NCBI GenBank assembly: GCA_020638905.1
Contig: JACKHP010000009.1
Location: 101,956-165,955, forward strand
Origin: Planctomycetota bacterium
Lineage (GTDB): Bacteria; Planctomycetota; B15-G4
Reading direction: 5' to 3'
DNA: 64,000 bases
The notes beneath the pieces are model-generated. The model ran no database searches, was not told where the DNA came from, and was given only the letters and a program-made list of their open reading frames with translations. Made by a program: the position numbers and the translations under genes. Below are positions 1-64,000 of the stretch, in pieces (position 1 is the stretch's first letter; the number at the start of each line of letters is the position of its first letter).

Positions 1-1
1 C

Positions 2-1537
2 CTGTTCGATCCGGCGGTGGGCAACAAGACCTTCAACGGGCGCGACCGTGACCAGTACATCCTGTTCGAGGACTACGACGGCGACGGACGCGACGACACG
101 CCGCCCGACGTGCACTACGAGGCGGGCATGGGCTGCATCGACTGCCACGGCAGCTACGACCTGCACGGCGGCGACGTGGCCAAGGGGTCCGACGGCATCT
201 TCAGCCGCATGGAGCACGGCGTCGCGATCGGCTGCGAGAGCTGCCACGGCACGATCGACGCCTACGCCTCGACCAAGGCCGGCAAGAACTACGACGGCGT
301 CTCCGCCCAGCTCGCGATGGACGAGGGCGGCAACCTGCTGAAGCACGTCGAATGCGACGGGAACGGCGACCTGTGGCTCACGAGCCGCCTCGACGGCGTG
401 CGGCACTACGTCCCGCAGGTGCGCGACACGGTGGTCGACTCGGGACGGCTGAACCCGCTCGACGACGAGCCGCTCTACACCCAGCGCGCGAGCTACGCCA
501 TGGGACGCGCCGACGGCGACCCCGGCACGGGCCTCGGTCCGCTGCAGCTCGACTCCGCCTTCACGGGCTTCACGCACACCGACGACATGAACTGCGTCGC
601 GTGCCACGCGAGCTGGACGAACACCTGCCAGGGCTGTCACCTCGGCGGACGCTACGACGGCAACAACGACTTCAGCAACATCACGGGCCAGCCGATCGTC
701 TTCGAGCAGGCCAACGCCGACTTCGTCTACCAGTCGCCGATCCCGTTCCAGCTCGGCGTGGGACCCGACGGCAAGATCACGCAGCTCAGCGCCAACACGA
801 AGATGTTCTTCCAATGGGAGGACAAGAAGGGCGACGAGACCCGGGCCTTCAGCTTCAGCGACCGTCTCGGCCAGGGCGACTCGCCCGACGCGGCCCATCC
901 GTCGCTGAGCCACAACGCGATGATGGCGCACTCGATCCGCGGCCGGGTCGAGCCGAAGGACGAGGGTCCGCGCTACTGCGCCGCGTGCCATCTCACCGAG
1001 CAGGGCCTGGCCGACTTCGGCGCGTCCGAGTACGACGCGTTCCGCGCGGCGGTCGCGGCGGGCGACTACGAGTCGCTCGACTACGACATGCTCGCCGAGC
1101 AGATCGGACGCAATCCGGGCAACACGCTCGACTCGCCGGTCTGGGTGCACATGGCGGCCGGCCTCGGCAGCGGGCTCTTCCTGTTCGACGACAAGGGATG
1201 TCCCGTGAACCCGCTCGACGACAACGACCAGCGCGTGGGATGCGACGGCGTCGCGCCCGCCGACGCGCCGTTCACGAACGACCGCGCGCGCTTCGACCTC
1301 GACCGCATCGTGAACGAGGACGGCACCTCGAACGCGTCCAACAACCATCCGTTGCAGCAGGCCGGTGTCACGTCCGACCTGCGCGACGGCGCGACGGATC
1401 CGCAGATGGCGGGACCGCTCGGTGCCACGCTCCTGCAGCGGCTCACCGACCCCTCCGTCGGCATCGTGCTCGACTCCTGGCTCGACGCCGACGGTCAGCC
1501 GCGCGGGAACGCGGGCACCTGGATCGTGGATCCGTAG
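2..1537 (+). CDS. Multihaem c-type cytochrome, 5'-truncated by the window edge
   Basis: The reading frame is open back to nt 2 (LFDPAVGNK...). Five CxxCH haem motifs are present (CIDCH, CESCH, CVACH, CQGCH, CAACH). The composition is protein-like. Stop TAG at 1535-1537 is followed by a terminator hairpin. Confidence 0.8.
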   Translation: MFDPAVGNKTFNGRDRDQYILFEDYDGDGRDDTPPDVHYEAGMGCIDCHGSYDLHGGDVAKGSDGIFSRMEHGVAIGCESCHGTIDAYASTKAGKNYDGVSAQLAMDEGGNLLKHVECDGNGDLWLTSRLDGVRHYVPQVRDTVVDSGRLNPLDDEPLYTQRASYAMGRADGDPGTGLGPLQLDSAFTGFTHTDDMNCVACHASWTNTCQGCHLGGRYDGNNDFSNITGQPIVFEQANADFVYQSPIPFQLGVGPDGKITQLSANTKMFFQWEDKKGDETRAFSFSDRLGQGDSPDAAHPSLSHNAMMAHSIRGRVEPKDEGPRYCAACHLTEQGLADFGASEYDAFRAAVAAGDYESLDYDMLAEQIGRNPGNTLDSPVWVHMAAGLGSGLFLFDDKGCPVNPLDDNDQRVGCDGVAPADAPFTNDRARFDLDRIVNEDGTSNASNNHPLQQAGVTSDLRDGATDPQMAGPLGATLLQRLTDPSVGIVLDSWLDADGQPRGNAGTWIVDP

Positions 1538-1552
1538 CGCACAGGGACTGGC

Positions 1553-1593
1553 CTCCCCGGCGGCCCGGACCGCCGTCGGGGAGACCTTTTCTC
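1553..1593 (+). terminator. Rho-independent terminator after the cytochrome gene
   Basis: A 12-bp GC-rich stem pairs 1553-1564 (CTCCCCGGCGGC) with 1572-1583 (GCCGTCGGGGAG), with one G-U pair and a 7-nt loop. ACCTTTTCTC follows. T-runs are rare in this DNA. Confidence 0.65.
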
Positions 1594-1723
1594 GCGCCTC
1601 CCGCGCGCGCCGCCGTGCCATGGCGGGGCCTCGCGCGGATAATCTCGGCACGCTGTCGATCGGGCCGCCGCCCGTTCGACCAGGGGATGTCCACCGACGC
1701 ATCCCCCTCTCCGAGGAGCTCCC

Positions 1724-2089
1724 ATGAAGTACCTGTGCCTGGCGTACGGCGACCAAGAGAAGATGTCGAAGCTCACGCCCGAGCAGTTCGCGGCGCTCAT
1801 CGATCGGTGCAAGCTGCACGACGCCGAGATGCGGGCCACCGGGCAGTACCTCGAGGGCATCAGCCTCGAGTGGGGCGGCCCGGTGATCAAGGCGGTGGGC
1901 GGCAAGCCGGTGGTCACCGACGGTCCGTTCGTCGAGAGCAAGGAGCAGGTCGGCGGCGCCGTGATCATCGAGGCGCGCGACCTGAACGACGCGATCCGGG
2001 TGGCGTCGATGCACCCCGCGGCGCACCTGGGAGCCGACCTGGGCTGGGCGATCGAGGTGCGTCCCATCGCGGACGCCTGCCATCAGTGA
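1724..2089 (+). CDS. YCII-related (DGPF) domain protein
   Basis: 121 aa containing the DGPFVESKEQVGGAVIIEARDLNDAI signature of the YCII/DGPF family. A GAGGAG Shine-Dalgarno lies 5 nt upstream. It sits directly upstream of a COG4941-type sigma factor, the usual partner. Confidence 0.8.
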   Translation: MKYLCLAYGDQEKMSKLTPEQFAALIDRCKLHDAEMRATGQYLEGISLEWGGPVIKAVGGKPVVTDGPFVESKEQVGGAVIIEARDLNDAIRVASMHPAAHLGADLGWAIEVRPIADACHQ

Positions 2090-2117
2090 GGACGACGGGC
2101 GCGCGTCGGACGGCGAC

Positions 2118-3437
2118 GTGACGGACGACGACGCGGCGGCGCGCGGCGGTGGCGAGGCGGCGTCCGGCGCGCGCGAGGTGCGCGATGTGCGCGAGCGGAT
2201 CGAGGCGCTCTGGCGCGACGAGTCGCGGCGCGTGCTCGCCACGCTGGCGCGGCTGCTGGGCGACCTCGAGCTGGCCGAGGACGCGCTGCACGAGGCGTTC
2301 GCCGCCGCGCTCGAACGCTGGCCGCGCGAGGGCGTCCCGGCGAGCCCGCGCGCGTGGCTCGTGTCCACGGGACGCTTCCGCGCCGTCGACGCGCTGCGAC
2401 GACGCGCTCGTTTCGACGCGTCGCTCGGCGAGCTCGCGCGGCGCGTCGAGCGCGACGCACGGGACGCGTCGCGCTCCGGCGCGGCGCGCGAGCCCGACGA
2501 ACCGGCGGCGCTCGTGGACGACCGCCTGCGCCTCGTCTTCCTGTGCTGCCATCCGTCGCTGTCCGACGAGGCGCGCATCGCGCTCACCCTGCGCGAGGTC
2601 TGCGGGCTGACCACCGAGGAGATCGCGCGCGCGTTCCTGACGAGCGCGTCGACGCTCGCGCAGCGCATCGTGCGCGCCAAGGCCAGACTGCGCGACGAGC
2701 GCGTCGCGTTCGAGCTGCCCGGCCCGGACGCGCTGCCCGAGCGCCTCGACGCCGTGCTGCGCACGATCTACCTCGTGTTCAACGAGGGCTACCTGGCCAC
2801 GTCGGGCGAGATGCTCGTGCGCGCCGACCTGTCGTCCGAGGCGACCCGGCTGGCGCGGCTGCTCGTCGAGCTGTGCCCCGAGCCCGAGGCCGAGGGACTG
2901 CTCGCGCTCGTGCTGCTGCACGAGTCGCGGCGCGCCGCGCGCAGCACGGCGGCGGGCGAGATCGTCCTGCTCGACGACCAGGACCGCGCGCTCTGGGATC
3001 GCGCGCTCGCGTCCGAGGGCTGCGCGCGTGTCGAGCGTGCCCTGCGCTCGCGCCGCTTCGGACCGTACACGCTGCAGGCGGCGATCGCCGCCGTCCACGC
3101 CGAGGCGCAGGACGCCGCGTCCACCGACTGGGCGCAGATCGTGGGACTCTACGACGTGTTGCTGCGCGCCGAGCCGTCCCCCGTGATCGCACTCAACCGC
3201 GCGCTGGCCGTCGCGCGCCGCGACGGCGATGCGGCGGGACTCGAGATCGTCGACGCGCTGCTCGCGCGCGGCGAACTCGACGGATACCACCTCGCGTACG
3301 CCGCGCGGGCGGACCTGTGCCGACGCCTGGGGCGCGTCGCGGAGGCCAGGGCCGCGTACGCGCGCGCGCTCGAGCTGGTCCGGCAGGGGCCTGAGCGGCG
3401 CTTCCTCGAGCGGCGGATGCGCGAGTCGGGCGGTTAG
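2118..3437 (+). CDS. ECF-type RNA polymerase sigma factor with long C-terminal TPR-like extension (COG4941 type)
   Basis: Region 2 reads LELAEDALHEAFAAALERWPREGVPASPRAWLVSTGRFRAVDALRR. Region 4 HTH reads LSDEARIALTLREVCGLTTEEIARAFLTSASTLAQRIVRAKARL. A helical C-terminal half of about 230 aa follows. GTG start at 2118; the exact start is uncertain. Confidence 0.8.
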   Translation: MTDDDAAARGGGEAASGAREVRDVRERIEALWRDESRRVLATLARLLGDLELAEDALHEAFAAALERWPREGVPASPRAWLVSTGRFRAVDALRRRARFDASLGELARRVERDARDASRSGAAREPDEPAALVDDRLRLVFLCCHPSLSDEARIALTLREVCGLTTEEIARAFLTSASTLAQRIVRAKARLRDERVAFELPGPDALPERLDAVLRTIYLVFNEGYLATSGEMLVRADLSSEATRLARLLVELCPEPEAEGLLALVLLHESRRAARSTAAGEIVLLDDQDRALWDRALASEGCARVERALRSRRFGPYTLQAAIAAVHAEAQDAASTDWAQIVGLYDVLLRAEPSPVIALNRALAVARRDGDAAGLEIVDALLARGELDGYHLAYAARADLCRRLGRVAEARAAYARALELVRQGPERRFLERRMRESGG

Positions 3438-3679
3438 GGGGCGGCGCTCGGCGGCAAGCGGGTCGGCCTGCCCGCGCGGTCGCGGACGAGAGCCGGAGCG
3501 CGGCGGTCGTCGAGTTGTCGGCGGCTGGAGGTGGGCGTAGGATCGATCTCGTCGCCGCTCTCGGGGTCGCGAACCCGGCTTCGCGGCGAGATCGAGCGAC
3601 GGGTCGGTCTTCCTGCGGTGGCCGTACCGGTGCGATCCACTGGTCTGCCGCGCGGGTGCCGGTCAGGCGAGGACCCGAG

Positions 3680-4024
3680 ATGAACATCTTCAAGAAGGCC
3701 CTGGGCGCGCTGCAGGCCGGGTACCTGGGAGGCGAAGTCGTCACCACCGTGGGACGGGTCGAGGGTGAGCCCGCGATGGGAATGACGGCCGACCTCATGA
3801 AGGCCTCCGGCGAGATGCAGGTTCACGTCGTCCGGACCCCGTCGGAAGAGCGGGTCGTGGTGCTCGAGCTGCTCCAGGAACGAGCGCCGGGCGACGGCTC
3901 CGACATGGTCTGCGTCAGGCTTCGAGGGCCCGAGGCGACCCGGCTCTCGGAGCTGCTTCGCCGAGCGTCCGAAGAGGCTGTCCGACCGGGCGCTGCGACC
4001 GACACGACTTCACCGCGCGGCTGA
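3680..4024 (+). CDS. Hypothetical small protein
   Basis: ATG at 3680 (MNIFKKALGAL...) lies inside ORF 3515..4024, and the composition is protein-like only from this Met on. GGCGAGGA lies upstream. I recognised no family. Confidence 0.4.
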   Translation: MNIFKKALGALQAGYLGGEVVTTVGRVEGEPAMGMTADLMKASGEMQVHVVRTPSEERVVVLELLQERAPGDGSDMVCVRLRGPEATRLSELLRRASEEAVRPGAATDTTSPRG

Positions 4025-4067
4025 CCGACAGTCCGTTGCGGCCTGGAAATCCGGAGCTCCGAACACG

Positions 4068-4412
4068 ATGGGCGACGAACAGGTCGTACCCGAGACGAAG
4101 GGTGTCTCGGTGAGATTGCTCTCCGCGGTCGACCTCGGCCCCGAGATCGAAGGCATGGCAGGACGCCAACTCCGGATGCGCATGGTCACGATCGAGCCTG
4201 GTGGCGTCTTCGGACCGCTTCACGATCACAGGGGCCGGCCGGGAACCGTCTACATCCTGCAGGGGACGATCACGGATCATCGCAATGGGATCGCGACGGA
4301 CTACGGTCCGGGAGTGGGCTGGCCCGAAGACAGGAACACCACGCACTGGCTCGAGAACAGGGGGACGGTCCCGGCCGTGGAGATCTCGGTCGACATCGTC
4401 AGCCAGGTGTGA
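4068..4412 (+). CDS. Cupin domain protein
   Basis: 114 aa with the cupin motif region GGVFGPLHDHRGRPGTVYILQGTI ... THWLENRG. Confidence 0.75.
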   Translation: MGDEQVVPETKGVSVRLLSAVDLGPEIEGMAGRQLRMRMVTIEPGGVFGPLHDHRGRPGTVYILQGTITDHRNGIATDYGPGVGWPEDRNTTHWLENRGTVPAVEISVDIVSQV

Positions 4413-4626
4413 GCGCGGTCCCGACGGACGTCGGGTCGGACGGCCGGCATTCCTTCCGCCGCAGCGCGCCTCGTCACCGCCCTCCGTGCTGAGCGTGCCG
4501 GCCGGCACCCGATTCGGCTCCGCCTCGGCGACACCCGGCGTCCCGGGTCGACGGCCTTGGCCGCTCGCCCCGCCGGATGGCGCATGGAGGGGTCCGTTGC
4601 CGCTCGCAGGTTCCCGGAGGTCCGTC

Positions 4627-5193
4627 ATGCCGCTTCGCGCCCGATGCAATCCACGCTTCGCGCTGGGCCTCGTCGTCCTTGCGATCGCTGCCTGCGCGAC
4701 GACGCTCGACGACCGACTCGCCTCGGCCACGCCCGAATCGCTGCTCGAGCGCCCGCTTCTGAGTCGACTCGAGGACCTGAGTCCCGGGTCTCTCGACGCG
4801 CTGTTCGCGAAGCTCGACACCTGCGAGCCCGACACCGAGCTCGAGAGCTCCGTGGGAGAGGCGATCCGCGTGCTCGTCGAACGCGAGTACCGACGACACG
4901 TGCCCGAGGCGCGATGCTCCAAGACGTACCGACACTCGCCCGTCCTCGGCATGGCGGTCGATCCCGGTCCGCTTCGCGCGTGGTGGACCGGCAACCGCGA
5001 GCGCGTCCTCGCGCGTGAGCCCTTCGATCTCCCGGACGGGATGGTCGACACCCACGGCATGTCCTTCCTGGAATCGGTCACGGCGATGGGGGCGTCGAGC
5101 GATGCCGCGCAGGTGCAGGAGCCCGATCCCGAGACCCTGCGTGCATGCCTCAGCGAGCTCGGGTATGTCGGAAGGACCGAAGGCGACCGCTGA
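4627..5193 (+). CDS. Putative lipoprotein, unknown function
   Basis: Internal ATG of ORF 4201..5193. The N-terminus MPLRARCNPRFALGLVVLAIAAC has a signal peptide plus a lipobox-like LAIAAC. The upstream part of the ORF overlaps the cupin gene and is Arg/Ser-rich. Confidence 0.5.
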   Translation: MPLRARCNPRFALGLVVLAIAACATTLDDRLASATPESLLERPLLSRLEDLSPGSLDALFAKLDTCEPDTELESSVGEAIRVLVEREYRRHVPEARCSKTYRHSPVLGMAVDPGPLRAWWTGNRERVLAREPFDLPDGMVDTHGMSFLESVTAMGASSDAAQVQEPDPETLRACLSELGYVGRTEGDR

Positions 5194-5397
5194 CCGCCGG
5201 ACGCCTTGGGAGCCCGCGGCCATTCGCGACCCCACCAGGGAGAATCACCGTGGACGACCTCCTGCGCGGCGAACGCCTCGCAGTGGCCCACGGACGGGCG
5301 TCCGGCCGTATCATGACCCGCGGCGACAGCGCGCCGGGCGCCTGTCCGGCGACCGTGGGAGGAAGGCTGTCCCGACCACCCGTCCGGAGCCGGTCTG

Positions 5398-6606
5398 ATG
5401 GACTTCACCCAAGTGCTGCTGCACGTCGGACGCATCGCGCTCGTGCTCGCCATCGCCGCCCGTCCTTCGTCGCGCGACGAGCCGACGCGGCCCGGCTGGC
5501 AGGCCGCCGACGGCGAGGGCGGCATGTCGCTCGTCACGCTCGTGAACCTCGATCCGAAGCGCATGCCGGTGGCCGTCGAGGCCGACGACGACGCCAAGGA
5601 CATGAAGCTGCACGGTCGCCGCAAGTTCAAGCCGGCCAAGCTCGACGACTCGCTGGGCCAGGTCGCGCGGCTCGAGCTCAAGAGCCGCAAGCCGCAGGCG
5701 GCCGTGTGCCTGGGCAGCGCGTTCCACGGCGCGGGCGGCAGCAGCACGAGCGTGCGCATGGCCTGGGACGACGACAAGGGCTTCGTCGACGGCACCACGC
5801 TCGGCTTCTTCGAGGTGCGGCACACGGTCGGCGACACCACCGTCGTGCGACGACTCGAGGCGGTCTGGCACGATGACATGCAGGGCTTCTCGGTGCGCGC
5901 CGTCGAGGATGGCGAGGTCGTCGGCGAGACGGTCGACTATCCCGGCGAACAGCAGTTGCAGCTCGGCATCTCGCAGTTCGGCACCGACCTCATGCTCACG
6001 GCGGCCGTCGCGTCGGGCGACAACGAGACGAGCGACGACGCGACGCTCTACACGGCCGACCTCGGCGCCGACGACCTCACCTACTGCGGCGCGTTCGGTG
6101 CCGAGGGACTGGACAAGGGCGGCCGCATCTTCTTCGACCGGCTCTCGGTCTACGGTGACCCGAACCAGGTCGACCTGACCTTCGGCGAGAAGGTACTGGC
6201 CTACACACTGCAGGTCGCCTCGGTCGACTCGGGCAACGCCGAGGGCTTCGCGGATCCGGAGATGGGCTTCGGCAACGTCGCGCTGTCCCTCGACTGGGCC
6301 ACGGCCGCCGAGTCCGTCTACGACGAAGCGCAGGCCTCCCTCGACGATCTCGTCGCAGCCGGCACGATCAGCGGCAAGCGCGCCAAGCTGCTGAAGGCGT
6401 CGATCAAGAAGGGACGCAAGGCCATGGTCTCCGCGAACAAGCTGGCGGCCAAGCTCGTCGAGCAGGGCCAGGGCGAGGGCGACACGAACAAGAAGCTCGA
6501 GAAGCTCTGCCAGAAGGGACGCAACTTCGCCGACCTCGCCACGGGCCAGGTCTTCGGACTCGTCTCGGGCTGCGTCGACGACGTCTACGACTGGGCCGAC
6601 TTCTAG
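5398..6606 (+). CDS. Hypothetical protein (orphan), possible N-terminal membrane anchor
   Basis: 402-aa ORF with balanced, Asp/Lys-containing composition. An alternative start ATG at 5521 (MSLVTLV) has GAGG 7 nt upstream. I recognised no family. Confidence 0.55.
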
Positions 6607-6782
6607 GAGCGCCTGGCGTCGCGTCGCGTTCGTCATGCCCTGCGCGCACTCCGCGTGCGCTACGATCTCCGTGGTGGCGGGACGGGCGGCGCGCGGCGTC
6701 ACGTGCGTCCCGTGCACCCGCGGTCGGGGGAGCGCATCACGGCTCGTCCGGTCGCGCACCACGGAGCGCGCGAGGCGAAGCG

Positions 6783-8726
6783 ATGCGGAAGCACATCCTG
6801 TGCGGGCTGGTCCTGTCCCTGTGTGTGCTCGCGGCGCCCGGGCCGGCGCGCGCCCAGGACGCGGGCTTGCGTCTGCACACGGCGATCTTCAAGAGCAACA
6901 AGGCCGGCACGGCGTTCAAGGCCTTCCGCACCGGCGGCAAGGCGGCCTTCGACGTGAGCGTGCGTCTGTACCGCGACGTCGGCGCGTCCGACCCGTACCT
7001 CGACGAGTCGGGCCTGCCGTGGGAGGAGACGCTCACCTTTCTCGTGCAGAGCAAGGGACCGTTCGCGCCCAGCAATCCCGCCTCGGGACTGCACGTGCTG
7101 GTCGGCGCCGTCGCGGGACAGCTCGATCTGCTCGTGGGCGTGAGCCGTGAGCTGCCGCTCGACCTCGACCCGTCCGCGGCCTTCTTCACCACGCAGGTCA
7201 CGCGCCGCAACGGCAAGGGCGATGCGCTGCCGAGCTACGCCGAGTCGCCGGCGCAGCTCATCGCGTCGTCGGGACCGATGGGCGAGCCCGGTGAACCGGG
7301 CGCTCCGGGACAGCCGGGCGCCGCGGGACCGCAGGGCGATCCCGGGCCACAGGGACCGATGGGGCCGGCGGGCGACCCCGGGGCGGCGGGACCTCCGGGT
7401 GCGACGGGTGCGCCGGGCCCGCAGGGTGATGCGGGTCCGCCCGGCGCGACGGGTCCCGACGGCGCGCTGGGGCCTCCGGGCCCGACCGGGGCGGCGGGAC
7501 CACAGGGCGCCGCCGGACCGCAGGGCGACAGCGGTCCGCCGGGACCTGCCGGTGCGCAGGGCGATCCCGGCCCGCAGGGCCCGCAGGGAGATGCAGGGGC
7601 GCCGGGTCCCGCGGGCGCGACGGGACCACAGGGCATCCCGGGTCTGCCAGGCGACACCGGACCGCAGGGCCCGCAGGGTGACGTCGGTCCGCAAGGCGGT
7701 GTCGGTCCCGCAGGTCCCACCGGAGCGCAAGGGCCGCAGGGACCGCAGGGCGCCGCGGGTGCCTCGCCGTTCGCGCTCGTGGGCGCCGACGCGGTCTTCC
7801 CCGACGGCAACGTGGGCATCGGGACGGCTGCGCCCGACGAGGCGCTCACCGTCGACGGCGTGGTGCACGTGAGCGATCCGTCCGGCGGATGGCGCGACGG
7901 GCTGGGCGTGTTGCAGTCGCGCGCGCTGCGCGCACCGATCACCGGCGTCGACCAGCGCAGCGAGAACCTCGTGCTCCCGGCGCAGACGTGGGTGGCGATC
8001 GCGAGCGTCACGCTGCGCAGCGACGAACCCGGCGTGCTCACCGCGCGCGGCATCGCGGAGCTCGAGTCCGATCTCGTGCAGGCCGCGCCCAACCGCGTGA
8101 TGGCCGGCATCGCGGTCGACACCTTCGGTCCCCAGGGACAGCTCGCCGAGTCGACGCTCATGCCGTCGGGCGACCTGCTCGACTTCCGACGCGACCTCAC
8201 GGTCGATCGCGTGGTCGCGCTCGCGCCCGGCGCGCACACCGTGACGCTGCTCGCGCTGGCGGACGTCGGCACGCAGGGCGCCTTCGCCCGGGCCGGCTCG
8301 CTCGTGACGGAGTTCCAGCCGCGGCCCGGGACGTTCGCGCTCACGAACGACGAATGCGCCGGCGCCTTTTCCCTCGCGCCCGGCGTGACGGTGGGGACGC
8401 TGGCCGGTGCGACGGTCGGCGCGCCCGCGGCCGCCTGCGCGAGCGTGACCGGCGACGTCTGGTTCCGCTACGACGCGCCGTCCGACGGCATCGCCTACGC
8501 GAGCTTCTGCGACGCGGGCGGCGTGTGCGCCTTCGACAGCGTGCTCGCCGCGTACTCGGGGACGTGTGGCGCGCTCGTCCCGCTGGCCTGCGACGACGAC
8601 ACCTGCGGCACGCGCGCGCACGTCTCCTTCGCGGTGCAGGCGGGCGGCACCTACTTCGTCGCGGTGGGACGCAAGGCCGGCACGGCCGGGCCGTTCGCGC
8701 TGAGCCTGTCCGTGCTCGGGGGCTGA
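6783..8726 (+). CDS. Secreted collagen-like triple-helix repeat protein with Cys-containing C-terminal beta-sandwich-like domain
   Basis: Signal peptide [25 protein letters not shown], then 55 uninterrupted Gly-X-Y triplets. The C-terminal NDECAGAF...[10 protein letters not shown]...[25 protein letters not shown] pattern is reminiscent of pre-peptidase C-terminal-like domains. GAGG lies 8 nt upstream of the ATG. Confidence 0.85.
7272..7766 (+). repeat. Collagen-like (Gly-X-Y)x55 coding repeat
   Basis: [16 protein letters not shown]...[12 protein letters not shown] was counted as 55 consecutive GXY triplets with no interruption. Confidence 0.9.
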
Positions 8727-8748
8727 GCGGCCGCGGCGCGCGGAGGCC

Positions 8749-9291
8749 TCAGCTCACGCCGACCTCGGCCAGCGCGTCCTCGGCGGCCAGCGTCTGGGCC
8801 ACGCCGTGCACGATGGCCGCGATGCGGATCACGTCCTGCACGGCGGTCTGCGAGAGGCCGGCGCCGCTGGCCTGGCGCTCGTGCGCGTCCATGCACTTGC
8901 CGCAGCCGTTCACCGCCGACGCGGCGAGGCACCAGAGCTCGAAGTCGACGCGCTCGACACCCGGATTGCCGATGACCTGCATGCGCAGGCGCGCGGGCAG
9001 CGACGCGTAGGCGTCGTCGACGAAGTGCGTGAAGCGGTAGTAGACGTTGTTCATGCCCATGATCGCGGCGGCGGCCTTGGCGCCGCGCAGGCCGGCCTCG
9101 TCGAGGTGTTGCGCGGCGTCCGTCGCGATCGCACGCAGCGTGGCGGGATGTCGCGCGGCGATGGCGGCGGCGAGGGCCGAACCCCAGGCCTGCGCCGGCG
9201 TGAGCTCGCTGGCCGACGAGATCGCGCCCAGGTTGAGCTTGAGGTCCTTGGCGTACTCGGGCAGGCGGTCCTTGATGTCCTGGACGGTCAT
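8749..9291 (-). CDS. ahpD: Alkylhydroperoxidase AhpD (carboxymuconolactone decarboxylase family)
   Basis: Internal ATG of ORF 8749..9435 (MTVQDIKDRLPEYAKDLKLNL...). The CxxC active-site region is AVNGCGKCMDAHE. It lies directly downstream of ahpC. Confidence 0.85.
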   Translation of the reverse strand: MTVQDIKDRLPEYAKDLKLNLGAISSASELTPAQAWGSALAAAIAARHPATLRAIATDAAQHLDEAGLRGAKAAAAIMGMNNVYYRFTHFVDDAYASLPARLRMQVIGNPGVERVDFELWCLAASAVNGCGKCMDAHERQASGAGLSQTAVQDVIRIAAIVHGVAQTLAAEDALAEVGVS

Positions 9292-9517
9292 GGCGTTCGA
9301 TCTCCGGGGACGGCGCTCGCGTGCGTGCGGCGCGGTCGGGTGCGTGGGTGCGGCGTGTGCGCGCGAGTCGTCGGCGCGTGCGAAGTGCGGGCGTCCGCGG
9401 GAACTCCGTCCCGCGGGCGCCCGCGGCCGGACCACCGCCGCGGGCGCCGGGCGACGTCCCTCGCCGCCGGGGGAGCCGGGCGACGACGGACGCCGCGGCG
9501 GGGTCCGGCGAGAGCGT

Positions 9518-10060
9518 TCAGACGGCGACGTGCAGTGTCTCGTCGCCCTTCTTCCAGTTGCACGGGCAGAGCTCGTCGGTCTGCAGCGCGTCGAGCACGC
9601 GCAGCACCTCCTCGGGGTTGCGTCCGACGCTCAGGTCGTTCACCGACACGTGCCGGATGACGCCCTGCGGGTCGACGACGAAGGTGGCGCGCAGCGCGAC
9701 GCCTTCGTCCTTGTCGAGGATGCCGAGCTGGCTGCACAGCTCGCGCTTGACGTCCGCGAGCATGGGGAAGGGCAGGTGCTTCAGGTCGGGGTGGTGCGTG
9801 CGCCAGGCGTGGTGCACGAACTCGCTGTCGGTGGAGAGGCCCAGCACCTGCGCGTCGCGATCGGCGAACTCGCCGTTCAACTTGCCGAAGGCCGCGATCT
9901 CCGTGGGACAGACGAAGGTGAAGTCCTTCGGCCAGGCGAAGACCACGCGCCACTTGCCGGCGTAGGTCTCGTGGTCGATGGTCTCGAAGGCCTTGCCCTG
10001 CTCGAGGGACACGCAGGCGGTGAGCGGGATGTTCGGGAAGCGGTCGCCGACGGTCAGCAT
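9518..10060 (-). CDS. ahpC: Peroxiredoxin, AhpC type
   Basis: MLTVGDRFPN...FAWPKDFTFVCPTEI contains the peroxidatic Cys motif, and a resolving Cys lies in ELCPCNW. GGAGA lies 7 nt upstream of the ATG at 10060. Confidence 0.9.
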   Translation of the reverse strand: MLTVGDRFPNIPLTACVSLEQGKAFETIDHETYAGKWRVVFAWPKDFTFVCPTEIAAFGKLNGEFADRDAQVLGLSTDSEFVHHAWRTHHPDLKHLPFPMLADVKRELCSQLGILDKDEGVALRATFVVDPQGVIRHVSVNDLSVGRNPEEVLRVLDALQTDELCPCNWKKGDETLHVAV

Positions 10061-10148
10061 GATCTGTCTCCAGGTGGGGTGTGCGGTGGGTCGCGGCGCG
10101 GTTCGCCGCCGACGCCCGCACCATCGCCCGTTCGCGGGGACGAGACCA

Positions 10149-10185
10149 ATCGAGGCTGCCGATGTCGCTGATAGGCGACGCCTAT
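10149..10185. promoter_or_regulatory. Putative OxyR operator upstream of ahpC
   Basis: ATCG-N7-CGAT-N7-ATAG-N7-CTAT matches the spacing of the OxyR tetrad consensus ATAG-N7-CTAT-N7-ATAG-N7-CTAT. It includes the perfect palindrome GATAGGCG-A-CGCCTATC and lies 89-125 nt upstream of the ahpC start. Confidence 0.5.
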
Positions 10186-10298
10186 CGGGGCGCGGATCGC
10201 CGCGTGGGCACCGATCGGCGACGTCCCCGCGCTCGCGAGCCGTCAAGTGCGCGACACGCGCGGCCGCGGGGCAGGCGGCGGCCGCACGCTCGCGTGCG

Positions 10299-10736
10299 TC
10301 AGCCGAGCATCCTGCCGAGCAGCGGCAGCTCACGCCGATGGACGAACGCCGCGAAGCCCGCGCAGAGCAGCGTCACCACGGCCAGCGTGAAGAGCGTCCC
10401 GCCGTCGCCCTGCACCTCGATGCCGAGCGGACCGAGGTGGCTCGCGATCGCGCCGAGCATGAGTCCGACGGCGACGAGCGCGCCCGCGGCGCGCGTGGCG
10501 GGGACGAGCAGCGCGATCGCCGTGAGCAGCTCGACGACGCCGAGCGCGAGACGTCCCCAGGGCTCGACGCCCAGGGTGGTGAAGATGAAGACCGCCTCGG
10601 GCGCGCCGCTGAACTTGAAGAACAGCGTCTGGCCGAGGATGCCCGCCGCCACGAGGCGAGCCACGAACGCGGCGCGCGCGGCGGCGACGGACTGCGTGGC
10701 GCGGGCGCCGGACGCGGTGCGATCGGTCTGCGGCAT
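10299..10736 (-). CDS. DoxX family membrane protein
   Basis: 145 aa with four hydrophobic helices and a DoxX-like sequence (GQTLFFKFSGAPEAVFIFTTLGVEPWGR). AAGGA lies 9 nt upstream of the ATG. Confidence 0.75.
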   Translation of the reverse strand: MPQTDRTASGARATQSVAAARAAFVARLVAAGILGQTLFFKFSGAPEAVFIFTTLGVEPWGRLALGVVELLTAIALLVPATRAAGALVAVGLMLGAIASHLGPLGIEVQGDGGTLFTLAVVTLLCAGFAAFVHRRELPLLGRMLG

Positions 10737-10836
10737 GGAAGGTGTCCTTCGGCGAGGGCGGGTGCGCGGGCGTGGATGTCGCGGACCGGCGCGATGTTGC
10801 GGCGAATTCCGGACCCGTCCTGCGCGTGGCCGTGCG

Positions 10837-11748
10837 CTACAGCCGCGGGACGTGCCGTTTCAGCGTCTCGCCGAGGAGCGCGAACTCCTCGCCGCGCGGC
10901 GAGCTCCTGCGCCACGCGAGGCCGATCGTGCGTCCCGGCGCCGGCGCGCGGAACGGGACCACGGCCAGGCCGAGTCCCGCGCGCACCTCGACCTCGATGG
11001 CGAGCGACGGCAGGAGCGTGATGCCGAGTCCGGCGGCCACCATCTGCACCAGCGTCGAGAGGCTCGTGGCGCGCACGTCGGCCTCCTCGGCGCGTCCGGC
11101 CTGGGCGCACACGGCGCGTGTCTGCTCGCCCAGGCAGTGACCCTCCTCGAGCAGCAGCACCACGTCGTCGAGGAGATCGTCGGGCACCACGTCGTCGCGC
11201 GCGACGAGCGGATGATCGTGCCGCGCCGCGAGCACGAACGGATCGTGCACGAGGGCGTACGTCTCGACGTCCCCGAGGTCGGCCTCGAGCGCGAGCAGCA
11301 GCACGTCGAGCTCGCCGGCGCGCAGCGTCTCGCACAGGCGCGCCGTCTGCTCCTCGCGCAGCAGCACGCGCAGTTCGGGATGCGCCTGCCGCAGCGGCGG
11401 CAGCACGTGCGGCAGCAGGTACGGCGCCACGGTGGGGATCACGCCCACGCGCAACGTGCCGGTCAGCGGACGGCTGTGCGTGTGCGCCGCGGCCAGCAGC
11501 TCGTCGACGTCACGCAGGATCGAGCGCGCGCGCTCGACGAGGTCGTGGCCGGCGGCGGTCACGCGCACGTGCCGCTTGTCGCGCTCGAGCAACGTCACCC
11601 CGAGTCCCGCCTCGAGCTGCTGGATCTGCGCCGAGAGCGCCGGCTGCGTCACGTGGCAGGCCTCGGCCGCCTCGCGGAAGTTCAGCGTGCGCGCCACGGC
11701 CACGAGGTACTCGAGCTGCCGCAGCGTGGGCTGGACGAGCGTCGTCAT
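10837..11748 (-). CDS. oxyR: LysR-family transcriptional regulator, OxyR-like
   Basis: N-terminal HTH LRQLEYLVAVARTLNFREAAEACHVTQPALSAQIQQLE. The redox Cys pair context is EEGHCLGEQTRAVCAQAG. It is clustered with ahpCD. Start taken at MTTLVQ (ATG 11748). Confidence 0.8.
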   Translation of the reverse strand: MTTLVQPTLRQLEYLVAVARTLNFREAAEACHVTQPALSAQIQQLEAGLGVTLLERDKRHVRVTAAGHDLVERARSILRDVDELLAAAHTHSRPLTGTLRVGVIPTVAPYLLPHVLPPLRQAHPELRVLLREEQTARLCETLRAGELDVLLLALEADLGDVETYALVHDPFVLAARHDHPLVARDDVVPDDLLDDVVLLLEEGHCLGEQTRAVCAQAGRAEEADVRATSLSTLVQMVAAGLGITLLPSLAIEVEVRAGLGLAVVPFRAPAPGRTIGLAWRRSSPRGEEFALLGETLKRHVPRL

Positions 11749-11867
11749 GCGGGGACTCCACGGGACCAGGGACGTCGCTCGCGACGCGACGCCGGCCCGC
11801 GATGATCGCACGTCGACGCCAAGGAGCGCAGCGCCGACGTGCGCGCCGCGCGACCCGCCGTCGGGAA

Positions 11868-11888
11868 GGCATCCGATCGACGGATGCC
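11868..11888 (-). terminator. Hairpin downstream of sigma-fusion gene A (weak terminator candidate)
   Basis: Perfect 8-bp stem GGCATCCG/CGGATGCC with a 5-nt loop, 26 nt after the stop at 11914. Only UU follows on the RNA. Confidence 0.3.
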
Positions 11889-11913
11889 GACGCGCAGGCT
11901 ACGGGCCGTCCGC

Positions 11914-14900
11914 TCAGCGCACCTCCCACGGCGAACGCCTCGTCCGAGCGCCCGTCCGGCCCGCGTCCCGCACCGGATCGCGCAGGTGGAGCACGACGAA
12001 GCGCTCCTCGTCGGGAGCCAGCTCGAGCTCGCTCTGCGCGCTCGGCAGCCGGTCGTCGGCGCGCACCGTGATCCGGCCCGCCGCGATGCCCGCGAACTGC
12101 ACGATCCCCAACACGTCGGTCGAGCCCGACGCCACCGAGAGCGGGTGCGGCGCGGAAGCCCCGCGCGCCGCGGCGGCGTGCTCGTCCTCGGAGGTCGGCC
12201 CCGCATCGTCCCCATCGGGACGCGCGGTCGTGACCCACACGCGCGCGCCCACCGCGGGCGTGCCGTCGGGACGGAACACGCGCACCTTGATGCGGCCCGA
12301 GTACGGCACGTCGACGCGCACCGGGCCGGGCGCCGGCACCGGGGTGTGCTGCTCGACACGCGGCCCGTCCGGCAGCGTCGTCCACAGCGTCGCCTCGCCC
12401 GCGGGCAGCGCGGCGAAGCGCGCGATGCCCGTCGGGCCCACGTCGAGCGCGCCGTCGAACGACGCGTGGCGGCCGTCGGGCGCGAGCCCGTCGTTCAGGA
12501 TCAGGTCGATGCGGCTGCCCGGCGGTGCGTCGACCTCGAGCGTCTCGCGTCCGAGCGCGAAGACGCCGTCCCAGCGCTCGACGCCGCGCAGATCGTCGGT
12601 GAGCGGCGTCGCCCAGCGGCAGCGCCCCTTGCGCACGGTGAAGTGGGGCGCGCCGAGGACGACCATGGCGGGGGAGGGCAGCACGATCAGGAAGCGTCCG
12701 TCGGCGTCGAGGCGCGCGGCATGCCCCAGGAGCTGCGCGTTCGCGCCGGCGAGCTCGACACCGGGCAGCTCGATGCGTCCCGTGTAGAGCGCGCCGCGCG
12801 TGAGCTCGGGGCGCAGGTCGACGAACACGGTGCGTCCGGCCACGACGTCGACCTCCGTGAGCGGCTCGGGACGTCGCTCGAAGCCGACGTACTGCACGAG
12901 CTCGTAGTGCCCGGGGCGCAGGCGCGGCCACGTGGTGACGGGCGCTCGCACCGACGCCACGACCGCGGGATGTCCGGCGCCGGGCGCGCGCGCGCCGATG
13001 GATCCGAGGTAGTCGTCGGGCAGGCCGAGCTGGAGCACGCCGTCGGGTTCCAGGACGTGCTCGAGCTCGAGGCGCTCGGCGTCGCGCAGCACGAGGTCGT
13101 CGCGGCGGTCGAAGCACAGTCCGTCGGCCTCGACCTCGACGCGGTACGCGGCCGGCGAGAGTCCGGCGACGAGGTAGCGTCCGTCGGCGTCGGTGAGCGC
13201 GCGCCGCCACAGGTCGGGATGCCCGAGATCACGCAGCGGCGACGTGGACGCACGCCACACGGCGGTGCCCTCGATGCGCTGTCCCTCCTCGAGGTTCACG
13301 TTGTCGGGCACCGGCAGGACGAGCACGCGCGCACCCTCGATCGGAGCGCCGGCCGCGTCGAGCACCCGTCCCGCGATCGACGCGCCCGCGACCACCGGCA
13401 GCTCGAGCGTCGTCGTGCGTCCCGCGGCGATCTCGCACGTCACGGGCCCGGGCGCGGACGTCGCCTGCGTGCCCCACAAGTACGGCGGACGCTCGAGACG
13501 CAGCCCGCGCTCGTCGTCGAGCTCGAGGCTGTACGTTCCCGCGGGCAGGCCGTCGAGTGCGAAGGTCAGGCCGTCGACGGTCGCGTCGAGCGCGAAGCCC
13601 GCCGCGCTCCCGTACGGCGCGTGCGAGCTGCGTGCGTGGACGCGCAGCCGGAACGTCCCCTCGCCGAGGGCCCCACTCGGGACGAACCGGCCCGCGAGGT
13701 TGCCCGGGCGGTCGACGACCACGCGGCTGCCCGTGGGCGCTCCGAAGCCGTCGTGCGCGGGTTTCGCCTGCCCCACGCGTCCGTCGTCGGTGTGCGCCAC
13801 GACGAGCAGGCTGCCACCCGTGCGCAGCGAGAACGGCGTGCGCGTCACGCCCTGCGCGTTCGTGCGCGCCGACCAGGGCGGCGCGTCGTCGAGCCCCGGC
13901 GCGCCGTCGCCGCCGTCCCAGCCGAAGACGAGCACGAGTGCGTCGGCCACCGGCGCGTCGGACGGATCGACCACGCGTACCGTGAACTGCGGGAGTGCGG
14001 CCGGCTCGGCGAGTTCGACGACGACGGGCTCGGTCGCGCCGGCGAGCGTGCGCGTGCTGCCGCTCAACGCGCCGGCCGCGGCGGTGAACGTCCAGGCGCC
14101 GTCGGGCAGCGCGGCGAACGCGAAGCGTCCCGCTTCGTCGCTGGACGTGCCGGGCGGGGCTGCGCGATCGTCGTCGAGTTCGTAGCGCCGCGGCAGCGGC
14201 CCAACGTCGGGTCGCGCCTCGACGCGCGCGCCGGGCACGGGACGTCCGTCGGGGTCGAGCACGAGTCCGTGCAGCGTGGACGAGGCGCGCTGCGCCGGGT
14301 AGACGATGCGTCCGTCGGTGCTCGGCGGGGGGGCGGCGGGCTGCGCCTCGGGGAGTGCGAGCGGCGTGACGTCGGACGCGCGCGGGGCGCCGGGCGCCGG
14401 CAGCGCGTGCGTCGGCTCGGCGCGCGCGAGCGACGCGTCGAGCGTCGGCGCACCGTCGGACGTCCACGGGTCGAGCACGAGCAGCACCGCCACGAGCGTC
14501 GCGGCCACGCCGATCAGCGGCGCGAGCAACGCCGCCCGCGCCGCCACCGCCACGGGACGCAGGCCGACTGCCGGCGCGAGCGCGGCGACCCAGCGCTCGC
14601 GTCCGCCGGTGCGGGTGTCGAGCCGTTCGCGCACGCGCTCGAGTCCGCGCATCGAACGTGTGCGCACGGTCGCGTCGGGGATGCCCAGCCGGCGCGCGAT
14701 CTGGCGCGGCGCGAGTCCGTCCCAGAAGCGCAGCAGCAGCACCTCGCGCTGGGGCTCGGGCAGCGCGAGCACGGCCTCGACGACGTGCCGACGCAGTTCC
14801 TCGCGGCGAGCCACGATCTCGGGCGACGTCGCGTCGGACGACTCGCCGCGCGCCACGGCGCGTTCGCGCGCGTCACGGCGCCGCTCGCCGCGCCGGCGAT

Positions 14901-15105
14901 TGCTCGCGAGGCGGCGCACGACGCGCGCCATCCAGCGCGCGCGGGCGGACGGGTCGTCGGGCGGATCGGCGCGTCGCGCGGCGAGCCAGGCGTCCTGGGT
15001 CACGTCGTCGGCGGCGTGCTCGTCGCCGAGCAGCGCGACGGCCAGCCGGCGCAGGCGCGGCAGGTCGGAGAGCAGCGATTCGGGATCGGTCGCGTGGATG
15101 TCCAT
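11914..15105 (-). CDS. ECF sigma factor fused to a TM helix and about 830 aa of CarboxypepD_reg-like repeats (fusion A)
   Basis: Uninterrupted 1063-aa ORF. Sigma region 2 (DAWLAARR...RWMARVVRRLASNRRR) and the region 4 HTH (LPEPQREVLLLRFWDGLAPRQIARRLGIPDATVRTRSMRGLERVRERL) are followed by the hydrophobic helix LLAPLIGVAATLVAVLLVL. Repeated GxVxDxxGxPxxGAxV...TDADGRY modules come after that. Confidence 0.85.
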   Translation of the reverse strand: MDIHATDPESLLSDLPRLRRLAVALLGDEHAADDVTQDAWLAARRADPPDDPSARARWMARVVRRLASNRRRGERRRDARERAVARGESSDATSPEIVARREELRRHVVEAVLALPEPQREVLLLRFWDGLAPRQIARRLGIPDATVRTRSMRGLERVRERLDTRTGGRERWVAALAPAVGLRPVAVAARAALLAPLIGVAATLVAVLLVLDPWTSDGAPTLDASLARAEPTHALPAPGAPRASDVTPLALPEAQPAAPPPSTDGRIVYPAQRASSTLHGLVLDPDGRPVPGARVEARPDVGPLPRRYELDDDRAAPPGTSSDEAGRFAFAALPDGAWTFTAAAGALSGSTRTLAGATEPVVVELAEPAALPQFTVRVVDPSDAPVADALVLVFGWDGGDGAPGLDDAPPWSARTNAQGVTRTPFSLRTGGSLLVVAHTDDGRVGQAKPAHDGFGAPTGSRVVVDRPGNLAGRFVPSGALGEGTFRLRVHARSSHAPYGSAAGFALDATVDGLTFALDGLPAGTYSLELDDERGLRLERPPYLWGTQATSAPGPVTCEIAAGRTTTLELPVVAGASIAGRVLDAAGAPIEGARVLVLPVPDNVNLEEGQRIEGTAVWRASTSPLRDLGHPDLWRRALTDADGRYLVAGLSPAAYRVEVEADGLCFDRRDDLVLRDAERLELEHVLEPDGVLQLGLPDDYLGSIGARAPGAGHPAVVASVRAPVTTWPRLRPGHYELVQYVGFERRPEPLTEVDVVAGRTVFVDLRPELTRGALYTGRIELPGVELAGANAQLLGHAARLDADGRFLIVLPSPAMVVLGAPHFTVRKGRCRWATPLTDDLRGVERWDGVFALGRETLEVDAPPGSRIDLILNDGLAPDGRHASFDGALDVGPTGIARFAALPAGEATLWTTLPDGPRVEQHTPVPAPGPVRVDVPYSGRIKVRVFRPDGTPAVGARVWVTTARPDGDDAGPTSEDEHAAAARGASAPHPLSVASGSTDVLGIVQFAGIAAGRITVRADDRLPSAQSELELAPDEERFVVLHLRDPVRDAGRTGARTRRSPWEVR

Positions 15106-15198
15106 GCCTGCCCATCACCGCGGAGGCGTCCGGCGTTCCCCGATCATCGCAGAAAGCTGGGCAACGACCCGCCCGGCGTGGGAGACTGCGCGGTCCCG

Positions 15199-16170
15199 AT
15201 GGACGCCGAGACCCACGACCTGCCGCACGACGACGGACAGCCGCCGGCGCTCTCGTTGCCGGCCTTCGCGCTCGTGCTGGGCGTCGTGCTGGCGGTCTTC
15301 TTCCTGCTCAACCCGCTCTGGGAGCGGCCCGACATCGAGGCCGTCGACAGCAACATCTGGATGAGCTACGCGCCCATCCCGCTGCTCGTCGCGCTGGCGC
15401 TGGCCGTCGAGCACAAGCTGCGGCGCGCGTCGTGGTTCCTCGAGACGCTGAAGGTCACGCTGGCCAAGTTCGGCGTCACGTACCTCGTGGCGAACCTGGT
15501 CTGGTTCGTGGACGGCCCGCCGCCGGCGAAGCCCGAGACGCTCGACCTCGCGCCGGTCGGCGCGTTCGCGAGCGAGGCGCCCGACGGGACGACCGCGCCG
15601 CGCGCCACGGCGATCGACCCCGCGCAGACCGGACGCGTCGCCGGCGAGGTGCGCGACGCCCACGGCGAACCCGTGCCCGACGCCCTCGTGTGGATCTCGT
15701 CAGGTCTGAAGCGCTTCGTGTTCGACGCGCCCGACGGGCCGGCGCTGCTGCACCACGACGGCGACGGCTACGCGCCGCGGCTCGTGGTCGTCCGGACGCG
15801 GCAGGACTTCGTGCTGCGCTCGGCGCCCGACGCGCTGCACACCGCCGAGCTCGTCGACGGCGCGGGACGCCTCGTGGGCAACGTCCCGGCGCTGGCGGGC
15901 GGCGAGCACCACATGACGTTCGCGCGCGAGCTGGGCCTGGTGAGCGTGCGCTGCCGCGTGGGACCGCATGCCGAGGATCCCGTGCACCTGCTCGTGATCG
16001 CGCACCCGTTCGCCACGCGCAGCGACGCGCGCGGCGCGTTCGCGTTCGACGGCGTCCCCGCGGGCGAGCTCGAGCTGAGCGCGTGGACGGAGACGCGCGG
16101 CGCGCTCGCGCGTCCCGTCGCGCTCGCGCCGCGCGGCGACGCCCGCGTCGAGCTCGCGTTCGACGACTGA
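15199..16170 (+). CDS. Membrane protein with C-terminal cupredoxin-like/CarboxypepD_reg-like domains
   Basis: Terminal 323 aa of ORF 11839..16170. Only this part is protein-like; the rest is antisense to fusion A. It has three N-terminal hydrophobic helices, then GRVAGEVRDAHGEPVPDALVWI and ...VSVRCRVGPHAEDPVHLLV...ARGAFAFDGVPAGELELSAW. Confidence 0.6.
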   Translation: MDAETHDLPHDDGQPPALSLPAFALVLGVVLAVFFLLNPLWERPDIEAVDSNIWMSYAPIPLLVALALAVEHKLRRASWFLETLKVTLAKFGVTYLVANLVWFVDGPPPAKPETLDLAPVGAFASEAPDGTTAPRATAIDPAQTGRVAGEVRDAHGEPVPDALVWISSGLKRFVFDAPDGPALLHHDGDGYAPRLVVVRTRQDFVLRSAPDALHTAELVDGAGRLVGNVPALAGGEHHMTFARELGLVSVRCRVGPHAEDPVHLLVIAHPFATRSDARGAFAFDGVPAGELELSAWTETRGALARPVALAPRGDARVELAFDD

Positions 16171-16229
16171 CGCGCGTCCGGCGTGCGTGACGCGTGCCGC
16201 GCGCGACGAGCTTCCGGCCCGCGCCGCCC

Positions 16230-19200
16230 TCAGGGCTTCTCGGGACGCAGCACGACGCGCTGCTCGACGCCGCGCCTCAGGTCGAGCGTGGTCTTCGCCC
16301 GCGCCCGGGCCGCGCGGGCCTCGATCGTGACGCGTCCCGCGGCGACGCGCGTGAGGCGCGCGATGCCGTAGACGTTCGTGAGCGCGGTGCGCGTCCCGAG
16401 GTCGTCGCCGGACGGATCGCGCTCGCCCGGACCGAGCGCATGCGTCGTGACGCTCACCTCCGCGCCCAGCACGGGCTGGTCGTCGGCGTCGACCACGCGT
16501 ACGACGAGGCGTCCCGACGGCAGTCGCGCCACGCGCACGGGACGCCCGGCGGGCACGCTCACGACGCGTCGCACCACGTGCCCGTCGGGGAACGTCGTGA
16601 CGAGTTCGCCGTGTCCCGCGGGCAGTCCGGCGAAGTCCACCCGTCCCGTGGCGTCGGCGCTGAGCGTGCCGTCGAAGTCGACCGCGCGGCCTTCGGACGT
16701 GACGCCGTCGTCGATGTGCAGGCGCACGTCGGCTCCGGCGTCGGTCTCGACGTCGAGCGTGTCGTCGCCGAGCAGGAACAGGCCGTCCCAGCGCGAGAGG
16801 CCGCGCAGGTCGTCGCCGACCTCGGTGCTCCACGTGCGGCGGCCCAGGCGCACGGACAGGCGCGGCGTGAAGCGCAGCTCCTCGATCGGTGCCGAGAGTG
16901 CGATGCGGAAGCGTCCCGCGGCGTCGAGGCGGGCCTCGCCGAGCAGACCGACACGAGCGTGCTCGAGTGCGACGCCCGGCAGCTCGACCTGCCCGCTCAG
17001 CAGGACGTCGCCCTCGAGCGCGTCGCGCAGGTCGAGGGACGTGGTCGCGCCGCGTGCGACCTCGATCTGCGCGAGCACGAGCGGGGTGGCCGCGCTGCTC
17101 AGGTGGCGCGTGACCTCGTAGCGTCCGGGACGCAGGCCGGGCAACGTGACCACGGGACCGCGCGCGAAGGCCGCCACGCAGGGACGCACGTCTCCCTCGC
17201 GCGTGAGCGTGATGCGCGTCGAGAGGTCGGCCGGCAGCACGAGCTGCAGCACGCCGTCGGGCTCCAGCGCGTGGACGAGCTCGACGCGCTCGCCGTCCAC
17301 GAGCACGACGCCGTCGCGGCGCTCGAACGAGAGTCCGTCGGCCTCGACCTCGACCCGATGTCGCAGCGGCGGCAGGCCGGCCAGCACGTAGCGTCCGTCG
17401 GCGTCGGTGGTCGTGCGCCGCCAGATCGCCGGGTGCAGTTCGCCGGGGACGGGCTCGTCGACGAGCGACCAGAGCGGCGTCCCCAGCAGGCTGCGCCCTT
17501 CGCCGAGCAGCTCGTCGTCGGGCACGGGCAGCGCGAGCACGCGTGCACCTCCGACGGGACGTCCGTCGGCGTCGCGCACGACGCCGGCGAGCGTCGCGCC
17601 CAGGCGCAGCGGCAGGTCGACCTGCGTGATCGCGCCGGCGCGCACGCCGATCCGCAGCGGCTCCACCGTGCCCGGGACGTCCTTGCGGCCTCGGCGGTAC
17701 GCGGGCAGGTCGAGGCGCGTGCCCTGCGGGTCGAGGTATTCGAGGCTGTACGTCCCGGCCGGCAGGTCGCTGCACGTGAACTGCAGACCGTCGAGGTGCG
17801 CGACGTAGCGACGTCCGACCGCGGGCTCGTAGGGTGCGTGGGACGTGAGCGCGAGCAGGGTCAGCGTGACGTCGCCGGGCACGACGCCGTCGGGCGGCAC
17901 GAGCCGTCCGGCGACGCGGCCGGGAGCGGCGACCACGACGCGCGCGCCCACCTGCGCGGTGCGCGTCGAGCCGGGCAGCGCGACGTCCATGCCCAGGCGT
18001 CCGTCGTCGGTGCGCGCTGTGACGAGCAGACGACCGCCGGTGCGCAGCGGCGTGAGGACCACGCCGTGCGCGTTCGTGCGCGCCACGAAGGGCGGCGTGT
18101 CGGCGAGTCCCGGACGGCACTCGCCGCCGTCGCAGCCGACGATCTCGACCTCGGCGTCGGGCTCCGGTCGCCCGGACGCGTCGACCACGCGCACCGCGAA
18201 CGGCGGCGCGTCGTCCGCCAGGGACAGCTCGACGACCACGGGCCCGGCGTCGTCGTCGGCCAGCGCGCGCAGGTGCCCGCTCGCGGAGCCGAGCGAGGCG
18301 AGCACGTCCCACGCACCGTCGGGCAGCGCCTCGAACGCGACGCGGCCGGCCGCGTCGGTGGACGTCGCGGCGAGCGCGGAGCGGTCGTCGTGCAGCGCGA
18401 GAGTCCGCGGTCGCGGGCCGAGCGCGGGTCGCAGCTCGACGCGGGCGCCGGGCGCGGGACGTCCGTCGGGGTCGAGCACCACGACGTCGAGCGTGTGCAG
18501 AGCGCGCCGGGCCGGGTACACGGGACCGGCGCGGTCGGGTGGCGCGGGCCGGGCCAGCGCCTCGGGCGGGACGAGCGCGTCGGGCGCGTTCGGCGTCCGC
18601 GGCGCGAGTCCGCCGGACGCGGGCTGCGGCGCGACCGCGAGCTCGTCGAGCGTCGGCCGCGGCGCATCGTGCGTCCACGGCGAGAGCAGGACGAGCACGA
18701 CGCCGAGCCCGCCGAGAGCGCCGAGTGCGGGCAGCGCGACGAGCGGACGCGTCCACCAGGCGCGCTTCAGCATGACGCCCGGCAGCAGCAACGCCGCCCA
18801 GCTCTCGCGTCCCTGCGAGGTGTCGAGGCGCTCGCGCACCCGATCGAGGCCGCGCTTGCAGCGCGAGCGCACCGTGGCCGCCGGAAGGTCGAGGTGCCGT
18901 GCGATGGTCTCGGACGACATGCCGTCCCAGAAGCGCATGAGCAGCACGTCGCGCTGCGCGTCGGGCAGCCCGAGCACGGCTTCGACCACGAGCCGGCGCA
19001 CCTCTTCGCGCCGCACGATGTCCGCGGGCGTGGTGACGGGGACGGCGCGTCCCGCGACCTCGACCTCGCGCGCCTCGCGCCGTCGCTCGGAGCGCAGGCG
19101 GTTGCTGGCCAGGTTGCGCACGATGGCGGCCAGCCAGCCCACGCGCGCGGCCGGCGTGCGCGGCGGCGCGGCGCGGCGTGACGCGATCCAGGCGTCGTGG

Positions 19201-19310
19201 GCCAGGTCGTCGGCGGCGTGCACGTCGTGCAGCAACGCCCGGGCCAGCCGACGCAGCACCGGCAGGTCGGAGAGCAACGCCTCGGGATCGTTCTGGGCGT
19301 GGGCATCCAT
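16230..19310 (-). CDS. ECF sigma factor fused to a TM helix and CarboxypepD_reg-like repeats (fusion B, paralogue of A)
   Basis: Uninterrupted 1026-aa ORF, collinear with fusion A. Region 2 is DAWIASRR...GWLAAIVRNLASNRLR. Region 4 is LPDAQRDVLLMRFWDGMSSETIARHLDLPAATVRSRCKRGLDRVRERL. The TM helix is LVALPALGALGGLGVVLVLL. Confidence 0.85.
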   Translation of the reverse strand: MDAHAQNDPEALLSDLPVLRRLARALLHDVHAADDLAHDAWIASRRAAPPRTPAARVGWLAAIVRNLASNRLRSERRREAREVEVAGRAVPVTTPADIVRREEVRRLVVEAVLGLPDAQRDVLLMRFWDGMSSETIARHLDLPAATVRSRCKRGLDRVRERLDTSQGRESWAALLLPGVMLKRAWWTRPLVALPALGALGGLGVVLVLLSPWTHDAPRPTLDELAVAPQPASGGLAPRTPNAPDALVPPEALARPAPPDRAGPVYPARRALHTLDVVVLDPDGRPAPGARVELRPALGPRPRTLALHDDRSALAATSTDAAGRVAFEALPDGAWDVLASLGSASGHLRALADDDAGPVVVELSLADDAPPFAVRVVDASGRPEPDAEVEIVGCDGGECRPGLADTPPFVARTNAHGVVLTPLRTGGRLLVTARTDDGRLGMDVALPGSTRTAQVGARVVVAAPGRVAGRLVPPDGVVPGDVTLTLLALTSHAPYEPAVGRRYVAHLDGLQFTCSDLPAGTYSLEYLDPQGTRLDLPAYRRGRKDVPGTVEPLRIGVRAGAITQVDLPLRLGATLAGVVRDADGRPVGGARVLALPVPDDELLGEGRSLLGTPLWSLVDEPVPGELHPAIWRRTTTDADGRYVLAGLPPLRHRVEVEADGLSFERRDGVVLVDGERVELVHALEPDGVLQLVLPADLSTRITLTREGDVRPCVAAFARGPVVTLPGLRPGRYEVTRHLSSAATPLVLAQIEVARGATTSLDLRDALEGDVLLSGQVELPGVALEHARVGLLGEARLDAAGRFRIALSAPIEELRFTPRLSVRLGRRTWSTEVGDDLRGLSRWDGLFLLGDDTLDVETDAGADVRLHIDDGVTSEGRAVDFDGTLSADATGRVDFAGLPAGHGELVTTFPDGHVVRRVVSVPAGRPVRVARLPSGRLVVRVVDADDQPVLGAEVSVTTHALGPGERDPSGDDLGTRTALTNVYGIARLTRVAAGRVTIEARAARARAKTTLDLRRGVEQRVVLRPEKP

Positions 19311-19478
19311 GGCGGAGGAGACACCGCCGGTCGCGGTGTCGTGCCGTCATGGTCGCAGGAAATCGGCGCCGCGGGGGGACGGGCGCAGGCGCGTCCCCTC
19401 GCGGCGTCGGGCGCCGAGCGCGACCCAGGGGCGGCGCGTCGCCGAGCCGGAGTCCGCGCAGTGCCGCGCGGACCGCCG

Positions 19479-19988
19479 TCAGGCGAAGGGGTTCTCGTCG
19501 GCGGTGGGGCCGTAGATCGACGGGAGCGGCACGTCCAGCATGCGCAGGTAGACGGTGAGCTGGCCGCGGTGGTGGTAGAGGTGGTTGAAGAGCATGGAGC
19601 GCACCGCGGCGCCGCGCGGCAGGGTCATGAGCGGCTTGCCGTCGGAGAGCACGGTCCAGGTGGCGGCCAGGTCGTCGGCGCTCCAGCGCTCGAGCTGCTG
19701 ACGGGCCGCGGCCACGCTGGCGTCGAAGGTCGCGAGCAACTCGTCGACCGAGGCCACCTCGTCGGACGGCGTGCGCCGGGCGAAGTCGAACGAGGGCTCG
19801 GCGAGCATGGCCGCCAGCAGGCCCGGGATCTGGGCCGTGTGGCCGGCCAGCCGGCGCAGGCTGAACGAGCGCTCGTGGGGCGTCCAGTCGAGGTGCTCGC
19901 CGGGGACGGCGGCCAGCAGGCGGCGGGTCGTGCCGGCCTCCTGGTCGAGCTCGGCGATCATGCGGACGGTGGCGGGCGAAGCGGTCAT
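19479..19988 (-). CDS. DinB family protein
   Basis: 169 aa with His-rich DinB signature elements (GHTAQIPGLL, MLFNHLYHHRGQLTVYLR). AAGGAG lies 7 nt upstream of the ATG. Confidence 0.85.
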   Translation of the reverse strand: MTASPATVRMIAELDQEAGTTRRLLAAVPGEHLDWTPHERSFSLRRLAGHTAQIPGLLAAMLAEPSFDFARRTPSDEVASVDELLATFDASVAAARQQLERWSADDLAATWTVLSDGKPLMTLPRGAAVRSMLFNHLYHHRGQLTVYLRMLDVPLPSIYGPTADENPFA

Positions 19989-20007
19989 GGATCGTCTCCT
20001 TGGTCAG

Positions 20008-20020
20008 TTCCAAAATGGAA
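20008..20020. promoter_or_regulatory. Palindromic operator candidate in the DinB/HxlR divergent promoter region
   Basis: TTCCA-AAA-TGGAA lies in the only AT-rich stretch of the 97-bp intergenic region. The flanking sigma-70-like elements are TTGCTT-N17-TAGCCT toward the DinB gene and TTCCAA-N18-TAGGAT toward the HxlR gene. Confidence 0.45.
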
Positions 20021-20085
20021 GTGCCGCAGGCTAGGATGGTGGATTCAAAAAAGCAAGAGACATCCCTCCGAGTACCCTGGACGCC

Positions 20086-20508
20086 ATGCCCCGTCGCCCG
20101 CTGGCCGAGACCGAACCGCGTTCCGCGTGCCCGCTGGCGTGCGCCCTCGACCTGCTGGGCGACCGCTGGACGCTGCTCGTGCTGCGCGACGTGCTGCTGT
20201 TCCGCAAGTCGCTCTTCCAGGAGTTCCTCGACAGCCCCGAGGGCATCTCGAGCAACACGCTCACCGAACGGCTCAAGCGGCTCGAACGCCACGGCCTGCT
20301 CCGGCGCGAGGCGTACCAGGAGCGCCCCGTGCGATCGCGCTACGTGCCGACGCCGAAGGGACGGGACCTCGTCCCGCTGCTGCGCGAGGCGATCGTGTGG
20401 GGCGCGCGACACGCACCCGGCGCGATGCAGCCGACGCCCGAGCAGCTCGCGGGACTCGACGCGCTCGTGGAGCAGGCGCGCGCGGCGCGCGACGACGCGC
20501 TGCGCTGA
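20086..20508 (+). CDS. HxlR family transcriptional regulator
   Basis: CPLACALDLLGDRWTLLVLRDVL...ISSNTLTERLKRLERHGLLRRE is the typical HxlR winged helix. Confidence 0.85.
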   Translation: MPRRPLAETEPRSACPLACALDLLGDRWTLLVLRDVLLFRKSLFQEFLDSPEGISSNTLTERLKRLERHGLLRREAYQERPVRSRYVPTPKGRDLVPLLREAIVWGARHAPGAMQPTPEQLAGLDALVEQARAARDDALR

Positions 20509-20698
20509 CCTCGCGCGGCGTGCGTCCGCGACGCTGCGTGTCATGCGTCGCAGGACCCGGTGCGCCGTCACCCGGCTGCGCAACGTGCGTGCGCGCCGTG
20601 CGTCCGACGACCACCTTGCGCGTCCTGGCGCCTCGGGACAGCATGCGTTGCACGGGTGGCGCGTCGACCGCGACGAGTCCGCGTGGAGGCACCAGTCG

Positions 20699-21157
20699 AT
20701 GAACGCTCGCGAACTCCCCGCCACCTGCCGGAGCTACGGACTCGAGGTGCCCATCGCCGCGCCGCGCGACACCGTCTGGGCCGCGCTCGTCGACGAGACG
20801 GACGCCTGGTGGCTGCCCGACTTCCACATGGTCGCGTCCGACTCGGTGCTGCGCCTCGACGCACGCGCCGGCGGCGCCCTGGTCGAGCACCAGGACGACG
20901 GCGGCAGCCTGCTCTGGTACACGGTGCAACTGGTGCGTCCCGGCGAGGCGTTGCACCTCGTGGGACACGTGGCACCCGAGTGGGGCGGGCCGGCCACCTC
21001 GATGCTCGCGCTCACGCTCGAGGCGCGCGGCGACAAGACCGTCCTGCACGTGCGCGACTCGCTCTTCGGGCACGTCACCGACGAGCAGGCCGAGAGCCTG
21101 CGCGACGGCTGGATCCAGCTCTTCACCGAAGGACTGAGGCGCCACGTCGAGGGCTGA
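20699..21157 (+). CDS. SRPBCC (Aha1/START-like) domain protein
   Basis: Terminal 152 aa of ORF 20000..21157, starting MNARELP. The pattern APRDTVWAALVDETDAWW...GWIQLFTEGLRRHVE is typical of AHSA1/SRPBCC proteins. Confidence 0.7.
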   Translation: MNARELPATCRSYGLEVPIAAPRDTVWAALVDETDAWWLPDFHMVASDSVLRLDARAGGALVEHQDDGGSLLWYTVQLVRPGEALHLVGHVAPEWGGPATSMLALTLEARGDKTVLHVRDSLFGHVTDEQAESLRDGWIQLFTEGLRRHVEG

Positions 21158-21336
21158 GCGGCGCGCGCTCCGCCCGCGTCCCGTCCGCGCGTCCTGCGCG
21201 ACGCGCGGCTCTTCCGACGCCGCCCGCCGCCGCGCGGCAGGGATTTCTTCGTCCCGGATCGCCGCGGGCGGACCAAGTCCCGGGGAGAGACGAAGCGGCG
21301 AGGGCCGCGCCCCCTGCTCCATGGAGTTCCACACCG

Positions 21337-22884
21337 ATGTCACCCGTCGTCCGCCGTCTGGCCGCGCTGCTCGCGCTGGCCCTGTTCGCCGCCTCTCCCT
21401 TCGCCCAGGAGATCACGGCCCTCGATCAGGCGACGGTCACGCTGGGGTCGATCGTGCGCGTCTCGGGCACCGATCTCGGGACCAAGCCCAAGCTCGTGCT
21501 CGTGCAGGACGAGTCGAAGGCCAAGGGAGCCTCGCTCAAGGTCGTCGGCAGCGGCGAGGGCTACGTCGACGTCACGATCAAGAAGGCCAAGGCCGGGACG
21601 TACCAGGTCGCCGTGGCGAAGGGCAAGTCGCTGCTCACGACCTCGGCCGACTCGCTGGAGGTCGTGCCGCCGACGGTCGTGTCGGTCGACCCCGACAGCG
21701 CCGAGCCGAACGACGAGGTCGACGTGCTCGTCTCGTACGCCGGCAGCGCCAAGCTCAAGGCGGTCGTCGGGACCACGAAGGCCAAGGTCGTCGCGGTGAC
21801 GCCGGTCGAGCCGCCGCCGGGTGAGTCGGCGCCGCAGTCGCGGGTCACGATCCGCGTGCCGAAGGTGCCGAACGGCGTCTGGCCGGTGAGCGTCATGAAC
21901 CCCGTCGGCAAGGGCATCCTCAAGGGCGCGCTCGAGGTCACCGGGAGCACCAAGGCGCTGCCCAAGCCGAGCGTGCGACTCGACATCGACGGCGTGAAGA
22001 AGCCGTTCAAGGCCAGCAAGAAGCACGTCGCCGTCGTCGACGACAGCGACGGCTTCGCGGTGCTTGCCACGTCCGGCAGCAAGAAGTCACCCAGCGTGCT
22101 GCGCATCACCGTGCCCGAGGCGCTCGAGGACGTCGCGCCCGGCGACAGCTACGACGCCGACCCGGGACAGATCGTGTACAGCGTGACCGACAAGTCGGGC
22201 ACCACGATCTGGGCCGCCGAACCCGCGGGCGAGGGCAACACCTGGGTGGTCGACGTGGTCGCGCTCGACGACGAGGGCACGCTCGTGCTGTTCCTGTGCG
22301 GCTGCCTCACGCGCCAGTCGGGTGACGCCGGAGACGAGACGATCTGCGTCCTGGGACTCGTCACGGTCGACACCTCGGTCGAGGTCCAGTCCGGCGGGCT
22401 CTGCGATCCGCTGTGCACCGCCACGGGCAGCGTGACGGGCGACTTCGTGTCCGTCCCCCAGGAGAACATCGCGCTCTTCGGCATCGCGGGCCCGGGCCTG
22501 CTCAAGTGCGCCACGGGCTCGGCCGACGGCGGCGGCGGCTTCCCCGCCACGGTGATCGAGTGGACGATCAGCTTCGACCCCGCGCACGACGCCACGCCGG
22601 CCACGTTCGACGGCATCTCGCTGCAGGGCAGCGGCCTGATCTCGTTCTCGATGCAGCTCGACACGACCTTCTACACGCAGTCGATCGACATGAACCTCGA
22701 CTCGTCGATGTCGGTCACGATCACCCAGGTCGACGACGCGCCGAGCAATCCGTTCGGCATCCTGGCCTGCCTGCACGGCACGTTCAGCGGCGTGGTGACG
22801 AACAACGCGACCATCCCGCCCACGCCGCAGACGCTCACCGGCGAGTTCGTGATGCCCTGGTACGACACCGGCTTCGGGCAGTGA
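21337..22884 (+). CDS. Secreted protein with IPT/TIG-like Ig repeats and a Cys-containing C-terminal domain
   Basis: Internal ATG of ORF 20560..22884. Signal peptide MSPVVRRLAALLALALFAASPFAQE. Lys-rich beta-repeat modules follow (ITALDQATVTLGSIVRVSGTDLG; PTVVSVDPDSAEPNDEVDVLVS). Functional assignment is weak. Confidence 0.65.
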   Translation: MSPVVRRLAALLALALFAASPFAQEITALDQATVTLGSIVRVSGTDLGTKPKLVLVQDESKAKGASLKVVGSGEGYVDVTIKKAKAGTYQVAVAKGKSLLTTSADSLEVVPPTVVSVDPDSAEPNDEVDVLVSYAGSAKLKAVVGTTKAKVVAVTPVEPPPGESAPQSRVTIRVPKVPNGVWPVSVMNPVGKGILKGALEVTGSTKALPKPSVRLDIDGVKKPFKASKKHVAVVDDSDGFAVLATSGSKKSPSVLRITVPEALEDVAPGDSYDADPGQIVYSVTDKSGTTIWAAEPAGEGNTWVVDVVALDDEGTLVLFLCGCLTRQSGDAGDETICVLGLVTVDTSVEVQSGGLCDPLCTATGSVTGDFVSVPQENIALFGIAGPGLLKCATGSADGGGGFPATVIEWTISFDPAHDATPATFDGISLQGSGLISFSMQLDTTFYTQSIDMNLDSSMSVTITQVDDAPSNPFGILACLHGTFSGVVTNNATIPPTPQTLTGEFVMPWYDTGFGQ

Positions 22885-22905
22885 TCCGACGCGGCGGGAC
22901 CGCTC

Positions 22906-23457
22906 TCACCGGGTCTTCCAGTGCGCCACGTCCGGCCGCGCCTTCCTCGAGTTCGGATCGGCCTCGAGCACCTCGACCCGGAGCCCGGCAACCTGTTCGA
23001 GAGCGCGGCGGATCTGCGCAACCGCGGGCGCCGCGCGGTGCATCGACACCAGCTCGGTCAAGGTCCCCCGAGCGTCCAGGGTGTAGAAGAACACGAACTT
23101 GTTGCTCTCGATCGTGCCCGATCGGTGGCTGACCTTGTCCGATGACGCGAGGAACTCTCCGACCGGGTGACCTGGCCCGATGGGGATCTCACGTGCTCCG
23201 AAGAACGTCGGCACCGTGAGAGCGTCGGGCTGGATCGTCAGCATCGGGGTTCGCCAGGCGTGGATGAAGCCGACCCCCAGCGCGCAGGCTCCCAGGAATC
23301 CGAGAACGATCAGGGTCACGGTCTCGACGTCGAAGTCCTGCCCGATCAGCACGGCCATGACCACACCCGCACACGCCGCCAGGATGAACAAGACACCCAT
23401 GACGGCGAGCAGGATGCCCTCTGGTCTCTTGAACTCGACTCTCTGCAAGGCCGTCAC
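22906..23457 (-). CDS. Hypothetical membrane protein (2 TM plus soluble PH-like domain)
   Basis: 183-aa ORF with GTG start and two hydrophobic helices (ILLAVMGVLFILAACAGVVMAVLI, TLIVLGFLGACALGVGFI). GC is lower than in neighbouring genes. Start uncertain. Confidence 0.5.
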   Translation of the reverse strand: MTALQRVEFKRPEGILLAVMGVLFILAACAGVVMAVLIGQDFDVETVTLIVLGFLGACALGVGFIHAWRTPMLTIQPDALTVPTFFGAREIPIGPGHPVGEFLASSDKVSHRSGTIESNKFVFFYTLDARGTLTELVSMHRAAPAVAQIRRALEQVAGLRVEVLEADPNSRKARPDVAHWKTR

Positions 23458-23779
23458 CTCTTCAGGTGTTCATGAGGAAGATCGACGCGCAACCCACCTG
23501 AGGCGTCCTCGCCAGGAGGACCGATGGGAGATGGGCGCCAGGTCATGCCCGTCGTTCGCCTGCATCGAGTCGGTCACGTCCTGGTCCGGGTCGTCGTGAC
23601 GGGGAGAACTCCGCGAGCGCCTCGCGGCCCGCACCGCCTGCGGGGCATGGTACCCGGGACGATGCCACACTCCGAGACGCGGTGCTCACCGTCGACGTCC
23701 GGGGTCGGGAGCCGACGCCGCGCGCCTTCGTGCGGTCGCGTCGACCGCCGATCGTCGGGACCCTCGCAGGACCCCGGAG

Positions 23780-24397
23780 GTGACGCCATGCCGTATGCTG
23801 GAGGCACTCGCTCGGAGTCGATCGAGAGTGAATCGCAGCCGGATGCGCGAAGTGCTGATGTACGTCCTCGTGGTGGCGTGCCTCTGGTTCGACGCGTTCG
23901 TCCACGGTGACGGGGTCTTGGCGCTGCTCGTCGGGGTCTTCGTCTGGCAGCTCGTCCACGCCGTGTTGCTGGCCAGCCATCGGGTCGATGTCGTGTCCTG
24001 GGGGGGATACTCGGTCGCGTACCGGGCGCTGCTGGCGGCCGCGTGCGGGGGGGCGGCGGTACTCGTCGCGATCGATTCCGACGCCGAGAGCCTGTTGCCG
24101 CCCGCGGGACTCGTGCTGCTGGGCGTCGTCCAGATCGTCGCGGCCGTGCGCCGGTTCCGCCACGAACCGGAACCCGGCGCGGCGTGGGGCTACTCGCTGT
24201 CCGCCCAGGTGCTGCTCGCGATCGCGTGGTTCGGGGGCGCGGGTTTGGTCGCGATCGATCCCGACGGACGTGACCCCGGGAGCACTCCCCTCGCCATCCT
24301 GCTCGCCGTCCTCGTCTCCGCCGGGTTCTCCGTCGAGTACCGGGCCGCGGTGAAGGCCGGCGCCGAGCGCTTCCCCTGGGGGCCCATCGGGTATTGA
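23780..24397 (+). CDS. Hypothetical polytopic membrane protein
   Basis: 205 aa with 5-6 hydrophobic segments. A strong GGAGG lies 8 nt upstream of the ATG at 23780. Confidence 0.55.
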   Translation: MTPCRMLEALARSRSRVNRSRMREVLMYVLVVACLWFDAFVHGDGVLALLVGVFVWQLVHAVLLASHRVDVVSWGGYSVAYRALLAAACGGAAVLVAIDSDAESLLPPAGLVLLGVVQIVAAVRRFRHEPEPGAAWGYSLSAQVLLAIAWFGGAGLVAIDPDGRDPGSTPLAILLAVLVSAGFSVEYRAAVKAGAERFPWGPIGY

Positions 24398-24566
24398 GCG
24401 CCCCCGCGGCCACTCCGGCCGAGACTCGTCCACGCGACACGCGACCCGCCCACGCGGTACGATGTCCCGCTTGGCCGGACGTCCGCGATCGCCGCCCCGC
24501 GAGAGGGCTGCGCGCGACGTCCGCCGCTCCGCCGCGCGCCGCGGCGTCCCGCACGAGGTGAGCCGC

Positions 24567-26396
24567 ATGTCGTCCGAGGTCCCGCCGTCCGACGCGCCCG
24601 ACGAGGTGCCCGAGGACGCGTCCGCCCCGACGCCCGACGCGCCCGACGACGCGTTGGACGACGCGCCGCCCGCGCCCGGCTTCGCGACGCTCGGGCTCTC
24701 CGACGCGGTGCTCGCCGCGCTGGACGCGGTGGGCTACGAGGCACCGTCGCCGGTGCAGGCGCGCACGATCCCGCCGCTGCTCGCCGGCCGCGACCTGCTC
24801 GGCCAGGCCCAGACGGGGACGGGCAAGACCGCGGCCTTCGCACTGCCGATCCTCTCGCGGCTCGACCTGGCGACGCGTTCGCCGCAGGCGCTCGTGCTCA
24901 CGCCCACGCGCGAGCTGGCGATCCAGGTGGCCGAGGCGTTCCAGCGCTACGCGTCGAAGATGCCGGGCTTCCACGTGCTGCCGATCTACGGCGGACAGTC
25001 GTACCCGGCGCAGATCCGTCCGCTCGAGCGCGGCGTGCACGTCGTGGTCGGCACCCCGGGACGCGTGATCGACCACTGCAAGCGCGGCACGCTCGACCTC
25101 GCGCACCTGTCGACCGTCGTGCTCGACGAGGCCGACGAGATGCTGCGCATGGGCTTCATCGACGACGTCCAGTGGATCCTCGAGCAGATGCCGGCGGCGA
25201 GGCAGACGGCGCTCTTCTCGGCCACGATGCCGAGCGCCGTGCGCCGCATCGCGCAGAAGCACATGCGCGACCCGGTCGAGGTGACCGTCGAGCAGAAGCA
25301 CGCCACCGCGTCGACCATCCGCCAGCGCTACCAGCTCGTGAGCGCGGGACAGAAGCTCGACGCGCTCACGCGCGTGCTCGAGACCGAGACGTTCGACGGC
25401 GTGCTCGTCTTCGTGCGCACGCGCACCGCGACGCAGGAGCTGGCCGAGAAGCTCGAGGCGCGTGGACACGCCACGGCCGCGCTCTCGGGCGACGTGGCCC
25501 AGCCGATCCGCGAGCGCACGGTCGAGCGCCTCAAGCGCGGCGTGCTCGACATCCTCGTGGCCACCGACGTGGCGGCGCGCGGGCTCGACATCGACCGCAT
25601 CAGCCACGTCGTGAACTACGACCTGCCGCACGACGGCGAGGCCTACGTCCACCGCATCGGCCGCACGGGACGCATGGGACGCGCCGGCGAGGCGATCCTG
25701 TTCGTCGAGCCGCGCGAGCGGCGCATGCTGCGCGTGCTCGAACGCGCCATCGGCCACCCGATCGAGCCCATGCGGCCGCCCACGTCCGACGACGTGAACG
25801 CCAAGCGCATCGCGCGCTTCAAGCAGGGCATCGCCGACACGATCGCGCAGCACGACCTGTCGCTCTACACGCGCCTCGTGACCGAGTTCGCCGAGGAGAC
25901 CGGGACGACCTTCCTGCACGCCGCCGCGGCGCTCGCGCACCTCGCCCAGGGCGGCCAGCCGCTCGTGGTCGACCTGCCCGACCTGCCCGTGCACGAGGAG
26001 CGTCCGGCGTTCAAGGGACGCGACGCGCGCGAGCGTCCGGCGCACGCGCGTTCGGCGCGCCACGACGGGCCGCGCGCGCACGGCGACGACGCGCGTCGTC
26101 CGCGCAAGCCGCACGGCCGTCCCGTCGAGCAAGGCATGCGCCGCTGGAAGCTCGCGGTCGGCTTCGAGCACGGCGTGCGTCCGGCGCAGATCGTGGCCGC
26201 GCTCGCGAACGAGGGCGGCCTCGACGGCGACGCCGTGGGACGCATCGAGATCGCGCGCACGTTCAGCCTGGTCGACCTGCCCGAGAGCCTGCCGCGCGAC
26301 GTCCTGCAGCGCTACGAGCGCACGCGCATCTGCGGCCGCCCGATCCGCATGTCGAGCTGGAACGCCGACGGTCCGCCGCGCAAGGGCAAGCGCTGA
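24567..26396 (+). CDS. deaD: DEAD-box ATP-dependent RNA helicase with DbpA-like C-terminal RNA-binding domain
   Basis: Q-motif context GYEAPSPVQ, then AQTGTGKTAAF, DEAD, SAT and HRIGRTGRMGRAG. The C-terminal region is WKLAVGFEHGVRPAQIVAALANEGG. GAGGTGA lies 7 nt upstream of the ATG at 24567. Confidence 0.9.
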   Translation: MSSEVPPSDAPDEVPEDASAPTPDAPDDALDDAPPAPGFATLGLSDAVLAALDAVGYEAPSPVQARTIPPLLAGRDLLGQAQTGTGKTAAFALPILSRLDLATRSPQALVLTPTRELAIQVAEAFQRYASKMPGFHVLPIYGGQSYPAQIRPLERGVHVVVGTPGRVIDHCKRGTLDLAHLSTVVLDEADEMLRMGFIDDVQWILEQMPAARQTALFSATMPSAVRRIAQKHMRDPVEVTVEQKHATASTIRQRYQLVSAGQKLDALTRVLETETFDGVLVFVRTRTATQELAEKLEARGHATAALSGDVAQPIRERTVERLKRGVLDILVATDVAARGLDIDRISHVVNYDLPHDGEAYVHRIGRTGRMGRAGEAILFVEPRERRMLRVLERAIGHPIEPMRPPTSDDVNAKRIARFKQGIADTIAQHDLSLYTRLVTEFAEETGTTFLHAAAALAHLAQGGQPLVVDLPDLPVHEERPAFKGRDARERPAHARSARHDGPRAHGDDARRPRKPHGRPVEQGMRRWKLAVGFEHGVRPAQIVAALANEGGLDGDAVGRIEIARTFSLVDLPESLPRDVLQRYERTRICGRPIRMSSWNADGPPRKGKR

Positions 26397-26550
26397 GCGA
26401 GGGCTCGCGTCGGTCTCGTCCGCTCAGTGGGTGGGGGACGGGTCGCGAGACACCGCGCCGTCCGTCGAATCGGCCATCCATGACCGGTCGCGGAGCGGAC
26501 TGGCGCATGACCTCCGAACGCGGGATCCTCGCGTGGACTCGGAGAGGCGC

Positions 26551-27330
26551 ATGCCGGATCGCACGGATCGACTCGGAGCATCCCGCGGACGGGGAGCCGC
26601 GACGGGTTGGCTGGTGCGGCTCGTGCTGGTCGGGCTCGGATGTGCAGCGTGCGTGACCGGTGGGCGCGCGTCCGGAGTCGGACGCGAAGCCGGAGCCGCT
26701 GCCGAACCCGAAGCCGAACCCGCAGCCGCAGCCGCAGCCGAGCCCGCGACCCTTGTCCGCGCCGCTCTCGCCGACTCAGTCTCCGCATTCGCGACATCGC
26801 TGGTCGACGCCATCAGCGCGCGCATCGAGCGCCTCGTCGATCGGAGCGCCGTGCGCGTCTTCTGGATGCCCATCCCGCTCGAGGGGTTGGTCGGCATGTC
26901 GAACGACGAAGAGGCCAATTCTCGCGACGCCTCGTGGAACCTCGTCAACGTGTGCCTCCACCACCTCGGGGATGCGCTGCTGCGACGCGAGGGCGTCGAC
27001 ATGACGGAGGACGAGATCTGCGCGTGGATCGCGCACGTCAGCGACTCCTGCGACGACTCCGACGCGCGTTGGATCTGGCTGCCGTCGCTGCGCAAGTGGC
27101 GACTCGACCAGGTGCTCTTCACGCGCTACGGGGGACGGTTGAGCCGCAGCAAGTTCTCGCTCTCGGGGCTCTCTCCCTCCGATGCCTACGCCGATTTCTT
27201 CCGCGAGCAGGAGGCCCTGGGCTGGCTCGAGTTCCGCGACCCGCGGCTGCGCGAGATCTTCTACGACCGCTTGCTGCGCGGCAGGTTCGCTGAGGACGTC
27301 GATCCGCAGCTCCTGTTCGAGGCTCGGTAA
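26551..27330 (+). CDS. Putative lipoprotein with acidic Ala/Glu/Pro linker, unknown function
   Basis: GGAGAGG lies 5 nt upstream of the ATG at 26551. LVRLVLVGLGCAAC is a signal peptide plus lipobox. A linker EAGAAAEPEAEPAAAAAAEP and then a Trp/Asp-rich globular part follow. Confidence 0.55.
   Translation: MPDRTDRLGASRGRGAATGWLVRLVLVGLGCAACVTGGRASGVGREAGAAAEPEAEPAAAAAAEPATLVRAALADSVSAFATSLVDAISARIERLVDRSAVRVFWMPIPLEGLVGMSNDEEANSRDASWNLVNVCLHHLGDALLRREGVDMTEDEICAWIAHVSDSCDDSDARWIWLPSLRKWRLDQVLFTRYGGRLSRSKFSLSGLSPSDAYADFFREQEALGWLEFRDPRLREIFYDRLLRGRFAEDVDPQLLFEAR
26686..26751 (+). repeat. Hexamer-periodic coding tract (GNNSCC)x11
   Basis: The tract reads GAAGCC GGAGCC GCTGCC GAACCC GAAGCC GAACCC GCAGCC GCAGCC GCAGCC GAGCCC GCGACC. 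It is in frame in the lipoprotein gene and uses the same hexamer words as the minus strand of the 48.9-kb microsatellite. Confidence 0.8.
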
Positions 27331-27344
27331 GCCGAAGATCGCGC

Positions 27345-27371
27345 GCTCGCGCTGCTCGCGCTGCTCGCGCT
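27345..27371. repeat. Tandem 9-mer (GCTCGCGCT)x3
   Basis: Three perfect adjacent copies lie 15 nt after the TAA stop at 27328-27330, in the intergenic region. Confidence 0.8.
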
Positions 27372-27468
27372 GCCTGCCGTGTCCCGCCCCGTGAGCGCGG
27401 GTTGCCTCGCAAGGCGTCGACGTGCACCATGCGGCCGCACCCCGTCGCACACCTCGCGAGACCAGACG

Positions 27469-28461
27469 ATGCACCGATCCGCAGTCCCGTCGCCGCGCGA
27501 CACCGCCCGCCGCCTGCTCCGTGTCGCCGCGGGCGCGCTCGTCGCGCTCATGTTGGCCGTCCCGGCGCTCGCCGCACAGACGGGCGTGTGCGAGCAGGAC
27601 GGACTGATCGTGTTCGAGACCGAGAGCGTCGCGACGCCCCCGCAATGGGCGGTCGAGACGAACGTGAACGGCTACACCGGCGCGGCCTACCTGCGCTGGA
27701 ACGGCGGCGACCAGTTCAGCAGCCCCGGCGTGGGAACCCTCAGCTACACGCTGAACGTCGCGACGGCCGGCACGTATCGGCTGTTCATCCGCAACCACCA
27801 CGACGATCCCGACGCGACGCTGGAGAACGACTGCTGGACGCGCGTCGACGGCAGCCCGTGGCTCAAGACCTACTCGAAGTTCAACAACCAGTGGACGTGG
27901 TCGACGCGCTTCGACCCGCCCACCGGCAGCGACGTCGACGCCACGTATGTGCTCTCGGCCGGCACGCACACGTTCCAGATCAGCGGCCGCTCGCAGGACT
28001 TCCGCATCGACCGCGTGCACTTCGCGCTGGCCGGCGTCGTCGACCCGACGAATCCCGCGACCCCGCCCTCGCCCACGGGCGACTGCAGCGCCGGCCAGTG
28101 GATCGACCTCGGTCACGCGCTGGCCGGAAGTTTCGGAGAACCGATGCTCGTGGGTACGGGCGACCTCGTCCCGAACACGCCGGCCGCGCTCACGCTGTCG
28201 CACGCGTTGCCCGGCACCGTCGGCGTGCTCGTGCTCGGGCTCACCGAACTCGGCGCGCCGTTCAAGGGCGGCGTCTTCGTGCCCGACGCCGACGTGCTCT
28301 TCGTGATCCCGATCGACGCCGCGGGCGGACTCACCGTCCCGTTCACGTGGCCGTCCAACGTCCCGTCGGGACTGTCGCTCTACTGGCAGGCATGGCTCGT
28401 CGACCCGTCCGGCCCGTTCGGCGCCTCGGCCACGAACGCCCTGGAGAGCCAAGGGGGGTAG
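27469..28461 (+). CDS. Secreted protein: CBM-like beta-sandwich N-domain plus an unassigned C-terminal module
   Basis: Internal ATG of ORF 27379..28461. The signal peptide is LLRVAAGALVALMLAVPALAAQ. The N-domain pattern LIVFETES...GYTGAAYLRWNG...NDCW...HTFQISGRSQDFRIDRVHF resembles carbohydrate-binding modules (weak). The C-terminal 126 aa resemble the C-terminus of the PAD-like protein. Confidence 0.65.
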   Translation: MHRSAVPSPRDTARRLLRVAAGALVALMLAVPALAAQTGVCEQDGLIVFETESVATPPQWAVETNVNGYTGAAYLRWNGGDQFSSPGVGTLSYTLNVATAGTYRLFIRNHHDDPDATLENDCWTRVDGSPWLKTYSKFNNQWTWSTRFDPPTGSDVDATYVLSAGTHTFQISGRSQDFRIDRVHFALAGVVDPTNPATPPSPTGDCSAGQWIDLGHALAGSFGEPMLVGTGDLVPNTPAALTLSHALPGTVGVLVLGLTELGAPFKGGVFVPDADVLFVIPIDAAGGLTVPFTWPSNVPSGLSLYWQAWLVDPSGPFGASATNALESQGG

Positions 28462-29245
28462 GGCTGCAAGGTCGGCCTGGGGCGCGACGCGGCGCTCCCT
28501 TCGCGAGATTCAAGGATGAACTGCTCGGCGGACGCGAGCAGAGTGGCGTCATGACGCGGCGCCCACCCCGCACGCGCGGCGTTTCGGGCCGCTGCGTGCG
28601 CGCCCGCTGACCATCGTCACGCAGCATCGCGCAGCTTCGGACAGTCCTCGCCGCCTTCGGCGGCTGCGGAACTCGCAGCGCGCTGGGCATGTGCCTCGGG
28701 GCGCGCATTCCCGAGCGGGGGGAAGCTCAGCGCGCTGGCGCGCGACTTCGCGGCGATTCGGCGAGGGCGTCGAGCGAAGGGATCTTTCGAAGCAGGTGGT
28801 GCGCGCCGCCGGGGTGAGCCTCGTGCGTGAGCATGATCGCGAAGGCTGACGGCTTCGAGCTGCGTGCCGGCTCGGGACGGCGTGCCGTCGCTCGTGAATC
28901 GCCGACGGCGCTGCGCTCGATACGCTGCGAGTCGGCGGGGCATGCCGGCGCGTCGTTCACGCGCCCGGCATCGTCTGTGCGGACCGGAGGAGCGCAGGGG
29001 GCGATCGCCCAGCGAGTTCCGCAGGCGCCGCAGGCGCCGAGGACTGCTCGAGCGGGGCGGTCGCCCCCGAGCACCCGGAGTGTCCGCACACACGGATCTC
29101 CAGCAAGCGAGCCACCGCGTGGAGTCGTCCCCCGCCGACCCGCCGACCCGCCGGCCGGCGGACTCCCGGCTTCGGCGGGATCGACTTACACTGCGTCCTG
29201 CGGCTTCGAGGAAGCGCGCGGCGCCGTGGGCGCGGGGAGGGACGC

Positions 29246-32143
29246 ATGACGCATCGGTCGGGGTGGGGCGCGTGGACGGCGGTGGCGGCCGTCGTGGTGG
29301 TGATCGCGCTGGGCGTGGTGTGGTTCGATGGTCCCTCAGGTGACGAAGCCATCGCGCTGCCGCCGCTCCCGTCCGCCGGCGCGTCGAGCGTGCCGCGCGC
29401 GCCGCTCGCATCCGACGACGGGCGGGAGGCGGCGGCGCGACCTCTCGCGCTCTCGGCCGCGCTCGACACCGAGAGGCCGCTCGGCGCGGGCGATGCATCC
29501 GCGCCGCCCGAGGGCATGGTCGCGCTGACGCTCGTCGGCCGCGTGGTCGACGCCGACGGGAACCCCGTCCCCGGGGCCACGGTGCGCCTGCATCCCTCGA
29601 AGGCCGGGCGCGCGAAGCTCGACATGCCCGAGCAGCTCTTCTTCGGCAGCGTGCGCTGGGACGAGCTGCCGCGCACCACGACCGACGCCGACGGACGCTT
29701 CGTGCTGCGCGGCGCGGACGTCGTCCCGGTCGACGAGGTCGTCGAGGGGCGCGGGCTCTCGCGGGCCGCGCTCGAGAACGGGACGCTCGTCGTGGCGTGG
29801 CACGCCGGGCTGCGTCCCGGGATCGGGGTCGCGGCCTGGCGCGGCGAACCCGAGTGCGACACCGGAGAGATCGTGCTCGCACCCGGCGCCGCGCTCGCCG
29901 CGCGCTTCGTCGACGCGCGCGGCGAGCCGATCGCCGGCGCCGACCTGTACATCCCGCCCGGCGGCACGCGGAACACGACGAAGGCGCCGGGCATCGAGGT
30001 CGCGCACGGCCTGGCGCACGCGCCGTCCGACGCCGAGGGACGCGCTCTGCTCGACGGCCTGTGGCCGGGCGAGTTCATCGCGCGCGCCCGCGCACCGGGC
30101 AAGGCGCTCCTGACGCGCGAGATCGTGCTCGTCGCGGGGCAGACGCTCGACCTGGGCGACGTGCTCCTCGCCGACGGCGGAGTGATCGCGGGCGTCGTGC
30201 GCGACGAGCGCGGCGAGCCGCTCGCGGGCGTCCAGCTCAAGCTGCGCTGGACCGACGTCGACACCGGCCTGCACTGGGGCGGCGAAGATCCCGCACTGCG
30301 CAACATGCGCCTCGTCGTGCGCTCGAACAGGACCGAGGACGTGACCGGCGAGACCGGCGCCGACGGACGCTTCGCCTTCGAAGAGCTCGACCAGTCCAGC
30401 TACACGCTGTATGCCGAGGCCGCCGGCCGCGAGCCGCTCATGCGCACGGACGTGGCGCCGGGCGCCGCGTCGTCGGACCTCGAACTGGTGCTCGCGCCCG
30501 AGGCGCTGCTCGTGCTGCGCGTGCTCGACGAGGCGAACGGCGAGCCGCTCGACGGCGTCGAGGCCCGCATCCGACGTTGCGCCGATCGGGTCGACGGATC
30601 GATGGCCGAGATGGACGCCAAGCTCGAGGTGCAGACCGGCGCCGAGGCCGCGCGCAGGCTCGGTCTCGAGGGCGACGGACGCGGCCTGCTCGTGGCCGGT
30701 CCGGCCGGTCCTCTGCGGAACGTCGCCGACGTCTCCGCGCCGGGACACGGGACGCGCAGCTTCGAGTTGCCCGGCGTCGGGTCGGGCGAGCGTGTCGAGC
30801 AGACGCTGCGCCTGCCGTCCGCCGCATCGCTCGCGGGACGCGTGCTCGACGACCTCGGCGACCCCGTGCCGCGCGCGCGCCTCGCCGCGGGGCGCTCCGA
30901 CAAGACGGGCCAGCCGCACGAGGCGCGCGCCGACGACGACGGCCGCTTCCGCGTCGACGGCCTGTCGGCCGGCGCGTGGACGGTGACGGCCGAGTCCCCC
31001 GGATTCGTCGCCGGCGAGCCGCTGTCGCTCACGCTCGTCGACGGCGAAGCGCGTGGCGACGTCGAGCTGTCGCTCGTGCGCGGCGCCGTCGCCACGGGCG
31101 TCGTGCGCGACGGCGACGATCGTCCCGCGACGGGTGTGCGCGTGGAGGTGCAGCAGGACGGGTCGCGCTGGGCGCTCTCGAGACTCTCGCGGGTCACCGA
31201 CGCCGTCGGCCGCTACCGCATCGAGGGCATCCCCGCCGGACGGACCCGGCTCTCGGTGCCGGGTGCCGAGCAGGACTTCGTCGCCGAACCCGGCGTCGAG
31301 TCCGAGATCGACCTGCGCATGCGACGCGCGCCGGTCCTCGTGGGACGCGTGGTCGATCCGTCCGGCGCACCGCGGGCGGGCGTCGACGTCGAGCTTCTGC
31401 TCGACTCGCGCCAGTCCGACTGGGTCGACGGGACGACGCGCACCGACGCGTCCGGCGCGTTCGCCTTCGAGCAGCGCTTCGATCCCGGCACCGTGCGCGT
31501 CGTGGCGCACGACGAGACGTCGAGCACGCCGCCCGTCGACGTCGAGCTGGCCTGGGATCGGCGCAGCGAGGTGCTGCTCGCGTTCGCGACGGGCGGGCTG
31601 CGCGTGCGGCTGCTCGACGACGCCAGCGACGCTCCGCTCGCCGACGTCCCGGTGCGGCTCGTCGCGCCGCCCGACACGCCGGGGACCGCGCCCGAGCCCG
31701 TGCGCACGAGCGACGCCGACGGGCGTCTCGAGTTCGAGCGACTCGCGCCGGGCACGTACCGGGTGTCGCCGTCCGATCCCTTGCGCCTGTGGGCATCTCC
31801 CGCCGACGGCGAGGTCGAGATCGGCGCGGGGATCACCGACCTCGTGCTGCGCACCGTGGCGGCCAGCGCGCTCGTCGCCGAGGCGCACTTCGTCGGCGCT
31901 CCCGTCGAGGGGCTCGAGCTGCACCTGATCGGGACACAGAACGAGGTCGGGCGACCCGGCCTGTTCGTGGGGGTGTGGAGCGACGGAGTCTTCCGCGTGA
32001 ACGGCCTGCATCCCGGGGCCTACCACTACGAGGTGCGGCACGGCTTCCGCAGCCCCGCCCTGCCCGACCAGGAGCACGTCTTCGCGTCGGGCGAGGTCAC
32101 CGTCGCCGGCGGCGAGACGCGCCTCGATCTCGAGCTGCGCTAG
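29246..32143 (+). CDS. Membrane-anchored CarboxypepD_reg-repeat protein (no sigma domain)
   Basis: 965 aa. GGAGGG lies 5 nt upstream of the ATG. After 8 aa comes the TM helix WTAVAAVVVVIALGVVW. At least 8 modules follow, such as GRVVDADGNPVPGATVRL...TTDADGRFVL, AGVVRDERGEPLAGVQLKL and GRVLDDLGDPVPRARL. Confidence 0.8.
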   Translation: MTHRSGWGAWTAVAAVVVVIALGVVWFDGPSGDEAIALPPLPSAGASSVPRAPLASDDGREAAARPLALSAALDTERPLGAGDASAPPEGMVALTLVGRVVDADGNPVPGATVRLHPSKAGRAKLDMPEQLFFGSVRWDELPRTTTDADGRFVLRGADVVPVDEVVEGRGLSRAALENGTLVVAWHAGLRPGIGVAAWRGEPECDTGEIVLAPGAALAARFVDARGEPIAGADLYIPPGGTRNTTKAPGIEVAHGLAHAPSDAEGRALLDGLWPGEFIARARAPGKALLTREIVLVAGQTLDLGDVLLADGGVIAGVVRDERGEPLAGVQLKLRWTDVDTGLHWGGEDPALRNMRLVVRSNRTEDVTGETGADGRFAFEELDQSSYTLYAEAAGREPLMRTDVAPGAASSDLELVLAPEALLVLRVLDEANGEPLDGVEARIRRCADRVDGSMAEMDAKLEVQTGAEAARRLGLEGDGRGLLVAGPAGPLRNVADVSAPGHGTRSFELPGVGSGERVEQTLRLPSAASLAGRVLDDLGDPVPRARLAAGRSDKTGQPHEARADDDGRFRVDGLSAGAWTVTAESPGFVAGEPLSLTLVDGEARGDVELSLVRGAVATGVVRDGDDRPATGVRVEVQQDGSRWALSRLSRVTDAVGRYRIEGIPAGRTRLSVPGAEQDFVAEPGVESEIDLRMRRAPVLVGRVVDPSGAPRAGVDVELLLDSRQSDWVDGTTRTDASGAFAFEQRFDPGTVRVVAHDETSSTPPVDVELAWDRRSEVLLAFATGGLRVRLLDDASDAPLADVPVRLVAPPDTPGTAPEPVRTSDADGRLEFERLAPGTYRVSPSDPLRLWASPADGEVEIGAGITDLVLRTVAASALVAEAHFVGAPVEGLELHLIGTQNEVGRPGLFVGVWSDGVFRVNGLHPGAYHYEVRHGFRSPALPDQEHVFASGEVTVAGGETRLDLELR

Positions 32144-32210
32144 CCGGAAGCCGGCCGCGCACGGGGACGCAGGTCGGGCGGCGCGTCGGCGCGAGCGTGC
32201 GGTCTCCCCG

Positions 32211-32996
32211 TCAGCCCGGCGCGACCTCGGCGTAGAGCACCGACGGGTCGAAGCGCATCACGCGCACCTCGGCGTCGGGAGCGAGGTCGCGCAGCAGCGC
32301 GTCGGCCTCGGCGTGCCCGAAGGCGTGTCCCATGTAGTAGGTGTCGTTCAGCTCGCCGTCGATCGCGACGAGGTCGCGCTGCTCGTCGTCGGCGATGGGT
32401 GTCTCGTCGAACGAGGGCGGCGCGACGCGCAGCGCCGGAGCCTGGGCCATCGGCAGGATGCCCTCGGGATCGTCGGCGTCGGCGCGCAACTGCAGGCGCA
32501 GGCGTCCTCCGGGCGCGAGCAGCCGGAGCGCGTCGCGCACGTACGCGACGACGATGTCGAGCGGGCAGTGGATCAGCACGGCGTGCGAGAAGACCACGTC
32601 GTACGCACGGTCGTCCAGCGCGTCGGGGATCGCGTCGCCGTGTCCCACGACGACGCGCGCGTTCGGGACGTCGTCGAGGCGCGCCTCGGCCGCCTCGACC
32701 ATGCCGGGCGCGATGTCGAAGCCCGAGTAGCTCTTCACCTGCGGCGCGATCTGGCGGGCGAGGCGACCGCTCCCGCAGCCGATCTCGAGCACGTGCGCGT
32801 CGGCCAGCCACGCGTCGTCGAGCCCGTGCAGGACCACGGCCGCGTCGAAGGCGGCCTGCTGGCGGACGCGGTCATCGTCCTTCCAGCCGCGGTGGGAGGC
32901 CACGTAGAACTCGCGGTGCGGCGAGCGCGAGCGACGCTCCCAGGCCCGGCGCAGCTCGTCGGCCCAGGGACGAGCCTTCCCGTCGTCGTGTGGCAC
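32211..32996 (-). CDS. Class I SAM-dependent methyltransferase
   Basis: Motif I is VLEIGCGSGRLA. GTG start at 32996 is preceded by GGAGAAGGAG with a 6-nt spacer. The upstream part of ORF 32211..33599 is not protein-like. Confidence 0.8.
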   Translation of the reverse strand: MPHDDGKARPWADELRRAWERRSRSPHREFYVASHRGWKDDDRVRQQAAFDAAVVLHGLDDAWLADAHVLEIGCGSGRLARQIAPQVKSYSGFDIAPGMVEAAEARLDDVPNARVVVGHGDAIPDALDDRAYDVVFSHAVLIHCPLDIVVAYVRDALRLLAPGGRLRLQLRADADDPEGILPMAQAPALRVAPPSFDETPIADDEQRDLVAIDGELNDTYYMGHAFGHAEADALLRDLAPDAEVRVMRFDPSVLYAEVAPG

Positions 32997-33152
32997 GAGC
33001 GTCTCCTTCTCCCGGGGAGGATCCGGCAGTGTACAGGCCGTGCCGGATCCGTGGGGCGGCGTGCTGCTCCTGCGTCCCTTCCGGGGTCCCTCAAGTCGTC
33101 CCCGGCCGCCGACCGATGCACCCCCCGAGACCCCGTCCCGGAGGAGACGCCG

Positions 33153-33674
33153 ATGAACTGCCCCGCCTGCTCGCACAGCCTGAAGCCGCTCTCGCTGGGC
33201 GGAGTCACCGTGGACGTCTGCGACGGCGGATGCGGCGGTGTCTGGTTCGACAAGCGCGAACTCGACGCGTTCGACGAGCCGTCCGAGTTCGCCGATCCGC
33301 TGCTGGGCATCCACAGAGACCCGTCGGCGGTGCCGGACGGCGCGCGTCACCACTGCCCGAGCTGCACCGGCATCGTGATGATGCGGCACTTCTTCAGCAC
33401 GCGCTTCGAGGTCGAGGTCGACGAGTGCCCGGGCTGCGGCGGATTCTGGCTCGACCACGGCGAACTCGAGCACATCCGTGCGCAGTTCGACAGCGCGGAC
33501 GACCGCCAGCGCGCGAACGAGGCCTTCCTGGCCCGCAACCTGGCCTCGCCCCTGGCTTCGATGGACAGGGACGTGCAGGACGACATGCGGCGCGCGCATC
33601 GCCTCTCGCGCCTGTTCCGCTGGGCGTGTCCCAGCGCCTGGATCCCGGGCAAGCAGCCCTGGGGCAACTTCTAG
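33153..33674 (+). CDS. Double zinc-ribbon protein (zf-TFIIB-type domains)
   Basis: Two copies of CPxC...C(D/P)xC GG(V/F)W(F/L)D..EL: CPACSHS...CDGGCGGVWFDKRELD and CPSCTG...CPGCGGFWLDHGELE. GGAGGAG lies upstream of the ATG at 33153. Confidence 0.7.
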   Translation: MNCPACSHSLKPLSLGGVTVDVCDGGCGGVWFDKRELDAFDEPSEFADPLLGIHRDPSAVPDGARHHCPSCTGIVMMRHFFSTRFEVEVDECPGCGGFWLDHGELEHIRAQFDSADDRQRANEAFLARNLASPLASMDRDVQDDMRRAHRLSRLFRWACPSAWIPGKQPWGNF

Positions 33675-33730
33675 GGCACGCGGTCGCGACGCGCATCCCC
33701 CTGGGGGCGGGTTTCCCGGGAGCGCGCGCC

Positions 33731-34543
33731 ATGCCGAGATCGTCCGTCGTCCGTCTGCTGCTCGTCGCGGCGCTGGCCGTGTCCGCAGGCTGCGTGCAGT
33801 ACACGTCGCGCGTCCAGGAGCGCATCTCCGGGCCCGAGCGGCTCGTCGACACCGACGTGCGTCCCGAGCCGGGCAGCGAGGCGGAGCTCTTCGAGTTCAC
33901 GCTGGAGCCCGCGGGGCCCGGGCGCGAACGACTCGCGTGCGAGCGCGTCGTGCTGGCCGACGTCCAGCGCGTGCGCACGTACGAGCGTCCCGTGACCGAG
34001 CTGCGCAGCGCGTCGTGCCGCGCGCCGCTGTGGCTCGTCGTGCTGCCCGTCGCCGACGCGTCCTCCGGCGAGCGCGGCCCGTACTGGCTGCTGCCCTACA
34101 GCCTGCGCCTGGCCCAGGACCTGCTCGAGGGCCAGGACGCCGACGAGCTGCTCGAGACGAAGGGCGTGGCCTGCGTCCTGTTCGGTCCCGTGCTCGCGCT
34201 GGACGCGCTCACGCTTCCGTACCATCTGTGGTGCATGGCGCGCGCCGAGCGCGACGTCACCGTGTCCGAGCATCGCGAGGAGCGCGAGCCCGACACGGTC
34301 GTGCTGCGTCGGCGCGACGCGACGCCGCGCCTGCGCGAGGTCGTGCTGCGCAACGCGCGCGGCGATTCGCTCGTGCTCGACGATGCGCGGGGGGCGTTCG
34401 ACCTCTCGCCGCTGGTCGATCCCGCCGACCGCGATCTGGCGCTCGAGGTGCGCGCGCTCTACGACGGACGCGCGGTGCGCTCGGAGCTCGTGCTCGACGA
34501 GGACGACCTGCCGCGGCTGCTGCGTCGTCGCGACGCACGCTGA
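33731..34543 (+). CDS. Putative lipoprotein, unknown function
   Basis: Terminal 270 aa of ORF 32399..34543. MPRSSVVRLLLVAALAVSAGC is a signal peptide plus lipobox. Confidence 0.55.
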   Translation: MPRSSVVRLLLVAALAVSAGCVQYTSRVQERISGPERLVDTDVRPEPGSEAELFEFTLEPAGPGRERLACERVVLADVQRVRTYERPVTELRSASCRAPLWLVVLPVADASSGERGPYWLLPYSLRLAQDLLEGQDADELLETKGVACVLFGPVLALDALTLPYHLWCMARAERDVTVSEHREEREPDTVVLRRRDATPRLREVVLRNARGDSLVLDDARGAFDLSPLVDPADRDLALEVRALYDGRAVRSELVLDEDDLPRLLRRRDAR

Positions 34544-34936
34544 TCAGCGCGCGTTCTCCCGCCACAGCGCCTCGAAGAGCGGGATCTGCGCGAAGGTGAT
34601 GGCCAGCGCGGCCACGATCGACGCGCCCAGCCAGAGACCGATGTTCCAGAAGATGCGCTGCCGCTCGTCGCGCACCCAGGCGTCCTTGACCAGGATCAGC
34701 ACGCCGTGCGCGGCGAGTGCCACGGGGAACGCCGGCCCGTCGACGAGCCGCGCCAGGAACCCGTAGGCCACGCCGGCCTCGGCCATCTTCGTCTCGAGCC
34801 CGCCCATCGTGCGCCAGAAGAGCACGGCCGACGAGAACGAGCCGATCGCGATGAGCGTCGAGATCGTGTTGAAGCGCCAGCCGCGCGCGGGCGGCGCCAC
34901 CTGTCCGAACGGCTCGAGGGTGGACGGTTCGCTCAT
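34544..34936 (-). CDS. Small membrane protein, unknown function
   Basis: 130 aa from MSEPSTLEPF with three hydrophobic segments. It is the last gene of the minus-strand gene string. Its stop directly abuts the stop of the convergent gene (TGATCA). Confidence 0.5.
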   Translation of the reverse strand: MSEPSTLEPFGQVAPPARGWRFNTISTLIAIGSFSSAVLFWRTMGGLETKMAEAGVAYGFLARLVDGPAFPVALAAHGVLILVKDAWVRDERQRIFWNIGLWLGASIVAALAITFAQIPLFEALWRENAR

Positions 34937-35085
34937 CGACGGACCTCGCGGGGAGGGCAAGTCCGGCAGCCTACCACCGCGCGACCCGGCGTCGCGCCCG
35001 CGCGCTGCGTGGCGACGTCCTGCGACGCCGAGATCCCTCGCCACGGCGCCGGAAGAGGAGTTCCGGCCGGCGGGCGGCGCGACGC

Positions 35086-36072
35086 TCAGAGGTCGCGGTA
35101 CGCGAAGGCCTTGCGCAGCGATCCGGCCGGCGCGCCGTCGACCTCGACGTACGGGTAGACCAGGAAGTTCAGCGGCGGACCGGCCTGGCGCGGCTCGAGC
35201 AGCAGGTCGCGTCCTCGGCTGAAGGTCACGCGGTCGGCGGTCAGGTGCCCGAAGTAGTAGTCGGTGAGCTCGGGATGCTTGTCGGCCTCGGAGATGTCGA
35301 CCGGCAGCCAGCGTCCGTCGGCCAGGAACCAGGCCCAGCAGTGGTAGCCGCCCACGTCGCCGGAGGGCGCACCGCCGAGCGGGAAGCCGATCTCGAAGCG
35401 CGCGGGGATGCCTTCGCCGCGGGCCAGCGCGATGAACAGGCTGTGGAAGTCGGTGCAGTTGCCGAAGCCCGCGTCGCAGGCCCAACTGGCGTCACCGCGT
35501 CCCCAGGGCTGCCCTTCCGGCTTGTCGTACGTCATGCGCGCGTTCACCACGTCGTAGAGCGCGCGGGCCTTCGCGAGCGCGTCGCCCCGGGGCTCGCCGG
35601 CGGCGAGCAGCACCTCCTTCGGGTGGCCTCCCACGGGGACGAGCGCGTCGGCGCCGAGGAAGGCGGCCCCGTCGTCGCGTGCGGCTTCGGCGTTCGCGGG
35701 CGTGACCTCGCGGCGCGTGACGCGGTAGCGCAGCGCGAACGGGACCTCTCCCGCCGCGTCGGCGCGGGCCTCGACGTACAGCAGGCGGTCGCCGAAGCGC
35801 GCCTCGTCGGTGAGGCGCGCCTCGCCCGGGACGTCACGCGCGAGCAGCTCGACGTCCTGGTGCGCGTCCGACGTGGCGACCGGCAGCCACATGCGCACCG
35901 ACGCGCCGGGGAGCAGTCCCGTCACGGCGCCCGCGTAGTCGAACTCGAAGCGGCGCACGCGGGCGGACGCGTCGGACGCCGCGGGGCCGGACGCGTCGCC
36001 GCTCGCGCAGCCCAGCAGGCAGCCGAGCAGCAGCGCCGCGCACGCGCGGGCGGGGAAGGCGTCGATCGTCAC
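35086..36072 (-). CDS. Transglutaminase-like superfamily lipoprotein
   Basis: Lipobox LLLGCLLGC. The Cys-His-Asp core context is GNCTDFHSLFIALARGEGIPAR ... GYHCWAWF ... PVDISEAD. GTG start with AAGGAG 7 nt upstream. Confidence 0.8.
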   Translation of the reverse strand: MTIDAFPARACAALLLGCLLGCASGDASGPAASDASARVRRFEFDYAGAVTGLLPGASVRMWLPVATSDAHQDVELLARDVPGEARLTDEARFGDRLLYVEARADAAGEVPFALRYRVTRREVTPANAEAARDDGAAFLGADALVPVGGHPKEVLLAAGEPRGDALAKARALYDVVNARMTYDKPEGQPWGRGDASWACDAGFGNCTDFHSLFIALARGEGIPARFEIGFPLGGAPSGDVGGYHCWAWFLADGRWLPVDISEADKHPELTDYYFGHLTADRVTFSRGRDLLLEPRQAGPPLNFLVYPYVEVDGAPAGSLRKAFAYRDL

Positions 36073-36123
36073 GGGCGTGCTCCTTCGTCGCGGGGGACGG
36101 GCGCGCCAGGATACCGGGACGAC

Positions 36124-37404
36124 TCAGCGCGCGGCAGGCTCGACCCGTGCGGTGCGCGCCAGCGCGCGCTCGGCGGCGAGGCGTCCCGAGCGCAGGGCCG
36201 CGTCGATCGACGCCAAGCCGAGGTGGTCGCCGCACACGAGCAGCCCGGGACGCGGCTCGGCCACGTCGCCGTCGCCGTCCGGGCACGCGCCGGCGTCCTG
36301 CGCGGGGAGCGCGGCGGGCAGGTCGAGCGCGCGCAGCAGGCGCCACGCGGAGACCTCCTCGCCGAACCAGTCGCGCATCTGCGCGCGCACGGCGCGCTCG
36401 AGCGCCTCGCCCGACGGCGCGAGTTCGTCGAGCACGGTGGTCGAGACGATGTGCCGTCCGGGCGGGGCCAGGCCGGGCGAGAGCAGCGTCGGGACGACGA
36501 GGTCGTTCACGGGTCCGCGCCCTTCGCCGTCGAGCACGAGCCAGTTGCCCACCGGCGGCGCGTGGGGCGCGTCGAACTGCAGGCAGCGCACGCGACGCAT
36601 GGGCGGCGAGCGTCCCTGCCCGAGCAGCGAGGCGGCGGACGGGGCGTCGACCGCGAGCACGACCGTCGGCGCGGCGAAGGTGCGTCCGTCGGCGAGGGCC
36701 ACGGCGCCGTCGCGCACGGCCACGACGCGCGCGCCGGTGAGCAGCCGCTCCGGCGGCAGCGCGGCGGCGAGCGAGCGCGGGATGGCGTCCATGCCGTCGG
36801 CGGGGATGGCCGCGCGTCCGGACGCGAAGTGGCGCCAGACGAAGGCCAGCTTGCGCGCCGACGTCGTGAGCCCGCGCTCGAGGAACACGCCGCCCAGGAA
36901 CGGACGCAGGAAGGCCTCGATCATGCGCGGCGAGAAGCGCAGGTGCTCGAGCAGCTCGAGCGTCGGCACGTCGGGCACGTCGGCGCGCAGCCGGCGCGCG
37001 AGCCACGCCACGCGCCACTTGTCGTCGAGTCCGCCCACGGGTGCGCCGAGGGTGGCGGGGATGGCCGCCGGGTGCGCGAACGGATCGGCCAGCCGCACGA
37101 AGCGTCCGTCGACGCGCACGAGCGCGCCCTTCGCGAAGGGACGCAGGTCGAGCGCGTCGAAGTCGAGCTGCGCGCGGGCCTCGGCGTAGCTCGTGAGCAG
37201 CACGGAGAATCCGCGGTCGAGCCGGAATCCCTGCACGTCGTCGGTGGCGACCCGTCCGCCGGGCCGCGACGAGGCCTCGAGCAGCAGGGGACGCAGTCCG
37301 CCGTCGAGCAGGCGTCGCGCGCAGGCGAGGCCGGCCAGGCCGGCGCCGACGACGAGCACGTCGTGCGCGGGGGAGGCGTCGGATGGGGGACGGGGCGCGG
37401 ACAT
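36124..37404 (-). CDS. FAD-dependent oxidoreductase (amine oxidase/desaturase-like)
   Basis: The N-terminal dinucleotide fold is DVLVVGAGLAGLACARRLLDGGLRPLLLEASSRPGGRV. 426 aa. Confidence 0.8.
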   Translation of the reverse strand: MSAPRPPSDASPAHDVLVVGAGLAGLACARRLLDGGLRPLLLEASSRPGGRVATDDVQGFRLDRGFSVLLTSYAEARAQLDFDALDLRPFAKGALVRVDGRFVRLADPFAHPAAIPATLGAPVGGLDDKWRVAWLARRLRADVPDVPTLELLEHLRFSPRMIEAFLRPFLGGVFLERGLTTSARKLAFVWRHFASGRAAIPADGMDAIPRSLAAALPPERLLTGARVVAVRDGAVALADGRTFAAPTVVLAVDAPSAASLLGQGRSPPMRRVRCLQFDAPHAPPVGNWLVLDGEGRGPVNDLVVPTLLSPGLAPPGRHIVSTTVLDELAPSGEALERAVRAQMRDWFGEEVSAWRLLRALDLPAALPAQDAGACPDGDGDVAEPRPGLLVCGDHLGLASIDAALRSGRLAAERALARTARVEPAAR

Positions 37405-37444
37405 CGCGCGCCTGTTCGTCCAGGTTCGGGCCTTGGATGCGCGC

Positions 37445-38704
37445 TCAGTCGCGCCCGGGGAACGCGGACGGGTCGGCCCAGAAGCGCGCCGGGCAGTCCT
37501 TGCAGCAGAAGCCGAGCGCGCGTCCCTCGAAGACGATCACGAAGCGCGGGTCGACCGGGTCGCCCGAGACCGGGCAGCGCGTGTTCGACGGACGCAGTGC
37601 GGCCTCCGCCGCCGCGGCCAACGCCTCGGCCGACGCGGCCTGCCCGTCGTGGCGCGCGGTCTCCGCGCTCTCGGCGGACACAAGCGACGTCGCGTCGGCG
37701 GGCGCGCCGAGCACGATCTCGTCCTCGGTGTGCAGCGGCGCCTCGGTCTCGTCGCGTCCGTCGTGCACGACCAGGGCGGGACGCAGCGCGCGCAGCCGCT
37801 GCAGGTCGTCGTCGGAGAGGCCTGTGCCCCAGAGCGAGACGCGCTCGAGCCGCGGCAGTGCGGCGAGCGACGCGACGGCCGTCCCGTCGAGCGGCGTGCC
37901 GGTGAGGACGAGCACGCGCAGCGACGGGGCGCGGGCGAGCGCGGGCAGCCCGCGGGACGTGATGCGCGTGCGCGCCAGGTCGAGTCGCACGAGGCGCGGC
38001 ATGGCGGCCAGCGACGCGAGGGACGCGTCGTCGACGCGCGTGCCGGCCAGCGAGAGCTCGACCACGGCGTCGCGCAGCGGTGCGAGCCATCCCGCCAGGA
38101 TCGCGCCGTCGACGTCGGGACGCGAGACGCACGAGACCCACAGCAGGCCGGTGGACGGATCGTCAGTCTCGACGTGCACGAGCTCCTCGCGCAGGTGGGC
38201 CACGGCGGTCGGGTCCGGCACGATCGGCGCGGCGGGCGCGGCGCGCGTGCCGTCCCCGGCGGGTGCGCGAGGATCGGTTCCGCGCGTGTCGGCGGAGACG
38301 TCGTGCGGCGTCCCGGCGGCATCGCCGAAGGACGCGCCGGCCGCGATCCAGGCGCGCAGCAGCGCGCGCTCGGACGGCTCGGGCTGCGGCTTGCCGCGCG
38401 GCGGCATGTGGTCGTCGTCGTCCGCCGGCAGCTCGACGCGCCGCAGCAGCTCGCTCGCGTCGGGATCGCCGGGCACGAGCACGGCGCCCGACTCGCCCCC
38501 CGCGCGGATCGCGTCGGGCGTGTGCAGCGCGAGGCGCGCCTTGTGCTTCGCGGGACCGTGGCAGGCGCCGCAGCGCGACTCGAGCAACGGCGCGATCTGC
38601 TGCGCGTACGTGTCCGGAGCGTCCTGCGCGCGGAGCGCGAGCGACGTCGCGACGAGAGACAGCAGGAGGAGCGCCGAGCGCCTCGATCGTCGAGCACGCC
38701 TCAC
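37445..38704 (-). CDS. Secreted PSCyt1 (planctomycete cytochrome c) - leucine-rich repeat - YHS/TRASH-like protein
   Basis: GTG start at 38704 overlaps the DUF1501 stop (GTGA). Signal peptide ALLLLSLVATSLALRAQ, then CGACHGPAKHKARLALHT and LRR-like LxxLxLxxTxV/I repeats. The C-terminal CPVSGDPVDPRFVIVFEGRALGFCCKDCPARFWADP is YHS-like. Confidence 0.7.
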   Translation of the reverse strand: MRRARRSRRSALLLLSLVATSLALRAQDAPDTYAQQIAPLLESRCGACHGPAKHKARLALHTPDAIRAGGESGAVLVPGDPDASELLRRVELPADDDDHMPPRGKPQPEPSERALLRAWIAAGASFGDAAGTPHDVSADTRGTDPRAPAGDGTRAAPAAPIVPDPTAVAHLREELVHVETDDPSTGLLWVSCVSRPDVDGAILAGWLAPLRDAVVELSLAGTRVDDASLASLAAMPRLVRLDLARTRITSRGLPALARAPSLRVLVLTGTPLDGTAVASLAALPRLERVSLWGTGLSDDDLQRLRALRPALVVHDGRDETEAPLHTEDEIVLGAPADATSLVSAESAETARHDGQAASAEALAAAAEAALRPSNTRCPVSGDPVDPRFVIVFEGRALGFCCKDCPARFWADPSAFPGRD

Positions 38705-40158
38705 GCGAGCAGCTCCGGGCGCACGCGTCCGAAGACATCCGTGAGGCGGAAGTCGCGGCCCGCGTGGCGGTACGTGAGGCGCTCGTGGTCGAGTCCGAGC
38801 AGCTGCAGCAGCGTGGCGTGCAGGTCGTGCACGTCGATCGGGTTCTCGACGATGTTGTAGCCGTAGTCGTCGGTCCTCCCGACGGTGATGCCGGGACGGA
38901 TGCCGCCGCCGGCCATCCAGATCGTGAAGCAGCGCGGATGGTGGTCGCGGCCGTAGTTGTCCTTCGTGAGCGTGCCCTGGGTGTAGACGGTGCGTCCGAA
39001 CTCGCCGCCCCACAGCACGAGCGTGTCGTCGAGCAGGCCGCGCCGCTCGAGGTCGATCACGAGCGCGGCCTGGGCCCGGTCGACGGCGCCGCACTGGGCG
39101 CGGATCTCGCGCGGCAGGTTGCTGTGCGCGTCCCAGCCACGCATGTAGAGCTGGACGAAGCGCACGCCGCGCTCGGCCAGCCGGCGCGCGAGCAGGCAGT
39201 TGCTCGCGAAGCTGCCCGGCGTGCGCACGTCGGGACCGTAGAGCGCCAGCGTCTCGTCGCTCTCGGTCGAGAGGTCGACGAGTTCGGGCACCGACATCTG
39301 CATGCGGTACGCCATCTCGGCCTGGGCCACGCGCGCGTCGATCTCGGGATCGAGCGAGCGCGCGTGCTCGCGCGCGTCGAGCTCGGCCACGAGGTCGAGC
39401 ATGCGCCGCCGGTCGGCGCGCGCCACGCCCGGCGGGTCGGCCAGGTAGAGCACCGGATCGCCGCTGCTGCGCAGCCGGCAGCCCTGGTGTTCGCTGGGCA
39501 GGAAGCCCGAGCCCCAGAAGCGCGACGAGAGCGCCTGCATGTTGCCCAGGCCCTGGCTGATGAGCACCGCGAAGGTGGGCAGGTTCTCGTTGCTGCTGCC
39601 CAGGCCGTAGCTGATCCACGAGCCGAACGACGGACGCCCGGGTTGCTGGTGCCCGGTCTGGAAGAACGTGATGCCGGGCTCGTGGTTGATCGCGTCGGTG
39701 TGCATCGAGTGCACGAAGCACAGCTTGTGCGCGAGCGCGGCGGTGTGCGGCAGCAGCTCGCTGATCCAGATGCCGTCCTGCGCGTTCGCGTAGCGGCTGA
39801 ACCTGAAGATCGACGGCGCCACGGGGAAGCGGCTCTGTCCGCTCGTCATGCCGGTCAGGCGCTGGCCCTGGCGGATCGAGTCGGGCAGCTCCTCGTCGTA
39901 GCGCTCGCGCAGCCCGGGCTTGTGGTCGAACAGGTCGAGCTGGCTGGGCGCGCCCTCCATGTGCAGCGCGATGACGCGCCGCGCCCGGGGACGGAAGTCG
40001 ACGCCCGCGCGCCGCCGCGGGTCGCCGCCGAACGGCGCGGCCGCGCCCAGCAGCGAGCCGAGCGCCATCGACCCGAGGGCGCCCGAGAGGGTGCGCGCCG
40101 CGCTGCCGAAGAAGCGCCGGCGCGTCAGGTGCAGGAAGCGTTCCTCGCGGGGATCCAT
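38701..40158 (-). CDS. DUF1501 family (sulfatase-like) protein with Tat signal
   Basis: MDPREERFLHLTRRRFFGSAARTL carries a twin-arginine motif. DUF1501 hallmarks present: MEGAPSQLDLFDHKP, GRDHH, WMAGGGI. It starts 2 nt after the upstream stop. Confidence 0.9.
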   Translation of the reverse strand: MDPREERFLHLTRRRFFGSAARTLSGALGSMALGSLLGAAAPFGGDPRRRAGVDFRPRARRVIALHMEGAPSQLDLFDHKPGLRERYDEELPDSIRQGQRLTGMTSGQSRFPVAPSIFRFSRYANAQDGIWISELLPHTAALAHKLCFVHSMHTDAINHEPGITFFQTGHQQPGRPSFGSWISYGLGSSNENLPTFAVLISQGLGNMQALSSRFWGSGFLPSEHQGCRLRSSGDPVLYLADPPGVARADRRRMLDLVAELDAREHARSLDPEIDARVAQAEMAYRMQMSVPELVDLSTESDETLALYGPDVRTPGSFASNCLLARRLAERGVRFVQLYMRGWDAHSNLPREIRAQCGAVDRAQAALVIDLERRGLLDDTLVLWGGEFGRTVYTQGTLTKDNYGRDHHPRCFTIWMAGGGIRPGITVGRTDDYGYNIVENPIDVHDLHATLLQLLGLDHERLTYRHAGRDFRLTDVFGRVRPELLA

Positions 40159-40160
40159 GC

Positions 40161-43100
40161 TCAGTCCTGGGTCAGGGTCTCGTGCAGGTCGAGCACGGCG
40201 GAGGCCAGCATCGTCCAGGCGGCGAGCTCGGACGGCGCGAGGTCGTCGGCGGTGGGCGCCTCGCCCACGTCGACGAGCGCGCGCGCGGCCTCTGCGTCGT
40301 CGGCGTAGCGCGCGCGGAAGTCGTCCAGCGCGTCGGCCAGCAGCGCGCGGTCGCCCGCGTCCGGGTGCCGCGCCGTGACCCGTCGGAAGAGCCGCTCGAG
40401 GCGCGTCGCGTCGTCGCCGTCCTCGTGCAGCGTGCGCTCGGCCAGGACGCGCGCGGCCTCGACGAACTGCTCGTCGTTCCACAGCACGAGCGCCTGGAGC
40501 GGCGTGCTCGTGAGCTGCCGGCGCACGACGCACGACTCGCGCGTGGGCGCGTCGAAGGTCAGCAGCGCCGGCGGCGGGACGGCGCGCTTCCAGTACGTGT
40601 AGAGGCTGCGCCGCCACAGGTCGTCGCCCTGGCCGCGCTCGAACAGGCGCGTGTTCGACTGCAGCATCGCGACCTCGCGCCACAGTCCCTCGGGCTGGTA
40701 CGGCTTGACCGATCGACCGCCGAAGCGCTCGACGAGCAGTCCCGCGGCGTAGAGCGCCTGGTCGCGGATCGCCTCGGCGCCCAGCCGCCGGCGCGGGGAG
40801 CGCGCGAGCAGCCGGTTCTCGGGATCGATCTCGTCGAGCTCGGGACGCGCGCGCGACGCCTGGCGGTACGTGCTCGAGAGCACGAACGCGCGCAGCATGG
40901 CGCGCACGTCCCAGCCCGATTCGCGCAGCTCGACCGCCAGCCAGTCGAGCAGCTCGGGATGGCTCGGCGGCTCGCCCTGCAATCCGAAGTCTTCGGAGGT
41001 GCGCACGAGGCCGGTGCCGAAGACCGTCTGCCACAGCCGGTTGGCCTCGACCCGCGCGGTGAGCGGGTTGTCGTCGGACACGAGCCAGCGCGCGAGTCCC
41101 AGCCGGTCGCGCGGGAGCGAGGCGTCCATGGGCGGCAGGAACGCGGGCGTGGTGCGCGGCGCCGGACGGGTCTCGTCGGGATGGTCGTACTGTCCGCGCA
41201 CGAGCACGTACGTCTCGCGCGGCTCGGCGCGCTCGCGCATGACCATCGCGCGCGGGATCTCCGCCGCGAGCATCGCACGCTCGGAGCGGGCCGCGCTGCG
41301 CGCGTCGTCGAGCTCGCGGTAGCCCGAGAAGACCGCCCGGCGCCAGTCGAGCCACTGCTCGGCGCGCTGCGCGTCGGTGATCGCGTCGTCGGGCAGCAGC
41401 GCCGAGACGAGCTCGTCGTCGAGCCCGCCGGCGGACGGCTTCGCGCGGAACGAGAACGCGCCCGGTCCGCCGCTGTTCACGATCTTCAGCACGAGCGCGT
41501 TCGCGCCGGCGCGCAGCGGCAGGACGGCCTCGTCCTCGTCGAGGGTGAGCGAGCGGTCGACGCGGTTCTCGTGCACGAGCGCGCCGTTCACGAAGACCTG
41601 GATGCCGTCGTCGCTGCCCAGCGCCACCGGCAGCTCGCGCGCGTCCGGCGACCAGAGCGTGCGCGCCACGTACGTCGCGCCGAGGTCGCCGCCGAGTTCG
41701 TCGAGCACGCCGTCGGGGAAGCCCGCGAACGCGAACGCGCGGGCCTCGGCGCCGAAGGCCTGCGCCGAGGGCAGGCGCGTCACGTCCTCGGGGCCGAAGC
41801 GCGGCTCGTACGCGTCGCGCGGGTCGGGCGCGTCGGCGCCGAACGGTCCGCAGCGGTACCAGCGGCCGGCGGCCACGGGCAGCGCCGAGAGGTCGTCGAG
41901 CGGCGCGACGCGCACGCGCAGGCGTCCCAGCGAGTGCTGCTCGTAGGGCGAGCGGTAGCTGATCACGAGCCTGCACTCGGCGCCGCGGTCGTCACCGAAC
42001 GGCGCGTCGGAGAGCAGCAGCAGCGTGCGCGGTCCGGCGGCCTGGTTGCCGTCCGCGGCCCAGCCCGTGGCGTGGTCGCCGTCGAACGCCAGCCCCGGCT
42101 CGTAGTCGAGGTTCGTCTGGACGTGGTCGCTCCAGCCCCAGCGCAGCGGCACGTCGCGGTACGCGTCGTCGTCCGCCCCGCGCGGACGCGTCGCGAGCGT
42201 GATCTCGGAGATCACCGCGTTGCCGTGCGACGCGCGTCCCGGACCGGCGCTGCCGGTGTCGGGCGGCGTGAGGCACTCGAGCAGCAGCGCGCGCAGTCCC
42301 CCGCGCGGGACGTCGAGCAGCAGCTCGTGGTCCTCGTGCATGGCGTGCGGCCCCTCGACGAGCAGCGCGCCGTCGGCCTGCAGCTCGAGCGTGACGCCCG
42401 GTTCGGTCGAGCTCGCCGCGAGCACCTCGGGGACGATCCAGTCGACGCCGGCGCGTGCGCGCGTCTCGGCCAGGAAGCGCGCGCGCTGCTCGTCCTCTCC
42501 GGGGAGCGGCTGCTCGAGACGTGCGCCGAGGTCGGCGATGCGCGCGTCGAGCGCGTCGAGGCGCTGCCGCTGCGCGTCGCTGGGCACCTCGACGAACGGC
42601 TCGAACGCGCGGTTGCTGTCGGGGAGCTGCGAGTAGAGTCCCGGTTCGTCGATCGAGTCGAAGAACGCGACGAGCGAGTAGTAGTCCTGCTGCGTGAGCG
42701 GGTCGTACTTGTGGTCGTGGCAGCGCGCGCAGCCCGCCGTGAGTCCGAGGAAGACCGAGGCCGTCGTGTTCACGCGGTCGACGGCGTACTCGACCAGGTA
42801 CTCGTCGGCCAGCGCGCCGCCCTCGTCGGTGGTGACGTGGTTCCTGTTGAATCCCGAGGCCACGATCTGCGCCGTGCTCGCGTCGGGCAGCAGGTCGCCG
42901 GCGAGCTGCTCGACCACGAACTCGTCGTACGGCTGGTTGCGGCGCAGCGCCGAGAGCAGCTCGTCGCGCCAGGCCGAGGCCTGGCGTCCCGCGTCGGTGT
43001 GGATGCCGCTCGTGTCGGCGTAGCGCGCCAGGTCGAGCCAGCCCGTGGCGAGGTGCTCGGCCGAGCGCGAGCGGTACGGTTCCTCGCCGAGCAACCGGTC

Positions 43101-43832
43101 GACGAGTCGCTCGTACGCCGCGTCGGACGGGTCGGCCAGCCACGCGTCCTGTTCGTCGAGCGTGGGCGGGAGGCCGGTGAGGTCGAGGAACACGCGTCGC
43201 AGCAGCGTCTCGGCGTCGGCCGGAGGCGAGGGCGCGATGCCCTGCCGTTCGAGGCGCGCCAGCACGAAGCGATCGATCGGTCCGCGCGGCCAGCTCTCGT
43301 CGCGCACCGTCGGCGGCTCGGGACGCACCGGCGCGACGAACGCCCAGTGCGGCTCGTAGCGCGCGCCCTCGGCGATCCAGCGGCGCAGCGTCTCGCGCTC
43401 GTCGGCGGAGAGCGCGCGCTTCTTGGCCTCGGGCGGCGGCATGCGCTCGTCGGGATCGTCGGACGCGATGCGCCGCAGCAGCTCGCTCGCGTCGGGCTCG
43501 CCGGGGACGACGGCACGCACGCCGTCGCGCTCGGCGGTGGCCGACTCGGGCTGGTCGAGGCGCAGCCCCGCCTGGCGCGCGGCCGAGTCGGCGCCGTGGC
43601 ACTGCAGGCAGCGGTCGGAGAGGATCGGACGCACGTCGCGTCCGTAGCGCACCTCGCCCGCGGACTCGGGGCTCGCCGCCGGCGCGCCGCCGTCGTTCGC
43701 GTCGGTGAGCGCCTCGTCGGCGAGCGGTGCGGCGCCGAGCAGCGTGACGAGCAGCAGCGGCAGCGCGTGCGCCGCGCGGGTCGCGCGACGTCCGACGGAG
43801 AGGCGACCCTGGCGGTGCTGCGGACTCGGCAA
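40161..43832 (-). CDS. PSCyt1 / DUF1549 (PSCyt2) / DUF1553 (PSD1) multidomain protein
   Basis: 1223 aa containing RPILSDRCLQCHGADSAARQAGLRLD, IDRFVLARLERQGIAPSPPADAETLLRRVFLDLTGLPPT and CARCHDHKYDPLTQQDYYSLVAFF. The C-terminal DUF1553-type region includes YTYWKRAVPPPALLTFDAPTRESC. Confidence 0.9.
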   Translation of the reverse strand: MPSPQHRQGRLSVGRRATRAAHALPLLLVTLLGAAPLADEALTDANDGGAPAASPESAGEVRYGRDVRPILSDRCLQCHGADSAARQAGLRLDQPESATAERDGVRAVVPGEPDASELLRRIASDDPDERMPPPEAKKRALSADERETLRRWIAEGARYEPHWAFVAPVRPEPPTVRDESWPRGPIDRFVLARLERQGIAPSPPADAETLLRRVFLDLTGLPPTLDEQDAWLADPSDAAYERLVDRLLGEEPYRSRSAEHLATGWLDLARYADTSGIHTDAGRQASAWRDELLSALRRNQPYDEFVVEQLAGDLLPDASTAQIVASGFNRNHVTTDEGGALADEYLVEYAVDRVNTTASVFLGLTAGCARCHDHKYDPLTQQDYYSLVAFFDSIDEPGLYSQLPDSNRAFEPFVEVPSDAQRQRLDALDARIADLGARLEQPLPGEDEQRARFLAETRARAGVDWIVPEVLAASSTEPGVTLELQADGALLVEGPHAMHEDHELLLDVPRGGLRALLLECLTPPDTGSAGPGRASHGNAVISEITLATRPRGADDDAYRDVPLRWGWSDHVQTNLDYEPGLAFDGDHATGWAADGNQAAGPRTLLLLSDAPFGDDRGAECRLVISYRSPYEQHSLGRLRVRVAPLDDLSALPVAAGRWYRCGPFGADAPDPRDAYEPRFGPEDVTRLPSAQAFGAEARAFAFAGFPDGVLDELGGDLGATYVARTLWSPDARELPVALGSDDGIQVFVNGALVHENRVDRSLTLDEDEAVLPLRAGANALVLKIVNSGGPGAFSFRAKPSAGGLDDELVSALLPDDAITDAQRAEQWLDWRRAVFSGYRELDDARSAARSERAMLAAEIPRAMVMRERAEPRETYVLVRGQYDHPDETRPAPRTTPAFLPPMDASLPRDRLGLARWLVSDDNPLTARVEANRLWQTVFGTGLVRTSEDFGLQGEPPSHPELLDWLAVELRESGWDVRAMLRAFVLSSTYRQASRARPELDEIDPENRLLARSPRRRLGAEAIRDQALYAAGLLVERFGGRSVKPYQPEGLWREVAMLQSNTRLFERGQGDDLWRRSLYTYWKRAVPPPALLTFDAPTRESCVVRRQLTSTPLQALVLWNDEQFVEAARVLAERTLHEDGDDATRLERLFRRVTARHPDAGDRALLADALDDFRARYADDAEAARALVDVGEAPTADDLAPSELAAWTMLASAVLDLHETLTQD

Positions 43833-44074
43833 CGGGACCGTTCCTGCGGGGAGGCACCGTCGAGGCGGTCCGGTGCCGGAGCGGCGGGCATCGCGTGCGG
43901 AGGCCGAGGCTCCCGGCGCGACGTCGACGTCCCAGCATAAGGCCGGGAGGCGTCCTCGTCATGGCGCTCGCCGCTGGGACTCACGACCCACGAGCACCGA
44001 TCGGCAGCGCCGCTCGGCTATGCTGGCCGCCTGTTCGTCGTCCGAGCGCCACCGCCCCGGGGGGAATCCGCGCC

Positions 44075-46228
44075 ATGTCGTCCCGTCTTCGTCGCCTCTG
44101 GTCCGTCCGTCGCTCGACGTGCGTCATGGTCGTCCTGCTCTGCGCCTTCGGCTGCGCGGCCGGCGGAAACCTCGACGAGCGCCCCGGCTGGGCCCAGGGC
44201 TTCGAGCAGTGGAAGGGCGCCAAGGCCGGCCAGCCGGGCCTGATGGGCTCGCTCATCGAGCAGCACCAGGACACGCCCCAGCAGCTCTTCGCCCGCTATC
44301 CCGAGGACAAGTACCTGTTCGTGGTGGGGGAGGGTCGCGCCCCGCGCGGCAAGCCGGGCGACGCCAAGCGCAACGCGCAGAAGGACGCCCAGGCCGAGCT
44401 GGCGAACATGCTCTGGGTCGCCGTCTCGTCGGAGATGAGCCTCGACGCGAGCAGCACGCAGCGCGACGGCAGCAGCTCGTCGAGCGAGCGGCTCGACGAG
44501 TCGGTGCGCACCTTCTCGGCCTCGGTCCTGTCGGACATGTCGGTGGCGCGCGAGTGGTACGGCTACGAGGGCGACGACGAGGTGGCCTACGTGCTCATGG
44601 CGCTCGACCGCGGCGCGTCGGCCCGCAACCTGGCCGACCTCGTGGGACAGGACGTGGCCGCCGCCCGCACGCTCGTGGGCGAGATCGACCAGGAGCTCGC
44701 GAGCGGCGAACTCGCGGGCGTCCCGGTGCAGGTGGCCGACCTGTCGATGCGCAGCGACCGTCTGCGCGCGGGACTGCTCGCGCTGGGCGTGCTCGACGGC
44801 GGACGCACCGCGGCGGACGTGCGCGACGAGGTGGCGTCGATCGGGGCCGACTCGACGCGCCTGCGTCTCGACGTGCTCGAGAACGTGACGCCGTCCGAGC
44901 TGCCCACGCTGCCCTACGTGCGCGGACGCGACGAACCCGTGCTCGGTCTGCGCCTGCTGCTGCCCCTCGCCGGACGCATGCAGCCGGTCTCGTCCTGCCC
45001 GCTCATCGTGCACGCGCCCGATCGGCCCGTGCAGCGCGTGCGCACCGACCCCGACGGACGGCTCACGCTGCCGCTGGCGCTCGCGTCGGACACCGCGCGC
45101 GGTGAGTACGCGGTCGAGGTGACCTACGACCTGTGCCGCGACCACAAGGACGGCGGCGCCGCGGGCTGCACCTGCTGCACGCTCCAGCAGCAGTTCGCGT
45201 TCCGCGTCCCGTACCGCGTGGTGCCCGACGAGCAGGCCTTCGACGCCTCGTTCGCGTCCGCCGAGCAGGCCTTCGAGGAGGGTCGCTGGACGGACGCGCG
45301 GCAGGCCTACGCCGAGGCCGGCAGGCTCGTGTTCGACGTCCCCGACGAGTCGGCGCGCTGCGACGGACGCCTGCGCGAGGTCTCGCTCGAGATCACCCTC
45401 GAGGACGCCGGCGGGATGCTCGAGTCGAACCAGTTCGCCGACGCGCTCGACGCCTACGCCTCGGCCTGGTCGGGGCTCGAGCTGGTGCCCGACGGGTCGC
45501 GCCGCGGTCCGGCGATCCGCGACGGGGGGCTCGCGGCGGCGCTCGGATACTCGGGCGAGCAGCGCGCGGCCGGCGACGACGCGTCGCGCGAGCGCTGCCT
45601 CGAGCGCGTCCTGGGCGCCGAGCAGATGTGGGACGCGCCCGACCTGCGCGTCGAGATCGCGGGGCTGAAAGAGGTGTTGCCGTGCGTGACCTGCGGCAGG
45701 AGCGGCCGCTGTCCGACGTGCCTCGGCAGCGCGCAGCCGGGCATGGTGCTGGCCGACTGCGCCACGTGCGAGGGCCGCGGCACCCTGCCGCATGACTGCC
45801 CCCAGTGCGCGAACGGGTTCGTCGCGTGCACGCACTGCGCCGAGGCCGGACTCAAGGTCTGCCCCGACTGCAAGGGCACGTGGAGCAAGACGCACTCCAA
45901 GTGCGACGGGAAGGGCTGCAAGAAGTGCCAGAACGGCAAGGTGCTGTGCAAGACGTGCGCGTACTGCAAGGTGCACAAGGCCTACGCCGACTCGTGCGTG
46001 ACGCCGGGCAAGGTGCCTGCCAAGTGCAAGGTCTGCGGCGGCGACGGCAAGGTGCGCTGCAAGAACTGCCAGGCCGGCCCGCTCGTGTTCGCGGGCACCG
46101 AGTGGAAGGGCTACGTGCTCGCGACGTGCCCCGCGTGCGACGGCACGCGCAAGCGGCTCGCGCCCTGCCCCGCGCGCTGCGATTCGGGCGTCTGTCCGAC
46201 CTGCCACGGCGTGGCGCACCGCGTCTGA
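44075..46228 (+). CDS. Lipoprotein with LPP20-like N-region and a C-terminal 29-Cys CxxC zinc-finger array
   Basis: Internal ATG of ORF 43895..46228. STCVMVVLLCAFGC is a lipobox. The N-region KRNAQKDAQAELANMLWVAVSSEMS is weakly LPP20-like. The last 181 aa hold about 13 CxxC pairs, including DnaJ-type CxxCxGxG (CATCEGRG, CKVCGGDG). Confidence 0.75.
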   Translation: MSSRLRRLWSVRRSTCVMVVLLCAFGCAAGGNLDERPGWAQGFEQWKGAKAGQPGLMGSLIEQHQDTPQQLFARYPEDKYLFVVGEGRAPRGKPGDAKRNAQKDAQAELANMLWVAVSSEMSLDASSTQRDGSSSSSERLDESVRTFSASVLSDMSVAREWYGYEGDDEVAYVLMALDRGASARNLADLVGQDVAAARTLVGEIDQELASGELAGVPVQVADLSMRSDRLRAGLLALGVLDGGRTAADVRDEVASIGADSTRLRLDVLENVTPSELPTLPYVRGRDEPVLGLRLLLPLAGRMQPVSSCPLIVHAPDRPVQRVRTDPDGRLTLPLALASDTARGEYAVEVTYDLCRDHKDGGAAGCTCCTLQQQFAFRVPYRVVPDEQAFDASFASAEQAFEEGRWTDARQAYAEAGRLVFDVPDESARCDGRLREVSLEITLEDAGGMLESNQFADALDAYASAWSGLELVPDGSRRGPAIRDGGLAAALGYSGEQRAAGDDASRERCLERVLGAEQMWDAPDLRVEIAGLKEVLPCVTCGRSGRCPTCLGSAQPGMVLADCATCEGRGTLPHDCPQCANGFVACTHCAEAGLKVCPDCKGTWSKTHSKCDGKGCKKCQNGKVLCKTCAYCKVHKAYADSCVTPGKVPAKCKVCGGDGKVRCKNCQAGPLVFAGTEWKGYVLATCPACDGTRKRLAPCPARCDSGVCPTCHGVAHRV

Positions 46229-46232
46229 CGAA

Positions 46233-46303
46233 CACGCCCCGCGCACGGGGGTCGGACCCGTGCGCGGGGCGTGCCGGACGCGGACCCGCCGGTCCGCGTG
46301 CGG
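46233..46303. terminator. Two tandem GC-rich hairpins in a convergent intergenic gap (bidirectional terminator candidate)
   Basis: Hairpin 1 is a 17-bp perfect stem, 46233-46249 (CACGCCCCGCGCACGGG) with 46257-46273 (CCCGTGCGCGGGGCGTG), and a 7-nt loop. Hairpin 2 is a 13-bp stem with one mismatch, 46274-46286 with 46291-46303, and a 4-nt loop. Neither has a T-tract. Confidence 0.45.
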
Positions 46304-46309
46304 GCGCGC

Positions 46310-48727
46310 TCAGGTGCCCATGAAGAGCTCGAGCGCGTTGCTGAACTCGAAGCCGCCGCCGCCCGTCCCCACGACCATCTGCAGGATGACGCGGGCGGGG
46401 ATGCCGTCGCTGCCGGGCACGCCGAACGCGATGCGGCCGAGGCCGTCGGTGAAGAGTCCCGTGCCGACGAACAGGAACGGGAACGGCACGAGCACGCCGC
46501 CCTTGAGCGGCGTCGGGTTCGCGACGTCTCCCAGGAACAGCAGCGCCGGAGCACCGGGCGCCGCGCCCTCGAGCAGGAAGTCGCCGGTGACGCCCGACTG
46601 CATCAGGTTGCCGCCGCACAGCGACACGTTCACGAGGCCCGGGCCGCCGAAGCCGAGGTCACGCTGGCAGTCGATCCACGAGGTGGTCACCTGGACGTGG
46701 TCGTGCAGGCTCTCCTGCGCCGAGCGTTCGCCGTAGAGCAGGAACGTGAGCTTGCCCTGGGCGTCGACCCAGCGCGCGAAGTCGTGCCGCACGTGCACGT
46801 CGAGCAGCTTGTCGCGGTTGCCCGCGAAGTTGGCGGCGTAGCGGTTCTCGCCCTGTCCGCCGAGGGTGTCGCACCAGTCGCCGGCCACGACGTCCCAGAC
46901 GTAGAGCTCCATCTGGATGCACTGGTCGCCGTAGCCCTCCCACTGGATGTCGAGGTCGACGAGCGTCGAGGGGTCCTCGGCGAGCGTGAACTCGAAGACG
47001 TGCGTGGTCTCGTTGCCCGATGTCGGCACCGCCGAGACGTAGCGGTTGACGTCGGAGTCGCCGCCCGTCGCGTCGGACGCGGCGAGCTTGGCGTACTGCG
47101 CCGCCGTGAGCTCGGTCGAGGCCGCCGCGGGATGGCGCACGCCGGCGAGCTGGCTCCACGAGCTCGTCTGCCAGCCCCAGGCCCAGCGGTCGACGCCGGC
47201 GTTCGTCCCGAAGTCGTAGACCGTCTGCTGCGTGTGCATGAGCAGCGCCGGCGCGGTCCCGACGTCGGTCGAGGTGTTGAGCGCGGCGTCCTTGGCGCGC
47301 GCCTCGAGCTTCAGGAACGCCGTCGGGTCGTCGGGGACCGTCCAGTCGAAGTGGCCCGTGTCGCGTGCGTCGCTGGTGATCACGTGCGGGTACGTGGCGC
47401 CGCCGTCGGTCGAGTAGAGCAGGTCGACGCCCGCCACCTCGACGTCGTCGGTGGCCGCCCAGGCGACGTCGACCGTCGTCCCGGGGACGAGCAGCTCGCC
47501 GCCGTCGGGCGAGATGAGGTGCACCGCCGGCACCGGCTCGGTGTAGCGCGGCACCTGCATCACGATGCAGTGGATCGCGCCCGACGCCGGGATGATCGAG
47601 TAGCAGTCGATCGGGACGATCTCGACGCCCGGACCGGCCGCGGCCTGCCAGGCCGCCAGCGCGTCGGCGTCCTCGTCGGAGTAGTTCGGGTTGCCCGACA
47701 CGTACGTCGGCACGAAGATGCGGTCGTTCACGCGATACGCGTTCGTGTACGTGTAGTGCGTCGAGCCCACGTTCCAGGCCGGCGTCCTGAACACCTCGAA
47801 GCCGAGCGACTGCATGTACGGCACCGCGTCGTTCGTGATCTGGATCGCCGTGGCGTTCGAGCCCGGCTTGAACTCCGAGATGATCACCGTGTCCTCGTCG
47901 ACGAGGTACATCCACATGTCGATGTGACCGGTGCCGTCCACGCTCGACGGCAGGCGCGGCATGATGTGCAGGGTGTCGATGCCCTGGTACTGCTGGTAGA
48001 GCGCGCCGAGCTCGGCCTCGCTGAACGGGTTGTCCTGCTGGACGAGCGAGGTCACGAAGCCGCTGCGGCCGGGCCCGGGCTGGAAGTTGCCGCCCGAGTA
48101 GTAGAGGCCCATCGCGTAGGGCGGCACGATCAGCTCGTCCTCGGCCAGCCGTGTGGGCACGAAGTTGTCGTTCGGGCGCGTCGGGTAGTAGTGGCTGTCG
48201 GCGATGGCGAGCGCGCCCGACTGCCAGATGAAGTGCGGACCGTAGTCGCGCAGCCAGATCGAGTCGCTCGGCATGGTGAAGAAGACGACCTTGGAGAGGT
48301 CGGCGCCGGCGTTCGCGAACGCGGTCGTGGCGTTCGTCTGCTGCGAGGCGTTCGTCACCACGACGTAGGCCTTCTCGTCGTGCGACGGGTCGCCGGTGAG
48401 CTTCGCGACGCACTCGGTCACGACGCTGTTCCATCCCGCGCCGTAGCGGTAGAGCACGCCGTCGCAGGGCGAGTACTCGGGCGGCGAGGCGATGAAGCCC
48501 GAGGTCGGGGGCATCTCGACGCTGCCGAGGTGCAGCGCGTGGGGCACGAGCGGCCGACCCGGGTCGTCCGGCGGCGAGCCGCCCTCGCGCACGCGGGGCA
48601 GGCCGACGTCGGCACCCTGCTGCGCGAGGTCTCCGCCCGCCGGAGCGGCGCGCTGGGCGAGGGCATCGCCCGCGCAGAGCACGAGCAGGGCGGTCGAGAC
48701 GAGGACGGACAGCGTGGGTCTGCGCAT
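46310..48727 (-). CDS. Secreted agmatine deiminase / Porphyromonas-type peptidylarginine deiminase family protein with about 400-aa C-terminal extension
   Basis: Signal peptide MRRPTLSVLVSTALLVLCAGDALAQ. Family motifs present: SIWLRDYGP, YYSGGNF, DGTGHIDMWMY and the catalytic Cys context SGAIHCIVMQ. GGAGG lies 5 nt upstream of the ATG. Confidence 0.85.
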   Translation of the reverse strand: MRRPTLSVLVSTALLVLCAGDALAQRAAPAGGDLAQQGADVGLPRVREGGSPPDDPGRPLVPHALHLGSVEMPPTSGFIASPPEYSPCDGVLYRYGAGWNSVVTECVAKLTGDPSHDEKAYVVVTNASQQTNATTAFANAGADLSKVVFFTMPSDSIWLRDYGPHFIWQSGALAIADSHYYPTRPNDNFVPTRLAEDELIVPPYAMGLYYSGGNFQPGPGRSGFVTSLVQQDNPFSEAELGALYQQYQGIDTLHIMPRLPSSVDGTGHIDMWMYLVDEDTVIISEFKPGSNATAIQITNDAVPYMQSLGFEVFRTPAWNVGSTHYTYTNAYRVNDRIFVPTYVSGNPNYSDEDADALAAWQAAAGPGVEIVPIDCYSIIPASGAIHCIVMQVPRYTEPVPAVHLISPDGGELLVPGTTVDVAWAATDDVEVAGVDLLYSTDGGATYPHVITSDARDTGHFDWTVPDDPTAFLKLEARAKDAALNTSTDVGTAPALLMHTQQTVYDFGTNAGVDRWAWGWQTSSWSQLAGVRHPAAASTELTAAQYAKLAASDATGGDSDVNRYVSAVPTSGNETTHVFEFTLAEDPSTLVDLDIQWEGYGDQCIQMELYVWDVVAGDWCDTLGGQGENRYAANFAGNRDKLLDVHVRHDFARWVDAQGKLTFLLYGERSAQESLHDHVQVTTSWIDCQRDLGFGGPGLVNVSLCGGNLMQSGVTGDFLLEGAAPGAPALLFLGDVANPTPLKGGVLVPFPFLFVGTGLFTDGLGRIAFGVPGSDGIPARVILQMVVGTGGGGFEFSNALELFMGT

Positions 48728-48923
48728 GGGTGCCTCCGAAGAGGACCCCGACCGGAGGCAGCCGCGGCGGGTCCCAGCCGATCCGGCTCCCTCGGGAACA
48801 GGTCGTGGTCCTCATCAAACGATATGTCGGTCATGTGATGTGCGCCAGGGGACCGTCAAGAGGTCGGAGCCGATCCGGACCGGTTTTCGGGGCCGACGGG
48901 CGGAAACAGGCTTCCTGGCGGGA

Positions 48924-49073
48924 GGCTCGGGCTCGGGCTCGGGCTCGGGATCGGGATCGGGATCGGGATCGGGATCGGGATCGGGATCGGGATCGGGATC
49001 GGGATCGGGATCGGGTTCGGGTTCGGGATCGGGTTCGGCTTCGGCTTCGGCTCCGGCTTCGGCTTCGGCTTGG
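48924..49073. repeat. Hexanucleotide microsatellite: (GGCTCG)4 (GGATCG)11 (GGTTCG)2 GGATCG GGTTCG (GCTTCG)2 GCTCCG (GCTTCG)2
   Basis: Counted directly as 24 clean hexamer units plus one degenerate unit, with 12 GATC sites at 6-bp spacing. It lies in the 490-bp divergent region between the PAD-like gene (start 48727) and the M50 gene (start 49218). Confidence 0.95.
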
Positions 49074-49217
49074 CGCGTGCGAACGGGACGGGGTACCGTC
49101 CGCTGCTCACGTCGGAGGCGCGATGGACGTCGGCACACCGCAGCGATCGAGGAGCTCTCGCGCGGCCGTCGTCGGTGTCGGGAGCCGCGGGGCGTGACGA
49201 CCCCGAACCCCGGCGAG

Positions 49218-49913
49218 ATGCTCGCGTTCTACGTCGTGTTCGTGTACTCGACGTCGCTCCACGAGGCGGCCCACGCGTGGGTGGCGACGAAGGGCGGCGA
49301 TCCCACCGCGTACAAGGGCGGACAGGTCACGCTCGATCCCCGGCCGCACATCAAGCGCGAGCCCTTCGGCATGGTCGTGCTGCCGCTGCTCTCGCTCGTG
49401 CTGACCGGCTGGCCGCTGGGCTTCGCGAGCGCGCCGTACGACCGGCACTGGGCGCGCCGCCATCCGAACCGCTCGGCGTGGATGGCGCTGGCCGGTCCGG
49501 GCATGAACCTCGCGCTATGCGTGTTCGCCGCGCTGCTCGTGAACGTGGGCCTGTTCACCGGGCTGCTCGTCGCGCCCGAGAGCATCGACTTCGCGCACGT
49601 CACCGCGGCCGCCGGCGGCGCGCACAGCGTGTGGGGGGCCACGGCCTTCGTGGTGGGCCTGTTCTTCTCGCTCAACCTGCTGCTGTGCGTCTTCAACCTG
49701 CTGCCGATCCCGCCCCTCGACGGCAGCGGCGCGCTGCCGCTCGTGCTGCCGAAGCGCGTCGTGCCGAAGTACCTCGACGCGATCTCCTCGAACTCGGCCT
49801 ACGCCTGGATCGGCGTGCTCATCGCCTGGCAGATCTTCGGCGACCTCTTCACGCCGATCTTCTTCCGGGCCATCGACCTGCTCTACGCGAGCGTCGGCGC
49901 CTCGTACGGCTGA
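49218..49913 (+). CDS. Site-2 protease family (peptidase M50) membrane metalloprotease
   Basis: HExxH occurs in STSLHEAAHAWV, and NLLPIPPLDGSG is present. The protein has multiple TM segments. The ORF track extends upstream through the microsatellite, but that part has a much lower third-position GC. Confidence 0.85.
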   Translation: MLAFYVVFVYSTSLHEAAHAWVATKGGDPTAYKGGQVTLDPRPHIKREPFGMVVLPLLSLVLTGWPLGFASAPYDRHWARRHPNRSAWMALAGPGMNLALCVFAALLVNVGLFTGLLVAPESIDFAHVTAAAGGAHSVWGATAFVVGLFFSLNLLLCVFNLLPIPPLDGSGALPLVLPKRVVPKYLDAISSNSAYAWIGVLIAWQIFGDLFTPIFFRAIDLLYASVGASYG

Positions 49914-50030
49914 CGGCGGACGGCGCGGAACGGCATGCCGGCCGGAGTCGGCGGCATCCGGCGCATGGGGGGACGGCTGGGCGTATCCGCCGATCGGCGG
50001 TAGGCTGGCCACGGAACGAGGAGCGAGTCG

Positions 50031-50570
50031 ATGGCCTGGAGTCCCCGCAGAAGCGCTTGGTGGGCGGTCATGCTGGGCCCCCTCTTCGCGGTGGTCGCCG
50101 GGTGGCCCGAGCGGCCGTCCCTCGTCGTGTACGGCGTCACGGGAGGAGTGCTGCTCATGCTCCTCGGGTTCGAACTGCGGCGCTCGTCCAGGACCGTGCG
50201 CATCGCGGCGGTGGCGGGCTGCGTGCTCGGACTGGCGCTCGGGCTGACGACGACCGACCCCTGGTCATCTTGGCAGCGGGCCGATGATCTCGCCGCGGAG
50301 GCGTCCACGCTGGAGCAGAGCGCACGTGAGACGTCCTATGCCGAGCGCCGCGCGGTCTGGACCCGATGGGCGCTGTCGTCACGGGGCCACGAGGCGAAAG
50401 CCCGCGAGAGTGGACGACTGAGCCTGTTCGCCTCGGTGCAGGTCGCGGCCTGGGGTGGCTGGCTCGCGATCCTGATCGTCGAGTGGGCCTCGATCGCGAA
50501 CGCGCTGCTCGCCGCGTCCCACGGTCGACGAGCGCGGCGTGTACGTCGCCGGCAGGGCCTCGGGAGTTGA
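50031..50570 (+). CDS. Hypothetical membrane protein
   Basis: GAGGAG lies 7 nt upstream of the ATG. 179 aa with 3-4 hydrophobic segments. Confidence 0.5.
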   Translation: MAWSPRRSAWWAVMLGPLFAVVAGWPERPSLVVYGVTGGVLLMLLGFELRRSSRTVRIAAVAGCVLGLALGLTTTDPWSSWQRADDLAAEASTLEQSARETSYAERRAVWTRWALSSRGHEAKARESGRLSLFASVQVAAWGGWLAILIVEWASIANALLAASHGRRARRVRRRQGLGS

Positions 50571-50575
50571 ACGAC

Positions 50576-50953
50576 GTGCGCGCATCGGCGGGACGCGACG
50601 CGCCGCAGCCACGCGCCGCCGCGACGTCGTTCCGCGCGGGCCTGCCGCGCGTCGGACTGTGCGTGACGCTGCTCGTGGCGGGCGCGGTCGGGCTCGCGCT
50701 CGCTCCCGGGGATCGTCCTGGCGTGGCGGCCGACTTCGCGGCGCTCATGCTGGCGCCGGGGATCGTCGCGACGGGCGGCCTCGAGCTGTGCGGCACGTGC
50801 TCGCCGCCCGCGTCGACGGCGACGCAGGTCGCGCGCGTGCTGGGATGGTCCGGCATCGCGATCGCGTTCTGGACGCTCGTCGGCACCTCGCTGCGGGTCG
50901 GCTTCACGCGCGCGCACGCCGCGCGGCGACGCGTCCGCCTGCGCGACGCATGA
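50576..50953 (+). CDS. Hypothetical membrane protein
   Basis: GTG at 50576 with GGGAG 9 nt upstream. It has hydrophobic segments (GLCVTLLVAGAVGLALA, GWSGIAIAFWTLVG). Its stop overlaps the next start (ATGA). Confidence 0.4.
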   Translation: MRASAGRDAPQPRAAATSFRAGLPRVGLCVTLLVAGAVGLALAPGDRPGVAADFAALMLAPGIVATGGLELCGTCSPPASTATQVARVLGWSGIAIAFWTLVGTSLRVGFTRAHAARRRVRLRDA

Positions 50954-51369
50954 GCGACGACGCCCGCGAGGCGTACGACGCGCTCTGCTGCTGGACGCTC
51001 GGACGCGGCGACGCGACCTTCGTCCATCAGCACGTGGTGGACGCGTACGCAGCTCAGAGCGCGACGCCGGCGAGCAAGCCGATCGGCATCGTATTCGCGC
51101 TCGTGGGGCTGTATCTGCACACGGAGCGCGGCCGCGACGGACGCTTCGTCCAGCGCGTGCACATGGCGCTCGCGCGGCGCCGGCGCGACTGGCCCGTGCT
51201 CGCGCTGCCCGAGGCGCGCGGCGACGTCACGGCGCGCGACGTGCTCGCGGCGCCCGAGGGTCCCGGGCGCGATGCCGCGATCGACGCCTGGTGCGCCAGC
51301 GTGTGGGACGCGTATCGCGCGCAGCGCGCGACGATCGTCGCGCTGCTCGAGGAGCACGGGCTGGCGTGA
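50950..51369 (+). CDS. DUF5946 family protein
   Basis: The pattern FVHQHVVDAYAAQSA...IGIVFALVGLYLHTERG...VQRVHMAL...WP...IDAWCASVWDAY matches my recollection of DUF5946. Confidence 0.65.
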   Translation: MSDDAREAYDALCCWTLGRGDATFVHQHVVDAYAAQSATPASKPIGIVFALVGLYLHTERGRDGRFVQRVHMALARRRRDWPVLALPEARGDVTARDVLAAPEGPGRDAAIDAWCASVWDAYRAQRATIVALLEEHGLA

Positions 51370-53510
51370 CGCGTGCGCACTGGACCGCTCGGTGCGCGGC
51401 TGCCATCCTGCGGGCCATGCACGACGACGCGGGCGCATCGACGACCGGGGGGACGCGCCCCGCACGGCGACGGACGACCCCGCGCGGCGTCCTGACCGCG
51501 GGTCGCGGGGTGCTCGCGGTGGGGGTCGCGCTGCTCGCTGCGTCCGGCTGCGGCGACGCGAGCGACGCGGCGCGCGGCACGCATCCCGCCGCGACGCTGG
51601 ACGCCGCGCGCCGCGCGCTGCGGGCGGGCGACGCGCCCGTCGTCCCCGAGCGCTTCGCCGTCTGCCACGAGTGCCACCGCGCGATCGTCGAGTCGTTCGC
51701 GGCGCACGGCATGGCCTCGACGCTGGGGCCGCTCGACCACGATCCGTCGGGCGAGGTGACCTCGCCCACGTCGGGCGCGCGCTACGCGTTCGAGGCGCAC
51801 GGCGACGCGCGGCTGCTGCGCGAGGACGCGTCCGACGGCGGGCTGCGACGTGCGCTCGTGGTGGGACGCTACGGCGCCGGCGTGCTCGACGTGTCGTACG
51901 TCGGCAGCGAGCTGGGCGTCGACGGCCGTCCCACGGGACGCCTCGCGTTCCTGCCGGTCGAGGCGCTCGCCGGGCACGGCCTCGTGCCCACGCCCTTCGA
52001 GCTCGACGCAGCCACGGGCTTCGCGATGCCGTTCGACCTCGAGTGCCTCGCGTGCCACACGCGCGACGATCCGTCGGCGCTGCCCGGCGCGGCGCGCGAC
52101 GTGCTCGCCGACCCGCCGCCCGCGCGCGCGCGGGTGTGGCCCGGCGAGCGGCTCGGCGTCGACGCGCTCCTGCGGCTGGAACCGCTCGGCTGCGACGCGT
52201 GCCACGGACCGACCGCGCGCCACGCGCAGCTCATGTCCGACGCCCTCGCGCGCGGCGAGCGCGTGCCCGAGCTGGGACTGCCGCGGCTCGCGTCGCTCGA
52301 CGCGGGCACGCAGCGCGACGTGTGCGCGCGCTGCCATCTGCAGGGCGAGGCGCGGCTGCGCCTGGACGAGCTGCCGTCCGGTCCGCTAGACGAGCCGCTG
52401 GCCGCGCTGCGTCCGACGCTCGTGCCGGCCGCGCCCGGCGACGACTTCCGCTTCGTGGGACAGACGGCGCGGCTGCAGCTCTCGGCCTGCTTCGGTGCCA
52501 CGCCGACGATGACCTGCACGAGCTGTCACGACCCGCACACGGCCGTGGCGTTGCAGGGCACCGAGGCGTTCGACGCGCGCTGCGTCGGCTGCCACGCCGA
52601 CGACTCGGCGAGCGCGTGCGTGCGTCCGGCGGGCCTCGCCGTGCGCGACGTCACGGGACGCGCCGCGCGCACGCCGCGCGGCTGCGTCGACTGCCACGTG
52701 CGCCGCAGCGAACCCTTCGACCTGCCGGGCGTCGTCACCGCCGATCACTTCGTCCGCCGGCGCATCCCTGCGCCGGGCCCGGCGCGCATGCGCGCTTACG
52801 AAGATCCCGACGGCGCGCTGGCGATCTGCGACGACGGACGGCTCGCGCCCGCGCTCGCCACGCCCGACGGCGCGCGCTTCGAGCACGCGCTGGCCGCGCT
52901 CGTCCTGCCGCGCATGGGACGGCTCGACGAGGCGCTCGTCGCCTTCGACGCGCTGCCGTCCCCCGGGACGCCCGCCGCGCGCGGGGAAGAGGAAGCGGGG
53001 CCCGCAGCCGCAACCGAGGCCGAGAGCGCGGGACGCGCATTGCTGCGGCGCCTGCTGCGCTCGCCCGACCTGCATCACCTGCGCGGCGTGACGCTGGCGG
53101 CCGCCGGACGCACCGACGAGGCGCTGGCCGCGCTGGACGACGCGCTGCGGCTCGATGCGTCCCAGCCGCAGGCGCGGCTCGAGCGGGCCTCGCTGCGCTT
53201 GCAGCGTGGGGACGCGGCCGGAGCGCGCGACGACGCGCTGCAACTCGTGCGCCGCTATCCGCTCGCCGAGAAGCCGTGGAACGTGCTGGCCGTGGCCGCC
53301 GCGCAGGCGGGGGACGCGGCCGCGGCCGCCTCGGCGCTGGCCGAGTCGGTGGCGCGCCAGCCGGGCGACGCCGCCACCTGGCACGAGCTGGGACGCCTGC
53401 TGTTGCGCCTCGGCCAGCGCGACGACGCGCGCAGCGCACTCGAGCAGGCGCGCGGCCTGCAACCCTCGCGTCCCGGGCTGGACGCCGACCTCGCGGCCTG
53501 CGCGCGCTGA
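51366..53510 (+). CDS. Heptahaem c-type cytochrome lipoprotein with C-terminal TPR repeats
   Basis: Seven CxxCH motifs (CHECH, CLACH, CDACH, CARCH, CTSCH, CVGCH, CVDCH). Lipobox LLAASGC. The C-terminal region has about 200 aa of TPR-like helices. I chose GTG 51366 because it overlaps the upstream stop (GTGA). The alternative start is ATG 51417. Confidence 0.8.
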   Translation: MTRAHWTARCAAAILRAMHDDAGASTTGGTRPARRRTTPRGVLTAGRGVLAVGVALLAASGCGDASDAARGTHPAATLDAARRALRAGDAPVVPERFAVCHECHRAIVESFAAHGMASTLGPLDHDPSGEVTSPTSGARYAFEAHGDARLLREDASDGGLRRALVVGRYGAGVLDVSYVGSELGVDGRPTGRLAFLPVEALAGHGLVPTPFELDAATGFAMPFDLECLACHTRDDPSALPGAARDVLADPPPARARVWPGERLGVDALLRLEPLGCDACHGPTARHAQLMSDALARGERVPELGLPRLASLDAGTQRDVCARCHLQGEARLRLDELPSGPLDEPLAALRPTLVPAAPGDDFRFVGQTARLQLSACFGATPTMTCTSCHDPHTAVALQGTEAFDARCVGCHADDSASACVRPAGLAVRDVTGRAARTPRGCVDCHVRRSEPFDLPGVVTADHFVRRRIPAPGPARMRAYEDPDGALAICDDGRLAPALATPDGARFEHALAALVLPRMGRLDEALVAFDALPSPGTPAARGEEEAGPAAATEAESAGRALLRRLLRSPDLHHLRGVTLAAAGRTDEALAALDDALRLDASQPQARLERASLRLQRGDAAGARDDALQLVRRYPLAEKPWNVLAVAAAQAGDAAAAASALAESVARQPGDAATWHELGRLLLRLGQRDDARSALEQARGLQPSRPGLDADLAACAR

Positions 53511-53573
53511 CGCGCGGCGACGCGCCTCGGTCGACGCGCGAGGCCTCGCCGCGTCGCGCCGACGCGACTTGCG

Positions 53574-55142
53574 TCAGCGGACCTCGAGCGCGAGCACGCG
53601 TCCGCAGGTGAGCTGCGTGCGCCCCTTGAACCCGTCGGCGAACCAGGCGTCGGGCGTGAGCGCGACCTCGAAGGGCGCATCCGGCTCGGGGCGCGCGGGC
53701 AGCGCGAACTCGGCGCGCACCACGCGACCGTCGGGCGGCAGGACGAGTGCGCCGACGCCGTGTCCGTCCACCGCGACGGAGAGCGTCACGTCGCCCAGGT
53801 GCTCGCCGCCCGGCTCGGCGCGCGCGCGCAGCACGAGACGCTCGCCCGGGGGCAGCAGCGCGAGCATGCGCAGCGCGCAGCTCCCGTCGGGATTCAGGCC
53901 GCCGTAGATCTGCGCGGTGCCCAGTCCGGTCGCGATGTCGATGCGCGGCTCCAGGAGGGCCGCCGCCTCCTGGCGCGCTTCGCGAGCCCGGGCGCGGATC
54001 GTGTCGGCCGTGCGCCCGGACGCGTGGTGCGCCGCCGCTTCGTCGGAGACGTCCGGCAGCGGACGGTCGGCGCCGCGGTCGAGGAAGCCGCGCGCCAGCA
54101 GTGCCTCGGCCGTCCAGCGCGCGAGGGCGAACGTGCCCGCGGCGTCGGGGTGAGGATTTCCGGGCAGCCTGCAGGCCTGCGGTGCCTCGTCGAAGCCCGG
54201 CACGAGCGGCACGTCGGGCGCGACGTCGAGCAGGCGTTCGCGCAGCATCCACGCGTACCCGCCGGCGTAGCCCTGCTCCTGGTACAGCAGCACCGCGAAC
54301 GGGACGTCGTTGCGCGCGCAGAGCGCGGCGAGGTGCGCGATCGACGCGGCGTCGGCGTCGTAGCGCGCGCGCGACTCGTCCGAGAGATCGCTCGTGAGCG
54401 CGGGCGGTCCGACCTGCGCGTCGGCCGGCAGTCCCGCGGTGTCGAGCCGTCCCGAGGCGTAGCGCGAGAGGAGCTCGGTCGTGTACGCCTGGCGCGACTC
54501 GAGGTCGACGCGCAGCCACGGATCGCGCTGCGAGAGGTCGACGCCCGCGCGCCGGAAGCCGGCCTCGGTCACGGTGAACGTGTCGGCCAGGTCGTTCTCG
54601 ATCGGCAGGTAGACGAGCACGTCGGGACGCACCGTCTGCCAGTGGTCCTCGAGGAAGCGCACCGCGTTCGCGTGGTTCCAGCCGGGCGCGCCGACGGTCA
54701 GGCAGGCCACCTCGCGCGCCTCGTCGCCGCGCACGTCGTGCAGGATGCGCTCGAGCTGGGCCGCGATCGTCTCGTCGTCGCGCAGTCCCAGGCCGAAGGC
54801 CACCGAGTCGCCCAGCACGACCACGCGCAGCGCGTCGTCGGGCGGTGCGCCGCCGGGCCGCACGCGCAGCCCCAGTGCGTCGGACGAGAAGGGCACGCCG
54901 AGCGAGAGCAGCTCGTCACCGGGTTTCAGCACCATGCCCACGAGCGGGTCGGGATGGTAGCGGTAGATGCCCTCGGTGAGCCGGCTCAGCGCGAGGCGTT
55001 CGGCGTCGTCGTGCAGCAGCGCCGCCGGCGCCGCGCCGCGCGGGCCGAGCAGCGAGCGTCCCGCGAAGAGCGAGAGCGCACCCTCGGCTGCCAGCAGCAC
55101 GAGCACCGTCACGCCGAGGGACAGGGCCAGGCGTCGGAGCAT
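53574..55142 (-). CDS. SGNH/GDSL hydrolase family protein with N-terminal anchor and C-terminal beta-rich domain
   Basis: Internal ATG of ORF 53574..55613 (MLRRLALSLGVTVLVLLAAEG). Block I is VVVLGDSVAFGLG. Confidence 0.75.
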   Translation of the reverse strand: MLRRLALSLGVTVLVLLAAEGALSLFAGRSLLGPRGAAPAALLHDDAERLALSRLTEGIYRYHPDPLVGMVLKPGDELLSLGVPFSSDALGLRVRPGGAPPDDALRVVVLGDSVAFGLGLRDDETIAAQLERILHDVRGDEAREVACLTVGAPGWNHANAVRFLEDHWQTVRPDVLVYLPIENDLADTFTVTEAGFRRAGVDLSQRDPWLRVDLESRQAYTTELLSRYASGRLDTAGLPADAQVGPPALTSDLSDESRARYDADAASIAHLAALCARNDVPFAVLLYQEQGYAGGYAWMLRERLLDVAPDVPLVPGFDEAPQACRLPGNPHPDAAGTFALARWTAEALLARGFLDRGADRPLPDVSDEAAAHHASGRTADTIRARAREARQEAAALLEPRIDIATGLGTAQIYGGLNPDGSCALRMLALLPPGERLVLRARAEPGGEHLGDVTLSVAVDGHGVGALVLPPDGRVVRAEFALPARPEPDAPFEVALTPDAWFADGFKGRTQLTCGRVLALEVR

Positions 55143-55299
55143 CGGGGCGTCCTCGGGGAGCGGGTCGCGAGCGGGTCGCGGCCTCGACGAGGAGCGCGAT
55201 GATACCGACGGGAGCGTCTCTCGCGCGCGGCGCGTGCGACCTGCATGATGACGACGAGCGGTCCCGCGCGGGGATCGCGCCTCGCCCCGGAGTCGTCCC

Positions 55300-55884
55300 G
55301 TGAAGTCGCTGCTCGCGTCCGCCGTGCTCGTCCTGACCGCCGTCGTGGCGCCCGTCGCCGACGACTTCTCGCCCTGGGAGCGCAAGCCCACCGAGCCCGA
55401 CGTGAGCCAGGGCGCCGTGGTCTCGCAGGTCGTGGGCGTCGACACGTGGCTGCGCATCGCGTACCACCGTCCCGGCGTGAAGGGCCGCAACGTGTGGAAG
55501 GACGAAGGCGCGCGCGGACGCCCGCTCGTGCCGGCCGACGGCAGCGCGTGGCGCGCGGGCGCGAACGAGGCCACCACCTTCGAGGCCTCGTCCGACGTGC
55601 TCGTCGAGGGCAAGCCGCTGGCCGCCGGGCGCTACTCGCTGTTCATGATCCCCGGCGACGAGCACTGGACGGTCGTGTTCAACTCGGTGGCCGACCAGTG
55701 GGGCGCGTACTCGTACGACCAGGAGCAGGACGTGCTGCGCGTCGAGGTCGCGCCGCAGGAGGCGCCGCACGTCGAGTGGCTCACGTACACGTTCGACGAT
55801 CCGCTGGCCGACTCGGTGCGTCCCACCCTGCGCTGGGCCGAGCTCGCGGTGCCGTTCACGGTCACGCTGCCGAAGGACGGCTGA
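55300..55884 (+). CDS. DUF2911 family secreted protein
   Basis: GTG start with GGAG 8 nt upstream and a signal peptide. The pattern IAYHRPGVKGRNVW...AWRAGANEATTFEASSDVLVEGKPLAAGRYSLFMIP...WTVVFN is typical of DUF2911. Confidence 0.8.
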   Translation: MKSLLASAVLVLTAVVAPVADDFSPWERKPTEPDVSQGAVVSQVVGVDTWLRIAYHRPGVKGRNVWKDEGARGRPLVPADGSAWRAGANEATTFEASSDVLVEGKPLAAGRYSLFMIPGDEHWTVVFNSVADQWGAYSYDQEQDVLRVEVAPQEAPHVEWLTYTFDDPLADSVRPTLRWAELAVPFTVTLPKDG

Positions 55885-55976
55885 AGCTCGGGCCGGTCGG
55901 GAGGGTCTCCGTGCTTCAAGCACGGCCAGGGCGTGGCTATCCTCGGTTCGGGGAATCGTCCCCCGGGAGTGACGTC

Positions 55977-56567
55977 ATGGTGCATCGTGCAGGCAGTCGC
56001 CTCGTCGCCGCCCTGGGGGCCGTCGCCCTCGGGCTGACCGCGGGGTGCGCGTCGGTGTCGTCGACGAGCGGGGCGCTCGCGACCGCGGCGCCGCGTCCGG
56101 CGTGGTTCGGCGACGACGAGCAGGCGGTCGAACAGCCGGCCGTCCCCGAAGGGCACTCCATCGGCCACCGGCTGGCCTTCTGGATCCCCAACCGCATCTT
56201 CGACGTCTTCGACATCGTGCGCGCGCGCGTGCTGCTCGGGCCCGGCATCGGCTTCACCGTGCGCGCCACCGAAGCCGTCGACGTCGTGCTCGGCGCCCAC
56301 ACCGCGCTCATGGTCGGCATCTGGGGACCGCGCGGCGAGCCGCGCATCCCGTGGCCGATCTTCCCCGAGATCTTCGCCGGCGCGGGCATCAGCGTGGCCG
56401 AGGCCACCACCGAGGACGGCCTCTTCACGCCGCACTACGGCACGGTCGAGTTCGGCGCCGGCGCGATGGTCGGCCTGGTCGGCTTCGACGTGGGCGTCGA
56501 CCCGCTGGAGATCGTCGACTTCGTCGTCGGCATCTTCACCTTCGACCTCATGGACGACGACTTCTGA
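55977..56567 (+). CDS. Putative lipoprotein, unknown function
   Basis: GGGAG lies 8 nt upstream of the ATG. LGAVALGLTAGC is a lipobox. The remainder is Gly/Val/Phe-rich. Confidence 0.55.
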   Translation: MVHRAGSRLVAALGAVALGLTAGCASVSSTSGALATAAPRPAWFGDDEQAVEQPAVPEGHSIGHRLAFWIPNRIFDVFDIVRARVLLGPGIGFTVRATEAVDVVLGAHTALMVGIWGPRGEPRIPWPIFPEIFAGAGISVAEATTEDGLFTPHYGTVEFGAGAMVGLVGFDVGVDPLEIVDFVVGIFTFDLMDDDF

Positions 56568-56743
56568 GCTGACCGAGTCCATCGTCGTCGCGATTCCGAG
56601 CGCGCGCGACGTCTCGTCCCGAATGGCGAGGCGTCGCGCGCGCGGTCGTTCCGGGTCGGCTTCGGCTCCGGGAATCCGGCGCGCTCCTGGGGGGGGGCGG
56701 CGGCGGCTCACCGAAAGCTCCCGGTCTCGAGGCCTTGCGGGTT

Positions 56744-56781
56744 GTCCAAGCGGTTTGTACAGTTGGTCAAACCATTTGGAC
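56744..56781. promoter_or_regulatory. Putative TetR operator (14-nt imperfect inverted repeat)
   Basis: GTCCAAGCGGTTTG-N10-CAAACCATTTGGAC, with 12 of 14 positions complementary. It lies in a locally AT-rich stretch and ends 14 nt before the TetR start at 56795. Confidence 0.5.
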
Positions 56782-56794
56782 GAAGAGGCTTCCC

Positions 56795-57574
56795 ATGCTC
56801 GAAGACCTGCCTCCTGGGCCCATTTCGGGGTCCGATGACGTGTGGGCCCCGGCCGGAGATGCAGCGTCCGGCGGGGGCGACCTGCCTGCCGGGCTGACGG
56901 CGGCCGAGGGCGGCGACGCTCCCTGCGGACCGCGCCAGCGCATCCTCGAGGAGGCCTCGCGGCTGTTCGCCGAGCGAGGCTTCGACGGGGTCCCGGTGCG
57001 CGAGATCGCGTCGGCGGCCGGCGTCTCGCACGCGGCGCTCAACTACTACTTCCACGGCAAGCGCGAGCTGTACCTGTCGGTCTTCGGCACCTGCTGGAGC
57101 CACGCCAAGGAGGTGCAGGCCGAGGGCGCGGCGCTCGTCGAGCGCGCGCGCGCGGCGTCCTCTCCCGACGAGTTGCGCGGACTGTTCCGCGACTGGGTCG
57201 TGTCGTTCTTCCGCGCGGCGAACGAGACCACCGACCCGGTGGCGCAGGGGCTCGCGGCGCGCGAGATGACCCAGCCCGGCGGGCCGTGCGACGAGGTCTT
57301 CGAGGGACTCATCCGTCCGCGGCACCGGCAGCTCGAGCAGCTCGTCGGGCTCGTGCGTCCCGACCTCGACGAGAGCGCGCAGCGACAGCTCGCCATCGGC
57401 GTCATCGCGCAGGTGCTGTACTACCGCTTCTCGCGTCCCACCGCGCTGCGCCTGCTCGGCGTCGAGCAACTCGACCCGGCGCTCGTCGAGCGGCTGGCCC
57501 AGGGCGTGGCGAGCACCAGCCTGCACGGCGTGCTCGAGGCGCGCTTCGACGCCTCCCCCGAGGACCGGTCGTGA
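56795..57574 (+). CDS. TetR/AcrR family transcriptional regulator
   Basis: HTH RQRILEEASRLFAERGFDGVPVREIASAAGVSHAALNYYFHGKRELY. Start taken at ATG 56795 (MLEDLPP) rather than 56735, which would encode the palindrome. Confidence 0.85.
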   Translation: MLEDLPPGPISGSDDVWAPAGDAASGGGDLPAGLTAAEGGDAPCGPRQRILEEASRLFAERGFDGVPVREIASAAGVSHAALNYYFHGKRELYLSVFGTCWSHAKEVQAEGAALVERARAASSPDELRGLFRDWVVSFFRAANETTDPVAQGLAAREMTQPGGPCDEVFEGLIRPRHRQLEQLVGLVRPDLDESAQRQLAIGVIAQVLYYRFSRPTALRLLGVEQLDPALVERLAQGVASTSLHGVLEARFDASPEDRS

Positions 57575-58731
57575 ACGCGCGCGTGAAGCAGGTGCTGGCG
57601 GCGTGCGTCGTCGCGACGGCGGCCGCGTGCAGCAAGGCCCCGGCGTCGACGGCGGCCGCGGGACGTCCGTCGGTGACCGTCGCGCCGGTGGTCGAGGTGC
57701 CGATCGCCGACACGCTCGAGCTCGTGGGGCGCACCGAGGCGGTGCAGCGCGTCGAGGTGCGCGCGCGCGTCCAGGGCGTGCTCGAGGAGAAGGCCTTCGA
57801 GGACGGACAGTACGTCGAGCAGGACGACCTGCTGTTCCGCATCGAGCGTGCCACGTACGAGGTGGCGCTGGCCGCCGCCGAGGCCACGCGCTCGCGCGCC
57901 GAGGCGCGCTTCGCCCAGGCCGAGAGCTACAGGAAGCGGCTCGAGTCGGTCAAGGCCGGCGGCGTCGCGCCGTCGGACCTCGAGGCCGCCGTGCACGACG
58001 CGGCGCTGGCGCGCGCCGACCTCGACGCGGCCGCCGCGAGCGTGGCCGCCGCCGAACTCGACCTCGGCTACACCGAGGTGCGCGCGCCCATCTCCGGTCG
58101 CGTCGGACGCACGCAGCTCACCGTCGGCAACCTGGTCGGTCCCGACACGGGACCGCTGCTCACGATCAACCAGCTCGACCCGATCTACGTGACCTACGCC
58201 GCGTCGGAGACCGAGTACGTGACGCGCATGCGCGCGCGCCTCGCGGCCGGCCGGCCGGTTCCCGGCGCCAAGGGCCAGGACGTGCGCTCGGCGTCCGAGT
58301 TCGTGCCGCACATCAAGCTCGCCGACGGCCGCGCGTACGACCACCCGGGACGCGTCGTGTTCTTCGACAACGGCGTCGACTCGTCCACGGGCACGATCAT
58401 CCTGCGCGCCGAGTTCCCGAACCCCGACTCGCTGCTGCTGCCGGGACAGTACGTCTCGGTCGAGGTCGTGCGCAGCGAGCCGACGCTCACGCGGCTCGTC
58501 CCCCAGGCCGCCGTCATGCAGGACCAGCAGGGGCGCTCGGTGCTCGTGGTCGACGGCGAAGGCAAGGTCGAGAGCCGGCGCGTCACGCTGGGCGACGTGC
58601 ACGGTCCCGACTGGGTGGTGCAGGACGGCCTCGAGCCGGGCGAGACGGTGATCGTCTCGGGCCTCGAGAAGGTGCGTCCCGGCGTGCTCGTCGACACGAT
58701 GCCGCTGCCCACCGCGCCGTCGGGGAGCTGA
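57571..58731 (+). CDS. RND efflux periplasmic adaptor (membrane fusion protein)
   Basis: GTG overlaps the TetR stop (GTGA). Lipobox VATAAAC. It has coiled-coil and beta-barrel MFP signatures (LDLGYTEVRAPISGRVGRTQLTVGNLV). Confidence 0.9.
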   Translation: MNARVKQVLAACVVATAAACSKAPASTAAAGRPSVTVAPVVEVPIADTLELVGRTEAVQRVEVRARVQGVLEEKAFEDGQYVEQDDLLFRIERATYEVALAAAEATRSRAEARFAQAESYRKRLESVKAGGVAPSDLEAAVHDAALARADLDAAAASVAAAELDLGYTEVRAPISGRVGRTQLTVGNLVGPDTGPLLTINQLDPIYVTYAASETEYVTRMRARLAAGRPVPGAKGQDVRSASEFVPHIKLADGRAYDHPGRVVFFDNGVDSSTGTIILRAEFPNPDSLLLPGQYVSVEVVRSEPTLTRLVPQAAVMQDQQGRSVLVVDGEGKVESRRVTLGDVHGPDWVVQDGLEPGETVIVSGLEKVRPGVLVDTMPLPTAPSGS

Positions 58732-58735
58732 GCCT

Positions 58736-61700
58736 GTGTTCAGCCAGTTCTTCATCACGCGCCCGCGCTTCGCGATGGTGCTCTCGATCGTGCTCGTGCT
58801 CGGCGGGCTCGTGTCGATGTTCACGCTGCCCGTGGCGCAGTACCCGGAGATCGCGCCGCCGCAGGTGAAGGTCACCGCGATCTATCCCGGCGCCAGCGCG
58901 CAGGTGCTCGAGGACACCGTCGCCGCGCCGATCGAGACCCAGGTCAACGGCGCGGAGGACATGCTCTACATGTCCTCGACCAGCACGAGCGACGGACGCT
59001 ACACGCTCACCGTCACGTTCGAGGTCGGCACCGACATCGACATCGCCGCGGTCGACGTGCAGAACCGCGTCGCGCTCGCGACCTCGCAGCTCCCGGAGGA
59101 GGTCACGCGCCAGGGCGTGTCGGTGCAGAAGCAGTCGTCCGACATGCTGCTGGTCATCTCGCTCTTCTCGCCCGACCGCACGTACGACCAGCTCTTCCTC
59201 TCGAACTACGTCTCGACCCACGTGCTGGACGTGCTGGCGCGCGTGCCCGGCGTGGGCAGCGCGTCGATCTTCGGCGCGCTCGACTACGGCATGCGCGTCT
59301 GGATCGACCCCGAGCGCATGGCCGGCTTCGGGCTCACCACCGCCGACCTCGCGGCCGCCATCCGCGACCAGAACGTGCAGGCCGCCGCGGGACAGATCGG
59401 CCAGGCGCCCTCGTCCGACACGCAGCAGCTCCAGTACACGGTGCGCGCCAAGGGCCGCCTGTCCGACGTGAAGGAGTTCGAGGACATCGTCCTGCGCGCG
59501 AACCAGGACGGCTCGGTGCTGCGCCTGGGCGACGTCGCGCGGGTCGAGCTGGGCGCGCGCAGCTACGGCTCGTTCGGCCTGCTCGACGGACGCGAGGCGA
59601 TCAACTTCGCCGTCTTCCAGCGGCCGGGCGCGAACGCGCTGGACGTGGCCGAGGGCGTGCGCACGGCCATGGCCGACCTCTCGACGCGCTTCCCGCCGGG
59701 CGTCTCGTACCAGGTCGTGTACGACACGACGCGCTTCATCACCGCCTCGCTCGAGGAGCTCACGACCACGCTCTTCATCACGGTCGTGCTGGTCGTGCTC
59801 GTGGTGTACGTCTTCCTGCAGGACTGGCGCTCGACGCTCGTGCCGGCGCTCGCGGTGCCGGTCTCGCTCGTGGGCACCTTCGTGGCGCTCCAGGCGCTGG
59901 GCTTCTCGATCAACACGATCACGCTCTTCGGTCTCGTGCTCGCCATCGGCATCGTGGTCGACGACGCCATCGTCGTGATCGAGAACGTCCAGCGGCACAT
60001 GGACGACGGCCTGCCGGCCGTCGAGGCCACGCGCGTCGCCATGCGCGAGGTGACCGGTCCGGTCATCGCGACCACGCTCGTGCTGCTGGCCGTGTTCGTC
60101 CCCGTGGCGTTCCTGTCCGGCATCACGGGACAGCTCTACCGCCAGTTCGCGGTCACGATCTCGGTCAGCGTGGCGATCTCGTCGTTCAACGCGCTCACGC
60201 TCAGTCCCGCGCTCTGCGCCACGATCCTCAGGTCGGGCGACCGCAAGCCGTGGTTCGCGCTGCGCGCGTTCAACGCGTTCTTCGAGCGCGCCACCTCGAG
60301 CTACCTGCGCTCGGCTCGCGGGCTGCTGCGCCGGCTCGTGCTGGCCGGCGTGATCCTGCTGGGCATCACGGTCGGGACGGTCGCGCTCGCGTCGTCCACG
60401 TCGAAGAGCTTCGTGCCCACCGAGGACCAGGGCGTGATCCTGATGAACGTGCAGCTCCCCGACGGCGCCTCGCTCGAGCGCACCGACGAGGTCATGCGGC
60501 GCATCGACCAGGAGCTGCTCTCGATCCCCGGCGTGAAGGACTCGATCACGATCCGCGGCACGAGCCTGCTCTCGGGCGGCGCCTCGAACGTCGGCCTGGG
60601 CGTCGCGGTGCTCGCGCCGTGGGAGGAGCGCGACACGCCCGCGCTCTCGCAGGAGGGCATCCTGGCCGAGATGTGGAAGCGCTTCGGTGCGCTGCCCGGG
60701 GCGACGATCATCCCGTTCGTGCGGCCGGCGATCCGCGGCCTGGGCAACACCGGCGGCTTCGAGCTGCAGCTGCAGGACACGGCCGCGCGCACGCCGCAGG
60801 AGCTCGCCGAGGCCACGCGCGCGTTCACCTACGAGGCCAACCAGGACCCGCGCCTGGCCAAGGTCTTCTCGACCTTCCGCGCCGACGTCCCGCAGATCGG
60901 ACTCGACCTCGACCGCGAGCACGCCAAGATGCTCGACGTCGACGTGGGCGACGTGTTCGGCACGCTGCAGGCGTACCTCGGCGGCCAGTACGTGAACGAC
61001 TTCAACCGCGGCGGACGCGTCTACCAGGTCATCATCCAGGCCGAGGACGACTTCCGCGACGACGCGGGCGACATCGGCCGGCTCTACGTGCGCAGCGGCG
61101 CGGGACGCATGGTGCCGCTGCGATCGCTCACCTCGACGCGCTCGCAGCTCGGTCCCGAGTCGCTCTCGCGCTTCAACATGTTCCGCGCGGCCACGGTGAA
61201 CGGCAGCGCCGCCGCCGGCGTGAGCTCGGGCGACGCGCTCGAAGCCCTCGAGGAGACCGCCGGGCGCGTGCTGCCCGGCGGCATGACGTTGGCCTGGTCG
61301 GGCATGTCGCTCCAGGAGAAGCGCACGGGCGACGAGGGCACCGTGGTGCTGCTGCTCGGGATGCTGTTCGTGTACCTGTTCCTCGTGGCGCAGTACGAGA
61401 GCTGGGCGATCCCCGCGGCGGTGCTGCTCGTGATCCCGATCGCGCTCGGCGGCGCCTTCGTGGCCGCGGCGGTCACGCGCTCGAGCCTCGACCTCTACAT
61501 GCAGATCGGGCTCGTGATGCTCGTGGGACTGTCCACCAAGCAGGCCGTGCTGATGGTCGAGTTCGCCATGCAGCAGCGCGAGGCCGGCCGGTCGATCGAG
61601 GACTCCGCCGCGGCCGCCGCGCACCTGCGCTTCCGCGCGGTGATGATGACGGCGCTCACCTTCGTGCTCGGCGTGCTGCCGCTGCTCGTGGCCAGCGGCG

Positions 61701-61861
61701 CCGGCGCCGCGGCGCGCCGCTCGCTCGGCACCGCGGTCTTCGGCGGGATGCTGGCCGCCGCGCTGTTCGGCACGCTCTTCGTCCCGGCGTTCTACGCGAT
61801 GATCGAGACGCTGCGCTCGCGCGGCGGACGCGCCGCACCGCGCGACGGAGGTGACGCGTGA
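58736..61861 (+). CDS. RND multidrug efflux transporter (HAE1, AcrB/MexB-like)
   Basis: 1041 aa starting [45 protein letters not shown]. It has the typical 12-TM architecture. Confidence 0.95.
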   Translation: [1041 protein letters not shown]

Positions 61862-63324
61862 TCCGCGCGCACGGGCTTCGGACGCAGGGTGGGTGTGCGC
61901 GCGCGCCGCGCCGCCTCGCGTCGCTCGCGGCGACGTCGCTCGTCCTGTTCGCGGGCTGCGTCGTGGGACCCGACTACACGGCGCCCGAGCTCGACGCCCC
62001 CGCCGCGTGGAGCGCGCCGATCGAGGACGGCGTGCGTCCCGAGGGCGACCCGGCGCGCCTGGCGGCGTGGTGGGAGTCGCTCGGCGATCCGCAGCTCACC
62101 GACCTCGTCGAGCGCGCGGCCGCGGGCAACCTCGATCTGTCCCAGGCGCTCTCGCGGTTGCGGCGGGCGCGCGCGCTGCGCGGACTGGCCGGCGCCGAGC
62201 GTTGGCCCGAGGTCGACCTCGACACGTCGGTGACGCGACGCGAGACGTCCGACAACGTGGGCGTCGACGGACGCACCTCGACGCTCTACGCCGCCGGCCT
62301 CGACGCGAGCTGGGAGCTCGACCTGTTCGGCGGGCTGCGGCGCTCGGTCGAGGCCGCCGAGGCGTCGCTGGCTGCCGCGCGCGAGGACGTCCGCGACGTG
62401 CTCGTCTCGGTCACGGCCGAGGTCGCGCTGACCTACGTCGACCTGCGCACCGCGCAGGAGCGCCTGCGCATCGCGCGGAGCAACCTCGAGGCCCAGCAGC
62501 AGACGCTCGAGCTGCTCGACTCGATCGTCGAGGCGGGACTGCGCGACGAGCGCGACCTCGAGCAGGCGCGCGCGAACGTCAAGTCGACCGAGGCCACGCT
62601 GCCCACGCTGCAGACCGCCGTGTCGCGCGCCGCGCACCGCCTCGCGGTGCTGTCGGGCGAGACGCCGGACACGCTGCTGTGCGAGCTCGAGACGCCCGCG
62701 CCGATCCCCGTGGGACCGGTCGAGATCGCCGTCGGCGTGCCGGCCGAGGCGTTGCGGCGGCGTCCCGACGTGCGCGCGGCCGAGCGGCGTCTGGCGGCCG
62801 AGACCGCGCGCATCGGCGTCGAGCAGGCCGGCGCGTACCCGGAGCTCTCGCTCTCCGGCAGCATCGGCTTCGAGTCGTTCTCGACCGGCAACCTGTTCGA
62901 CGTCGCGAGCCGCGTCTTCCACATCGGTCCGACGCTCGGCTGGGACGTCTTCGACGCCGGACGCGTGCGCGACCGCGTGGCCGCCCAGTCGGCCGTGCGC
63001 GACGAGGCCTTCTCGGCCTACGAAGCGGTCGTGCTCGCGGCGCTCGAGGAGGTCGAGAACGCGCTCGTCGGCTACGTCCAGGAACAGCTCCGGCGCGACG
63101 CGTTGAGCGAGGCCACCGAGGCCGCGCGCTCGTCGTTGGCCCTCGCCACCGACCAGTACGGCGCCGGCATCGTCGACTTCGTCGTGGTGCTCGACGCGCA
63201 GCGCACGCTGCTCTCGCTCGAGGACCAGCTCGCCACGAGCGAGGGCGCCATCACGTCCGAACTCGTGCGCCTCTACAAGGCGCTCGGCGGCGGCTGGGAG
63301 CGGCTGGACCCGGTCGCGCGCTGA
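61858..63324 (+). CDS. Outer membrane efflux lipoprotein (NodT/OMF family)
   Basis: GTG overlaps the RND stop (GTGA). Lipobox LVLFAGC is followed by VGPDYTAPE. The C-terminal LVRLYKALGGGW is present. Confidence 0.9.
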   Translation: MIRAHGLRTQGGCARAPRRLASLAATSLVLFAGCVVGPDYTAPELDAPAAWSAPIEDGVRPEGDPARLAAWWESLGDPQLTDLVERAAAGNLDLSQALSRLRRARALRGLAGAERWPEVDLDTSVTRRETSDNVGVDGRTSTLYAAGLDASWELDLFGGLRRSVEAAEASLAAAREDVRDVLVSVTAEVALTYVDLRTAQERLRIARSNLEAQQQTLELLDSIVEAGLRDERDLEQARANVKSTEATLPTLQTAVSRAAHRLAVLSGETPDTLLCELETPAPIPVGPVEIAVGVPAEALRRRPDVRAAERRLAAETARIGVEQAGAYPELSLSGSIGFESFSTGNLFDVASRVFHIGPTLGWDVFDAGRVRDRVAAQSAVRDEAFSAYEAVVLAALEEVENALVGYVQEQLRRDALSEATEAARSSLALATDQYGAGIVDFVVVLDAQRTLLSLEDQLATSEGAITSELVRLYKALGGGWERLDPVAR

Positions 63325-63490
63325 CGGCGCGGGGTCGGCGGGCCACGGTCGGCGGGGACGCGGGGCGTGGTCTGCGTATGAGATGTCCGGTCGCGCGGGC
63401 GTCCGGCGCATGGGGGGCCGAAGTGCCGAACGTCCCCACGCTCGAGGCCGCGTGAGGTACCTTGGGCTGGATCGTGAGCGGAGGTGTCCC

Positions 63491-64000
63491 ATGTCGGTCG
63501 CGCTGTGCCTGGCGATCTGGTTCTGCGGGATCGCCGACGAGGGCGTGGCCGGGAACCCGCTGGCGTGGCTCGCGGAGCGTCCGGCCGACGAGCTCGCGAC
63601 GGCGCGGGCCGACGAGCTGGCGTGGTTCGCCGAACGCGTCGCCGACCTGCGGCACGAGCTGCTGCACGCAGGGGTCCAGCCGCCCGCGGCGACGACGACC
63701 GACTGCGCGGAGATGTCGGCCCGACGCACGCTGTTCGAGGCACGGCTCGGCTGCGAGCCGACGCAGCTCCCCGGATGGACCGCGGTGGCCGACGCCGCAC
63801 GCGACCTGCTCGACACCCGCTGGACGGCGAAGGTCCCCGAGCCGTGGATCGTCGAGTACCGCGTCACGCTGCTCGACCTGCTCGACGAGACCGACGGACT
63901 CGAGGACATGCTGCGCGACGCGCACGCCACGCGGCGACGCTCGTTCTGTGGCAACGCCAACGAGGCCACCGAGGTCGCGTTCCTCGAGCGCCTCTCGATG
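63491..64000 (+). CDS. Hypothetical protein, 3'-truncated by the window edge
   Basis: I translated this by hand: ATG 63491 is followed by 170 codons with no stop to the window end and strong third-position GC (MSVALCLAIWFCGIADEG...). It is not in the supplied track because it is open-ended. I recognised no family. Confidence 0.4.
   Translation, partial: MSVALCLAIWFCGIADEGVAGNPLAWLAERPADELATARADELAWFAERVADLRHELLHAGVQPPAATTTDCAEMSARRTLFEARLGCEPTQLPGWTAVADAARDLLDTRWTAKVPEPWIVEYRVTLLDLLDETDGLEDMLRDAHATRRRSFCGNANEATEVAFLERLSM

Follow-up and report, generated by a model that had tools for sequence, protein, structure and literature searches.

The window analysed here, a 64,000-nucleotide stretch of DNA from a member of the Planctomycetota, contains on its reverse strand two genes (A and B) that each encode an ECF sigma factor, a single transmembrane (TM) helix and a beta-sandwich ectodomain in one polypeptide (table 1). 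Both open reading frames are present and uninterrupted as initially annotated, and they are coding along their full length, with GC3 values of 0.89-0.96 across all 100-codon blocks of the two frames, including the junction between sigma region 4 and the TM helix. A stop or frameshift at this junction, which the initial annotation had named as a finding that would refute the fusion, finds no support, since GC3 is high in every block and gives no sign of a frame change. The two proteins align end to end (48% identity over 1057 aligned positions) and can be considered collinear paralogues, as proposed previously, with identity being higher in the sigma part (64%, aa 1-175) than in the ectodomain (49%). 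The gene between them (15199..16170, forward strand) encodes a separate membrane protein and is divergent from A. Because the same architecture is common to more than 100 database proteins, the fusion is confirmed as real and not an assembly artefact.

Table 1. Features of genes A and B and of their upstream regions, in window coordinates
Feature	Residues	Position	Strand	Basis
Gene A, ECF sigma, TM helix and beta-sandwich ectodomain fusion	1063 aa	11914..15105	-	uninterrupted ORF; in-frame GC3 ~0.92
A ECF-type promoter, GGGAAC-N14-CGGTGA		15115..15140	-	ends 9 nt ahead of ATG; 11/12 positions; motif and position shared by orthologues
A sigma region 2	15-77	14875..15063	-	Pfam Sigma70_r2, 32.3 bits (cut-off 24); helices confident in AF2 model
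A sigma region 4 helix-turn-helix	108-163	14617..14784	-	Pfam Sigma70_r4_2, 47.6 bits; matched by solved ECF sigmas in PDB
A conserved cytoplasmic juxtamembrane segment	164-192	14530..14616	-	conserved across 119 homologues; no ZAS motif
A single TM helix	193-211	14473..14529	-	Kyte-Doolittle mean 2.76 over 19 aa; hydrophobic at this position in ~105 of 119 homologues
A Pro/Ala-rich extracytoplasmic linker, predicted disordered	212-270	14296..14472	-	pLDDT <50 at aa 207-263
A ectodomain, ~8 beta-sandwich domains (CarboxypepD_reg, Big_1 or MG-like)	271-1045	11971..14295	-	Pfam; all-beta and confident in AF2 model
Gene B, paralogue with the architecture of A	1026 aa	16230..19310	-	collinear with A at 48% identity
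B probable ECF-type promoter, CGGCAC-N14-CGGTGT		19321..19346	-	ends 10 nt ahead of ATG; 10/12 positions; A-like geometry
B sigma region 2	16-78	19077..19265	-	Pfam Sigma70_r2, 33.6 bits
B sigma region 4	106-163	18822..18995	-	Pfam Sigma70_r4_2, 43 bits
B single TM helix	190-208	18687..18743	-	Kyte-Doolittle mean 2.40
B beta-sandwich ectodomain	264-1023	16242..18521	-	single collinear match to that of A, 49% identity; Pfam CarboxypepD_reg, Big_1

The assignment of the N-termini to ECF sigma regions 2 and 4 is upheld by the Sigma70_r2 and Sigma70_r4_2 models, which exceed their cut-offs (24 and 25.7 bits, respectively) in both proteins, and by the NCBIfam sigma70-ECF model TIGR02937 (66.5 bits in A and 63.5 in B; cut-off 42.9). 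Solved ECF sigma factors, among them SigW, SigE, SigH and SigK, match residues 15-163 by sequence. A and B have no Pfam match to sigma region 1 or region 3, and their possession of sigma2 and sigma4 is the domain composition of the ECF (group 4) sigma factors. Scores against TIGR02984 and TIGR02989, two NCBIfam models of planctomycete subfamilies, are 41-44 bits, far under the cut-offs of these models (124-184). Cysteines are rare in the first 165 residues (none in A, one in B, none in 80 of the 119 homologues), and the canonical residues of regions 2 and 4.2 are kept in the family consensus. Judged from these sequence features, the first 165 residues of A and B appear to make up a complete, functional-looking cytoplasmic ECF (group 4) sigma factor.

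The single hydrophobic helix, placed by the initial annotation some 25-35 residues after the sigma domain, starts 30 aa (A) and 27 aa (B) past the end of region 4. It is flanked by net positive charge on its N-terminal side and acidic residues on its C-terminal side, and has Pro and Gly residues within it. The preceding juxtamembrane segment has the family consensus RLD..hGGxR..W..AL.PL (119 homologues) and in the AF2 model of A forms an additional short helix (aa 169-176, pLDDT 73-88). In agreement with the first reading of the locus, neither protein contains HxxxCxxC (ZAS) and no anti-sigma-like domain is encoded by the genes neighbouring A and B. The motif is also missing from every one of the 119 homologues, and no similarity of A or B to known anti-sigma domains was detected in Pfam or NCBIfam. 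With so few residues separating sigma4 from the membrane, none of the known anti-sigma domains could fit in between, a feature recognised for the first time here.

The ectodomains had been described as ~830 aa of CarboxypepD_reg repeats. The AF2 model contains ~8 beta-sandwich domains within aa 275-1040, together with a confident sigma core and a disordered linker, but Pfam recognises only two to three CarboxypepD_reg copies per protein (106-109 bits in A and B). Foldseek matches of the A ectodomain are pilin, adhesin and MG-domain arrays.

The sigma/TM/beta-sandwich fusion is a conserved family of uncultured Planctomycetota; all database proteins of this architecture with a named source come from Planctomycetota MAGs. 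About 105 of the 119 homologues have the end of sigma4 near aa 160 and a single TM helix 25-50 aa further on. Of 18 complete orthologous open reading frames from the genomes of other species, 16 have lengths of 830-1048 aa, and the fused form, its architecture intact, is spread over 49 or more clusters at the 50% identity level. Conservation in related genomes, a check proposed at the outset, is thus borne out by the many genomes that carry the sigma-TM-ectodomain polypeptide.

We also observed the collinear ectodomain as a sigma-less, signal-anchored protein, a form not previously noted that is about as frequent as the fused one, comprising about half of the cluster representatives (median length 848 aa vs 1048 aa for fused proteins). 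Examples such as P0156, P0160 and P0165 share with A and B a collinear ectodomain of ~700-750 aa (29-35% identity), the Pro/Ala linker and a (Y/F)P.ER motif ahead of the first domain, but have a cytoplasmic tail of only 3-10 aa and lack a sigma domain. The motif GGGAAC-N14-CGGTGT was absent upstream of the sigma-less genes in the three examples checked. The occurrence of the ectodomain without any sigma domain points to a function of this module in its own right, in addition to any sensing. Given that the sigma-less forms are about as common as the fused ones, the ectodomain may be primarily structural rather than a sensor.

ECF-type promoter motifs upstream of both genes are likewise new here. 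The consensus GGGAAC-N13/14-CGGTGT ends 9-14 nt upstream of the start codon in A, B and their closest orthologues, and has the AAC-containing -35 and G/C-rich, CGT-like -10 elements of an ECF sigma factor's own promoter. Of 21 family genes, 8 have a match to at least 10 of the 12 positions that ends 9-14 nt ahead of the start codon, compared with a mean of 0.21 matches per set of 19 random windows from family loci, and 10 of the 16 matches at 11 or more positions in 224 kb of related loci directly precede family genes. By strength alone the match upstream of B is at chance level within the window and is made credible by its position. The motif in its exact form is absent from more distant family members, and no regulon beyond the A and B genes was identified, the window containing 27 matches (at least 10 of 12 positions) against ~19 expected by chance. 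Since the motif lies directly before the start codon, it implies both autoregulation and a very short mRNA leader. Most likely each sigma factor drives its own gene in a positive loop, which presupposes that it recognises the motif, although a different, related ECF sigma could be the reader; a motif resembling it also lies ahead of the gene for a stand-alone ECF sigma in locus L001. A very short leader would also explain the missing Shine-Dalgarno sequence of A and B. The initial annotation was correct on this absence and only partly so in ascribing strong Shine-Dalgarno sequences to most other genes, as about half of the 17 others checked, many with uncertain start codons, have an SD-like sequence.

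In their signalling design, A and B are a variation on a theme known from other systems. The best functional analogue is IutY of Pseudomonas putida (ECF243), a sigma/anti-sigma hybrid in which Prc and then RseP release the sigma domain (PMC5411451; PMC8999054). Like A and B, IutY combines a cytoplasmic ECF sigma, one TM helix and a domain beyond the membrane in one polypeptide. It differs in having a FecR-type anti-sigma domain and a periplasmic domain and in requiring a TonB-dependent receptor, whereas in A and B sigma4 and the TM helix are no more than 27-30 aa apart, the ectodomain comprises ~850 aa of beta-sandwich, Pfam gives no match to FecR or DUF4880 and no TonB-dependent receptor gene is adjacent; they are therefore not ECF243 hybrids of the IutY type. 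ECF48, ECF52 and ECF53 of the Actinobacteria, including SCO4117 of Streptomyces coelicolor, resemble A and B in their long C-terminal extension with TM segments, proline-rich linker and outer domain; the TM helices number one or two, the outer domain serves in binding, and activation is predicted to be proteolytic (PMC8999054; PMC5826349). Besides belonging to another phylum, they carry a zinc-finger (ZAS-like) domain between sigma and TM, and SCO4117 has an outer carbohydrate-binding domain; the family-wide lack of HxxxCxxC excludes A and B from these groups.

Among planctomycetal ECFs, ECF57 and others likewise occur in multiple copies, have long C-terminal extensions and lack a separate anti-sigma factor, and capture of extensions by gene fusion has been described for this phylum (PMC7826278; PMC7671368; PMC8999054). 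Descriptions of ECF57, however, include an extension rich in WD40-like repeats and a conserved pair of cysteines that connects sigma2 with sigma4. Membership is ruled out for A and B by their beta-sandwich extension, the lack of a Pfam WD40 match and their scarcity of sigma-core cysteines, and the single TM helix similarly rules out ECF263, with five or seven TM helices in the extension. The extension of A and B is shared end to end, unlike those of recent duplicates with unrelated extensions (PMC7671368). The canonical two-protein systems of the RpoE-RseA and SigW-RsiW type, in which the anti-sigma factor is a single-pass protein, resemble A and B in that the ECF promoter is autoregulated, the extracytoplasmic input is received at the membrane and a site-2 protease is likely to be required (PMC8103513), but there inhibition is by an anti-sigma domain of ~80-90 aa that the single-protein A and B lack.

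The proposal that these proteins are one-component transmembrane transducers, with the sigma released or working while tethered, is a reasonable functional reading of one polypeptide without an anti-sigma factor in a conserved fusion; its view of the ectodomain as a sensor alone sits poorly with the sigma-less forms. By analogy with IutY we favour, at a probability of about 0.55, a sigma factor that is expressed from its own ECF promoter, held inactive at the membrane by fusion to a pre-existing ectodomain, and freed by regulated proteolysis. Under this model each gene would be transcribed from the promoter just before its start codon as an mRNA with almost no leader, giving a single-pass membrane protein whose cytoplasmic sigma is tethered by the ~30-residue segment and TM helix, with the linker and ~8 domains outside. 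With no room for an anti-sigma domain, membrane holding itself is the probable restraint. The trigger would be a change in the ectodomain or linker, for example damage, unfolding or site-1 cleavage that depends on a ligand; intramembrane cleavage by a site-2 protease would follow, and the freed sigma domain would bind RNA polymerase as in IutY. A TM helix containing Pro and Gly, the long disordered linker and an M50 gene elsewhere in the window (49218..49913) are permissive for such intramembrane proteolysis. The suggested dependence on this particular M50 protein is not supported, as it is small, has no detected PDZ domain, is encoded ~30 kb from A and B and shows no synteny with the family at other loci. 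The accompanying statement that the fate of membrane-anchored sigma factors is essentially untested is outdated, given the release of IutY by Prc and RseP (PMC5411451) and the work on SCO4117 (ECF52) (PMC5826349; PMC8999054).

It is unlikely, although conceivable, that the protein, intact and uncleaved, brings RNA polymerase to the membrane and initiates transcription like the membrane-bound one-component regulators ToxR and CadC, with ligand binding or oligomerisation of the ectodomain altering the availability or conformation of the sigma through the juxtamembrane helix. Location would be the only restraint on a sigma without an anti-sigma domain, the conserved 25-50 aa spacer and short helix could form a linker of defined length, and no protease gene linked to the A/B locus was found. 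We know of no precedent, however, for initiation by a membrane-anchored sigma factor, and a tether of 27-30 aa would force the target promoters, including that of its own gene, to the membrane. C-terminal attachment appears sterically tolerated, since ECF41 and ECF42 keep their extensions while bound to RNA polymerase (PMC8999054), but the existing example of a fused membrane sigma, IutY, is released by proteolysis (PMC5411451). Somewhat more doubtful is that membrane location is not the sole restraint and that the juxtamembrane segment (GGxRxxW..AL.PL, with the aa 169-176 helix) acts as a minimal anti-sigma element within the protein itself, folding back on sigma2/sigma4 like the short class II domains of CnrY and NepR until a conformational change or its removal activates the sigma. 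The segment is conserved family-wide despite lying outside the sigma core, is predicted to be helical and is missing from the sigma-less forms with their short tails, and class II anti-sigma domains are indeed short (PMC8103513). It has no detected similarity to known anti-sigma domains, though, and could equally be a spacer, a site-2 protease recognition element or a degron.

If release by proteolysis is the correct reading, the fusion would have coupled the state of an envelope module that already existed, and also occurs sigma-less, to transcription. Very improbable is the reading, following the model that Pinto and da Fonseca put forward for Planctomycetes, that the fusion is an evolutionary by-product in which a duplicated sigma2-sigma4 cassette was inserted before an envelope-protein gene, leaving an inert or decaying sigma with little signalling. 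Planctomycetal ECFs do often have unrelated captured C-terminal extensions (PMC7671368), and the ectodomain lacks a sigma in about half of the cluster representatives. Decay is nevertheless at odds with a sigma core that is the best-conserved part of A and B and retains its canonical region 2 and region 4 residues, with the intact spread of the fused form over so many clusters and with the matching ECF promoter retained before the genes, while the duplication that gave rise to A and B was of the whole gene.

Genes A and B belong to a real, conserved family of proteins in which an ECF sigma core, a transmembrane (TM) helix, a Pro/Ala linker and a beta-sandwich ectodomain form one polypeptide. 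Both open reading frames (ORFs) are uninterrupted on translation (1063 and 1026 aa), as the initial annotation had described them. Long spurious ORFs occur in many frames because the window has a G+C content of ~74%; in A and B, GC at the third codon position is 0.89-0.96 in every 100-codon block and shows no shift where the sigma part gives way to the hydrophobic helix, the point at which a frameshift had been envisaged. Sigma70_r2, Sigma70_r4_2, Sigma70_r4 and CarboxypepD_reg score above the curated Pfam cut-offs in both proteins, as does TIGR02937 (sigma70-ECF, NCBIfam) above its own, bearing out the earlier assignment of ECF regions 2 and 4 to the two N-termini, and in sequence comparison residues 15-163 align with ECF sigma factors of solved structure, among them SigW, SigE, SigH and SigK. 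Region 4 ends at residue 163 in A and B, and the one hydrophobic helix seen beyond it is a single strongly hydrophobic 19-residue segment (193-211 in A, 190-208 in B). The two proteins are collinear paralogues from end to end, with 48% identity over their full length.

A protein search with A (5.8 billion proteins, E <= 1e-5) returned 144 matches, nearly all of 700-1600 aa with Sigma70_r2/r4 plus CarboxypepD_reg; all matches with a named source are from metagenome-assembled genomes (MAGs) of Planctomycetota. Region 4 ends near residue 160, with a single TM segment 25-50 residues further on, in ~105 of the 119 homologues listed, and none of these 119 has a ZAS motif. A profile search of genome contigs, using a 7-sequence N-terminal alignment as query, identified 21 loci in species-representative genomes, each belonging to Planctomycetota or to an unclassified MAG; identity over their sigma cores is 41-55%. 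An assembly artefact or split gene is excluded because 16 of the 18 complete orthologous ORFs at these loci encode 830-1048 aa; the fused ORF, whose retention in related genomes the initial annotation had raised, is found in >100 independent assemblies, and the uniform third-position GC likewise rules out a frameshift. Searching with the sigma core alone yielded mostly short fragments from small contigs, uninformative on neighbouring architectures. Besides beta-sandwich domains, the extensions of homologues P0029, P0036, P0070, P0094 and P0120 contain PDZ domains (PF17820, PF13180, PF00595), which characteristically occur in envelope-stress proteases and sensors.

The family consensus comprises a canonical ECF region 2 (ADDVaQetWLAAL ... 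WLatVvRNLA), a canonical region 4.2 (EPYR..LLLRFFEGL.PreIARRLGVP..TVRTRL.RGL..LR.RL) and, after region 4, an extra conserved cytoplasmic motif (D..hGGxR..W..AL.PL) that runs into the TM helix. An AlphaFold2 model of A (mean pLDDT 80, pTM 0.67) has a confident sigma core (helices 10-166), a short additional helix (169-176) at the position of the conserved D..hGGxR motif, a TM helix of low confidence and a disordered, Pro/Ala-rich stretch (residues 207-263). The ~830 aa of modules reported earlier are indeed a repeat ectodomain with CarboxypepD_reg, now modelled as about eight beta-sandwich domains between residues 275 and 1040. Foldseek matches to this model are confined to Ig-like, pilin or macroglobulin domain arrays with low global TM-scores, and include no enzyme fold. 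The flanks of the TM helix across the family are net positive on the N-terminal side and acidic on the C-terminal side, a charge pattern that agrees with an N-in, C-out topology. The ECF sigma core is complete and lies on the cytoplasmic side of one TM helix. A and B have neither the signature of nor the space for a class I, ZAS or FecR anti-sigma domain, and the HxxxCxxC motif is absent from both, as is any anti-sigma-like domain from the genes flanking them within the window, in agreement with the initial annotation on both counts.

An ECF sigma factor fused to its own membrane sensor is a "one-component" form of the third major bacterial signalling system. To our knowledge, experimental work on fused membrane sigmas is limited to IutY and, in part, SCO4117, both of which have a recognisable anti-sigma domain. 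These are functionally the closest systems, yet A and B are set apart by the defining features of their groups and of two others: ECF243 (IutY) has a FecR domain and a receptor partner, ECF52 (SCO4117) a ZAS motif and ECF57 WD40 repeats with paired cysteines, all lacking in A and B, and ECF263 has five or seven TM helices where A and B have one. No paper in the literature covered connects an ECF sigma with a CarboxypepD_reg extension. Long membrane-spanning extensions of planctomycetal ECFs are already catalogued; what appears to be new is such an extension without an anti-sigma domain and with an ectodomain of about eight beta-sandwich domains that is also found alone.

Alignment of the regions upstream of A, B and 19 orthologues identified a common bipartite motif, GGGAAC-N13/14-CGGTGT, typical in form of ECF promoters, with 9-14 nt between the end of its -10 box and the start codon. 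At least 10 of its 12 positions are matched at this location in 8 of the 21 family genes, against a mean of 0.21 matching windows per set in a control of 19 random windows per set from the same loci. The 224 kb of related loci contain 16 matches at >=11/12 positions, of which 10 immediately precede family genes; more distant members have variant boxes. Within the window no further credible target was found: matches at >=10/12 positions are near chance, and the sole other 11/12 match is inside gene B on the opposite strand. No sigma-70-type promoters or terminators of relevance were found. Because the motif has ECF promoter form and ECF sigmas are commonly autoregulated (PMC8103513), we infer that A and B each drive their own gene. 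Their transcript leader would comprise only a few nucleotides, which would explain why a Shine-Dalgarno sequence is absent before both; the initial annotation had likewise seen no strong one there. Within a few bases of the -35 box, on its upstream side, a further short element, GAATC or GATTTCC, is seen repeatedly (window ~15140..15150 and homologue-bearing loci L006, L011, L015, L016, L018 and L020); it could extend the -35 or represent a second site. On MAG chromosome OZ245006.1 (locus L001), GTGAAC-N14-CGGTGT occurs at ~17236 (-), just upstream of a stand-alone 189-aa ECF gene (16594..17163) that is followed by a 401-aa gene without Pfam match; unfused ECFs of the same lineage therefore use related promoters.

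The ectodomain also exists without a sigma factor. Scanned with HMMER using the ectodomain only (aa 266-1063) as query, 1.84 billion cluster representatives yielded 71 at E <= 1e-30. Among 104 representatives collinear over >=450 residues, a sigma core is present in 49 (median 1048 aa) and absent from another 49. Most of the latter (34/49) look complete, with a median of 848 aa and an N-terminal tail of 3-10 residues and a signal anchor preceding the Pro/Ala linker; a (Y/F)P.ER motif before domain 1 is common to sigma-less and fused forms. Fused and sigma-less clades are mostly separate in a rough neighbour-joining tree, with some interleaving (fused P0166 and sigma-less P0191 are 48.6% identical), and a few seemingly sigma-less members within fused clades, such as P0206, resemble gene calls that were cut short. 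The distribution is in keeping with the model of Pinto and da Fonseca (PMC7671368), under which a planctomycetal sigma2-sigma4 cassette acquires the gene downstream of it as an extension; A and B differ in having been duplicated as whole genes with a shared extension. The occurrence of one ectodomain with and without a sigma domain offers a natural comparison for studying the origin of signalling proteins through fusion with envelope proteins. On an ENA metagenome contig (L084, 5001..10653), an 848-aa sigma-less gene immediately precedes a 1014-aa fused gene on the same strand, which hints at a functional pairing of the two forms in some genomes; the other three of four examples are not so arranged. 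Sigma-less homologues were considered as targets of the sigma and rejected: at the three loci checked, the promoter motif is absent upstream of the sigma-less gene. A gene with Lactamase_B and LTD domains is found near a fused member (L001, 3087..4874) and immediately upstream of a sigma-less one (L085, 764..2587), a recurrence that may be coincidence.

We favour, with a probability of about 0.55, a mechanism in which the sigma is silenced while held at the membrane and then freed by regulated proteolysis: site-1 cleavage would occur in the linker or ectodomain, after which a site-2 protease would act in the TM helix. There is precedent in IutY, where Prc and RseP liberate the sigma domain of a fused protein (PMC5411451), and the same mode of action is predicted for ECF48, ECF52 and ECF53 (PMC8999054). 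With no anti-sigma domain, control might be purely by membrane tethering, a tentative idea that takes two forms. Either the sigma acts while still tethered, which is unlikely and would, if true, make it the first sigma demonstrated to start transcription at the membrane, or A and B could be sentinel copies of an abundant sigma-less envelope protein: if the shared eight-domain ectodomain were turned over or damaged, the sigma would be freed and the event reported directly to transcription. That the juxtamembrane helix serves as a minimal built-in anti-sigma element is more doubtful still. That the fusion is an inert evolutionary by-product is highly improbable, since no part of the protein is better conserved than the sigma core (64% identity between A and B over aa 1-175 compared with 49% over the ectodomain).

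The family reduces the design to a sigma, a 30-residue spacer and a TM helix, and thereby poses a clean question of whether tethering alone is enough to silence a sigma and how the silencing is relieved. Given the predicted cognate promoter and the minimal architecture, this is testable in a heterologous host, although the source organisms are uncultured.

Features of the window surrounding and including the fused sigma genes
Feature	Coordinates	Strand	Description
YCII-domain gene	1724..2089	+	directly upstream of the extended ECF sigma gene
Extended ECF sigma gene	2118..3437	+	Sigma70_r2/r4_2, DUF6596 and TPR domains
Redox/detoxification genes	8749..11811	-	LysR, DoxX, AhpC, CMD; downstream of A
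A	11914..15105	-	fused ECF sigma gene
A promoter motif	15140..15115	-	GGGAAC-N14-CGGTGA
Divergent gene between A and B	15199..16170	+	323-aa membrane protein, one C-terminal CarboxypepD_reg
B	16230..19310	-	fused ECF sigma gene
B promoter motif	19346..19321	-	CGGCAC-N14-CGGTGT
DinB/HxlR pair	19479..20508		divergent, upstream of B
965-aa protein	29246..32143	+	short N-terminal tail, signal anchor, Pro/Ala linker, seven CarboxypepD_reg, no sigma
PSCyt1/PSCyt2/PSD1 protein	40161..43832	-	
Peptidyl-arginine deiminase	46310..48727	-	Porphyromonas-type, with Big_7 domain
M50 protease gene	49218..49913		
Multihaem cytochrome c	51291..53510	+	with TPR repeats
Efflux pair	58736..63324	+	AcrB and outer-membrane factor

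The flanks of the fused genes vary among loci, with no conserved gene neighbourhood or partner anti-sigma factor, and a tblastn search of 24 loci with the window neighbours and the M50 protease found nothing relevant. The M50 gene to which the initial annotation had pointed is not upheld as a partner: its product is small with no PDZ domain detected, it lies ~30 kb from A and B and the linkage is not conserved. No tie to the sigma genes was found for the flanking redox/detoxification genes, the DinB/HxlR pair included. The divergent membrane protein between A and B has about three hydrophobic segments by eye, probably TM, and is not conserved beside homologues in other loci; the 93 bp between its gene and A include the promoter of A. 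The 965-aa CarboxypepD_reg protein was rejected as a sigma-less paralogue, its similarity to A being non-collinear and at the level of repeats only. PSCyt1/PSCyt2/PSD1 proteins are typical of Planctomycetota, and this gene and the origins of the homologues point to that phylum. The YCII-domain gene and the extended ECF gene that follows it are a classical ECF42/YCII pair (PMC8999054).
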